A DNA stretch of 64,000 bases from Geosiphon pyriformis uo1 (lineage: Eukaryota; Fungi; Glomeromycota). The position numbers and the translations under genes are program-made. Under the pieces are notes generated by a model, which saw nothing but the letters and a program-made list of their open reading frames with translations, was not told the DNA's origin and searched no databases. Shown here piece after piece: positions 1 to 64,000 of this stretch. The stretch lies in NCBI GenBank assembly GCA_016748015.1, contig JAAOMT010000659.1, forward strand, positions 561,222 through 625,221, written 5' to 3'. Each line of letters begins with the position of its first letter. Position 1 is the first letter of the stretch.

Positions 1-189
1 GTTTTAATAATAATAAAGCTTAAATAGCCAAAAAAGCCAAAAAAACAATTTATTTATTTATGTAATAAATAAAACTTAATTATTATTTAGTATAAATCAA
101 AAACCAAATATTTTAAAATTAAATATAACTTATATATTATTTACATATAATTAATTACTTAAACTAATTAAAATTATAATTTAATTACA

Positions 190-2457
190 TTTTTTTGTTT
201 CTCTAATTTTATAATCATAACCAAAACAAAGAGTAAAAAAGCTGTATCTGATATCTTTCCTGAAATATCTAATAAAATTTCAACCAAAAAAGCTTTTTCT
301 GTTGTAAAAACAACTAAACAGAATGTTTCAAAAATCTTTTTTTTATCTAGTAATTATAAAAAGCTGTTTTTAGTAGCTACTAAAGCAACTTTTTCATCTT
401 TGATTAGTCTTTCACCAGTCAAAGTTCTTTTAAAGAAACACAATTGGATTAGTTTTAATGTTGTCTCTACCTTCTTAAAAAGCCCAAAAATTTTTAATAA
501 CAGATTAGTCAACAAATTGATTTTTTTTTCATAGCTTCTATACCAAGTGTTATTAGCATCTCTTTTTCAAAAAAAATGGTCAAAAAAACCAAGAGTTTAG
601 AAAAGTGGAAGCAGTTACTTGTCTCTGTTATTGTTACACCAAACCTTTTTGTGGTTTTCAATAAAATCTTACCTAAAATTTTTATAGCATCATCTAGTAT
701 ATCATTCAAGATAAGCCAAGATTAACTATTAGCTGTGTTGCTAAATATAGCATTTTCTGATAGATCATTACCAGTTTTAGAAGCAAAACAATTATTTTCT
801 GTAGTGTCACCTGTTCTTGAAAACTGGACTGACTAAATGGAAACTAAATTATTTTTTCTTCTGGTTTTTGGTATTGTTATTAGTGGTGCTTGGGAAATTA
901 TTGCTAGTTATCAAAAATTCATTAAGTAGGTGGTCTTTACTTTGGTGTCTAAAGCTACTTTTAAGATTAAATTGACTTATATTAAGGCTGTTTTTCAGTC
1001 TGTACATGATTTTTTAGGTGTAAAGTCAGTGTTAAAGGACAATGTGAAGCTTTTTTGTAGAGTTTGCTTCCTAAGTGTCTTTAAAAGCTGCATTTTTGGT
1101 TGAGCTTACAGATTTTGTTCATTTAATCTTCTTTAAAATTGCCAAGTTTCTGATGGTTTTTAAGTTTGGTTCCCTTTCTGTTACTATTATACTATGTAAT
1201 GTGTTTTTGAATATATCTGCTGCTAACATTAAGACAGCTTTCAGTATGTTTAGTAGTATTATTCATGTTGTGTTAAAGCCTGTTGACATTTGGTAATATG
1301 TGATTGTTTATTTTGAAAAGTTAGATTCTGTTATGTCTGCTTTAAATTATTGGTTAGTTTTAGTAAACAAAAATAGTATTAGAATCCTCTTTTTGGTAAA
1401 TCAAAATAAAACTATTCTGTTTTATAATAGATTTAAAACCAAGTTGATCAATCTTCTTTCTGGCTGCACAGTTTTTGAAATTAGTAATATGATTTTTCAG
1501 GTTGGAGGTCAAACATGTTTTATTTTTTGTTTTCTTGAGTTTTGTCAGTGTTTTCAGTTTGCTCTAGTTATATTTGGTTCTCAGATTAATTTGGATACTG
1601 TAGTACTTAAGATTGGTATGCTAAAGAAGTGCTGTATCTGGTAAAAAACTTCTGAAAATTGGTACTGTTTTCAGTGCCAAGATTCAGATTATTTGGCTTT
1701 GGATTGTAAAGTGTCTTTACATCTCTTTCTTAAAATTCTTAAGATGTTTATCTCTTGTGTTATTAGTAATACATTGTATGCCAAAGCTGTTGCTTCTGTG
1801 TCTCTTTTGATTGGTTCAGCTTTTTCTGCTAATGTAAAATTTGATAATTTTATGGTCTTTTCTTATTTGACTTTTTTGGAATTGGAGTTAGCCAAGCTTT
1901 CTACTTTGGTCAATTTTATTGTTAAGCCTGTTGGTTCCATGGTAAAAGTGTTTAAACAATTTGTTAATGGAAATTTGGTTTTAAGTAGTGCTCTTGGTTT
2001 TAAGGTCAATGAAGTTTTAGTACATATAAATTCTTTCAACAAAGTTGTTGGTAAGCTGAAATATGAGATGGTTGCTTTGAAAACTGAGTGTAGTTATGAA
2101 AATGTTGATATGTCTGGCCTTTATATAAGTTTGTTTTCTATTGATAATAATATGTTTTCTAATTTGATGTCTTTCTGGGAACATAAATCTGTTACTGTTA
2201 AGATTGATGCTTTTAAAATAGCTGAGTGGTTAATTATATTAGTTAATAATAGTACTATATTATTTAGAGTTGTTTAGAGAATGTTTTCTTTGAGTAAGTT
2301 TTCTTTTAGAGTATCAATATAGTATAGTTTAAACTGACTTAAATAGCTGATTACATATAGAAAGTACATAAATTATATTTAGTACTGGAATACTTAGTTT
2401 GTTTCTAATTTCTAGATAGTAGTTGGGCTTTGCTTGTTAAATTTTAATAAAAAAAAA
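190..2457 (+). mobile_element. Old, decayed ORF1-only non-autonomous LINE-like element (type A), LINE-a-type 3' tail, A-rich end
   Basis: Collinear with the element at 31527-33995 from the first codons (ataatcataaccaaaacaaagagtaaaaaa vs atgaccatgaatagagctaagagtaaaaaa) through the RRM-like segments (FKTKLINLLSGCTVFEISNMIFQVGGQTCFI), a decayed CCHC and the C-terminal domain. Stop ~2320-2322, then tail and poly(A). No RT. Confidence 0.8.
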
Positions 2458-2823
2458 TTATATTATATATTTATATTAATTATAATATTATTATTTAAAC
2501 CAAAAAAAATAAACAAAATTTATATAGCATAAAAAAATTTCAAATATTTTAATAATACTAAACATATAAACTATTTTAATAGACAAAATTATTAATAAAC
2601 TATAAATCAGAAAAAACACAAAATTAATATTATTTATTTAACTATTTTTTTCTATTTTAATTTTAAATTTAGATCTAATTAACCAAATTTTTTTTATTTT
2701 ATTTTATTTTACGAGTGAGGTCTAAACATGACCTAGTGCTATACACCATACAAATGATCTAAACTAGGTGCAAATCATGTACTTTCTACATGTGACCAGC
2801 CACTCGGGCCAGTCAGAACTACA

Positions 2824-5800
2824 CTACACACCTATATGCACAAAAACTGAATCTTCAATACCTGAAAAAAATAGAAAAAACTTACGAAACCCGAAACCAA
2901 CTCCAAAAGCCTCAGCCACCCCCAGCAATCTGACCACACCAGCCGAGAACACCATAGGCAAACCAGAAACTGAAGCAGGAGTGGAGCCATCACGTGGAAT
3001 CAAACTGTGCTTTTCCATAAATGCTCAGTGTTTGGCCTGAACTAACCAAACATCATCCCGAAATGCTAGACAAAACTCATGCACAAAGCTTACAATCCTC
3101 TTAGCACCCTCCTTAGAATCTTTAAAGACCGAGACAGACTCACGAAACCATTCATCAAAAACAAAGCCCTTACACAGAGCAACACCAACTCCAACCTCAG
3201 AAACACAAGAAGCCAAGGCCTGTGAAACACATAAAGAAGAGCGAGACAGACCAGAAAGAGCCTCCCAAGCTGAAGCATGTGCACCCAACAACCGAACACG
3301 GCCAACGGCATCCTGAGAACATGAAAAAACATGATCCGAGGTCTCAACGTCACCACAAAACAGACAGACCACACTGGGGTATCTCCTATTATATAAATGC
3401 TTGTGCACAGCAACAGGAAGCTGATGATGGAGAGCCTTCATAAAGTAAGTACGACAGCCTGCCGTGCACATGCTGGTAAAACCAGATGCCAAGTGAGAAT
3501 CAGGGTGCCACACCATAAAAGACTTAGACCAATTGATATTAGCACGCAAACTATCATCCACAACACAAGAACCCACTCCAATCTCCCAACGAGCTCAATG
3601 AACTGACCGGAAAACATCACGAACAAAGTGTCTAGAATTACCAAAAACTGCTGTACCACCAGCACACAGAAAATGTTTACTGACTAAATAAGGTAGGCAC
3701 CAAGCAGAGAGAGCAGCACCTTTGGCAAGTGCATCAGCATGCTCATTGTCTGAGACACCTGAATGATTTTTCACCTTAACCCAGTTCACATCCAAATTTT
3801 TTTGATGAATGATGGTGGCAATGTGATGACGCTTGATCCAACAGCGGTTCCTGAAATCCGGACGAACCAGCAAAGACTCTGACCTACATGCATCCAACGC
3901 AGCCTGGCTATCTGAGAACAAGTCAATCAAACGAGAAAAAGGAACACACTCAAAGGCCAAAGCTATGGCCTGCAGTTCTGTAAGAGTAGAAGAAACCAAA
4001 CCAGACATCCCAACATCCAAACCCAAGTTAATGTCCTCAAAAAAAATGGCAGCACCTGCTTTCATGTCAACAGTGCCCAGACCAGAAAAAGATCCATCCG
4101 TATACACAGAAAGGCGGGCAGCATCAATGGTCGGCAAAGTGTCATAAATCACACCAAAATCATGAGAAAGATGAATATCAGACACAGCATGACCATCCAC
4201 CAAAGAAGAACTTGAGGAGAAAGACACAACGCTACCAAGAAAGCGAATGGAAAGTTTAAACCAGAAAGAGACTGGGCCATGAGGGTCCAGCCTCTTCCAA
4301 TGCTTGAAGGTCCCCCAACTGAAAACATCACCATTACAGTCACGAAGCTGTTCCACGAAAACAATTCTATAACGCCTGAGCAAAGAGATGCACTTGAAAA
4401 AACAGGATTTACCAAGAACCAAAGACATAGGAGTACCACACTGACGACGAAAAGCACAAGCTAGAAGGCCTTCCAAAGACAAATCACACCCAGAAAAAAT
4501 GTGAACCACACCTGCCAAAAAATTATCCGAGAGACTAATACCAACACGAGCCGGAAACAGCAAGGGATGACGAGGATGCCAGCTGAGAATCTGGAGGTTA
4601 TGAGACCTATGAGAAAACAAGTGACCCAAGACACCAGTAGAATTTGCAAAAGCAACAACGAAGGCCGATTTACTTTCAGCCTGGATCTGTTCGAAAGTTT
4701 TTAAATTGTACAAAGAGGGGTGATGAAATGCATCACTGGGGAAATCATGTGGCAATCCAGACTTGGACTTTAAGACCTTGCATACCAAAGCATCCCATTT
4801 ACTACAAATACCAACAGAAACGAAACTGAACTGAGTTCTGTAGCAGATGATAGGAAAGAGAACTGCAGACACCAAATATGCACACTGTTTGTCCGAAATC
4901 GCCTTTCTCAAAACAAGATTCACAAAAAACCGTACATTAGCCTGAGCTTTAGCCAAGCTAGGCTTCGAAAGACCCTCAGAAGACAAAAAAATACCCAAAT
5001 AGCGATGAGATTCCCCTCTTTTGGCAATGGAAATAGGCGCACCACTGATAGTTAAATAAGAATCCAGCACCCAGCAATTGATGGAGATGGCCACCGTTTT
5101 TTAAATCTAAAAAACTCACTAGCAATATCAAGGATGCGTTGTGTAGCAGCCTGGCTGCTACCAACCCAAATAGTATCATCGACAAAAGCACCAGCAGCAA
5201 GAAACAAAGACAGTCCAGCTTGAGAATCCACCTGGCCAGTTCTTGATATGAAATGAGAATTCAACTTGTAGCTATACACACTATCCTGTTTCTTGACCTT
5301 GCACAAAAGTGAATCATAAAAAATATGCTAGAGAAGAGGTGAGAAGACTTCTCCCTGATCCAGCCCATCATGGACACAATACTCATTAGTCAAGCCAAAG
5401 TCAGTCATCACTCTGTTGATGCAACCATTGTAAATACTGCCAAAAAATCTAATAAATCTGTCACACATTTTGATCCTGACTAGATTTCTCCTAAGATGTT
5501 TCCAATCCACTGAGTCATAAGCCTTGTGCATGTCCTGTAAAACCAGCCAAAGTTTACAGTTCTTCTCCAAGGCATCCTCAACCACAGAACTGATAGCAAA
5601 AATGGGAGATTGCGTCATCGTACCCTTCAAAACCGAAAAATTGTCCCCACAAAAAACATCAAAAATGCTGCAAGCCAGAAAGATCTTATCTAAAAGAATC
5701 TTGGAGAGAATCTTGTAGGCCGTTTCAATTAAAGCTATAGGATGGGTGTTTGTGAGAACTCTTTCTCATTCATATGGTTTAGGAATCATTGAAACTCAGG

Positions 5801-7490
5801 CTTCTTTCCAAGGCCCAGGGACTGACTCGTCAACCAAACAGAAATTCAAGAGCACCAAAAGCATATCCAAAACAGATTTGTCACAATGTTTTTATTATTC
5901 GTTGGAGATACCAGAAAGACCAGCCGCTTTTCCATCAGGAAGATCCTCAACAACAGCTGACAACTCATCAAAACTAATTGAACACATGACATTAGAAAAA
6001 GCACCATCGAACATGTACTCCAGAGGCCGATATTAACGAGCCCAATCCTCAGATAAGTCAAACACTACCTCACATTTTCTGGTCCATCCCTCCATAATAT
6101 CATCCATCTTAGACTTAACCAAATCAGGCTCCAAAATCAACTCATCATCCACAACCAAATGATCCAGGACCACCTTGTGAAATGGATGCTCCAAGACACT
6201 CCTAATGGTGTGACCCTTGTTCAGCTCAAAACTCTCCATTCTCCTATTAATAGTCTGCTTGATAGAAAATTCCTCAGCGCGCTTAGATTCCGATAATTTA
6301 AGAAAGTGGTATGATTTTCTTGCTTTGGCCAGCGCAGAACAAATAAGATCAAAATTAGAATCTGAAAGAAACAGAGACTTAACCACCAATGTGCCAGGGG
6401 AGTCGAGTCTGTGCCACACCTCCAACAAAGAAGCAAAACCATCACTAGAAGCCAAATGCGAAGCCTTGACCAACTTAGAAACCAGCAGCTCTAGCTTGTG
6501 AAACCTAGAAAAAGTCTTAGTAAACACGTTATCAAAACCTTTGAACCATTTTTTCTTAAATATACCACCCGCTGAAAGAACCAAAATCTTGTGAACAATG
6601 TCCCACATAGTGTCCACATCTGAAAATCTTACTGCCACACCAAAAACATCCGAGAACATGGAGACATTAGCAGCTGAGGCATCTCTGAACTCCAACCACT
6701 TAGCTTTACTGGCACTTTTGATGTCAAACTTCCAACGGTCTTTATTTGCTTGCTTGCGAAGAGAATTCAAACACGTATCCAAGAGCCCACCCAAACCCAA
6801 ATCCACTGAAACAGCTTGATGGTCTGTGTCAAAATGCTCACTGACATTCAAAACTTCACGATGCACTATTGCATTGACAAGACTCGAGGAGACAAACACG
6901 TAATCAATTGTTTTCTTAACACCCCTAGAATTTTCCCAAGTGGGCATTTTTGCAGCCAGGCTATCAACTAAAAAATTGACTAGACCCAAATCAAAGCATC
7001 TTTTGAAACTTGCACATTTATGAGAGCTGTCTTCATTAAAATCACCACCGAGAATGATGAAAGAAGATTCGTTGACAGCCTTTGCAATAAGAGAATTGAT
7101 TTCACCAGCTTGAAAGAACCAAACCACCAAAGAAGCACCAGCATAAAGCCCCAAAATTAACACAGAAAGTTTGCCCTTGAAAAGTAATTTAATGGAAAGG
7201 AGCCGACCAGGCACCTCAGAAATTTTGCACACATAACAAGCCAAAGAAACGTCCATGATAACAGCAACACCCGCACCCAAGTGACCAGAGTCCAAACCAG
7301 AAGTGAACACTCGGACACCATCGAACTTGTTTGCAATCCACAGACAAACCCTACTTCTTAATTTCATTTCAGTAATGATAGTGACCAAATTGTTTATTTC
7401 CTTATGCCACCTAATAATGTCCTCTTGCTTAGTGAGATTGTTCATGCCTCTGACGTTGCACGTAGCAACTTTCCAGACTAAACTGCTCAT
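2824..7490 (-). pseudogene. LINE-a ORF2: AP endonuclease, RT, RNase H, C-terminal zinc finger
   Basis: APE: TCNVRG, ILGGDFNE, IDYVFVS, TDHQAV. RT: QDMHKAYDSV, GLDQGEVFSP, AFVDD, YLG. RNase H: YTDGS, ELQAI, SDSQ, HSG..DNEHADALA. Zinc finger: CLFCGDVETSDHVFSC. Broken by stops and frameshifts. Confidence 0.93.
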
Positions 7491-9280
7491 TGGGTGAGGG
7501 GTAAAGAAACCGAAAACACACCTATACTATCCACTTTGGCCAAAAGACCCAGAACTGTCTCCATTAGACACTTCATGCTGTCTTCCAGCTTAGACACTGA
7601 AGACATATCAAAAGACACCGCCCCCATGACATTCCTACCACTAGTGGACACACCCGAACTCTCACTCATCACTACATCCACCCCTTGATCCTGTGATGAA
7701 GAGGTCACCAATGGCTGACATCCAGGGCTAGGCTGGAGAACCATTGGCCCGAATACATTCAACCTTTTAGCCAGCTTACCAACTTGCTCCGCGAGACTGG
7801 CAAGACTGCGCTCAAGAGCGGCAAACCTATCATTGACTTCCATCGCAACCTGTTGGGACAGCTTCATCTCTGAAGAGGAGCCATTATTCACCACAACATT
7901 CTGACTAGAGAGGGGGGGCGAAAAACACCTGCGAGCAACCTTTGTCTAAGAGAAACCACCAAAAGAGACCGGATGGGCAACTGGAGCCGAGCATTTGGCA
8001 TAGATGGTTGCTAGCCTGCTTTTATCTGTATCTGAGAAAACCCTACGCAGTGAACTACTAGAAGAAAATTTCCCACCAATTGCACAACCCAATAACATGT
8101 GACCCAATTTTTTACACTTGGCGTATTTAGCAGAAATGAGGCAAGACCAGCGGAGATTGGTGTTTCTGAGTACTGGCGTGGTTCCCACAGCAGCATTCAA
8201 TGATTCAGCAGAGTCAAAACAAACAACAGCACACCTGGCCCAAGCATATGTAACAGAATGATGATCAATGACGCACGTTTTTCCACCTACAGATCTAACA
8301 AAGTCTCAGATATCATAAGTGGTGGTCCCCATTGGCAATGTGTAGAGCAGCGCCCTATGTTGGTCCCTTACATCTCATGCTTCCTTGTCTGAATCAGCCC
8401 TAGCCACATGTACAGCATCTTTCCCGATTAAGATGGACCACTCAGCTGCAGCCAAATCAGCTTGATCCGATCGTTCGAATTCCACTATCGCCTTCTGTCA
8501 CAGCCTGATTAACTGCATCTTGATCGCCTTAATAACTCCAAACTTGGATAGCGCAGCACGCACAGCCTCAGCCGATGTCCCAACTGGAATTTCTTTCATG
8601 ACCACAGCCCGATCTGATCATTCAGATGATCTCTTAAGATCAGTGTTTACCAAGATATTCACACCAGTAGCTTTTTCAGTGGCCTTCATTAGACCCGATT
8701 CGGAAGTGAATGTCACTTTGATGATCCCTGAGAATTTTGAGGGGGTAGATGCCCCTCCAAAACCATTAATTCCTGAAAATAAATTTCTGATCTTTTTGAG
8801 CTTTTCCTGGGCCAAATTTCCTTCTACTACTTTCAGATCCAAATCCAAAGCAAACAACTTTCTAATAGAAACATTGACCAGATTCTTAAGAGGAGGGGGA
8901 AGCACCAGAGGGACATCCAGAAGAACATCATCATCATCATTGCCATCCAGGAAGTTGATTTTTCCCAAAGGCTTTCCCAATGTTTTCCTAGTTGTCACCC
9001 GCAAACCTTTTGGCATTTGATCCAAATTTCCACCAACGAGCGCACCACCTTCACCATAATCGAAACTTGTTTTCTCTACAAGACACTCCTCTTCCATATC
9101 AACACTGTCAGATTCTGTGGTATCACCAGTCTCCGAACCCCATGAATGACCACTTTGCATCTTAGCAGAATCCTCTTTAGCACCAGCATTGTCTTCAAGA
9201 ACACTGCCTTTTCTCTTTTTTCTTGACAGAACAGCCTTGAAACCACTCACAGAGCCAGAACTTTCAACTATCTTTTTCAT
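7487..9280 (-). pseudogene. LINE-a ORF1 (RRM-like domains, decayed CCHC knuckle, coiled coil), in-frame stops
   Basis: Same-frame fragments 8618-9280, 7946-8200, 7487-7894; AVRAALSKFG..., YAKCKKLGHMLLGC, RFAALERSLASLAEQVGKL. Confidence 0.85.
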
Positions 9281-9894
9281 GGCAGCAATACTAGGGCCAA
9301 CAACGGTCTCATAATCAAGCAGAAACAGTTTGGATTTATCGTACTGAATGGTAAAAAACTTCTTTCAAAAAACTTTTGACTCTTTTTTGGGATTTGTGGA
9401 GGAACGAGAGAAAGAAGTCTATTTATTTTTTTAACAAAATTTCTTTGGTCCCAAATTTTGCTTTAATAACTAATTATTAAATTGTAAATAAACACAATTA
9501 ATTTAAAAATATTAATTTTAATATTATTAAAAATTAAATAATTATTTTTTAAAAATAATATTCTTATATAAAACTATATATATCTTATTATTAAATATAT
9601 TAAAAAATAATATTTGTAATATTAAAAAGAATAAAATATATTAATCATAAACTTTTTAAAATTAAAGTAAATTCTTAATTATTTTATTACAATATATATA
9701 TTAAATATTAAAATACAACTTGTTAAACAATTATTTATAAACTAAAATAAGTAATTTTATATATATTATTTTTATAATATAAGTATATAAATTATTTAAA
9801 AATTTATTTATAAAATTAAATATTATATGTTTATTAAAATATTATATTAAAAACATATAAATTTAATTAATATCTTTAATTATAAATTTTATTA

Positions 9895-10555
9895 TTATTA
9901 TTATTATGGTTTAATGAGTAAGATCCAATTACTATTTAGAGATATACAACATATATACATTATAAACTAAATACAATTTATGCACTTGTTACATATAATC
10001 AGCCACTTAAACTGAACAAAACTACACTATGTATTTGTCATTACCATCTACTTATCATCCAAACCTGAAAAGAACAGACATTTACAGCACAAACCAGAAT
10101 ACACACCCTAAATCTTATCAACACTAAGTAACATAATTACTCTATTATTCAAATTGCTTATACCTTTGGTATTATTAGGGAAAACATTATTATTGACAGC
10201 TAAAAACTCTTTTTTCTCAACATTTATCCTGCATTTGGTTCTGTGGCACCATATTTCAAACCTGTAGGTTAATGCCAGACATCTTACAAATACTACAATT
10301 TGGGCATTAGCTAATTTAGATTCACCAAAAATTATTACAATTTCATGATATTAACTTGTAGGCACCAAACTCCTAACCAAAAAAAAATACAAACCAGTAT
10401 TTTTTCCACAGTAAGACAAATCCTGGATAACATTAGAAGAAGGCACATCAATACCAAGTACAGACAACCACTTTTAACTAAACTTAGATAAGACACTGCT
10501 ATAAATAAAACTATTAGAATTACACTCAAAAGCATAATTATAAGTGTTAATTTCA
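9895..10555 (-). mobile_element. Decayed 5'-truncated LINE-a-like remnant (ORF2 C-terminus + 3' tail)
   Basis: Tail tagtgtagttttgttcagtttaagtggctgattatatgtaacaagtgcat... aligns with the LINE-a tail; ...FFSGLD-like C-terminus. Confidence 0.65.
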
Positions 10556-10684
10556 TTGTAAAATATATATCTTATACTTAAATATGATTTGCAATACAGA
10601 TTATAAATTTATTAATAATATTAACACCAAATCTAATTTTTTAATAAATATAACAAATAAACTTATAAATATTATAAACCAAAT

Positions 10685-11690
10685 ATTATTTTATTATTAT
10701 TATAAGATTTAATGAATAAAGTCCAACTGCTATCTAGTATATAGAACCAGACTAAGTAAATCAAACTAAATACAGTTCACACATTAACTATATATGACCA
10801 CTCACTTAAGCCAGTCAAGGCAATATTATATGTCTATATTAATAAAAGTATCACCATCTAAACCAGAAAAAAAATAACATATCTTGTGTTTACCAAAACT
10901 AACAGCAAAAGATTCCATAATACCAAGCATATGAATCACCCCATCTAACAATATAGACATTACACAGTAAGACAAGCCCATAATTAAGCCATTATTTTTG
11001 ACCAAACTAGTCTTTTTTATATCTACCCTATGTTTAGACTTAATTAGCCACACTTTTGTGTGATATAACTCCACTACAAACTAAATATAATTAACCAAAG
11101 CCAGAAAAATCTTTTTTTTTTCTCAAAAACCAGAACAGTTTCAGCATATTAATCTCTTAATACAAAGTTTTTGCAAATTGCAGTGTACAAAATCATATTT
11201 GAAGCACACATTGAAAGTAAATGCAAAACAACAGAAGTAGACAAGCAAAAAAAATCTGTCAATGACACCTATTTTTTAGCAGCTTTAGCTAAAATGTTTT
11301 CATGAAGACCAATGTTATCAAAACAAGTAAAAACATGATCAGACAACTCCATCTTGCCATACAGCAAGCACAGTACTTCAGGATAATTTTTATTATATAA
11401 CTTCTTCTTAATTGCTACTGGCAGTTGTCTATGTACTGCTTTCATTATATATGTGTACAGATTAGCTGATTTTTTATTAGTAAATTTAGAGAGCATATGT
11501 GAGTTAGAATGCTAAATTATCATAGTAGTAGTTCAATTTATTTCTTTAATCATAATACTTGAAACAACATTAAAACTAGGACTAATCTCCCAATGAGCAT
11601 GGCAAATTAACTGGTACAGATCACAAACAAAATAATGAGTATTACCAAATACAGCAGTATTCTTAGCAACCAAAAACTGTTTTCAAATTC
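10685..11690 (-). mobile_element. Decayed 5'-truncated LINE-a-like remnant
   Basis: YTYIMKAVHRQLPVAIKKKLYNKNYPEVLCLLYGKMELSDHVFTC and ...FFSGLDGDTFINIDI match the LINE-a ORF2 C-terminus; tail present. Confidence 0.8.
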
Positions 11691-11996
11691 TTTATTTGTT
11701 TATAGAGCAAAAAAAAAGTTCATAACTTGTTATGTCATAATTTATAATCTTATAAATAAACAAAACCAAAGACAGCACTTTGTTTTATAAATTTGTTTTT
11801 TTACTTGTTTTAATTAATGTTATATATAGTGTTCTGTTAAAACATTCCACTAAGTCATTTGTTTGAAAGTAGTAAAGAGAAAAGAGTTTATAACATATTC
11901 TCATTTTTCTACAAAGTTTTTCAACCAGTATATCAAGAAAAGCTCTTTTTCTATTAGATAAAAGTTTTTTAGAACAGTCATAAGGGCAAATAATAT
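11691..11996 (-). pseudogene. Decayed gypsy-1 integrase core fragment
   Basis: KLLSNRKRAF...QTNDLVECFNRTL, homologous to the IN of Z. Confidence 0.8.
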
Positions 11997-12250
11997 TGTT
12001 ATAGTTAAAACTCATATTTTTTATTAGTTATCATATGTATTAGCCATTGATGTCATATAATTAGTCATCCTATTTTTAGATAGTAATCATTAATTTGATC
12101 AATAACCTGATCATTAACTTGATTATTGATCTAATTATTAACTTAGTTATTGACTATTTTCAATAACTATATAAGCAATAAGTCTCTTAACTATAGAAAA
12201 ACATAATCAAAATAATAAAATAAAATCTACTATCAATTATTTCTTCTTAT
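11997..12250 (+). repeat. Truncated gypsy-1 LTR (U3 part), interrupted by a second LTR
   Basis: Starts TGTTATAG; decayed 12-mer array and TATATAA. Confidence 0.8.
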
Positions 12251-13338
12251 TGTTATGATTGAAATCTATACTTCTTATTAATTATCATATGTATTAGCCA
12301 TTAATATCATATAATTAGCCATTCTATTTTTAGATAGTGATTATTGAACTGATTAATGACCTGATTGTTGACTTGATCATTGACCTAATCATTGATCTAA
12401 TCATTGGCCACTTTTGATAACTATATAAGCAATGAATCTTTTAGCTGTAGAAAAGCATATAAAAATCAAAAAAATAAAGAAATAAAATAACAACTTTACC
12501 TCAATCCTTTTCTTATTGCTAATTTCTCTTTTCTTACCTTTAAGTATTTAAACATCTTAAAGATAAAAAATTACTTATTGGTTATTTCCTAACCTTTTCC
12601 TGAAACATATAATTGAAGCATTTGAAGATTATTAAAACATGACTAAAGAGTATATTTGATACTTAATATTGTATTTTAAGAGTGCTAATATGAGACATAG
12701 AATTATACCAGAGTGTAATCATTTGTTGACAGTATAGACTATCCCTTTACTTTCAGATTTTCTGGTTATCTTTTGAAAAGTATAGTAACTGAAATATTTT
12801 ATGAGACTGATTTTGCACATTAAATTTATACTCATTTAATTCATTCTTTGAAATTGAATTCTCTTTGATTCTTTTCATTACTCTACAATCCTGTTCTCCC
12901 TTGCTATTTATTAGCTTGTTATTTTAACTCATAACATAAAAATAGTGCTTCCTGTAAGGTTGTCAAAATTCACTTTGTTTCTTATTATATGGGTGATTAT
13001 TTATACCTGCCACAACAATTAGAAAAACACTTTGAAGCATACAATAAAAACAATCTAGACTTTATTGAACTTAATTCTTTGTCCTCTTGCTTGATTTGCT
13101 TCTACATTAAAGAACAATCCAGCAAACAATTTCAAGACTTTTGGAACTAGTTCCTAAATAAGCATTCAGCTGAAACCTACACAGCTTATACAACCTATTA
13201 CTTTGACCAAGCTTATTTTGAAAACAACTTTAAAAAAAGAAACAACAGCATTAATTAGTTTTTATATTCCACAACCTTTGAACAACAGCCTCCTGATTTT
13301 GAATACCTAAATCACCAAATTTACATTTGGATTGCTGC
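12251..13338 (+). mobile_element. Gypsy-1 5' fragment: LTR (12251-12936), decayed PBS, start of gag
   Basis: TGTTATG...ATAACA, taaaaatagtgcttcctgtaagg, MGDYLYLPQQ...; cut at 13339 by the gypsy-2 LTR. Confidence 0.85.
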
Positions 13339-15625
13339 TGTTACAGATAAATTTGGTGGGGTATAATAGTAATATTTGGTGCTCTAATTTAGTGTTCTAA
13401 AGTTGTATGTTTTTCACAGAATTGATGTTTATTAGTCTCTAAAGGTTTTTTTCTGAATGTGAATTTACCTATTGAGTTCTTTGGTTATAAGACACAGAAA
13501 TTTGGCTTTCATTGATTACAACTTCTTATAAATATAAGCTATTTTCTCTAAGCTAATAAGTGCAGTCATTAAAGTCTGACATTGTCTTTTCACTCTTCTG
13601 GTAAACTATTAAGATAATATTAATATCCAAAATTTAGAGAAAGCTTTCTTCTTTTATTAGGCTATTATGAAGTCTATTTTCAGACAGTCAATTTTTTTAT
13701 GTTGCCACTTCACAAATAATGAAAAAAAAAAATAAAAAAAAAAATAAAAAAAGAAAAAAAAAAGAAAAAAATTAGTTCTCATCAATTGCCATAATTAAGA
13801 GTGATTGTTTCAGATTATTAATGGTTTGAGATAATTATGCTAATAGCATCTGTTTTAAAACAAAAATACAAAAAAATAACTCAATTTAATTTGAACATAA
13901 AAGTTTTAAGAATATATATTTGTGGGTTTGACTTTTAATAATTGATTTATTTTAAAATCTGAGAGCAGATAAAAGATAATAGAGAATAAAAAAATTGCTT
14001 CTTGTTTAGTAGTTTGTATTTAGCTGTCTGTTTTTTTTATCTTCTACAACTACTTGCTTTTATATATTCTTTTGGTTTTATAGGATTGCTTTCAATTGTT
14101 TTGTTATTACTAGCTATTGCTTTGCTATTTTTGTTATTGCTTTGTTTTTCTATGTTATCATTAGTTATCCTATATTATAATATGTTATCTGGTATTATTA
14201 CATGTTATTCTGTGTTATTTCATGTTATAACACATTATTTTGCATTATTCTAAGCTATAACATATTATCCAATGTTATTGCATATTATTTTGTGTTATAT
14301 CATGTTTTGGTCATGTTTCTTTATAACTTTAGATCAGTTTTTTCTACTTGGGTAACATTATCTCTTTTTTTTAGAATTGAGCTCCTGTAAAATTGTATAT
14401 ATTTGTTATTATGGCTTTGTTTATATAATGTTTGATGGTTGTGTCAAGTATTGTTTTTCTTAAATTTTTGAATTGTTGATTAGTTATTTATCCTATGTTG
14501 TTAACTGTTATAGTCTTCATGGATCCATATAACAGTATGTTTAAATAATATTAAAAGGCTGCATATAATTAGTATGTTGCTTTGTAATATAGAGTCAGAT
14601 TGCTTTTTCCTACAAATTTTTCTACTTGTTGTATAGCTTTTTTGTTAAAAATTTTTTGGCTGAGGTCTCTATATGATGTCTTTAAATCTAATTTTTCACC
14701 AATTTTATAGAATCAATATGCTGGTGGAAGTTTTTTTTTCATTTTTGGGCATTGTTTGGTGTCTATTCTTCTGTTTCAAAAAGATTAATTCCATAAGTTA
14801 ATGCTTTTTTTATTTCTTTGAGTTCAGAAACCAAATATTTTTTATAAACTTCTTTTATTCCCTGTTCTACCTGAGAGAAATCTTTTCTCCAATTTTTTCT
14901 TTCAGGCATTGAATAAAAGTAGGACTATTTAGTTTTAGTTAAACTCTTACTCTTCTTTTTTTTGTTCTTATCTTTATATCATATTTCTTTTCTATTAATT
15001 GTTATTTTTATTTGAGCAAAAGATTGCTGAATTGTGTCAAATAGTTGTTTTAAAAGTTATAAAATTTGATCTGACAGATCCATGCTGAAAGTTTTATTGT
15101 TTTTTTGCTGTTTTTTTGAATATTATATATATTTGAATTTCTTAATTTAATTTGCTGCTTATTGTTTATAGTACAATGGCAATAATTGGTTTTAGATCTT
15201 GTGGTATATTTTTTGGTCTGATTAATAAAATTTGTGTTTTTAGTTAAGGTATTGATAATGATGATTCTTGTTTTGCATGATAAATTTTTAACTGATTTTT
15301 ATGCACTACTTTATTTAAAATCCTGTTTCTTAATCATAATTTGTAAGCTCTATTGCTTAAAACTTTGTGTACATAGAATAAACCATCTCACTTTGGATCA
15401 AACTTTCTATTCTACTGTTTCTCAGCTTTTGTATAATGTAATAATACTTGGTTTTCAATCTTGAATTCCATTGGTTGTTTAGATAAGTGTTTGTTATGTC
15501 TTTTTTTTGTTGTTTCTGAGCATTACTAATGTTGTCAGCTGCTGTGCTACAATTATTTTTTAATATTTCTATGAGCTGGTATATTTTATAGTATAAGATC
15601 ACTTTAAAATTCTCTTTGATAATAG
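13339..15625 (-). mobile_element. Gypsy-2 (divergent family) 3' end: integrase C-terminus, decayed extra ORF, PPT, ~1.0 kb 3' LTR (13339-14357)
   Basis: Manual translation EFKIENQVLL...KFDPK*DGLFYVHKVLSNRAYKL...HKNQLK (GPY/F-type region, ~15270-15480); purine tract AAAAAAAAGAGATAA before TGTTACCC; LTR ends GTAACA; degenerate TAACA-rich repeats at ~14100-14320. Confidence 0.7.
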
Positions 15626-16152
15626 TGTTACAGATTGGAGTAACAAGCTAATGAATAGCAAGAGAGAACAGGATTGTAGGGTAATGAAAATAATTAAAGG
15701 GGAATTCAACTTTAAAGAGCGAATTGAATGAGTATGGATTCAATGTGTGAGATCAGTCTCATAAAATATCTCAGTCACTATACTTTTCAAAGGTAACTGA
15801 AGAATCTGAAGGTAGAGGGATAGTTCATACTATCAACAAATGATCACACTTGGTATAATTCTATGCCTCATATCAACACTCTTAGAATTCAATATCAAGT
15901 ATCAGATGTGCTCTTCAGTCATGTTTTATTCAATAATCTTCAAATACTTCATTTAATTGTTTCAGGAAAAGACAGATAAACACCAACAAAAGATCTTTTA
16001 TCCAAAAGATGTTCAGATATTTAAAGGTAGGGAAAAAAAATTTAGCAATAAGAGAATGTTTAAGATGAAAGTTGTTTTATTATATTTCTTTGATTGTTGG
16101 AAACATACTTTTCTACAGCTAAAAGACTTATTGTTTATCTAGCTATGAAAAA

Positions 16153-16272
16153 TGGTCAACAACCAGGTCAATGATCAGATCAATGATCAGGTCAATGATT
16201 AGGTCAACAGTCAAGTTATTGATCAGGTTAATGATCAGATCAATAATTAGGTCAATGGTCAGGTCAATGATT
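16153..16272. repeat. 12-bp tandem array (AGGTCAATGATC) x10 in LTR U3
   Basis: Direct reading. Also 23204-23323 (x10), 30206-30313 (x9), 34019-34150 (x11), 41093-41224 (x11), 49322-49417 (x8). Confidence 0.95.
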
Positions 16273-16329
16273 ACTATCTAAAAATAAGTTGGCTAATTAT
16301 ATGACATCAGTGGCTAATACATGTGATAA

Positions 16330-16986
16330 CTAATAAAAACTATGAGTTTCAACCATAACATTATCCTCTCCAAAGAGATTGAGCTTTGGCGAAATCAAAC
16401 TATTTATGGGATATTCTAATTGAAAGGTTTTATCTAACTCAAAACTAACTAATTTGTTAAAGTTTTTTGTGAATAAAGTGTATAGTACTTGAGACAAAAT
16501 GAGCTTTGTATTCAAGAGACCAAACATTTGTATAAGAGTTTTGGCTCTTCTGGCAATGGTCAAAACTCTTGGGACATTCAACCATATAATGTCCAAAATT
16601 TCCACTTGTATCTCAGAAGTTGTTTTCTTCATGAGCTTCATGTCTTCTATGATTTCACCAAGACGACTATAGAGCTCTAGTTGTCTTCCATATGACAAGT
16701 TTTTGTCTATGGGCAAGATTTCTTTAATTGTTTTTTTAATTGTGGTAGAAGATACAAGTATTGCTGCTGTTATGCTTTCTAACAGATACTTATCCATTTT
16801 GCTACCAATTTTTTCTCTTCTTGTAGTTGTTTTCTTTGGTCTGATAACAATATGAGTTCCACTGTTGTCAGTTATTGTGGTCTGTTTTTCAATAGTTAGG
16901 GTAGCATTTGGATAGTTTTTGATTCAATACTTATGAAGAGTATAGAAAGTGTTTTGAATGTTTTGATCCAGAAAATAATTGTTCAT
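16330..16986 (-). pseudogene. Gypsy-1 ORF3 (copy V), one internal stop
   Basis: 657 nt, same length as the other copies. Confidence 0.8.
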
Positions 16987-19900
16987 GTTGATTGAAAATA
17001 TCTCTGTTTTGGGAATGGTGCATTTATTTATACTTGGTTTTTGCTAATCATTTGGGTCAGTATTACCACAACTGGTAACCAATCAGGTCGTTTGTGATAT
17101 TTCTTGAATTATGTGTCATAAATAGGACGATTATTAAAGATTGTTCCGAATTGATCTTGAAGAATATAAGAACCATTGTTCAAAACTTTGTTGACTATAA
17201 AGGGACCTTTTCACCAGCTAGAGAATTTATCACCATAGACATTGTCTCTGTCTGAGTGGTATTCCAAAACTAAGTCACCAATACTTAAAGAAAGTGTTTT
17301 ATAAGTTTTCTTCTTTTTAAGCTTTTCTTGAAACTGTTTTATCTTTTTAAAGGCAATTATTCATGCTTCTACAAGTGAGTCAAGAATAATACCAAGTCTT
17401 TTTTGCAAAATGTTTTTGTAATTTGCTATTGTGATCTTTTCAAAGAATATTGTCTCAATATCAGTTTCTATTGGTAGTATTGCCATTTGTCTATAGAGCA
17501 GATAAAAAAGTTCATAACTTGTTATGTTATGATTTACAGTTCTATAAGCAAACAAAGCTGAAGGCAGTACTTTGTCCCATAAGTTTGTTTCTTTACTTGT
17601 TTTGGCTAGGGTTTCACACAGTGTTCTATTGAAACGTTCTACTAGGCCATTTGTTTGGGAGTAATAGAGAGAAGAAAGTTTGTGATGTATTCCCATTTTT
17701 CTACAAAGTTCTTCAACCAGTGTACTGAAAAAAGCTCTTCTTTTATCAGATAATAGTTCTTTGGAGCAGTCATGACAACAAATAATATCTTTATAAATGA
17801 AATTGGCTATTGAGACTGCTGTTTGATCTGGGGTGGCTCTTGCTTTTACCCATTTTGTAAGATAGTCGGTAGCTGTGATGATATATCTGTTGCCATCAGG
17901 AGTTACTGTTAAAGATCCAACAACATCTATACCAATTCTGTCAAATGGTTGACCAACAGAGATTGGATGGATATCTTTTTTGTGATTGGGTTTTCCTTTT
18001 CTTTGGCAGGTACCACAGGTTTTAATGTATTTAGCAATGTCTTTTCCCAAGGTAGGCCAATAATAGCGAGGTAAGGTTTTCTGAATTGTTTTTGTTTTTC
18101 TAAAGTGTCCAGCTAATGGATCAGTGTGCATATTGTAGATCACAATTTCTCTTTCTTTAAATTTTATGACTCTCTGAGGACAGTCAGGATCTTTTTTATT
18201 TTTTTTGTATAATTGGTTTTGGTGAATCAAATAGAATTTTGATTGTTTGCGCAAATGTTCTTTTTACTGTCGATTGTATTCCAGTGGGTATTGTCTTTTA
18301 CCCAAAAATTCCATTAAGGCAGAGTAGTTGTTCAAGTCCATTATCATGTTTGTTTGTAGGAGAGTTACTAATAATTAGTTTGGTTTGAGGTGGTTGTACT
18401 GTTACTTGGTGGTAAGTCTGGAGAGAGCATCAGCATTTTGATGATTAGCTCCTTTGCAATATTGAATATCACTAGTTGAATTCATCCAAGTGGAGTATTT
18501 AGCAAGTTAATCTTTTGTGTTCTAGCTTCTTTTTGTTGTACAGCCAAACCAAAGCTTGGTGATCTGTTACTATAAGGAAGAAGATATTTGTTTCAATAAC
18601 TAGTAGCCCATACTACTGCCAGGCATTCTTGTTCAGTTACTGAGTAATTCTACTCTGCTGGTAAGAGAGTTTTACTGGCATATGCTATGGCATGTTCTTT
18701 GCCATTTTCATCTTTCTGGGATAAAACAGCTCCAAGTCCATAGCCAGATGTATCAGTGTAAAAGATAAAAGGTTGATCTAGATCAGATTGCTTCAGAATT
18801 GGTTCAGTAACTAGTTTTTTCTTTAGAGTTTTAAAAACTTTTTGTTGGTGTGTGTCCCAATGATAGTTGACATTTTTCCTGAGTAGCTGATTAAGTGAAG
18901 CAGCTATTTTGGAGAAATTTTTGACAAATTTGTGATAATAGGAAGCCAAACCAAAAAAAGAGCATAGTTCATGAACATTCATTGATTGTCTAATGTTTTA
19001 GACTTTTTCAACCTTAGCTGGGTCAGGAAAAATTCCATCTTTTATAATAAAATGACCAAGAAATTGGGTGGATTGTCTTCCAAAGAAAGATTTGATTGGG
19101 TTGATCTTAAGACCTGCATTTCTAAGAAGATCAAAAACTTTTTGCAAATGTACAAGGTGTTCATTCCAGGTTTTTGAGTACACTATTATATCATCTAGAT
19201 AGACCAAAACAAAAGTTTTCTTTCACTGATTTAAATACTTTATCCATTAAGCATTGAAAGATGAGAGGGGCATTGGTGAGACCAAAAGCCATGACTGTGA
19301 ATTCATAAGTGTCATACTTGGTGATGAAGGCAGTTTTCTTTCTGCTTTCTGGATCCATCTCTATTTGCCAGAATTCAGCAGTTAGATTAATGGTTAAAAA
19401 GAAAGCAGCATCTTTGAATTGGTTCAGCATTGCATCAATCTTAAGAAGTGAGTACATGTCTCTTTCAGTGTTGGCATTTAATTGGTGGTAGTCAACACAG
19501 AAGTGTAGGATTCCACCTTTCTTGAATATCACTACAACTGGAAAAGCCTATTCACTCTTGGTTTTTTGTATGAATTCAAGTTCTTTCATCCGGTTTATCT
19601 CTTTCTTGATGAACTCATTATTGTGCTAATTGAATTAATATGGCTTTAAATAGATGGGGTGAGTTTCTCTAGTGGTAATGGTGTGTTGTATCACATGAGT
19701 TTGTTCAGAAGTATCACCTTCTTTTAAGATAACTGGGCTGTTTCTAACCAGCAGATTTTCAATGTCTATTTTTCTTTCTTCTGAAAAAGATTCTCTTTGT
19801 TCTACAACTAGTGATTGGATCTCAGGTGGTTCATTTTCAAAGGACTTTTGGACTTCTTTCAATTCTTCTCTAGGTATTAAACTGATTGGTTCCCAATCTT

Positions 19901-22900
19901 TGTAATAGATCAGACATGATTTGCATTCATCACTTAGAGAATATAAGGGTTGGTTGCACCTGCACCAGGCACAAGGACTATGTTACCAATAACAGTACTT
20001 GGCTTTCTTGTCAGGTTTTTGGTCAAAGATTCTTCTAAGGATATTATAGTAGGGCCAACAGATCAGCTTGCCATTCACAATGATTCTTTTTTTGTCAGCT
20101 TTGACATTGTCCAGTGGCTTGCCATTGCTGGTGAAGATAGTGTATGCGAGTTCAGTGGTTTCTTCTTGTTCCTTTTGTTCTTTTTCTTTATCACTCTCTT
20201 TATCATCTGATTTGTCTGATTGTTTTTCTTCTTGATCCTGTTTGTTTGCTGGAGAAGTTGTCCAATGGTGGCATTTAACCACTATGGACTTCTCACCACA
20301 TCTGATAGTTAATTTACATAGTTCATAGTCAAGTAAGGCTTTTGCTTTCTTGAGCCACTCATTGCCAACAATGATGGTGCATTCCTTTGCTTCAGAAACT
20401 TTTATGTTAGTTTCAATACTGATGCCATTGATGTGAACAGGAATAGCTTTGACAATGCCCAGACTTTTTTTCTTGTTACCATGTACATTGGTCATTGGTC
20501 AGGTGGAAGGCTCATCAATTTTTCTGCCAATTGCTTCAAGAAAGTGTTTGGCAATTACACTAACAGATGATCTACTGTCTAGAATCAAGTCAATGAAATA
20601 ACCAGCCACTTGTGTTTTGCAAATTAAAGGAATGACATTGCTGTTGTCAGCAAGTCCAGCTTGGCAAGGGCATTTATTGGTCTTTGGTGTTTTTTTCTTG
20701 AGAATTAAAGATTTGTGGAGATCTTTTCTGAACTGTAAATAAGTCATTAACTGGTCAAAGGTAATGTGTACTGGAGTTTCCATAAGATCTTTAACAACAG
20801 AATAGGATCCAGATTTTTGTACAATTTCTGGGGATTTCAACTTTGAAGGGTTCTTAAAAACTTTGGCTTTTGGTGGCTCTTTGCTATCAGCAGTGGAAAT
20901 TGAGACTTTGTTGGGATTTAGAACGAAATCAACCTTGGCTTTCTTCTTTTTCTGGTTGATTCAGAAGTGTTAATTGCTAATTTATCCATGTCATAGTTAT
21001 CATCAATTAAGTTAAAAGCAAAAAAGGGGTTTTCTTCTGATTAGCTTGTACTCTCACCCTTTGGAGGTGTGTCTACCAGTTTAAAGGCTGATAGACTGTG
21101 GCTTCAACTAGAGGATCCTCTCCAAAGAAATTGATGTTGGCATGGTTGGGTTTTTGATTAAAAGCATTATTGTTAATAGGTCTATTGTTTTAATTGTCAT
21201 TATTTCTAGGAACTGGAGGAAGTAAAGGAGGATTGTTGCAATCTCTTAAGAAATATCCAGTTAATCCACATCTATAACATACAGAGGACCACAATTTTGT
21301 TGTCTTTAATAAGGAGGTTGCTGAAGCTGATTAAAACGTGATTCATATCTGGGTTTTTGTGGTTGTTGGTTATTTCTAACTGCTTGTGCCAAAGATTCTA
21401 ATAACCAGGCAAGATTGGCTGTAAGTCTATCAATTAATTGTTTATTTGGATCTTGAGTTTGGGCAGCAAAAGAGGCAGCAGCCATTTGAGGGGCAGGAGC
21501 CATAACAGAAGCAGAAGCAAAAACTGGAAGTATAGATCCCAAATGTATTCTTTAGTTGTTTTTAATTTGTTGGACAATTTCAATGACCATATCCATTGTA
21601 GGATTGTCTTTCAGGACCAAGAGAGACCAAAGAGCATAAGATAAATTGGTTCTCAATCCTTTTGTGAAGGAATAAATTTTCTGCTTTTCTGTCTAATTTC
21701 TTCCAGAGTCTACTCGTTTAATGAATTTTCTTATTGCTTTGGCATATTCTGTCACAACCTCACCAGGGCCTTGAGTTCTTCTTTCTAATTTCATATGCCA
21801 TTTTGAGATTAAGATGGGAGTTCTAAATTTCATTTCAAACTGGGTAGTGAAAGAAGTGTTGTCTTCTCCAGCATTTGCTGGTGACCATCTAATAATTCTT
21901 TGTTGAGCATTGGCATTGGTTTTTTGTGAGAACCAAGTAGCAGAAAAGCCTTGAAGATAGCCATCAACAATTTAGAATTTGTATTCATTATCATATTGGT
22001 TTGCTGTGGCAGCTCTCTCAAAATCATCCAACCATTCTATTGGATCTTGGGCATCACTTCTAAATAATGGTAATAGGATGTTGTTTTTTTGCTCTAAAGC
22101 AGTCTGTATGTCTTAGAGAGTGATCAAAATGTTTTGTTGTAGAGGGTCTTAAGCCATTGGTTCAGGTGTAACTGTTTGTGTTGAGTGTTCTGATTTACTT
22201 GAAAAGAGATCAAAAACAAGAGTGGTTTGATAGCTTTCTTCTTCTGTTTTAAGAGAAGTTTCAGTTGATTAATAAACAGCAATCCAAATGTGAATTTGAT
22301 GATTCAGATATTCAAAATCAGAGGGCTGTTGTTCAAAAATTGTTGAGTATAAAAGTTAATTAATGCTGTTGTTTCTTTCTTTACAGTTGTCTTCAAAATA
22401 AGCTTGGTCAAAGTAATAGATTGTATAAGCTGTATAGGTTTCAGCTGAATGCTCATTCAGAAACCAGTTCCAAAAGTCTTGGAATTGTCTGCTGGATTGT
22501 TTTTCAATGGGAAAGCAAATCAAGCAGGAGGGCAAAAAATTGAGTTCAATAAAGTCTAGATCATTTTTGTTGTGTGCTTCAAAGTATTCTTCTGATTGTT
22601 GTGGCAAGTATAAATAATCACCTATACAATAGGAAACAAAGTAGATTTTAACAACCTCACAGGGAGCACCACTTTTATGTTATGGGTTGGAGTAACAAGC
22701 TAACGGATAGCAAAAGAGAACAGAATTGTAGGGTGATGGAAATAATCAAAGGAGAATTCAACTTTAAAGAGCAAATTGAATAAGTATGGATTCAATGTGT
22801 GAGATCAGTCTCATAAAATATCTTAGTCACTATTTTTTTCAAAGATAACTGGAGAATCTGAAGGTAGAGGGATAGTCTGTACTGTCAACAAATAATCACA

Positions 22901-23412
22901 TTTGGTATAATTCTATGTCTCACATTAGCGCTCTTAGAATTCAATATCAAGTATCAAATATGCTCTTCAGTCACATTTTATTCAATAATCTTCAAATACT
23001 TTGTTTAATTGTTTCAGGAAAAGGTAGATAAACACCAACAAGGGATCTTTTATCCAAAAGATGTTCAGATACTTGAAAGTAGGGAAAGAGAATTTAGCGA
23101 TAAGAGAATGTTTAAGATGAAAGTTGTTTTATTATATTTCTTTAATTGTTGGAAACATACTTTTCTACAGCTAAGAGATTCATTGCTTATATAGCTATGA
23201 AAAGTGGTCAATGACCAGGTTAATGATCAGGTCAATGATCAGATCAATGGTCAGGTCATTGATCAGGTCAATGATCAGATCAATGATCAGGTCAACAATC
23301 AGGTCATTGATCAGGTCAATGATTACTATCTAAAAATAGGTTGGCTAATTACATAACATCAGTGGCTAATACATGTGATAACTAATAAAAACTATTCATT
23401 TCAATCATAACA

Positions 23413-26400
23413 TTATGATTCACAGTTTTATAAGCAAACAAAACTGAAGGCAGTACTTTGTCCCATAAGTTTGTTTCTTCACTGGTTTTGGCTAGGGTTT
23501 CACATAATGTTTTATTAAAACATTCCACTAGGCCATTTGTTTGAGGGTGATAAGGGGAGGAAAGTTTATGATGTATTCCCATTTTTCTACAAAGTTTTTC
23601 AACCAGTATACTAAAAAAAGCTCTTTTTCTATCAAATAAAAGTTCTTTGGGGCAGCCATGATGGCAAATGATATCTTCATAAATGAAATTGGTTATTGAG
23701 ACTGCTGTTTGATCTGAAGTGGCTCTTGCTTCTACCTACTTTGTAAGATAGTTGGTAGCTGTGATAATATATCTGTTGCCATTAGGAGTAATTATTAAAG
23801 GTCCAACAATATCTATACCAATTCTGTCAAATGGTTGACCAACAGAGATTGGATGGATATCTTCTTTGCGATTGGATTTGCCTTTTCTTTGGCAGATATT
23901 ACAGATTTTGATGTATTCAGCAATGTTTTTTCCCAAGATAGGCCAATAATAACAAGCTAAAGTTTTTTGAATTGTTTTTGTTTTTCCAAAGTGTCTAGCT
24001 AATAGGTCAGTATGCATGTTGTATATTACAATTTTTTTTTCTTCAAAAGAGATGACTCTCTGGGAACAGTCAGGATCTTTTTTGTTTCTTTTGTATAATT
24101 GGTTTTGGTGGATCAAATAGAAATTTGATTGTTTGTGCAAATGTTCTCTTTACTGTTGAGTGTATTCGGATGGGTATTGTCCTTTACCCAAAAATTCCAT
24201 TAAGACAGAGTAGTTGTCCAAGTCCATTATCATGTTTGTTTATAAAAGAGTTACTAATAATTAAGTTGGTTTGGTCTAAGAGATTGTATTGTTACTGGAT
24301 GGTAAGTCTAGATAGAGTGTTGGTGTTTTAATGATTTGCTCCTTTGTGATATTGAATATCATAGTCGAATTCATCTAAGTGGAGTATCCAGCAAGTTATT
24401 CGTTTGTGTTCCAGCTTCTTTTTTTTGTGCAGCCAAACCAAGGCTTGATGATCTGTTATCACTAAAAATTTTGCACCAAGAAGATATTGATCCCAGTAGT
24501 TGGTAGTCCAAACTACTGCTAGACATTCTTGTTTAGTAACTGAATAGTTCTTTTCTGCTAATGTGAGTGATCTACTGGCATATGCTATGACATGTTCTCT
24601 GCTATTTTCATCTTTTTGTGAAAAGACAGCACCAGGTTCATAACCAGATGCATCAGTGTGGAGAATAAAAGATTGGTCCAGATCAGGTTGTTTGAGAATT
24701 GGTTCAGTAACAAGTTTTTTCTTCAGAATTTCAAAAGCTTTTTGTTGATGAGTGCCCCAGTGATAATTGACATTTTTTCTGAGTAGCTAATTGAGAGGAA
24801 AAGCAATTTTGGAGCAATTTTTGTTAAATTTGCAATAGTAAGAGGCCAAACCAAGGAAAGAGTGTAATTTAGGAATATTTATTGGTTGTCTAATGTTCTG
24901 AACTTTTTGAACTTTAGCTGGGTCAGGGAAGATTCCATTTTTTGTGACAAGATGACCAAGAAACTGAATGGATTGGCATCCAAAGAAAGATTTGATTGGG
25001 TTTATCTTGAGGCCAGCATTTCTGAGCAGGTCAAAAACCTTCTGTAAATGTTCAAGGTGTTCATTCCAAGTTTTTGAATATACCATTATGTCGTCCAAGT
25101 AAACCAGAACAAAGTTTTTTTTTACTGATTCAAACACTTTATCTATTAAACATTAAAAAATGGAAAGAGCATTGGTGAGACCAAAAAGCATGACTGTAAA
25201 TTTATAGGTGCTATACTTGGTGATGAAGGCAGTTTTTTTTCTGCTTTCTGGATTCATCTCTACTTGCCAGAATTCAGCATTTAAATTAATGATTGAGAAG
25301 AAAGCAGCACCATTAAATTTATTTAGCATTGCATCAATTTTGAGAAGTGAGTACATGTTTCTTATAGTAATGGCATTTAGTTGGTGGTAGTCAACACAGA
25401 AGTGTAGGGTTCCATCTTTCTTGGATATCACTACAACTGGGAAAGCCCATTCATTCTTGGTTTTTTGTATGAATCCAAGATTTTTCATCCAGTTTATCTC
25501 TTTCTTGATAAACTCATCATTGTGTTGATTGGATTGATAAGGCTTTAAATGGATGGGGTGAGTTTCTTTTGTGGTAATGATATGTTGTATTACATGGGTT
25601 CATCCAGGGGTGTCTTCTTTTTTTGAAATAACTGGGCTATTTCTAGCCAACAGATTTTCAATGTCTATTTTTCTTTCTTCAGGGAAAAGTTCTCTTTGTT
25701 CTACAACTAGTGATTGGATTTCAGGTGGTTCATTCTCAAAAGACTTTTGTACTTCTTTAAGTTCTTCTTGAGGTATCAAGCTAATTGGTTCCCAATCTTT
25801 ATAATAGATTAGGCAGGATTTGCATTCATCACTTGGTGAATACAAAGGTTTATTACACCAGCACCATGCACAAGGGCCATGCCACCAATAACTGTATTTT
25901 GCTTTTTTGCTAGGTTTTCTGTCAAAGGTTCTTCTGAGAATATCATAGTAGAACCAGCAAATCACCTTGTCATTTACCATGATTCTTTTTTTGTCAGCTT
26001 TAACATTATCCAGTGGCTTGCCATTGCTGGTAAAGATGGTATAAGTGAGTTCAGCAGTTTTTTCTGGTTCTTCTTGATTTTCATCATCACTTTCATCATC
26101 ATCTGATTCATTTGATTGTTTTTCTTCTTGGTTCTGTTTGGTTGCTGGAGAAGTTGTCCAATGACAGCATTTAACCACAATGGGTTTTTCACCACATCTG
26201 ATGGTTAGCTCACAAAGTTTATAGTCAAATAGTGCTTTGGCTTTTTTAAGCCATTCATTACTAACAATGATGGTGTACTCTTTTGCTTCAGATACTTCCA
26301 TATTAGTTTCAATGCTGATATCATTGATACAGACAGAAATAGCTTTGGCTATGTCCAGGCCTTTCTTCTTGTCACCATGTATATTGGTCATTGGTCTTGT

Positions 26401-29200
26401 GAAAGGCTCATCAATTTTTCTGCCAATTGCTTCAAGAAAATGTTTGGCAATTACACTAACAGATAATCTACTGTCTAGGATCAGATTAATGAAGTAACCA
26501 GCCACTTGGGCTTTACAAATCAGAGAGGTAACATTGCTGTTATTAGCAAGTCCAGCTTGGCGAGGACATTTGTTGGTCTTTGGTGTCTTCTTCTTTGGTA
26601 TCAATAATTTATGAAGATCTTTTCTAAACTGTAGATGGGTCATTAGTTAGCCAAATGTAATGTGTGTTGGGGTTTCTATAAAATCTTTAACAACAGAATA
26701 GGGTCCAAATTTTTGTACAATTTCTGAGGGTTCCAACTTTGGAGAATTTTTAAAAATCTTAGTCTTTGGTGGCTCATTGTTATCAGCAGATAATTTGGAT
26801 GCTTTATTTGGGTTCAAGACAAAATCAACCTTGGCTTTCTTTTTCTTTCTGGTTGATTCAGAGGTGTTGATTGCTAGTTCATCCATATCATGATCATCAT
26901 TAATTAGATTAAAAGCATAAAAAGAGTTTTCTTCTAGTTGGTTTGTACTCTCACCCTTTGGAGGTGTGCCTACCAGTTTAAAGGCTGATAAACAGTAGCT
27001 TTAACTAAGAGATCCTCTCCAAAAAAATTGATGTTGGCATGATTGGGTCTTTGATTGGAAACATTATTATTGTTGGGTCTGTTATTCTGGGTATCATTAT
27101 TTCTGGGAGCTGGAGAAGACAATAGAGGATTGTTACAGTCTTTGGAAAAGAATCCAGTTAGTTCACAGTGATAGCACACAGGTGGGCCATGATTTTGTTG
27201 TCTTTGATATGATGATTGCTAAGGCTGATTGAAACAGGGTTCAAATCTGGATCTTTGGAATTGTTGGTTGTCTCTGACTGCTTGGGCTAATGGTTCTAAT
27301 AGCCAGACAAAATTAGCTGTAAGTTTATCTATTAACTGTTCATTTGGATCATGAGTTTGGGCAGCAAAAGAGGTAGCAGCCATTTGGGGAGCAGAAGCAA
27401 AAACTGGAAGTGTGGATCCTAGGTGCATTCTTTGATTGTCTTCTATTCTTTGAGCAAGTTCAATGGCCATATCTATTGTGGGATTATCTTTCAAGGCCAG
27501 GAGGGGCCAAAGAGCATATGATAGATCAGTTCTCAGTCCTTTTGTGAAGAAATGTATTTTCTGCTCTTCTGTCCAATTTCTTTCAGAGTCTATCTATTTA
27601 ATGAGTTTTTTTATTGCTTTGACATATTCTGTTACAACTTCATCAGGGCCTTGAGTTCTTTTTTCTAATTCCATATGCCATTTTGAAATTAAGATAGAAG
27701 TTCTAAATTTTGTTTCAAACTGGGTAGTAAAAGAGGTGTTGTCTTCTCCAGCATTTGCTGGTGCCCATCTAATGATTTTTTGCTGAACATTGGCATTGGT
27801 TTCTTGTAAGAACCAAGTAGCAGGAGAGCCTTGAAGGTAGCCACCAACAATTTGGAACTTGTATTCATTATCATATTGGTTTGCTGTGGCAGCTCTCTCA
27901 AAATTATCCAGCCATTTGATTGGATCTTAGGCATTACCTTTGAATAACAATAATGGTGTGTTGTTTTTTTGTCCTAAAGCAGTCTGTATACCTTAAAGGA
28001 CGATCAAAATGTTTTGTTACAGAGGGTCTTGAGCCATTGGTTCAGGTGTAACTGTTTATGTGGAGTGTTCTGATTCACTTGAAAAGAGATCAAAAACAGG
28101 AGCAGTTTGATAGCTTTCTTCTTCTGTTTCAAGAGAAGTTTCTGTTGATTGATAGGCAGCAATCCAAATGTGGATTTGATAATTCAAATATTCGAAATCA
28201 GGAGGCTGTTGTTCAAAGATTGTAGAATATAAGAGCTAATTGATACTGTTGTTTCTTTCTTTAAAGTCATCTTCAAGATAAGCTTGGTCAAAGTAATAGA
28301 TTGTATAAGCTGTGTAAGTTTCAGCTGAATGCTCATTCAGAAACCAGTTCCAAAAGTCTTAGAATTGTCTGCTGGATTGTTTTTCAATGGGAAAGCAAAT
28401 CAAGCAGGAGAACAAAAAATTGAGTTCAATAAAGTCTAAATTATTTTTGTTGTGTGTTTCAAAGTGTTCTTTTGATTGTTGTGGCAGATATGAATAATCA
28501 CTCATACAATAAGAAACAAAGTGGATTTTGACAACCTCACAGGAAGCACCACTTTTATGGTATGGATTGGAGTAACAAGCTAATGGATAGCAAGGGAGAA
28601 CAGAATTGTAAGGTAATAGAAACAATTAAAGGGAATTCAACTTCAATGAGTGAATTGAATAAGTATGAATTCAATGTGCAAGATTAGTCTCATAAAATAT
28701 CTCAGTTGCTATTCTTTTCAAAGATAACCAGGGAATTTGAAGATAGAAGAATAGTCTATACTGTCAACAAATGATCACACCTGGTATAATTCTATGCTTC
28801 ACATCAGCACTCTTAGAATTCAATATCAGGTATCAGATGTACTCTTCAGTCACATTTTATTTAATAATTTTCAAATGCTATAATTACATGTTTTAGGAAA
28901 AGGGTAGGAAATAACTAACAAATAATTTTTTATCTTTAAGATGTTCAGATACTTGAAAGTAGGGAAAGGGAAATTAGTGATAAAAGAGAGATTAAGATGA
29001 AAGTTGTTATTTTATTTATTTTATTTCCTTGATTTCTTCATGCTTTTCTACAGCTAAGAGATTCATTACTTATATAGCTATTAAAAGTAGTCAATAGTCA
29101 GGTTAATGATCACTTACTAAAAATAGAGTGGCTAATTTATGTGACATTAGTGGCTAATACATGTAATAATTAATAAGAAGTATAAGTTTCAACCATAACA
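23413..29200 (-). mobile_element. Gypsy-1 copy W, 3'-truncated (5' LTR 28558-29200; ends inside integrase at V)
   Basis: LTR, PBS, gag, PR, RT, RH and IN N-terminal half fragments. Confidence 0.9.
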
Positions 29201-29675
29201 TTATGATTAATGTTAAAAAAGCATCTAGGATGCAGTGCGAAATCTATGCAAAAGAAACTGATTGATTGATTGATGAAGCACAAAGAAAATCAGTAGATAA
29301 CAGCAATGATAATCTAAACTTGATGTGGCTTACAATCAAGAAGACTGTACTACAAGCTGCTGATTGCCTACCAAAGAGGAAAGTAGAAGCCTGATCTGCA
29401 TACACAAAGAAAGAATGCATGAATCACAAGCTTGTTAAGATTGTTGCTGATATAATCAAACATATAAGAGTAAACAATGCAGATATGCATAATAACAATG
29501 TTATGCAGTTGTTGGCTAAATGGAAACAGTTAAAACCTGAGGCAGTTAATACATATCTGATGACTCTTCCAAAGAATAAGCGTATTACAGAATTACTTAG
29601 TATTAAAAAAGAATACAGATCAACACTGTGTGCTAAAATCAGACTACAACAGCAGAAACAGATAGTGGACAATAT
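29201..29675 (+). pseudogene. LINE-b ORF2, post-endonuclease region (left half of the LINE split by X)
   Basis: ...NLNLMWLTIKKTVLQAA...QQQKQIVDNI continues in frame as IRRQQNFDLNKE after 55679 across the ATAT TSD. Confidence 0.8.
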
Positions 29676-30370
29676 TGTTACAGGTTGGAGTAACAAGCTA
29701 ACAGATAGCAAGAGAGAACAGGATTGTAGGGTGATGGAAATAATCAAAGAAGAATTCAACTTTAAAGAGCAAATTGAATGAGTATGGATTCAATATGCAA
29801 GATCAGTCTCATAAAATATCTCAGTCACTATTCTTTTCAAAGGTAACTGGGAAATTTGAAGGTAAAGGGATAGTCCATACTGTCAACAATTGATCATCAC
29901 TGGTATAATTCTATGTCTCACGTCAGTGCTCTTAGAATTCAATATCAGGTATCAACTTGTGCTTTTCAGTCACGTTTATTCAAATAATCTTCAAATGCTA
30001 CAATTATATATGTCAGGAAAAGGTCAACAAGTAATCTTTTATCTTTTAAGATGTTCAGATACTTAAAGGTAGGGAAAGAGAAATTAGCGATAAGAAAAGG
30101 ATTGAGATAAAAGTTGTTATTTTATTTATTCTTGATTATTCAGATGCTTGTTATTATATACTTTTCTACAGCTAAGAGATTCATTGCTTATATAGCTGTC
30201 AAAAATGGTCAATGATCAGGTCAATGATTAGGTCAATGATCAGGTTATTGATCAGGTCAATGATCAGGTCAATGGTCAGGTTAACGGTCAGATCATTAAT
30301 CAAGTCAATGATCACTTTCTAAAAATAGTGTGGCTAATCATATAACATCAGTGGCTAATACATGTAATAA

Positions 30371-31027
30371 CTAATAAAAACTATGAGATTCAACCATAAC
30401 ATCATCCTCTCTAAAGAGATTGAGCTCTGGCAAAATCAAACTATTTATAGGATATTCTAATTGAAAGGTTTTATCTAACTCAAAACTAACTAGTTTGTTA
30501 AAGTTTTTTGTGGATAAAGTGTATAGCACTTGAGGTGAAATGAGCTTTGTATCCAAGAGACCAAACATTTGTATAAGAGTTTTGGCTCTTCTGGCAATGG
30601 TTAAAACTCTTGGGACATCCAACCATATAATGCTCAAAATTTCCACTTGTATCTCAGAAGTTGTTTTCTTCATGAGCTTCATGTCTTCTATGATTTCACC
30701 AAGGTGACCATAGAGCTTTAGTTGTCTTCCATATGACAAGTTTTTGTCTATGGGCAAGATTTCTTTAATCATTTTTCCAATTGTGGTGAAAGGTACAAGT
30801 ATTGCTGCCATTATGCTTTCCAACAGATACTTATCCATTTTGCTACCAATTTTTTCTCTTCTGGTAGTTGTTTTTTTTGGTCTGATAACAGTATAAGTTC
30901 TACTGTTGTCAGTTATTGTGGTCTGTTTTCTAATAGTCAGGATAGCATTTGGATAGTTTTTGATCCAATACTCATAGAGAGTATAGAAAGCATTTTGAAT
31001 GTTTTGATCCAAAAAATAATTGTTCAT
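30371..31027 (-). CDS. Gypsy-1 ORF3, intact 218-aa protein of unknown function, ending inside the 3' LTR
   Basis: MNNYFLDQ...ELNLFREDDVMVESHSFY*, uninterrupted. True start inferred at 31027; the longer ORF-track call includes LTR sequence. Confidence 0.75.
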   Translation of the reverse strand: MNNYFLDQNIQNAFYTLYEYWIKNYPNAILTIRKQTTITDNSRTYTVIRPKKTTTRREKIGSKMDKYLLESIMAAILVPFTTIGKMIKEILPIDKNLSYGRQLKLYGHLGEIIEDMKLMKKTTSEIQVEILSIIWLDVPRVLTIARRAKTLIQMFGLLDTKLISPQVLYTLSTKNFNKLVSFELDKTFQLEYPINSLILPELNLFREDDVMVESHSFY

Positions 31028-31526
31028 ATCAATTGAAGATACTGTTACAGATTGGAGTAACAAACTAATAGATAGCAAGGAAGAACAGGATTGTAGGGTG
31101 ATGAAAATAATCAAAAGGGAATTCAACTTTAAGAGTGAATTGAATGAGTATGGATTCAATGTGCGAGATCAGTCTCATAAAATATCTCAGTCACTATTCT
31201 TTTTAAAAGTAACTGGAGAATCTGAAGGTAAAAAAATAGTCCGTATTGTCAACAATTGATTACTGCTAGTATTAATTCTATGCCTTTACGTCAGCACTTT
31301 TAGAATTTAATATCAGGTATTAACTTGTGCTCTTCAGTCACATTTATACAAATAGTCTTCAAATACTACAATTATTCAAACAAAAAAAGACCAACAAATA
31401 ATCTTTTATCCTAAGATGTTTGGATACTTAAAGGTAGGAAAAGGGAAATTAGCAATAAGAGAGTGATTGAGATGAAAGTTGTTATTTTTATTTATTTGAT
31501 TCTTGTCTGAGAGATGATTTTCTACA

Positions 31527-33995
31527 ATAAAAAAAACTCTTTTTCTCCTAAATTTCATGACCATGAATAGAGCTAAGAGTAAAAAAATTGCAAACATTAC
31601 TTTTCCTATAATAACTAATAAAGTTTTAACATGAGAGGGTCTCTCTGTTATTGAAGCAGCTAGACAAAACGTTCTGGCAACATTTCTTTTAAAAAATAAT
31701 AGTAATAAGCTGCCTTTAGCAGCTTCTGGTTCACTTTCTTCTCCTTTGGCTGGAAGTTCTTCTCCAGTCAAAGTTCCTTCAAAAAGATACACTTGGATTA
31801 GTCCCAGTGTTGTCTCTACCACTTCGAAAAGCCCAAAGATTTTTAATAACAGACCAGTCAACAAGTTGGTCTTTCCTGCTTTCACTACTTCCACTACTAC
31901 TTCTACTACTACTGCTTCACAAATGGCCACAAAAGTAAAAAATCCCAAAAAACAGCAGCAGGCAGTCGCAACTGCTATAGTCACACCAAACTCCTTTGTG
32001 GTTCCAGATGAGATCTTCAGTAAGATCTTTACAGCAGCAGCCAACCTTATTTCTGATATGGATGGCAACAGCAGCAGCACATCTCCCAAGATGGGCCAAG
32101 ATTAACCACTGGCTGTGTTGCCTGATGTGGTATTCTCTGGCAGATCATTGCCAATCCCAGTAGCAAAACAGTCCATCAATCCAGATGATCTCAAAAATTG
32201 GGCTAATCAGATGGAAATGGAATCAACTGTTCCCCTCCCAGTTTCTGGTGCATCTGATGCTAGTGCTTGGGTGAATGTGACTGAATGTCAAAGGTTCTCT
32301 GGTTGGGTGGCCTCCAATCTTGTACCTGGTGCTACATTTAAGATCAAGATGGCTTTGCTCAGTTTTTTGTTTCAGTTGCTGCCTGGTTGTATTGGGCTTA
32401 AATTTGTTTTACAAGATGCTGTCAAGTTGTTCTGTATAGAATTTGTGTCTCAGAAGTGTCTAAATGGTGCTACCAAAGTGGCCATTGGTGATGAAGTTTT
32501 TTTGACTATTCTTAAGATTACACAGTTTTCAGGAGTGGCCTTTGTTTCTTTCCCTTTTTTGTCAGTTGCACTGCGGGACATACTCTTGAGAGCCTCTTCT
32601 GATGACATCAAATCTGCTTTTGGCATTTTTGGTGTTGTCACTTCTGTTAAGTTAGAGTCTGCTGGCTTATGGCAATATGCTGTGATTAACTTTAAAGACA
32701 TTTCTTCTGCTGCTGCTGCTCTCTCTAACTGGTCTGTGTTGGTCAGGAAAGATAGTGTTAGGATTCTTCCCATTGCCAACCAAAAGGAGATTATCTTCTC
32801 AAGAGATGCTTTCAAAGCTAAGCTGATTAATCTTTTATTTGGCTGCACTGCATTTGAAATAAGTGATCTGGTCTCTTAAGTTGGTGGCTGTATGTGTTTC
32901 ATTCCCTGCTCCCCTGATTCCTATTGATGTCAATGCTTTGCTGTAATGACCTTTGATTCCTTGGAATTTTTAAATGCTGCTGTTTCAAAAACTGGTACCT
33001 TATGTGGCTGCTGCATCTGGTGGAAAACTCCTGGATGTCATCGCTGCTATAGATGTCAAAGTTTGGATTATTTGGCTGTGGACTGCAAGGTGTTGCCACC
33101 TCTCCCTCCCAAACTCTCTTCTAATTCTGCTGGTGGTCCCATCTTTTTCAAGTCATCTCTTGTTGGAACTAAATCTTATGCCAAAGCTGCCATCTCTGTG
33201 GTTCCTCCTGTTGCTGCTGCTGCTGATACAGGTTTGGCTTTCACTACCTCCCCCAAAGTTGTGGTGCCACTGTTGCCGGTTGCTTCCTCTGGTTTAGATG
33301 TTGCTATTAATGCTAGATTGGCTTCTCTGAAAACCCAACTTAGTGAACTGTCTTTGTTGATCAAATCTATAGTTGAGCCTGTGAGTTCTTTGGTTGCATT
33401 GGTTACTACGTTATTGTCTACTCCACCAGTTATGGCAGAGGCAATAAAGGAAAGTGTGATTGGATTGGGAAACCAAATTGAAGCTGTTTGTGCTGTGGCT
33501 TCTGTGCTGCAAAAAAGTGGGGGCTCTCAAGTTGAGGAGTGGGAAAGTACACTATAACTTATCTGATGATAATAACATGGATGATAATAATGATGATGAT
33601 GATGATAGTGAGGCTAAAGATTTTTCAGTCTATGATGATACATTTGATTTGATGATGGAGTTATGGGAGGTTCAATCCTCTAATATCAAGTCTGATCCAG
33701 ATCAGATGGCTAAGTGGATGAGCAGTCTTGTTAAGAGTAGTCATGAACTTGTATGCATTATGGGTAAGATGTATGAATAAGATATGTTTAATACATTAGA
33801 TAGCAAAGGTAGTACTAGCGTGTAGTTAGGGCTTTCTGCTTGTGGTTAGCCGCATCTTGTAATTTGTATTATTGGGTGAGCTGGCTTTATGAAACCACCA
33901 CATTACTGTGAAATAACTAATAAATGACCAGCGTGGCTACACATTAACAAAATAAAAAATAAAAAATAAAAAATAAAAAAAAAATAAAAAAAAAA
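31527..33995 (+). mobile_element. ORF1-only non-autonomous element (type B), full length, LINE-b-type tail, poly(A), ~13-bp TSD
   Basis: TSD atgattttcta(c/t)a at 31514-31526 and 33995-34007; ~30-nt 5' UTR; single ORF; 3' UTR 33826-33938; A-rich tail. Confidence 0.9.
31557..33825 (+). pseudogene. ~755-codon ORF1-like protein: S/T/P-rich N-terminus, RRM-like domains, CCHC knuckle, coiled coil, acidic tract, C-terminal helical domain
   Basis: DDIKSAFGIFGVVTSVKL...YAVINF; FKAKLINL.FGCTAFEI; CYRCQSLD(H/Y)LAVDC; ARLASLKTQLSELSLL; ends GSTSV*. A few stops and one frameshift. Confidence 0.85.
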
Positions 33996-34207
33996 TGATT
34001 TTCTATAGCTATTGAAAGTGGTCAACGATCAAATCAACGACTAAGTCAATGATCAAGTCAATGATCAGGTCAATGATCAGGTCATTGATCAAGTTAATGA
34101 TCAGGTCAATGATCAGGTTAACGGTCAGGTCATTGATCAGGTCAATGATCACTATCTAAAAATAGAATGGCTAATTATATGACATCAATGACTAATACAT
34201 GTGATAA

Positions 34208-34864
34208 CTAATAAAAATTATGAATTTCAACCATAACATCATCCTCTCCAAAGAGATTGAGCTCTGGCAAAATCAAGCTATTTATCAGGTATTCTAATTG
34301 AAGGGTTTTGTCTAACTCAAAACTAACTAGTTTGTTGAAGTCTTTTGTGGATAAAGTGTATAGTACTTGAGGCAAAATAAGTTTTGTATCCAAGAGACCA
34401 AATCTTTGTATAAGAGTTTTGGCTCTTCTTGCAATGGTTAAAACTCTTGGGACATCTAAACATATAATGCCCAAAATTTCCACTTGTATTTCTGAAGTTG
34501 TTTTCTTCATGAGCTTCATTTCTTCTATGATTTCACCAAGATGACTATAGAGTTCTAGTTGTCTTCCATATGACAAGTTTTTGTCTATGAGCAAGATTTC
34601 TTTAATCATTTTTCCAATTGTCATGGAAGGTATAAGTATTGCTGCTGTTATGCTTTCTAGCAAATACTTATCTATTTTGCTACCAATTCTTTCTCTTCTG
34701 GTAGTGGTTTTCTTTGGTCTAATAACAGTATGCATTCTACTGTTATCAGTTATGGTGATTTGTTTTCCAATAGTCAGAGTAGCATTTGGATAATTTTTGA
34801 TCCAATACTTATGTAGAGTGTAGAAAGCGTTTTAAATGTTTTGATCTAGGAAATAATTGTTCAT
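34208..34864 (-). pseudogene. Gypsy-1 ORF3 (copy Y)
   Basis: 657 nt, one internal stop. Confidence 0.8.
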
Positions 34865-37800
34865 GTTAATTGAAAATATCTCTGTTTTGGGAATGGTGCA
34901 TTTATTTATACTTGGTTTTTGCTGATCATTTGAGTCAGTATTACTACAACAGGTAACCAATCAGGTCGTTTGTAATATTTCTTGAGTCATGTGCCATAAA
35001 CAGTGTGATCATTAAAGATTGTTCCATATTGATCTTGTAAGATATAAGAACCATTGTTCAAAACTTTGTTGACTATAAAGAGTCTTTTCCATTGGCTAGA
35101 AAATTTATTACCATAAACATTGTTTCTGTCTGAACGGTATTCTAAAACTAAGTTACCAACACTTAAAGAAAGTGTTTTATAGGTTTTCTTTTTCTTAAGC
35201 TTCTCTTGAAATTGTTTTATCTTTTCAAAGGCAATTATCTGTGCTTCTACTAATGAGTCAAGAATGGTACCAAGTCTTCTTTGCAAAATGTCTTTGTAAT
35301 TCTCTATTGTTATTTCTTCAAAGAGTATTGTCTCAATGTCAGTTTCTATTGGTAGGGTTGTCATTTGTCCATAGAGTAGATAAAAGAATTCATAACTTGT
35401 TATGTCATGATTTACAGTTCTATAAGCAAACAAAGCTGAAGGCAGTACTTTGTCCCATAAGTTTGTTTCTTCACTGATTTTGGCTAGGGTTTCACATAAT
35501 GTTCTATTGAAACATTCCACTAGGCCATTTGTTTGGGAGTGATAAGAAGAGAAAAGTTTGTGATGTATTCCCATTTTTTTGCAAAGTTCTTCAACAAATA
35601 TACTGAGAAAAGCTCTTCCTCTGTCAGATAAAAGTTCTTTGGGGCAGCCATGGTGACAAATAATATCTTCATAAATGAAATTGGCTATTGAGACTGCTAT
35701 TTGGTCTGGAGTGACTCTTGCTTCTACCCACTTTGTAAGATAGTCGGTAGCTGTGATAATGTATCTGTTGCCATCAGGAGTTATTGTTAAGGGTCCAACA
35801 ACATCTATACCAATTCTGTCAAAGGGTTGACCAACAGAGATTGGATGGATATCTTCTTTGCGATTGGGTTTTCTTCTTCTTTGGCAGATATCACAGGTTT
35901 TGATGTATTCAGCAATGTCTTTTCCCAAGATAGGCCAATAATAGTGAGCTAGAATTTTCTGAATTGTTTTTGTTTTTCCAAAGTGTCCAGCTAATGAATC
36001 AGTGTGCATATTGTAGATCACCATTTCTCTTTCTTCAAATCTGATGACTCTCTGGGGGCAGTTAGGATTTTTTCTATTTCTTTTATAAAGTTGGTTTTGG
36101 CGAATCAAATAGAAATTTGATTGTTTGTGCAAATGTTCTCTTTGTTGTCATGTGTATTTCGGTGGGTATTGTCCTTTACCCAAAAATTCTATTAAGACAG
36201 AGTAGTTGTCTAAGTCCATTATCGTGTTTGTCAAAAGGAGGAATTACTAATAATTAAGTTGGTTTGGTTTGAGAGGGTTGTTCTGTCACTGGATAGTAAG
36301 TCTGAAGAGAACATTGGCATTTTGATGATTAGCTCCTTTGTGATATTGAATATTATAGTCGAATTCATCCAAGTGGAGTATCCAGCAAGTTATTTGTTTG
36401 TGTTCTAGCCTTTTTTTGTTGTGCAGCCAAACCAAAGCTTGGTGATCTGTTATCACCAAAAACTTCACACCAAGAAGATACTTACTCCAGTAACTGGTGA
36501 ACCATACTACTGCTAAGCATTCTTGTTCAGTGACTGAATAGTTTTGTTCTGCTGGGGAAAGGGTTCTACTGGCATAGGCTATGACATGTTCTTTGCCATC
36601 TTTATCTTTCTGAGAGAGAACAGCACCAAGTCCAAAGCCAGATGCATTAGTGTGGAGGATAAAGGGTCGATCTAGATTAGGTTGCTTGAGGATGGATTCT
36701 GTAACCAGTTTTTCCTTTAAGTTTCAAAGGCTTTTTGCTAATGTATTCCCCAATGGTAATTGACATTTTTCTTAAATAGCTGATTGAAAGGAGAGGCGAT
36801 TTTGGAGAAATCCTTAACAAATTTGCGATAATAAGAGACCAAACCAAGAAAAGAGCATAGTTCATGAATGTTTATTGGTTGTTTGATGTTTTGGACTTTT
36901 TCAACTTTGGCTGGGTCAGGAAAGATTCCATCTTTTGTGATAAGATAACCAAGGAACTGGGTGGATTGTCTTCCAAAAAAAGATTTGATTGGGTTGATCT
37001 TGAGGCCAGCATTTCTGAGGAGGTCAAAAATCTTTTGCAAATGTTCCAGGTGTTCATCCCAGATTTTTGAGTATACTATTATGTTGTCCAAATAGACTAG
37101 AACAAAGTTTTTTTTGACTGATTCAAATACTTTATTCATTAAGCATTGAAAGGTGAGAGGGGTGTTGGTGAGACCAAAAGGCATGACTGTGAATTCATAG
37201 ATGCCATACTTGGTGATGAAGGCAGTTTTTTTTCTGCTTTCTGAATCCATCTCTACTTGCCAGAATCCAGCAGTTAAGTCAATGGTTGAGAAGAAAGCAG
37301 CATCTTTGAATTGGTCTAACATTGCATCAATCTTGAGAAGTGGGTACATGTCTCTTTCAGTGATGGCATTTAATTGGCAGTAGTCAACACAGAAGTGTAG
37401 TGTTCCATCTTTCTTGGATATCACTACAACTGGAAAAGCCTATTTACTCTTGGTTTTTTGTATGAATCCAAGTTTTTTCATTCGGTTTATCTCTTTCTTG
37501 ATAAACTCAGCATTGTGCTGATTGGATTGATAAGGCTTCAAATAGATGGGTCGAGTTTCTCTGGTGGTGATGGTGTGTTGTATCACATGGGTACGTCTAG
37601 GGGTATCACCTTCTTTTGAGATAACTGGGCTATTTCTAGCCAGCAAATTTTCAATGTCTATTTTTCTTTTTTTTGGGGAAGGTTTTTTTTGTTCTACAAC
37701 TAGTGATTGGATTTCAAGTGGTGCATTCTCAAAGGACTTCTGTACTTCTTTCAATTCTTCTCTGGGTATCAAACTGATTGGTTCCCAATCTCTGTAATAG

Positions 37801-40800
37801 ATCAGGCATGATTTGCATTCATCGCTTAGAGAATATAAGGATTTGTTGCACCAACACTGGGCACAAGGACCATGTCACCAAAAACTGTATTTGGCTTTCT
37901 TGCCAGGTTTTCTTTCAAAGGTTCTTCTAAGAATATCATAATAAGGCTAGCAGATCAGCTTGCCATTTACAATAATTCTTTCTTTGTCTGCTTTAACATT
38001 GTCCAGTGGTTTGCCATTGCTGGTAAAGGTAGTATAGGCAAGTTCAACAGTTTCTTTTTGCTCTTCTTGTTTTTCTTCTTTATTGCTCTCTTCATCATCT
38101 GATTCATCTGATTGTTCTTCTTCTTGGTTTTGTTTAGGTACTGGGGGAGTTGTCCAATGGCAACACTTAACCACAATGGGTTTCTCACCACATCTGATGG
38201 TTAATTCACAAAGTTCATAATCAAGCAAAGCTTTTGCTTTCTTGAGCCATTTATTGTCAACAATGATGGTGTATTCCTTGGCTTCAAAAACTTCTATGTC
38301 AGTTTCAATGCTGATTTTATTGATGCAGACAGGAACAGCTTTGGCAATACCCAGTCCTTTCTTTTTGTCACCATGTATGTTGGTCATTGGTCTGGTAGAA
38401 GATTTATCAATCTTTCTACCAATTGCTTCCAAGAAGTGTTTGGCAATGATACTAACAGATAATCCACTGTCTAGAATTAGGTCAATAAAGTATCCAACCA
38501 CTTGGGCTTTACAAATCAGAGGAGTGACATTGCTGTTATCAACAAGTTCAGCTAGGTGAGGGTGCTTGTTGGTTTTTGGTGTCTTTTTCTTTGGAATCAA
38601 GAATTTGCGAAGATTCTTTCTGAACTGTGGGTGGGTCATTAACTGGCCAAAGGTAATATGTGCTGAAGTTTTCATGAGGTCTTTGACAATGGAATAGGGT
38701 CCAGATTTTTGTACAATTTCTGGGGGTTCCAACTTTGAAGGATTCTTAAAAACTTTCATCTTTGGCAGCTCATTGTTATCAGCAGCAGAAGTTGAGACTT
38801 TGTTGTGGTCTAGAACAAAATCAATCTTGGCTTTCTTCTTCTTTTTGGTTGGTTCTGAAGTGTTGATTGCTAGTTCATCCATGTCATGGTCATCATTAGT
38901 TAAGTTAAAAGCGAAAAAGGGGTTTTCTTCTGTTGGCTTGCACTCTCACCCTTTGGAGGTGCGCCAACTAGTTTAAAGACTGATAAACAGTGGCTTCAAC
39001 TAGGGGATCCTCTCCAAAAAAATTGATGTTGGCATGATTGAGTCTTTGATTGGGGACATTGTTGTTGTTGTTGGGTCTGTTGTTTTGGTTATCATTGTTT
39101 CTGGGAGCTGGAGGAGGCAGTGGAAGATTGTTACAATCTCTTGAATAATGTTCGGTTAATTCACAATGATAGCACACAGATGGGCCACGATTTTGCTGTC
39201 TTTGATAGGGAGGTTGCTGGGGCTGGTTAAAATGAGGTTCATATTTAGGTCTTGGTAGTTGCTGGTTATCTCTGACTGCTTGTGCCAATGGTTCTAATAA
39301 CCAGGCAAGGTTAGCTGTGAGTCTATCTATCAATTGTTCATTTGGGTCTTGGTTTTGGGCAGCAAAAGAAGTAGCAGCTACTTGAGGAGCAGAGGCCATG
39401 ACAGGAGCAGGAGTGAAAACTGGAAGTGTGGATCCCAGATGCATCCTTTGGTTATCTTCAATCTTTTGGGCGAGTTCAATAGCCATATCCATTATAGGGT
39501 TGTCTTTCAGAGCCAAGAGAGGCCAAAGAGCATAAGATAAGTCAGTTCTCAATCCTTTTATAAAGAAGTGAATCTTTTGTTCTTCTGTCCAGTTCCTTCC
39601 AGAGTCTATTCACTTGATTAACTTTCTGATTGCTTTGGCATATTTAGTTACAACTTTACCAGGACCTTGGGTTCTTCTTTTCAGTTCCATGCGCCATTTA
39701 GATATTAAGATTGGGGTTCTGAACTTGTTTTCAAACCGGGTAGTGAAAGAGGTATTGTTTTTTCCTGTATCTGCTGGAGTCCATCTGATAATTCTGTGCT
39801 GGACATTAGCATTGGTTTCTTGTGAAAACCATGTGGCAGGAGAGCCTTGAAGGTAGCCACCAATGATTTGGAACTTGTACTCATCATCATATTGGTTGGC
39901 AGTGGCTGCTCTTTCAAAATTGTCCAACTATTCAATTGGATTTTGTGCATCACCTCTGAATAATGGTAATGGGGTGTTGTTTCTTTGTCCCAAAGCAGTT
40001 TGTATGCCTTGGAGAGCGGCTAGGATGTTTGCTTGCATTGGGTCTTGGGCCATTGGTTCAGGAGTTACTGTTTGAGTGGAATGATCTGAATCACTTGGGA
40101 AGAAATCAAAAATAAGAGCAGTTTAGTAACTTTCTTTTTCTGTTTCAAAAAAGGTTTCAGCTGATTGATGGGCAGCAATCCAGATGTGAATTTGGTAATT
40201 TAGATATTTGAATTCAGGAAGTTGTTGTTCAAAGGTTGCTGAATATAAGAGCTGATTGATATTGTTGTTTCTTTCTTCAAAGTTGTTTTCAAAGTAAGCT
40301 TGGTCAAAGTAATAAGTTGTATATGCTGTATAAGTTTCAGCTGAATGCTCGTTCAGGAACCAGTTCCAAAAGTCTTGGAATTGTCTACTGAATTGTTCTT
40401 CAAGGGGGAAGCAAATCAAGCAGGATGGCAAAGGATTGAGTTCAATAAAGTCTAGATCGTTTCTGTTGTGTGCTTCAAAGTGTTCTGCTGATTGTTGTGG
40501 TAGGTATGAATAATCACCCATATAATAAGAAAACAAGTGAATTTTGACAACCTCACAGGAAGCACCATTTTTATGTTACAGGTTAAAGTAACAAGCTAAT
40601 GGATAGCAAGGGAGAACAAAATTGTAGAGTAATGAAAATAATCAAAGGGAAATTCAACTTTAAGAGCAAATTGAATGAGTATGGATTCAATGTGCAAGAT
40701 CAGTCTCATAAAATATCTCAGTCGCTATTCTTTTCAAAAGTAACTGGGGAATCTGAAGGTAGAGGAATAGTCTGTACTGTCAACAATTGATCACCACTAG

Positions 40801-42413
40801 TATTAATTCTATGCCTTCACGTTAGTGCTCTTAAAATTCAATATCAGGTATCAACTTGTGCTTTTCAGTCATGTTTATACAAATAGTCTTCAAATACTAC
40901 AATTATTCAAACAGGAAATGGCCAACAAGTAATCTTTTATCCTAAGATGTTTGGATACTTGAAGGTAGAGAAAGGGAAATTAGTAATAAGAGAGTGATTG
41001 AGATGAAAGTTGTTATTTTTATTTATTTGATTCTTGTCTGAGAGATGATTTTCTACAGCTAAGAGACTCATTGCTTATATAGCTATTGAAAGTGGTCAAT
41101 AACCAGGTCAATGACTAGGTCAATGATCAAGTCAATGATCAGGTCAACAATCAGGTCATTGATCAGGTCAATGATCAGGTCAATGATTAGGTCAACGGTT
41201 AGGTCATTGATCAGGTCAATGATCACTATCTAAAAATAGAGTGGCTAATTATATGACATCAGTGACTAATACATGTGATAACTAATAAAAATTATGGGTT
41301 TCAACCATAATATCATCCTCTGTTTTGGGAATAGTGTATTTATTTATACTTGGTTTTTGCTGATCATTTGGGTTGGTATTACCACAACTGGTAACCAATC
41401 AGGTCGTTTGTGATATTTCTTGAGTCGTGCGCCATGAACAGGTCAATCATTAAAGATTGTTCCAAATTGATCTTAAAGAATATAAGAACCATTGTTCAAA
41501 ACTTTGTTGACTATAAAAGGTCCTTTCCACCGGCTAGAAAATTTATCACCATAAACATTGTCTCTGTCTGAATGGTATTTTAATACCAAGTCACCAACAC
41601 TTAAAGAAAGTGTTTTATAGGTTTTCTTCTTTTTAAGCTTTTTTTGAAACTGTTTTATCTTTTCTAAAGCAACTATTTGTGCTTCTACCAATGAATCAAG
41701 AATAGTACCAAGTTTTCTTTACAAAATGTTTTTGTAATTTGCTATTGTGATCTCTTCGAAGGATATTGTCTCAATGTTAGTTTCTATTGGTAGTGTTGTC
41801 ATGTGTCCATAGAGCAAATAAAAAGGTTCATAACTTGTTATGTCATGATTCACAGTTCTATAAGCAAACAAAACTGAAGGCAGTATTTTGTCTCATAAGT
41901 TTGTTTCTTTACTTGTTTTGGCTAAGGTTTCACACAGTGTTCTATTGAAATGTTTCACTAGGCCATTTGTTTGGGGGTGATAAAGGGAGGAAAGTTTGTG
42001 ACATATTCCCATTTTTCTACAAAGTTTTTCAACCAGTGTACTGAGAAAAGCTTTTCTTCTATCAGATAAAAGTTCTTTGGGGCAGCCATGATGGCAGATA
42101 ATATCTTCATAAATGAAATTGGCTATTAAAACTGCTGTTTGGTCTGAAGTGGCTCTTGCTTCTACCCACTTTGTAAAATAGTCAGTAGCTGTGATAATGT
42201 ATCTGTTGCCATCAGGGGTTATTATTAAGGGTTCAATAACATCTATACCAATCCTGTCAAATGGTTGGCCAACAGAGATTGGATGAATATTGTTACGGTT
42301 GAAACACATAGTTTTTATTAATTATCACATGTATTAGCCACTGATGTCATATAATTAGCCACCCTATTTTTAGATAGTGATCATTGACCTGGTCATTGAC
42401 CACTTTAGATAGC

Positions 42414-42420
42414 TATATAA
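42414..42420 (+). promoter_or_regulatory. Putative TATA box of the LTR promoter, just downstream of the 12-bp repeat array
   Basis: gcTATATAAgc at the same position in most gypsy-1 LTRs. Confidence 0.55.
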
Positions 42421-42926
42421 GCGATGATTTCCTTAGCTGTAGAAAGACATAATCAAAGTAACAAAATAAACAATATTAATTACTTCCTCTCATAATCACT
42501 TATTCCCCTTTCCTTATCTTCAAGTATCTACTTGTTGGCATTCACATACCTTATCTTTTTCCCTTCTTGATTTGTATTTGTTAGAATTAGCCTGAGAAGC
42601 AATTGGCTTGCTCTTGTAATTCATTGAATAAAGAAACGATTAAAAAGTACAACGATACCTGTTATTGATTCTAAGAATCACTAAGTTGAAGCATAGAATA
42701 ATAGCAGTGGTGTTATCTTGTTGACAATCATGGACTATTCTTCTACCTTCAGATTTAAGAAAAGATTAGCGACTGTGATTTTTATGAGACTGATCACACA
42801 CATTGAATTCTTACTTATTCAATTTGCTCTCTTATTGTAGTTCTCTCTTTGTTTATTTCCATCACCATACAATACTGTTCTCCCTTGTTATCCATTAGCT
42901 TGTTACTCCAATCCATAACATAAAAG

Positions 42927-42943
42927 TGGTGCTCCCTGTGAGG
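42927..42943 (+). other. Primer binding site TGGTGCTCCCTGTGAGG
   Basis: Starts TGG (complement of tRNA CCA), 6 nt after the LTR; conserved in V, W, X, Y. tRNA identity not determined. Confidence 0.85.
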
Positions 42944-42972
42944 TTGTCAAAATTCACTTATTTCCTCATTGT

Positions 42973-44523
42973 ATGGGTGATTACTCATATCTGCCACAGC
43001 AATCAGAAGAACACTTTGCAGCACACAACAGAAATGACCAAAGTTTTATTGAACTTCATCCTCTGCCCTCCTGCTTGATCTGCTTCCCCCTTGAAAAACA
43101 ATCCAGTAGACAATTCCAAGACTTTTGGAACTGGTTCCTAAATGAGCATTCAGCTGAAATCTACACAGCTTATATAACCTATTACTTTGACCAAGCTTAT
43201 TTTGAAAACGACTTTGAAGAAAGAAACAACAGTATCAATCAGCTCTTATATTCTGCAATCTTTGAACAACAGCCCCCTGATTTCGAATATCTGAATCATC
43301 AAATCCACATTTGGATTGCTGCCCATCAAGCAACTGAAACTCCCTTTGAAACAGAAGAAGAAAGCTACCAAACTGCCCCTGTTTTTGATCTTTTATCAAG
43401 CGAATCAGACTCGTCTACACAAACAGTTACCCCTGAACCAATGGCTAATGACCCCATGCAAGCAAACATTCTGGCCACCCTCCAAGATATACAAACTGCT
43501 CTAGGGTGAAGAAACAACACCCCAATACTATTATTTAGAGGTGATGCACAAGATCCAATTGAATGGTTGGATGACTTTGAAAGAGCCGCTACAGCCAATC
43601 AATATGATGATGAGTACAAGTTCCAAATTGTTGGTGGCTACTTTCAAGGATCTCCTGCTACCTGGTTCTCACAAGAAACAGATGCCAATGCCCAGCAAAA
43701 AATTGTTAGATGAACACCAGCAATTGTGGGAGAAATCAACACTTCTTTCACTATCCGGTTTGAAAACAAGTTCAGAATCCCAATATTAATATCAAAATGG
43801 CGTATGGAATTGGAAAAAAAAACCCAAAGTCCCAGTGAAGTTGTAACCGAATATGCCAAAGCAATCAGAAAGTTAATCAAACGAGTAGACACTGGAAGAA
43901 ATTGGACAGAAGAGCAGAAAATTCACTCCTTCACAAAAAGATTGAGAACTGATCTATCGTATGCTCTTTGGCTCCTCCTGGCCCTGAAAGATAATTCCAC
44001 CATGGATATGGCCGTTGAATTAGCACAAAGAATTGAAGACAACCAAAGGATGCACTTGGAATCCACACTATCAGTTTTTGCTCCTGTTCCTGTCATGGCT
44101 TCTGCCCCTCAAATGGCTGCTACTTCTTTTGCCACTTACACTCAAGATCCAAATGAACAGTTAATAGACAGACTCACAGCAAATCTTGCTCGGTTATTAG
44201 AATCCTTAGCCCAAGCAGTCAGAGAAAATCAGCAACCACAAAGACCCAGATTTGAACCACACTTCAATCAGCCCCAGCAACCACCTTATCAAAGACAACA
44301 AAATTGTGGCCCACCTGTATGCTATTGCTGTGAATTAACTGAACACTTTTCAAGAGATTGCAACAATCCTCCACTGCCTCCACCAGTTCCCAGAAACAAT
44401 GATGCTCAGAACAACAGGATCAACAACAACAATGTGCCCAACCAAAGACCTAATCATGCCAACATCAATTTTTTTGGAGAGGATCCCCTAGTTGAAGCCA
44501 CTGTTTATCAGCCTTTAAACTGA
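42973..44523 (+). pseudogene. gag: Gag with capsid-like domain and CCHC knuckle (copy Z)
   Basis: DPIEWLDDFERAA, PATWF..FENKF, VTEYAKA, CY(R/C)C(G/E)LT(G/E)HFSRDC; ends ...YQPLN(W)*. Confidence 0.9.
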
Positions 44524-44557
44524 TAGGTGCACCTCCAAAGGGTGAGAGTGCAAGCCA
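44514..44557 (+). promoter_or_regulatory. -1 programmed ribosomal frameshift signal (U UUA AAC + downstream stem-loop)
   Basis: CCT TTA AAC in the gag frame; the -1 frame opens into pol. Confidence 0.8.
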
Positions 44558-47187
44558 ACCAGAAGAAAACCTCTTTTACACTTTTAACTTAACTGATGAT
44601 GACCATAACATGGATGAATTAGCAATCAACACTTCTGAATCAACCAGAAAAAAGAAGAAAGCCAAAGTTGATTTCGTTCTAGACCCCAATAAAGCTTCTA
44701 CATCAACTGCTGACAACAATGAGCCACCAAAAGCCAAAGTTTTTAAGAACCCTCCAAAGTTGGAACCCCCAGAAATTGTACAAAAATCTGGACCCTATTC
44801 TGTTGTCAAAGATCTTATGGAAACCCCAGCACACATTACCTTTGGCCAGCTAATAACCCATCCACAGTTCAGAAAAAATCTTCACAAATCTCTAATCTCC
44901 AAGAAGAAAACACCAAAGACCAATAAATGCTCTCACCAAGCTAGATTTGCTGACAACAGCAATGTCACTCCTCTAATTTGCAAAGCACAAGTGGCTGGTT
45001 ACTTTATTGACTTGATCCTAGACAGTGGATCATCTGTTAGTGTTATTGCCAAACACTTTTTTGAAGCAATTGGCAGAAAAATTGATGAACCATCCACACG
45101 ACCAATGACCAATGTGCATGGTAATAAGAAAAAAGGGCTTGGCATAGCCAAAGCTATTCCTGTCCACATCAATGGCATCAGCATTGAAACTGATATGGAA
45201 GTGTCTGAAGCAAAAGAATACACCATCATTGTTGGCAATGAATGGCTCAAGAAAGCAAAGGCTTTGCTTGATTATGAACTCTGTGAATTAACCATCAGAT
45301 GTGGTGAGAAACCCATTGTGGTTAAGTGTCACCATTGGACAACTCCCCCAGTACCCAAGTAGAGTCCAGAAGAAAATGAATCAGATGATGAAGAAAGTGA
45401 GGAAGAAGAAGAACAAAAAGAACAAGAAAAAACTGCTGAACTTGCCTATACCATCTTCACTAGCAATGGCAAACTACTGGATAATGTCAAGGCAGATAAA
45501 GAAGGAATTATTGTCAATGGCAAGCTGATCTGCTGGCCTTATTATGACATGCTCAGAAGAACCTTTGACAGAAAGCCAGGCAAGAAAGCCAAATACAGTT
45601 ATTGGTGGCATGGTCCTTGTGCCTGGTACTGGTGCGACAAACCATTGTACTCTCCTAGCAATGAATGCATGTCCTGCCTGATCTATTACAAAGATTGGGA
45701 ACCAATCAGCTTGATACCCTGTGAGAAAATAAAAGAAGTCCAAAAGTTCTTTGAAAACGAACCACCTGAAATCCAATCACTGGTTGTAGAACAAAGAGAA
45801 CCCTTTCCAGAAGAAAGAAAAGTAGACATTGAAAACCTGCTGGCTAGTTATCTCAAAAAAAGGTGAACCTCCTGGACATACACATGTGATACAACACACC
45901 ATCATCACCAAAGAAATTCGCCCCATCCATTTGAAGCCCTATCAATCCAACAGGCACAATGATGAGTTTATAAAAAAGGAAATAACCAGAATGAAAACCC
46001 TTGGATTCATACAGGAAACCAAGAGTGAATGGGCATTCCCAGTTGTAGTGGTATTCAAGAAAGGAGGAACCCTATGCTTTTGTGTTGACTATCGCCAATT
46101 AAATGCCATTACTAAAAGAGACATGTACCTACTTCCCAAGATTGATGCAATGCTAGACCAATTCCATGGTGCCGCTTTTTTCTCAACCATTGACTTAACT
46201 GCTGGATTCTGGCAAGTAGAGATGGATCCAGAAAGCAGAAAGAAAACTGCCTTCATCACCAAGTATGGTACCTACAAATTCACAGTCATGCCTTTTGGTC
46301 TCACAAATACTCCTCCCACATTTCAACGCTTAATGGACAAAGTATTTGAATCAGTAAAAGAAAACTTTGTTCAAGTCTACTTGGATGACATAATGGTATA
46401 CTCAAAAACCTGGGATGAACACCTTGAACATTTGTAAAAGGTTTTTGACCTCCTTAGAAATGCTGGTCTCAAGATCAATCCAATCAAATCATTCTTTGGA
46501 TGTCAATCCACCCAGTTCCTTGGCCATCTTATTACAAAAGATGGAATCTTCCCTGATCCAGCCAAAATTGAAAAAGTTCAAAACATTAGACAACCAATGA
46601 ATGTTCATGAACTACGCTCTTTTCTTGGTTTGGCCTCTTATTATCGCAAGTTTGTCAAGGATTTTTCCAAAATTGCTGCTCCTCTCAATCAGCTACTTAG
46701 GAAAAACATCAATTATCACTGGGGCACTCATTAACAAAAAGCATTTGAAATTCTGAAGGAAAAACTGGTTACAGAACCCATTTTCATGTAACCTAATTTG
46801 GATCAACCTTTTATCCTCCACACTGATGCATTTGGCTATGGACTTGGTGCTGTTTTTTTCCAAAAAGATGAAGATAACAGAGAACATGCCATAGCATATG
46901 CCAGTAGAACTCTTACATCAGCAGAAAAGAACTACTCAATTACTGAGCAAGAATGCTTAGCAGTAGTTTGGGCTACCAGCTACTGGGACAAATATCTTAA
47001 GGGTGTGAAATTTTTGGTGGTAACAGATCACCAAGCTTTGGTTTGGCTATGCAACAAAAAAAACCTGGAACATAAACGGATAACTTGCTGAATACTCCAC
47101 TTGGACGAATTCGACTATGACATTCAACACCACAAAGGAGCTAATCATCAAAACACCAACACTCTCTCCAGACTTACCATCTAGTGA
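44520..47187 (+). pseudogene. pol: Pol part 1: aspartic protease, acidic tract and Cys-rich insert, RT, RNase H (copy Z)
   Basis: LILDSGSSVSVI; WAFPVVVV, IDLTAGFWQ, MPFGL, VYLDD; TDA..YGLGAV, EQECLAVVWA, TDHQAL, ...SRLTI then stop. Confidence 0.92.
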
Positions 47188-47252
47188 TAGTAAAACTCTC
47201 TCAAACCAAACCAACTTAATTATTTGTAACTCCCCCACAAACAAACACGATA

Positions 47253-48566
47253 ATGAACTTGGACAACTACTCTGCTTTAATGAAATTTTTGGGTAAAGGA
47301 CAATACCTGCTGGACTATACTTGACAGCAAAGAGAACATTTGTGCAAACAATCAAATTTTTATTTGATTCACCAGAACCAGTTATATAAAAGAAATAGAA
47401 AAGATCCTGACCGCCCCCAGAGAGTCATTAGATTTGAAGAAAGAAAAATTGTGATCTACAATATGCACACTGATCCATTAGCTGGACACTTTGAAAAAAC
47501 AAAAACAATTCAGAAAACTTTAGCTCGCTATTATTGGCCTACCTTGGGAAAAGACATTGCTGAATACATCAAAACCTGTGATACCTGCCAAAAAAGAGGA
47601 AAACCCAATCACAAGAAAGATATCCATCCAATTTCTGTTGGTCAACCATTTGATAGAATTGGTATAGATGTTGTTGGATCTTTAATAGTAACTCCTGATG
47701 GCAACAGATACATTATCACAGCTACCAACTATCTTACAAAGTGGGTAGAAGCAAGAGCCACCCCAGATCAAACAGCAGTCTCAATTGTCAATTTCATTTA
47801 TGAAGATATTATCTGTCACCATGGCTGCCCCAAAGAACTTTTATCTGATAGAGGAAGAGCTTTTCTCAGTACACTGGTTGAAGAACTTTGCAGAAAAATG
47901 GGAATACGTCATAAACTCTCTTCCCCTTATCACCCCCAAACAAATGGCTTAGTGGAACGTTTCAATAGAACACTATGTGAAACTCTAGCCAAAACCAGTA
48001 AAGAAACCAACTTATGGGACAAAGTATTGTCTTCAGCCTTGTTTGCTTACAGAACTGTGAATCATGACATAACAAATTATGAACCCTTTTATCTGCTCTA
48101 TGGACGAATAGCAACTCTACCAATAGAAACGGATATAGAAACAATATCTTTTAAAGAAATAACAATAGGAGATTACAAAGACATTTTGCAAAGAAGACTT
48201 GGTACCATTCTTGACTCATTAGTAGAAGCATGGATAATTGCCTTTGAAAAGATAAAACAGTTCTAAGAGAAGCTCAAAAAGAAAAAGACCTATAAAACAC
48301 TTTCCTTAAGTGTTGGTGACTTAATTTTGGAATACCATTCAGACAGAGACAATGTCTATGGTGATAAATTCTCTAGCCGGTGAAAAGAACCCTTTATAGT
48401 CAACAAAGTTTTGAACAATGGTTCTTATATCTTACAAAATCAATATGGAACAATATTCAGTGATCACCCTGTTCATGGCATGCGACTCAAGAAATATTAC
48501 AAACAACCTGATTGGTTACCTGTTGTGGTAATACTGACCCAAATGATTAGCAAAAATTAGATATAA
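47253..48566 (+). pseudogene. Integrase, separate ORF (~437 codons) (copy Z)
   Basis: HTDPLAGH..CDTC, GIDVVG, SDRG, QTNGLVERFNRTL, GPF-type C-terminus; own ATG; no chromodomain seen. Confidence 0.9.
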
Positions 48567-48607
48567 ATAAATGCACTATTTCCAAAACAGAGGTATCTTC
48601 AATTGAC

Positions 48608-49264
48608 ATAAACAATTATTTCCTGGATCAAAACATTCAAAACGCTTTCTATACTCTTCATGAGTACTGGATCAAGAACTATCCAAATGCTACTCTGACT
48701 ATCGGAAAACAAACCACTATAACAGACAACAGTGGAACTCACACTGTTATTAGACCAAAGAAAACAACTACCAGAAGAGAAAAAATTGGTGGCAAAATGG
48801 ATAAATACCTGCTGGAAAGCATAACAGCAGCAATACTTTCACCTTCCAGCACAATTGGAAAAACAATACAAAAAATCTTGCCCATAGACAAAAACTTGTC
48901 ATATAAAAGACAATTAGAACTTTATGGTCATCTTGGTGAAATCATAGAAGACATGAAGCTCATGAAGAAAACAACTTCAGAGATACAAGTAGAAATTTTG
49001 GACATTATATGATTGGATGTCCCAAGAGTTTTGACCATTGCTAAAAGAGCCAGAACTCTAATACAAAGATTTGGTCTCTTGGATACAAAGCTTATTTCAC
49101 CTCAAGTACTATATACTCTATCCACAAAAGACTTCAACAAACTAGTTAGTTTTGAGTTAGACAAAACTCTTCACATAGACTATTCTATAAATAGCTTGAT
49201 TTCGCTGGAGCTCAATCTCTTTGGAGAGAATGATGTTATGGTTGAAACCCAAAGTTTTTATTAG
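48608..49264 (+). pseudogene. Gypsy-1 ORF3 (copy Z; start decayed to ATA, one internal stop)
   Basis: 657 nt; spans the PPT and the first 31 nt of the 3' LTR. Confidence 0.8.
49223..49233 (+). other. Polypurine tract (consensus GGAGAGGATGA)
   Basis: Immediately 5' of the 3' LTR in V, X, Y, Z. Confidence 0.75.
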
Positions 49265-52200
49265 TTATCACATGTATTAGCCACTAATGTCATATAATTA
49301 GCCACCCTATTTTTAGATAGTGATTGTTGACCTGATTAATGACCTGACCGTTAACCTAATCATTGACCTAATCATTGACCTGATCATTGACCTGATCATT
49401 GACCTTGTTGTTGACCACTTTAGATAGCTATATAAGCAATGATTCCCTTAGCTGTAGAAAGACATGATCAAAGTAACGAAATAAACAATATCAATTACTT
49501 CCTCTCATAATCACTTATTCCCCTTTCCTTACCTTCAAGTATCTACTTGTTGGCATTCACATACCTTATCTTTTCCCCTTCTTGATTTGTATTTGTTAGA
49601 ATTAGCCTGAGAAGCAATTGGCTTGCTCTTGTAATTCATTGAATAAAAAAACGATTAAAAAGTATCATAATACCTGTTATTGATTCTAAGAATCGCCGAG
49701 TTGAGGCATAGAATAATAGCAGCAGTGTTATCTTGTTGACAATCATGGACTATTCCTTTACCTTCAAATTTAAGAAAAGATTAGCGACTGTGATTTTTAT
49801 GAGACTGATCATGCACATTGAATTCCTACTTATTCAATTTGCTCCCTTATTGTAATTTCCTCTTTGTTTATTTCCATCACCATACAATAATGTTCTCTCT
49901 TGCTATCTGTTAGCTTGTTACTCCAACCCGTAACAATATCTTCTTTTCTATTGGGTTTTCCTCTTTTTTGGCAGGTATCACAGGTTTTAATGTACTCAGC
50001 AATGTCTTTTCCCAAGATAGGCCAATAATAGTGAGCTAGAGTTTTCTGAATTGTTTTAGTCTTTCCAAAATGTCTAGCTAATGGATCAGTGTGCATGTTA
50101 TAGATCACAATTTCTCTTTCTTCAAATCTTATGACTCTTTGGGGATGGTCAGGATCTTTTCTATTTTTTTTATATAATTGGTTCTGGCAGATTAAATAAA
50201 AATTTGATTGTTTGCGCAAATGTTCTCTTTGCTGTCAATTGTATTCCAGTGGGTATTGTCCTTTACCCAAAAATTTTATTAAGGCAGAGTAGTTGTCCAA
50301 GTCCATTATCATGTTTGTTTGTGGGAAAGTTACTAATAATTAGTTTGGTTTGGTTTGAGATGGTTGTACTGTCACTTGGTGGTAAGTCTGGAGAGAGCAT
50401 CGGCATTTTGATGATTAGCTCCTTTGTGATGTTGAATATCATAGTCAAATTCATCCAAGTGGAGTATTCAGTAAGTTAATCTTTTGTGTTCCAGCTTCTT
50501 TTTGTTGTGCAGCCAAACCAAAGCTTGGTAATCTGTTACTACCAGGAATTCGGCACCAAGAAGATATTTGTTCCAATAACTAGTAGCTCATACTACTGCC
50601 AGACATTCTTGTTCAGTCACTGAGTAGTTCTGCTCTGCTGGTGAGAGAGTTCTACTGGCATATACTATGGCATGTTCTTTGTCATCTTCATCTTTCTGGG
50701 ATAGAACAGCACCAAGTCCATAGCCAGATGCATCAGTGTGGAGAATGAAAGATTGATCTAGATCAGGTTGCTTCAGAATTGGTTCAGTGACTAGTTTTTC
50801 CTTTAGAGTTTCAAAAGCTTTTTGTTGGTGTGTGCTTCAATGGTAGTTGACGTTTTTCCATAGTAGCTGATTAAGTGGAGCAGCTATTTTGGAAAAATCC
50901 TTGACAAATTTGCAATAATAGGAAGCCAAACCAAGGAAAGAGTGTAGTTCATGAACATTCATTGGTTGTCTAATGTTCTGGACTTTTTCAACTTTAGCTA
51001 GATCAGAAAAGATTCTATCTTTTGTAATAAAATGACCAAGGAATTGGGTGGATTGTCTTTCAAAGAAAGATTTAATTGGGTTGATCTTGAGACCTGCATT
51101 TCTGAGAAGATCAAAAACCTTTTGCAAATGTTTAAGATGTTCATCCCAGGTTTTTGAGTACACTATTATATTGTCTAGATAGACCAGAACAAAGTTTTCT
51201 TTCACTAATTCAAATACTTTATCCATTAAGCATTAAAAAGTGAGAGGGGCATTAATAAGACCAAAAGACATGACTGTGAATTCATAGGTGCCATACTTGG
51301 TAATGAAAGCGGTTTTCTTCTGGCTTTCTGAATCCATTTCTATTTGCCAGAATCCAGCAGTTAGATCAATGGTTGAAAAGAAAGCAGCATCTTTGAATTG
51401 GTCCAGTATTGCATTAATCTTGGGAAGTAGATACATGTCTCTTTCAGTGATGACATTTAATTGGCAGTAGTCAACACAGAAGCATAGAGTTTCACCTTTC
51501 TTGGATACCACTACAACTGGGAAAGCCCATTCACTCTTGGTTTCTTGTATGAATTCAAGTTCTTTCATCCTGTTTATTTCTTTCTTGATGAACTCATTAT
51601 TTCGGCAATTGGATTGGTAAGGCTTTAAATGGATGGGACAAGTTTCTCTGGTGGTGATGGTGTGTTGTATCACATGGGTTCGTCCAGGGGTATCACCTTT
51701 TTTTGAGATAACTGGGCTGTTTCTTGCCAACAGATTTTCAATGTCTATCTTTCTTTTTTCTGGGGAGGGTTCTCTTTGTTTTACTACTAATGATTGGATC
51801 TCAGGTGGTTTATTCTCAAAGGACTTCTGTACTTCTTTTAATTCATCTCTTGGTATTAGGCTAATTGGTTTCCAATCTTTGTAATAGATCAGGCATGATT
51901 TGCATTCATCACTTGGAGAATACAAAGGTTTATTGCACCAGCACTGGGCACAAGGGCCATGCCACCAATAACTGTATTTGGCTTTCTTGTCAGGCTTTTG
52001 GTCAAAGGTTCTTCTTAGGATATCATAGTAGGGCCAGCAGATCAGCTTGCCATTTACAATGATTCCCTTTCTATTAGCTTTAACATTGTCTAGTGGCTTG
52101 CCATTGCTGGTAAAAGTGGTGTAGGCAAGTTCAGCAGTTTCTTCTTGTTCTTCTTGTTCATCTTCTTCATCACTCTCTTCATCATCTGATTCCTCTGATT

Positions 52201-53056
52201 GCTTATCTTCTTGATTTTGTTTGGTTGCTAGAGGAGTTGTCCAATAGCAACATTTAACCACAATGGGTTTTTTATCACATCTTATGGTTAGCTCACAAAG
52301 TTCATAGTCGAGTAAGACTTTTGCTTTCTTGAGCCACTCATTGCCAACAATGATGGTGTATTCTTTAGCTTCAGAAACTTCCATGTCAGTTTTAATACTG
52401 ATGCTATTGATGCAGACAGGAATAGCTTTGGCAATGCCCAGACTTTTCTTCTTGTCACCATGTACATTAGTCATTGGTCGGGTGGAAGGCTCATCAATTT
52501 TTCTACCAATTGCTTCAAGGAAGTGTTTGGCAATTACACTAACAGATGATCCACTGTCTAGAATCAAGTCAATAAAGTAACCAGCCACTTGTGCTTTGCA
52601 AATTAGAGGAGTGACATTGCTGTTGTCAGCAAATCCAGCTTGGTGAGGGCATTTATTGGTCTTTGGTGTTTTCTTCTTGAAGATTAGAGATTTGTGAAGA
52701 TTTTTTCTGAACTGTGGATGGGTTATTAGCTGGCCAAAGGTAATGTGTGCTGGGGTTTCCATAAGATCTTTGACAACAGAATAGGGTCCAGATTTTTGTA
52801 CAATTTCTGGGGGTTCCAACTTTGGAGGGTTCTTAAAAACTTTGGCTTTTGGTGGCTCATTGTTATCAGCAGTGGAAGTTGAGGCTTTGTTGGGATCTAG
52901 AACGAAATCAACCTTGGCTTTCTTCTTTTTTCTGGTTGATTCAGAAGTGTTGATTGCTAATTCATCCATGTCATGGTCATCATCAGTTAAGAAAAAAAAG
53001 AAAAAGGGGTTTTCTTCTGGTTGGCTTGCACTCTTACCCTTTGGAGGTGTGCCTAC

Positions 53057-53076
53057 NNNNNNNNNNNNNNNNNNNN
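53057..53076. other. Assembly gap (20 N) flanked by a ~375-bp direct duplication
   Basis: 52681-53056 is repeated at 53077-53452. Confidence 0.95.
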
Positions 53077-55675
53077 AGATTAGAGATTTGTGAAGATTTT
53101 TTCTGAACTGTGGATGGGTTATTAGCTGGCCAAAGGTAATGTGTGCTGGGGTTTCCATAAGATCTTTGACAACAGAATAGGGTCCAGATTTTTGTACAAT
53201 TTCTGGGGGTTCCAACTTTGGAGGGTTCTTAAAAACTTTGGCTTTTGGTGGCTCATTGTTATCAGCAGTGGAAGTTGAGGCTTTGTTGGGATCTAGAACG
53301 AAATCAACCTTGGCTTTCTTCTTTTTTCTGGTTGATTCAGAAGTGTTGATTGCTAATTCATCCATGTCATGGTCATCATCAGTTAAGTTAAAAGTAAAAA
53401 AGAGGTTTTCTTCTGGTTGGCTTGCACTCTCACTTTTTGAAGGTGCACCTATCAGTTTAAAGGCTAATAGACTGTGGCTTCAACTAGATGTTGGCATGGT
53501 TGGGTCTTTGATTGGGAGCATTATTGTTGATGGGTCTATTGTTTTGATTGTTATTATTTCTGAAGACTGGAGGAGGTAAAGGAGGATTGTTGCAATTTCT
53601 TGAGAAATGTCCAGTTAATCCACATCTATAACATACAGGAGGACCACGATTTTACTGTTTTTGATAAGAAGATTGCTGGGGCTGATTAAAACGTGGTTCA
53701 TATCTGGGTCTTTGTGGTTGTTGGTTATCTCTAACTGCTTGTGCCAAAGGTTCTAATAACCAGGCAAGATTGGCTGTGAGTCTAACAAATAATTGTTCAT
53801 TTGGATCTTGAGTTTGGACAGTAAAAGAGGCAGCAGCCATTTGAGGAGCAGGAGCCATGACAAGAGCAGAAGCAAAAACTGGAAGTGTAGATTCCAAATG
53901 TATTCTTTGGTTGTCTTCAATTCGTTGGGCAAGTTCAATGACCATGTTCATTGTAGGATTGTCTTTCAGGGCCAAGAGAGGCCAAAAAGCATAAGATAAA
54001 TCGGTTCTCAATCCTTTTGTGAAGGAATGAATTTTTTGCTCTTCTGTCCAATTTTTTCCAGAGTCTGCACACTTGATTAACTTTCTGATTGCTTTAGCAT
54101 ATTCAGTTACAATTTCACCTGGACCTTGAGTTCTTCTTTCCAATTCCATGTGCCACTTGGATATCAAGATTGGGGTTCTGAACTTGTTTTCAAACCAGGT
54201 TGTGAAAGAGGTGTTGTTTTCTCCAGCATTTGCTGACATCCATCTAATGATTCTTTGATGGGCATTAGCATCAGTTTTCTGTGAGAACCAGGTAGCAGGA
54301 GAGCCTTGGAGATAGCCACCAATAATTTGAAACTTGTACTCATCATTGTATTGGTTGGCTGTAGCAGCTCTTTCAAAGTCATCCAACCATTCAATTGGAT
54401 CTTGTGCATCGCCTCTGAATAATGGTAGTGGGGTGTTGTTTCTTCATTCCAAAGCAGTTTGTATGCCTTGGAGGGCAGCCAGAATGTTTGCTTGCATTGG
54501 ATCATGGGCCATTGGTTCAGGGGTTACTGTTTGAGTGGAATGTTCTGATTCACTTAAAAAGAGATCAAAAATAGGAGCAGTTTGATAACTTTCTTCTTCT
54601 GTTTCAAGGGAAGTTATAGTTGATTGGTGAGCAGCAACCCAAATGTGTATTTGGTGATTCAGATATTCAAAATCAGGGGGCTGTTGTGTGAAAGTTGTGG
54701 AGTATAAAAGCTGATTGATGCTATTATTTCTTTCTTCAAAGTTGTCTTCAAAATAAGCTTGGTCAAAGTAATAAGTTGTATATGCTGTATAGGTTTCAGC
54801 TGAGTGCTCGTTCAGAAACCAGTTCCAAAAGTCTTAGAATTGTCTATTAGATTGTTCTTCAAGGGGAAAGCAGATCAAGCAGAAGAGCAAGAGATTGAGT
54901 TCAATAAAGTCTAGATTGTTTCTGTTGTGTGCTGCAAAGTGTTCTTCTGATTGCTGTGGCAGGTATGAATAATCACCCATACAATGAGGAAATAAGTAAA
55001 TTTTGACAACCTCACAGGAAGCACCACTTTTATGTTATGGGTTAGAGTAACAAGCTAATGGATAGTAAGGGAGAACAGGATTGTAGGGTGATGGAAATAA
55101 TCAAAGAGGAATTCAACTTTAAAAAGCGAATTTGAATGAGTATGGATTCAATGTGCGAGATCAGTCTCATAAAATATCTCAGTCACTATTCTTTTCAAAG
55201 GTAACTGGAGAATCTGAAGGTAAAAGAATAGTCCGTACTGTCAACAATTGATCACCACTGGTATAATTCTATGCCTCACATCAGTGCTCTTAGAATTCAA
55301 TATCAGGTATCAACTTGTGCTTTTCAGTCACGTTTATTCAAATAATCTTCAAATGCTACAATTATATACATCAGGAAAAGGTCAACAAGTAATCTTTTAT
55401 CTTTTAAGATGTTCAGATACTTGAAGATAAGGAAAGGAAAATTAGCGATAAGAGAAAGATTGAGATGAAAGTTGTTATTTTATTTATTCTTGATTATTCA
55501 GATGCTTGTTATTACATGCTTTTCTATAGCTAAGAGATTCATTACTTATATAGCTGTCAAAAGTGGTCAATGATTAGGTCAATGATCACTTTCTAAAAAT
55601 AATGTGGCTAATCATATGACATCAGTGGCTAATACATGTGATAACTAATAAAAACTATGAGTTTTAACCATAACA

Positions 55676-58600
55676 ATATAATTAGAAGACAACAAAACTT
55701 TGATCTAAACAAAGAAACAATAATCAAAAGCATCCTGAACAAAAAAAGACAAATAATTGTACTGGACTATGTCATTGAAGAAGGCAAATTTCATGATGAT
55801 CCTGATGAAATTAAAAAACTAGTAAACAAAAAAGCCCAAGAGTGGACTAGAACAAGAATCCTTGAGTCTGAGCTATGGAAAAGTTGGGAACACAGATTTG
55901 AACCAATTGAGAGCATTCCAGACCATGTCTTTGATGATGTAATGGCTGAAATAACAAATGAGAAATTTGAACACATATTGAGCCACACACCTCATAATAA
56001 AGCCTCTAGTCCATCAGAAAGGCTGGGCCTAATACCAAGTCTAAACTGAGAACATTGCTCAATGCTTGCATAGAAGCAGCAAACATGCCTGAGGAGTGGA
56101 GAGTAGCACATGTTATACTGATTCCAAAGCCAAAAGAATGGAGTGGCAATATTGACATCACAAGGCTGATCACACTTATTGAAAGCACTAGAAAAATCTT
56201 AACAAAGATTCTAACTGTAAGAATATTAAAAGCATGTGAACTTCACAATGTCCTAAAAGGTTACAATACTTCAGTGTTAAAGAATACTTCCACAGCAGTT
56301 TCAATTCATGTGATTAATGCTGTCACTGAACATGCAAGAGAATTTGGTAATAAGGTCTGGTTTACATTTCAGGACATGAAAAAGGCATATGATTCAGTGG
56401 GATGGAAACCCATGGAAGCTGTACTAAAAAGAATTAAGATGAACAATAGGTTACTGAGCTATTTGGCTTGATGCACAACAATAAAAACAATAGAATCATA
56501 ACTGAATTTGAGTTAAGTGACAAATATCAAGTACAAAATGGACTAGATCAAGGGGAAACAAGCTCTATGACCCCTTACTGTGTAAAGTAAAACAAGCCAA
56601 TTATAGTCATGGATACAAACTAACAGCTGCATGGAAAAAGTGGGACAATCAATCAGATACACAATCTTTGTTGGTATTAGTGAATCATCTAGTCTTCATT
56701 GATAACACAGTATAGATAGCTAACTCAAGACAGAGAATGCAGAGTATTCTGGACACAGCTAGCTCCTTCTTTAAAATGGTAGATATAGAGGTCAACTTAG
56801 ATAAGACTGAAACAATAGTGGTCAAACCCTCTAAAGGGAGATTATTGATGGTTGAGCAACTAAAATTTGGTCCAAACAAACAAATCTTGAAATTGCTGGA
56901 TCCATTTACATGTACCCAATATTTGGGAGTATGGATCAGAGCAGATGGAAAAAATAAAACTGTTCTAAAAATGATAGGATCTGACATTGAAGCAATATGT
57001 GCAGTTATTAGTAAAAAACACATCACTGAAAAACAGGCCATTTACATTTTTAACAGTGTTTTCAGTCCAACAATAGAATTCAGATCTCAATTGACCCATA
57101 TTCCAAATAGCTGGGCTAGAAAATAGACTTCAAAAATTTTGGCCACTATAAAGAAAAAGGTGAAACTTTCAATAGATTTCCCAGCCAGTACTATGCACCA
57201 CTCATCCTTGTATAACTTGTTCAAAATTGAGAATATACAAGCAAAAAGCAAGATCACAGATTTGTTGGTTAGATTGAACAGTACTAATATTGCTGGAATG
57301 GCTACAAAAATCAGACTAGCCAACTTACAGACACAAAGATAGTTAGCTCATAATATACTTAAATACCCCACCAATGAATAATCTAGGCCAGGAGTTAATC
57401 TAATAGCTAATATTATGCAGATAATAGAGGAAAGGGACATCTCATTCAGGAGCGATGGTAACACACATGAGGTACTTGAATCTTCAAGACCACAGGCATA
57501 TTTAATTGAGACTATCATACCTTCAAGTACAACCTACATCAAAGTTAGAAGCTTACTGAGGAAGAAAAACATTTTGTACTTGCATCAGATACAGAACAAA
57601 GATAAGTCATTGATGACATGGATGGACTTCACAAGGAAGTACAGACAAAATGATAGTGGTAGAATTCTCAGATGGTTCAAAATTTTGGAGTCTATGATCA
57701 TTATGGATAAGCACAGGAACATTGATGTAACACAATGTGAAGTACTGGGGATGCACAAACTGACTAACCAAATACCAGATGATTTAGAAACAATACAAAG
57801 AGACACTATTTACATCCATATCCCTAACACTTTATTACCACAATGGAGGGGTGTACAAGAGAAGTTGAGACTCAGAAAAGAAATAGAAATATCAACAGAT
57901 GGCTCACTAGTAAAAGCTGGTTCTAATGATGTGAGAGAAGTGGCTGCTTTCATAATACATGGAATGGAGGCCGAATTTGGTATAGCAGTTGATGAAACAT
58001 TATCATCAACAAAAACAGAGGTGAAGGCTGTATTATTGGCTTTGGAAGCAGTACCTTACAGATGCAAGCTGACAATAAACACAGATAGTCAAGCAGTGAT
58101 GTCAATGGCTCAAAAATAGTTATCCAAAGATTTTTTCTTGTTTATTAGAAATCAGCTCAAAACTTCAAACTGGCACACATGGAATGCAATCAGAGCAATA
58201 GTAAGGGAAAAGAGGATTGATCTCAACATGAACAAAGTGGCTGCACATACTGGTATGTTAGAAAATGAGAAGGCTGACAAACTAGCCAAAGAATCTACCA
58301 ATCTTGACACAGTAAGATGGGTCTATAATGCTAAGGAGATTGCATACATTCCCCTTTGCAGAAGAATTGAATTGGATCTAAATATCAGACATTTTCTGAG
58401 TGAACAGACTAGTCTTCAAGTAGCTTTGGATTGGATAGACAACAACAAAGTCCAAGAGATGTTAGGTTCTTTAGACCAAGATATAGACTGGATGTGCAAA
58501 ACCAAGATTTGGAACTGGGATGGTAAAATGTCATTAGGTTTTACCTCAGCTGGTTCTTCAGCAATGTGCACATTTATTATGAAATCATTTCACAACATGC

Positions 58601-59398
58601 TGCCAACAGCAGAGGTGCTATACAACAGATGTCCCCTTGTATACCTAAACAATCTTTGCAAAATATGTCACAGAGAAGTGGAAACCAACCAGCACTTTTG
58701 GGAATGCTCTCTGAATACCCAAGAGGGCAAGACATTGATTAATGATGTAAGAGATAAGTGGATACAGTGCCTTTCAAAGGCTGTGAGAGGGGAATGTGAA
58801 GCCCTAAACACTAATAAAAAAATTGTGTTGTCTAATGAATACATCATGTCAACATCTAATATAGATCTGCTGTATAAAGGATTGATCAATAAGCAATTTG
58901 GAAGAATCAACACTTTTGCTGACATTGACCTAAAGACTAACAATAATATATTAATTAAGGTGTGTAAATGGGCAGTTAATCAAGCAAGGAATAGATTGTG
59001 GAGAGAACATTGCAAATTGCAAACTAAATGGGAAAAATCAATGAGTATTGATAACAGGGTCAAAAAAATCCATCTGATGAGTCCAACATACATAATATGT
59101 TAAGAAATAATGATAGAGATATTGGCAAACCCATAGGCAAAATAGGTGGTGTATTCACACAGTGTAATAATATACTGACTAATGTTTTTTGTGGTAGAAA
59201 TACTTTGTGTAATAGTGTGATACTCCATAGATTTTCTGGTTATACTAGCATGTAGTTAGGCATGACCACTTAATAGTTAGCCACATCTTGTAATTTAGAT
59301 TATTGGGTGAGTTGGCTTTATGAAAAGGTCATGCTTTTTGAATGTGGCTAAACTAATAAAAGACCAGCATGGCTACATGTTAAAAAAAAAAAAAAAAA
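55676..59398 (+). mobile_element. LINE-b right half: RT, RNase H, C-terminal zinc finger, 3' UTR, poly(A)
   Basis: WRVAHVILIPK, QDMKKAYDSV, GLDQGE, YLGVW, ISTDGS, NTDSQ, AAHTGMLENEKADKLA, CKICHREVETNQHFWEC; A17 at 59382-59398. Confidence 0.92.
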
Positions 59399-59482
59399 GG
59401 TAAATGCTAACAAGTAATCTTTTATCCCAAAATGTTTAGATACTTGAAGATAAAGAAAGAGAAATTAGTAATAAGAGAATGA
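59399..59482 (-). repeat. Gypsy-1 LTR sliver (the target LINE-b inserted into)
   Basis: aacaagtaatcttttatc...gatacttgaag...gaaattagtaataagaga matches the LTR middle. Confidence 0.75.
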
Positions 59483-62400
59483 TTTTTTTTTTGTTAACAT
59501 GTAGTCACGCCGGTCATTTATTAGTTATTCCACAGTAATGTGGCAGTTTCATAAAGCCAGCTCACCCAATAATACATATTACAAGATGCGGCTAACCACA
59601 AGCGGAAAGCCCTAACTACACACTAGTACTACCTTTGCTACCTAATGTATTAAACATATCTAATTCATACATCTTACCCATAATGCATACAAGTTCATGA
59701 CTACTCTTAACAAGACTGCTCATCCACTTAGCCATCTGATCTGGATCAGACTTGATATTAGAGGATTGAACCTCCCATAACTCCATCATCGAATCAAATG
59801 TATCATCATAGACTGAAAAATCTTTAGCATCACCATCATCATCATCATCATTATCATCATCCATGTCATCATTATCAGATAAGTTATAGTGTACCTTCCC
59901 ACTCCTCAACTTGAGAGCCCCCACTTCTTTTTGCAGCACAGAAGCCACAGCACGAACAGCTTCAATTTGGTTTCCCAATCCAATCACACTTTCCTTCATT
60001 GCCTCTGCCATAACTGGTGGAGTAGACAATAACATAGTAACCAATGCAACCAAAGAACCCACAGGCTCAACTATAGATTTGATCAACAAAGACAGTTCAC
60101 TAAGTTGGGTTTCCAGAGAAGTCAATCTAGTGTTATGGTTGAAACCCAAAGTTTTTATTAGTTATCACATGTATTAGCCACTGATGTCATATAATTAGCC
60201 ATCCTATTTTTAGATAGTGATTGTTGACCACTTTAGATAGCTATATAAGCGATGATTCCCTTAGCTGTAGAAAAACATGATCAAAGTAATGAAATAAAAC
60301 AATATCAATTACTTCCTCTCATATTGCTTATTTTTCTTTTCTTACCTTCAAGTATCTACTTGTTGGCATTCACATACCTTATCTTTTCCCCTTTTTGATT
60401 TGTATTTGTTAGAATTAGCCTGAGAAGCAATTGGCTTGCTCTTGTAATTCATTGAATAAAGAAACGATTGAAAAGCACAATGATACCTGTTATTGATTCT
60501 AAGAATCACTGAGTTGAGGCATAGAATAATAGCAGTGGTGTTATCTTGTTGACAATCACGGACTATTTCTCTACCTTCAGATTTAAGAAAAGATTAGCAA
60601 CTGTGATTTTTATGAGACTGATCATGCACATTGAATCCTTACTCATTCAATTCGCTCTCTTATTGTAATTCCCTCTTTGTTTATTTCCATCACCATACAA
60701 TAGTGTTCTCTCTTGCTATCTGTTAGCTTGTTACTCCAACCCATAACACTAGCATTAACAGCAACATCTGAACCAGAAGAGGCAACCGGCAACAGCGGCA
60801 CCACAACTTTGGGGGAGGTACTGAAAGCCAGACCCATATCAACAGCAGCAGCAACAGGAAGAACCACAGAGGTGGCAGCTTTGGCATAAGATTTAGCTCC
60901 AACAAGAGATGACTTGAAAAAGATGGGACCACCAGCAGAATTAGAAGAGAGTTTGGGAGGGAGAGGTGGCAACACCTTGCAGTCCACAGCCAAATGATCC
61001 AAACTTTGACATCTGTAGCAGTGACGACATCCAGGAGTTTCCCACCAGATGCAGCAGCCATGTAAGATACCAGTTTTTGAAACAGCAGCATTTAAAGATT
61101 CCAAGGAATCAAAGGTCACCACAGCAAAGTGTTGACGTCAATAGGAATCAGGGGAGTGGGAAATGAAATACGTACAGCCACCAACTTGAAAGACCAGATT
61201 ACTTATCTCAAATGCAGTACAGCCAAATGGAAGATTAACCAGCTTAGCTTTGAAAGCATTTCTTGAGGAGATAACCTCTTTTTGGTTGGCAATGGGAAAA
61301 ATCCTAACACTATCTTTTCTGACCAACACAGACCAGTTAGAGAGAGCAGCAGCAGCAGAAGAAATGTCCTTAAAGTTAACCACAGCATATTGCCATAAGC
61401 CAGCAGGCTTCAACTTAACAGAAGTGACAACACCAAAAATACCAAGAGCAGATTTGATGTCATCAGAAGAAACTCCCAAGGGTACGTCACACAGTGCAAC
61501 TAACAAAGAAGGGGAAGAAACAGAGGCCACTCCTGAAGACCGATCAATCTTAAGAGTGGTCAAAAAAACCTCATCACCAATGGCCACTTTGATAGCACCA
61601 TTTAGACACTTCTGAAACACAAATTCCATACAGAACAACTTGACAGCATCTTGTAAAACAAATTTAAGCCCAATACAACCAGGCAACAACTGAAACAAAG
61701 AACTGAGCAAAGCCATCTTGATCTTAAATGTAGCACCAGGTACAAGATTGGAGGCCACCCAACCAGAGAACCTTTGACATCCAGTCACATTCACCCAAGC
61801 ACCAGCATCAGATGCACCAGAAACTGGGGGGGGAACAGTTGATTCCATTTCCATCTGATCAGCCCAATCTTTGAGATCATCTGGATTGATGGACTGTTTT
61901 GCTACTGGAATTGGCGATGATCTGCCAGAGAGTACCACATCAGGCAACACAGCCAGTGGTTGATCTTGGCCCAACTTGGGAGATGTGTCACTGCTGTTGC
62001 CATCCATATCAGGAATAGGGCTGGCTGCTGTTGTGGAGATTTTACTGAAGATCTCATCTGGAACCACAAAGGGGTTCAGTATGACCATAGCAGTTGTGAC
62101 TGCCTGCTGCTGTTTTTTGGGATTTTTTGCTTTTGCGGCCATTTGTGAAGCAGTAGTAGTAGAAGTAGTAGTGAGAGTGGTGAGAGCAGGAAAGACCAAC
62201 TTGTTGACTGGTCTGTTATTAAAAATCTTTGGGCTCTTTGAAGTGGTAGAGACAACACTGGGACTAACCCGAGTGTGTCTTTTTGAAGGAACTTTGACTG
62301 GAGAAGAACTTCCAGCCAAAGGAGAAGAAAATGAACCAGAAGCCGCTAAAGGCAGCTTATTACTATTATTTTTTAAAGGAAATGTTGCCAGAACATTTTG

Positions 62401-62538
62401 TCTAGCTGCTTCAATAACAGAGAGACCCTCTCGTGTTGAAACTTTATTAGTTACTATAGGAAAAGTAATGTTTGCAACTTTTTTACTCTTAGCTCTATTC
62501 ATGGTCATGAAATTTAGAAGAGAAAGAGTTTTTTGTCT
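59483..62538 (-). mobile_element. ORF1-only element type B, full length, interrupted by a solo LTR
   Basis: ORF 62508->59616 (MTMNRAK...GSTSV*), same 5' start as the 31527 copy, LINE-b-type tail and poly(A). Confidence 0.9.
60131..60748 (+). repeat. Gypsy-1 solo LTR (Z subtype), CTAG TSD
   Basis: TG...CA termini, ctag at 60127-60130 and 60749-60752, no PBS or PPT. Confidence 0.95.
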
Positions 62539-62539
62539 G

Positions 62540-63760
62540 CAAAGCTATTCCTGTCTGCATTAATGGCATCAGTATTGAAACTGACATGGAAGTTTCTGAA
62601 GCTAAAGAATATACCATCATTGTTAGCAATGAGTGGCTCAAGAAAGCAAAAGCCTTACTCGACTATGAACTTTGTGAGCTAACCATAAGATGTGATGAAA
62701 AACCCATTGTGGTTAAATGTCACCATTGGACAACTCCTCTAGCAACCAAACAAAATCAAGAAGATAAGCAATCAGAGGAATCAGATGATGAAGAGAGTGA
62801 TGAAGAAGATGAACAAGAAGAACAAGAAGAAACTGCTGAACTTGCCTATACCACCTTCACCAGCAATGGCAAGCCACTAGACAATGTTAAAGCTGATAGA
62901 GAGGAAATCATTGTAAATGGCAAGCTGATCTGCTGGCCCTACTATGATATCCTAAGAAGAACCTTTGACCAAAAGCCTGACAAGAAAGCCAAATACAGTT
63001 ATTGGTGGCATGGCCCTTGTGCCCAGTGCTGGTGCAATAAACCTTTGTATTTTTCAAGTGATAAATGCAAATCATGCCTGATCTATTACAAAAATTGGGA
63101 ACCAATTAGCCTAATACCAAGAGATAAATTAAAAGAAGTACAGAAGTCCTTTGAGAATGAACCACCTGAGATCCAATCATTAGTAGTAAAACAAAGAGAA
63201 CCCTTCCCAGAAGAAAGAAAGATAGACATTGAAAATCTGTTGGCAAGAAACAGCCCAGTTATCTCAAAAGAAGGTGATACCCCAGGACGAACCCATGTAA
63301 TACAACACACCATCACCACCAGAGAAACTTGCCCCATTCATTTAAAGCCTTACCAATCCAATTGCCAAAATAATGAGTTCATCAAGAAAGAAATAAACAG
63401 AATGAAAGAACTTGAATTCATACAAGAAACCAAGAGTGAATGGGCTTTCCCAGTTGTAGTGGTATCCAAGAAAGGTGAAACTCTATGCTTCTGTGTTGAC
63501 TACTGCCAATTAAATGCCATCACTGAAAGAGACATGTATCCACTTCCCAAGATTAATGCAATGCTGGACCAATTCAAAGATGCTAACTGCTGGATTCTGG
63601 CAAGTAAAGATGGATCCAGAAAGCCAGAAGAAAACCACCTTCATTACCAAGTATGGCATCTATGAATTCACAGTCATGCCTTTTGGTCTTACCAATGCCC
63701 CACCCACCTTTTAATGCTTAATGGATAAAGTATTTGAATCAGTGAAAGAAAACTTTGTTC
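62540..63760 (+). pseudogene. pol: Gypsy-1 pol fragment (end of PR to mid RT)
   Basis: AIPVCINGISIETDMEV...WAFPVVVV...MPFGL. Confidence 0.9.
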
Positions 63761-64000
63761 TTTTTTTTTTTTTTTTGTCAACGTGTAGCCACGCCGGTTG
63801 TTTATTAGTTATTCCACAGTGATGTGGTGGTTTCATAAAGCCAGCTCACCCAATAATACATATTACAAGATGCGGCTAACCACAAGTGGAAAGCCCTAAC
63901 TACACGCTAGTACTACCTTTGCTACCTAATATATTAAACATATCTAATTCATACATCTTACCCATAATACATACAAGTTTATGACTACTCTTAACAAGAC
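63761..64000 (-). mobile_element. 3' end of another type-B ORF1-only element (runs off the window)
   Basis: Poly(A), LINE-b-type tail, ...GSKGSTSV* C-terminus. Confidence 0.9.

Follow-up and report, generated by a model that had tools for sequence, protein, structure and literature searches.

Sister ORF1-only retroelement families bearing the 3' tails of two different LINEs in Geosiphon pyriformis

Geosiphon pyriformis harbors two families of ORF1-only non-LTR retroelements, here termed type A and type B, which have closely related bodies and unrelated 3' ends. As an earlier note on this DNA had proposed, both are discrete ORF1-only retroposons that are each other's closest relatives, whereas their tails are not homologous to each other: the tail of A matches one LINE (LINE-a) and the tail of B matches another (LINE-b). 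From the sequence comparisons, this discordance between body and tail appears to require at least one recombination of the two. A and B are thus probably sister families that carry tails from two different LINEs, with B having taken the LINE-b tail later. The case stands on the discordance between body and tail, not on the ORF1 tree alone.

ORF1-only elements and LINEs of the window

The window, i.e. the whole 64,000-nt stretch of DNA that was analyzed, belongs to an AT-rich, repeat-laden region (27% GC) of the G. pyriformis nuclear genome. Its components are nested Gypsy LTR elements, two families of LINEs (non-LTR elements), and small ORF1-only elements (Table 1). The best protein matches of the window all bear the G9A89_ tags of this species.

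Table 1 Non-LTR features of the window.
Feature	Position	Strand	Evidence
Type A element, P0108-like subfamily; decayed 2.27-kb ORF1-only non-LTR retroelement	190..2457	+	At least 30 end-to-end copies
A ORF1 remnant: RRM-RRM-CCHC knuckle-coiled coil-C-terminal region	211..2319	+	tblastn (B ORF1, annotated A proteins), translations
A 3' tail: TAG stop (2320-2322), 3' UTR, AATAAA, poly(A)	2320..2457	+	Homologous to LINE-a 3' UTR
LINE-a, non-LTR element of autonomous layout, 6.74 kb	2690..9431	-	At least 20 full-length copies at 86-92% identity, Pfam
LINE-a 3' tail, ~130 nt, from the ORF2 stop TAG (2826-2824)	2699..2826	-	Alignments with A tails
LINE-a ORF2: APE, RT, and RNase H	~7526-2827	-	Pfam
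LINE-a ORF1, 597 aa	9280 to ~7490	-	Translation
Tail-only remnant, LINE-a-like type, extreme 5' truncation	9895..10010	-	blastn against A and LINE-a tails
Tail-only remnant, second A-tail type	10690..10831	-	blastn; z = 14.9-25 against A tails
LINE-b ORF2 fragment, upstream part of the copy resumed at 55685	29205..29671	+	tblastn, P0011 residues 415-539
Type B copy 1, ORF1-only, 2.43 kb, tail from 33823	31531..33958	+	At least 40 genomic copies, translation, tail comparison
LINE-b, 3' 3.7 kb: RT, RNase H, C-terminal domain, 3' UTR (59252-59386)	55685..59398	+	tblastn, tail alignment
Type B copy 2, broken by a solo LTR (60130-60749)	59483..62534	-	Self-BLAST, translation
Third B copy, 3' end, leaving the window	63761..64000	-	Self-BLAST, genomic search (copy G000:C733:624982-627251)

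In genomic searches that each scored the ~40-60 best candidates, at least 30 other places aligned end to end with the type A element (query 2-5 to 2264-2268) at 73-81% identity. All copies open with (A)nCTCTTTGTCTCC..ATGACC and close with AATAAA and a short poly(A), and these constant 5' and 3' ends indicate that type A is a discrete retroposed unit of 2.27 kb. The copy in the window is dead: its ATG at 211-213 now reads ATA, and its frame is interrupted by 7 stops and shifted at least twice. Transitions predominate among the differences between A copies, with substitutions counted by means of column majorities that served for counting alone. Intact relatives of its ORF1 carry Pfam domains RRM_1 and zf-CCHC, and the P0094-like A subfamily comprises at least 60 copies, three of them with intact ORFs (e.g. 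C659:642422-644545). Several A target-site duplications are visible, although the AT-rich flanks yield chance matches that are equally long. Type B is represented by at least 40 full-length copies in the genome, and 6 of the 12 copies read have target-site duplications of 14-22 bp. The A and B units, of 2.27-2.43 kb, are each filled by a single ORF with RRM_1 and zf-CCHC, and Pfam and tblastn gave no RT or APE matches inside them. Both families are abundant, with thousands of first-look candidates in the 128-Mb genome, and many copies figure in the annotation as hypothetical proteins (G9A89_ tags).

Of 30 A copies, at least 19 lie no farther than 1.5 kb from another tail. That A faces LINE-a tail to tail, as B copy 2 does LINE-b, was considered as a clue to mechanism and set aside, since clustered elements are bound to have, in flanks of 1.5 kb, inverted tails on the downstream side and tails of the same sense on the upstream side.

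Both LINE-a and LINE-b are autonomous in layout. An ORF1 of ~640 aa lies upstream of the LINE-b endonuclease (gene models P0158, P0026, and P0011), and in the LINE-b copy of the window, Gypsy LTR elements and B copy 1 form a 26-kb nest between the two parts. We considered whether LINE-b might be an ORF2-only element of 3.7 kb that obtains its ORF1 from B, and rejected this idea: other LINE-b copies continue upstream and have their own ORF1, and the 3.7-kb appearance arose because an LTR insertion had cut the query element. A two-component LINE, in which one partner lacks its own ORF1, was therefore not found for either family, and because LINE-a and LINE-b each encode an ORF1, A and B are not simply the missing ORF1 of these LINEs. 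The ORF2s of the two LINEs share only ~25% identity in the endonuclease, and the sense strands of A, B, and LINE-a are T-rich whereas that of LINE-b is A-rich.

A ciliate or code-4 genetic code was ruled out for the window, since the in-frame TGAs of LINE-a represent decay of CGA or TGG. Each of the five premature stops in its ORF1 differs by one transition from a TGG or CGA in copy L031, and the protein was read across breaks with X for alignment and tree building. Among 49 copies, roughly half have CGA in place of the TGA at 3595-3597; the LINE-a ORF2 consequently extends to the TAG at 2826-2824.

Relationships of the bodies and of the tails

The ORF1 proteins of A and B were compared using intact annotated representatives (e.g. 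P0094 and P0108 for A, and P0038 for B). They align colinearly over 677-722 residues with 47-49% identity and scores of 567-583 bits, which bears out the claim of the earlier note that the two ORFs are homologous end to end. In the window itself, B ORF1 aligns by tblastn to positions 211-2301 through its residues 1-562 and its C-terminal residues 2-159. The LINE ORF1s are more remote from both families and do not distinguish between them: LINE-a ORF1 scores 125-126 bits against A or B alike (29-33% identity), and LINE-b ORF1 scores 54-62 bits (20-27%). About 300 N-terminal and 120 C-terminal residues, as well as the DNA of the 5' end, are common to A and B only. The first 70 nt of the 5' DNA match with z = 20, and identity is 70% over the first 330 nt, whereas the 5' ends of A and B compared with that of LINE-a gave non-significant values (z = 0.7-3.1). 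An origin by internal deletion predicts a match to the tail LINE in ORF1 and at the 5' end, and this was seen neither for B ORF1 nor between the 5' ends of A or B and LINE-a.

All four ORF1 proteins (A, B, LINE-a, and LINE-b) possess an RRM-CCHC plan followed by a post-knuckle region of ~200 aa. In LINE-a ORF1 this region is 198 aa long, against 208 aa, and weakly resembles that of A and B at the start of the coiled coil (hhalign E = 0.048), while hhalign found no significant counterpart in it for the terminal DDTFDSMMELWE/IKSDPDQMAKWM part. The earlier statement that the C-terminal domain is absent from LINE-a ORF1 thus applies to this terminal part but is too broad for a region that has the same length and a weak coiled-coil match in the LINE.

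The earlier note had suggested a phylogeny of ORF1 proteins as a check. The maximum-likelihood tree of a 384-column ORF1 core placed A and B apart from LINE-a and LINE-b with support of 96/95, so that the proteins did not group with those of their tail-matched LINEs. In the AU test on the same core, however, a tree joining A with LINE-a and B with LINE-b was not rejected (delta lnL 7.8, p = 0.29), because the LINE branches exceed 2 changes per site.

Tails were examined by local alignment, each pair being scored as z against 500 dinucleotide-preserving shuffles. In addition, 30 A tails, exclusive of the P0094-like subfamily, were aligned with 2 LINE-a tails. The window A tail matches the LINE-a tail at 45/64 positions (z = 10.3), and that of the less decayed A copy L030 does so at 95/126 (75%; z = 27.3). 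A tails also match the remnant at 10690-10831 (z = 14.9-25), whereas against LINE-b or B tails they remain at chance level (z from -0.7 to 0.8). These values agree with the earlier note, which had matched the A tail to LINE-a and the remnant and not to LINE-b, and they place the match to LINE-a far above a composition-matched background. In turn, the B tail is identical to the LINE-b tail at 109/137 positions (z = 36), and at 103/117 (z = 45) when taken from L049, an older B subfamily; B against LINE-a is at chance level (z = 1.0), and the two LINE tails compared with each other gave z = 2.5. Hence A and B each share a 3' end with an apparently autonomous LINE of the same genome.

Tail homology begins at the stop codon in the A/LINE-a and B/LINE-b pairs alike. 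Upstream of the stops, stretches of 150 nt gave z = -0.8 to 2.9 for A against LINE-a and z = -1.1 for B against LINE-b, the sole exception being the last 15 nt ahead of the stop, of which 12 are alike in B and LINE-b. Body and tail meet at the same junction in 30 copies of A and 13 of B, which lie on different contigs. Both LINE tails fold better than their shuffles (z = -2.2 and -3.6), with a predicted fold of -34.9 kcal/mol for the LINE-a tail, to which the former value belongs.

Origin of the discordance and alternative explanations

The tails evolve slowly, with 75-88% identity between partners, so a tail split of the same age as that between A and B should still be alignable. Since the bodies of A and B are close and their tails cannot be aligned, at least one recombination between body and tail is indicated. 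The proposal of the earlier note that an ORF1-only lineage exchanges its 3' module at the stop codon is therefore sustained as to one exchange and its boundary, although the data require no more than one. Either the parasite lineage or a LINE may have exchanged its 3' end, and parsimony is what points to one of them.

A different account is that A and B, like the HAL1 families with their multiple origins, are independent ORF2-loss derivatives, A of LINE-a and B of LINE-b, each of which kept its tail with no swap at all, the likeness of A and B being due to slow evolution of their ORF1s and fast evolution of those of the LINEs. It can draw on the tree that the AU test leaves standing (p = 0.29) and on the RRM-CCHC plan and ~200-aa post-knuckle region that all four proteins have. 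We nevertheless consider it quite improbable, because B is no nearer to LINE-b ORF1 (23% identity, 59 bits) than A is (62 bits) and A is no nearer to LINE-a ORF1 than B is (126 bits each), and the ~300 N-terminal residues, the ~120 C-terminal residues, and the 5' DNA are peculiar to A and B. Tails as slow as these (75% for one pair, 80-88% for the other) contradict a split of the same age that has left the A and B tails unalignable, and the distance between the LINE-a and LINE-b endonucleases (~25% identity), along with their opposite strand composition, also speaks against this account. An explanation based on chance likeness of AT-rich, low-complexity 3' ends, or on an assembly or nested-insertion artifact at one locus, could appeal to the 27% GC of the region and to the heavy transition decay of the window copy; it is scarcely credible in view of z values of 10-45 against dinucleotide-preserving shuffles and of the recurrence of the junction across contigs, in 30 copies of A and 13 of B.

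The direction of the exchange is a separate matter, as the data give a discordance and no direction. A LINE, e.g. LINE-b, could have taken its 3' UTR from the ORF1-only lineage, or both families could descend from an autonomous LINE outside the sample, one whose ORF1 was A/B-like and which recombined with LINE-a as well as LINE-b. The LINE-b tail is nearest to that of the older B subfamily L049 (103/117), which fits both directions, and sampling comprised the best 120 of 291 ORF1 homologues and ~40-60 genomic candidates per search. These possibilities seem unlikely, given that they need an extra event and then leave the B tail with an unknown origin, that ORF1 similarity and composition tie A and B to LINE-a, whose tail A bears, and that no RT or APE Pfam domain occurred in A/B-like gene models among the best 120 of 291. 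Moreover, we infer that a LINE swapping the tail recognized by its RT should lose mobility if recognition is stringent. Stringent recognition of the 3' tail is established for stringent LINE/SINE pairs.

With an exchange on the side of the ORF1-only lineage as the preferred reading, the lineage would have arisen from a LINE-a-like ancestor, because its ORF1 similarity and its sense-strand composition are both closer to LINE-a. Type A would have retained the ancestral tail, and the B branch would have swapped in that of LINE-b, thereby probably changing its helper LINE. One plausible route is template switching by the RT at the short identity (12/15 nt) around the stop codon; in another, a master copy would have received a tail-only LINE-b insertion at its 3' end. 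The occurrence of tail-only remnants and the insertion of elements beside each other's tails make such a DNA-level acquisition plausible. Since SINEs show stringent recognition of the 3' end by their partner LINE, A and B may, by analogy, depend for mobilization in trans on the ORF2 protein of the LINE that shares their structured 3' tail.

Relative ages were compared through the divergence among copies. Median pairwise identity is 74% for A, 93% for the young group of B, 87% for LINE-b, and 92% for LINE-a (two copies), and pairwise transversions reach 0.059 among the sampled A copies compared with 0.003 among LINE-a copies. The sampled A copies are thus much older than the LINE-a copies, so that present-day LINE-a may not have been their helper. 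According to the earlier note, the lineage persists by tracking whichever LINE is active; divergence does not show such tracking, the A copies being far older than those of LINE-a.

Within A, the tail type needs at least three changes on the body tree, which is at most suggestive of further exchange. Possession of its own ORF1 protein would let an ORF1-only lineage outlive any single LINE family. We raise only tentatively the idea of a long-lived hyperparasite that repeatedly swaps its 3' UTR at the stop codon, perhaps with a third tail in the P0094-like subfamily.

Comparison with known systems and implications

ORF1-only half-LINEs have hitherto been viewed as products of deletion in their own LINE that do not last long, and tail exchange is an accepted way for non-coding SINEs to switch LINE partners. 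What appears to be new here, as read from the sequences, is a protein-coding half-LINE that bears the tail of a LINE other than the source of its ORF1. To call this an undescribed system, as the earlier note did, is too strong, because ORF1-only LINEs and SINE tail exchange have already been described (PMC5786205, PMC5753468).

HAL1, HeT-A, and Ag-Sponge are known ORF1-encoding bipartite non-autonomous LINEs (PMC5786205). Mammalian HAL1 resembles A and B in being a LINE derivative that encodes only ORF1p, keeps the LINE ends, and is mobilized in trans (PMC5753468, PMC5786205), as A and B presumably are. It differs in having arisen by repeated deletion from its own L1 partner, which it matches in body and tail; in B, by contrast, the tail is that of LINE-b but the ORF1 is not (23% identity). 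The LINE clade of A and B, with an APE-RT-RNase H layout and an RRM plus CCHC ORF1, is also distinct from that of HAL1. The HeT-A/TAHRE/TART system of Drosophila likewise includes an ORF1(gag)-only non-LTR element that relies on the RT of another element, and ORF2-defective telomeric elements have UTRs in common with their progenitors (PMC13534243). Those elements are specialized for telomeres and carry the UTRs of their own progenitor, whereas A and B are dispersed and have tails that belong to unrelated LINEs. Like A and B, Ag-Sponge of Anopheles (CR1 clade) is an ORF1-encoding non-autonomous LINE (PMC5786205); it is not described there as exchanging tails between unrelated LINE partners.

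The closest parallel for the tails is found in SINE superfamilies (CORE-, Ceph-, and others), which combine a conserved body with varied LINE tails and in which an occasional tail exchange changes the partner (PMC5786205). SINEs are short, non-coding, and transcribed by pol III, unlike A and B, whose body is a 2.1-kb protein-coding ORF1 with the junction at its stop codon. Among fungi, EKA / Avrk1-Avra10 of Blumeria graminis is a multi-copy family derived from a LINE ORF1 (PMC4641428); in contrast to A and B, it consists of truncated LINE copies co-opted as effectors and is not described as ORF1-plus-tail retroposons with swapped tails.

If the proposed exchange is correct, the 3' UTR would act as a recognition module that can move between elements, with the stop codon as its boundary, and the ORF1p and ORF2p of different LINE families could cooperate on one RNA. 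The A/B system would then offer a natural test bed for cis-preference and 3'-end recognition outside mammals. Recognition of the A and B families also cleans up the gene catalogue for a mycorrhiza-type fungus that diverged early.

Tail types and subfamilies within the A family

When the tails of the 30 genomic A copies (L001-L030) were placed on the tree of their element bodies, at least three changes between the LINE-a-like tail and the tail type of the remnant at 10690-10831 were needed. For instance, two copies (L009 and L018) carry a LINE-a-like tail, yet are nested in a clade with the other type. Within A, these changes may reflect additional tail exchange or recombination. The A family also includes a second large subfamily that resembles the annotated protein P0094; at least 60 of its full-length copies were scored, and three of them retain intact ORFs of ~710 amino acids.

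The A-type and LINE-a-type elements are also strongly clustered, both in the flanks of L001-L030 and in the window at 9895-10831. At least 19 of the 30 A copies have another A/LINE-a-type tail within 1.5 kb, and in five copies such a tail lies directly upstream of the element's own 5' end, which fits insertion into pre-existing poly(A) tails.

A predicted stem in the LINE-b tail, compared with B tails

Comparison of young B tails with the LINE-b tail (33823-33945 versus 59252-59386) revealed two differing internal segments, which correspond to both strands of the predicted outer stem of LINE-b. At roughly the same position, the B tail possesses its own complementary pair, GTGGTT/AACCAC, which could be a compensatory replacement. 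The sense strands of the families are of opposite composition, with A, B, and LINE-a being T-rich (32-39% T) and LINE-b A-rich (37% A).

Positions of interrupted copies, LTR insertions, and a representative of the second A subfamily (window coordinates unless a genome contig handle is given)
Feature	Position	Remark
LINE-b copy, two pieces	29205-29671 + 55685-59398	26 kb of nested Gypsy LTR elements plus a B element lie between the two pieces
Further LTR element	23415-29204	On the upstream side of the split LINE-b copy
Solo LTR	60130-60749	Inserted within B copy 2
P0094-like A subfamily, example	G000:C659:642422-644545	

Gene models and decayed codons

The ORF1s of these retroelements account for hundreds of G9A89_ gene models. 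Three NCBI models annotated as hypothetical proteins (P0098, P0161, and P0162) are chimeras of A, B, and LINE elements: in one type, an A ORF1 is spliced into LINE-a in antisense orientation; in the other, the ORF1s of B and LINE-b are fused.

Within families, transitions exceed transversions by 3- to 27-fold. In the LINE-a copy of the window (- strand, 3595-3597 + 7490-9280), every in-frame TGA or TAG stop is a single transition away from a TGG or CGA codon of another copy. One CGA codon has become TGA in about half of 49 LINE-a copies, a case of recurrent CpG decay. Decay of this CGA/TGG type makes ORFs of the Geosiphon pyriformis genome appear longer under genetic code 4, in which TGA is read as Trp; claims of such a reading elsewhere in the genome therefore call for caution.
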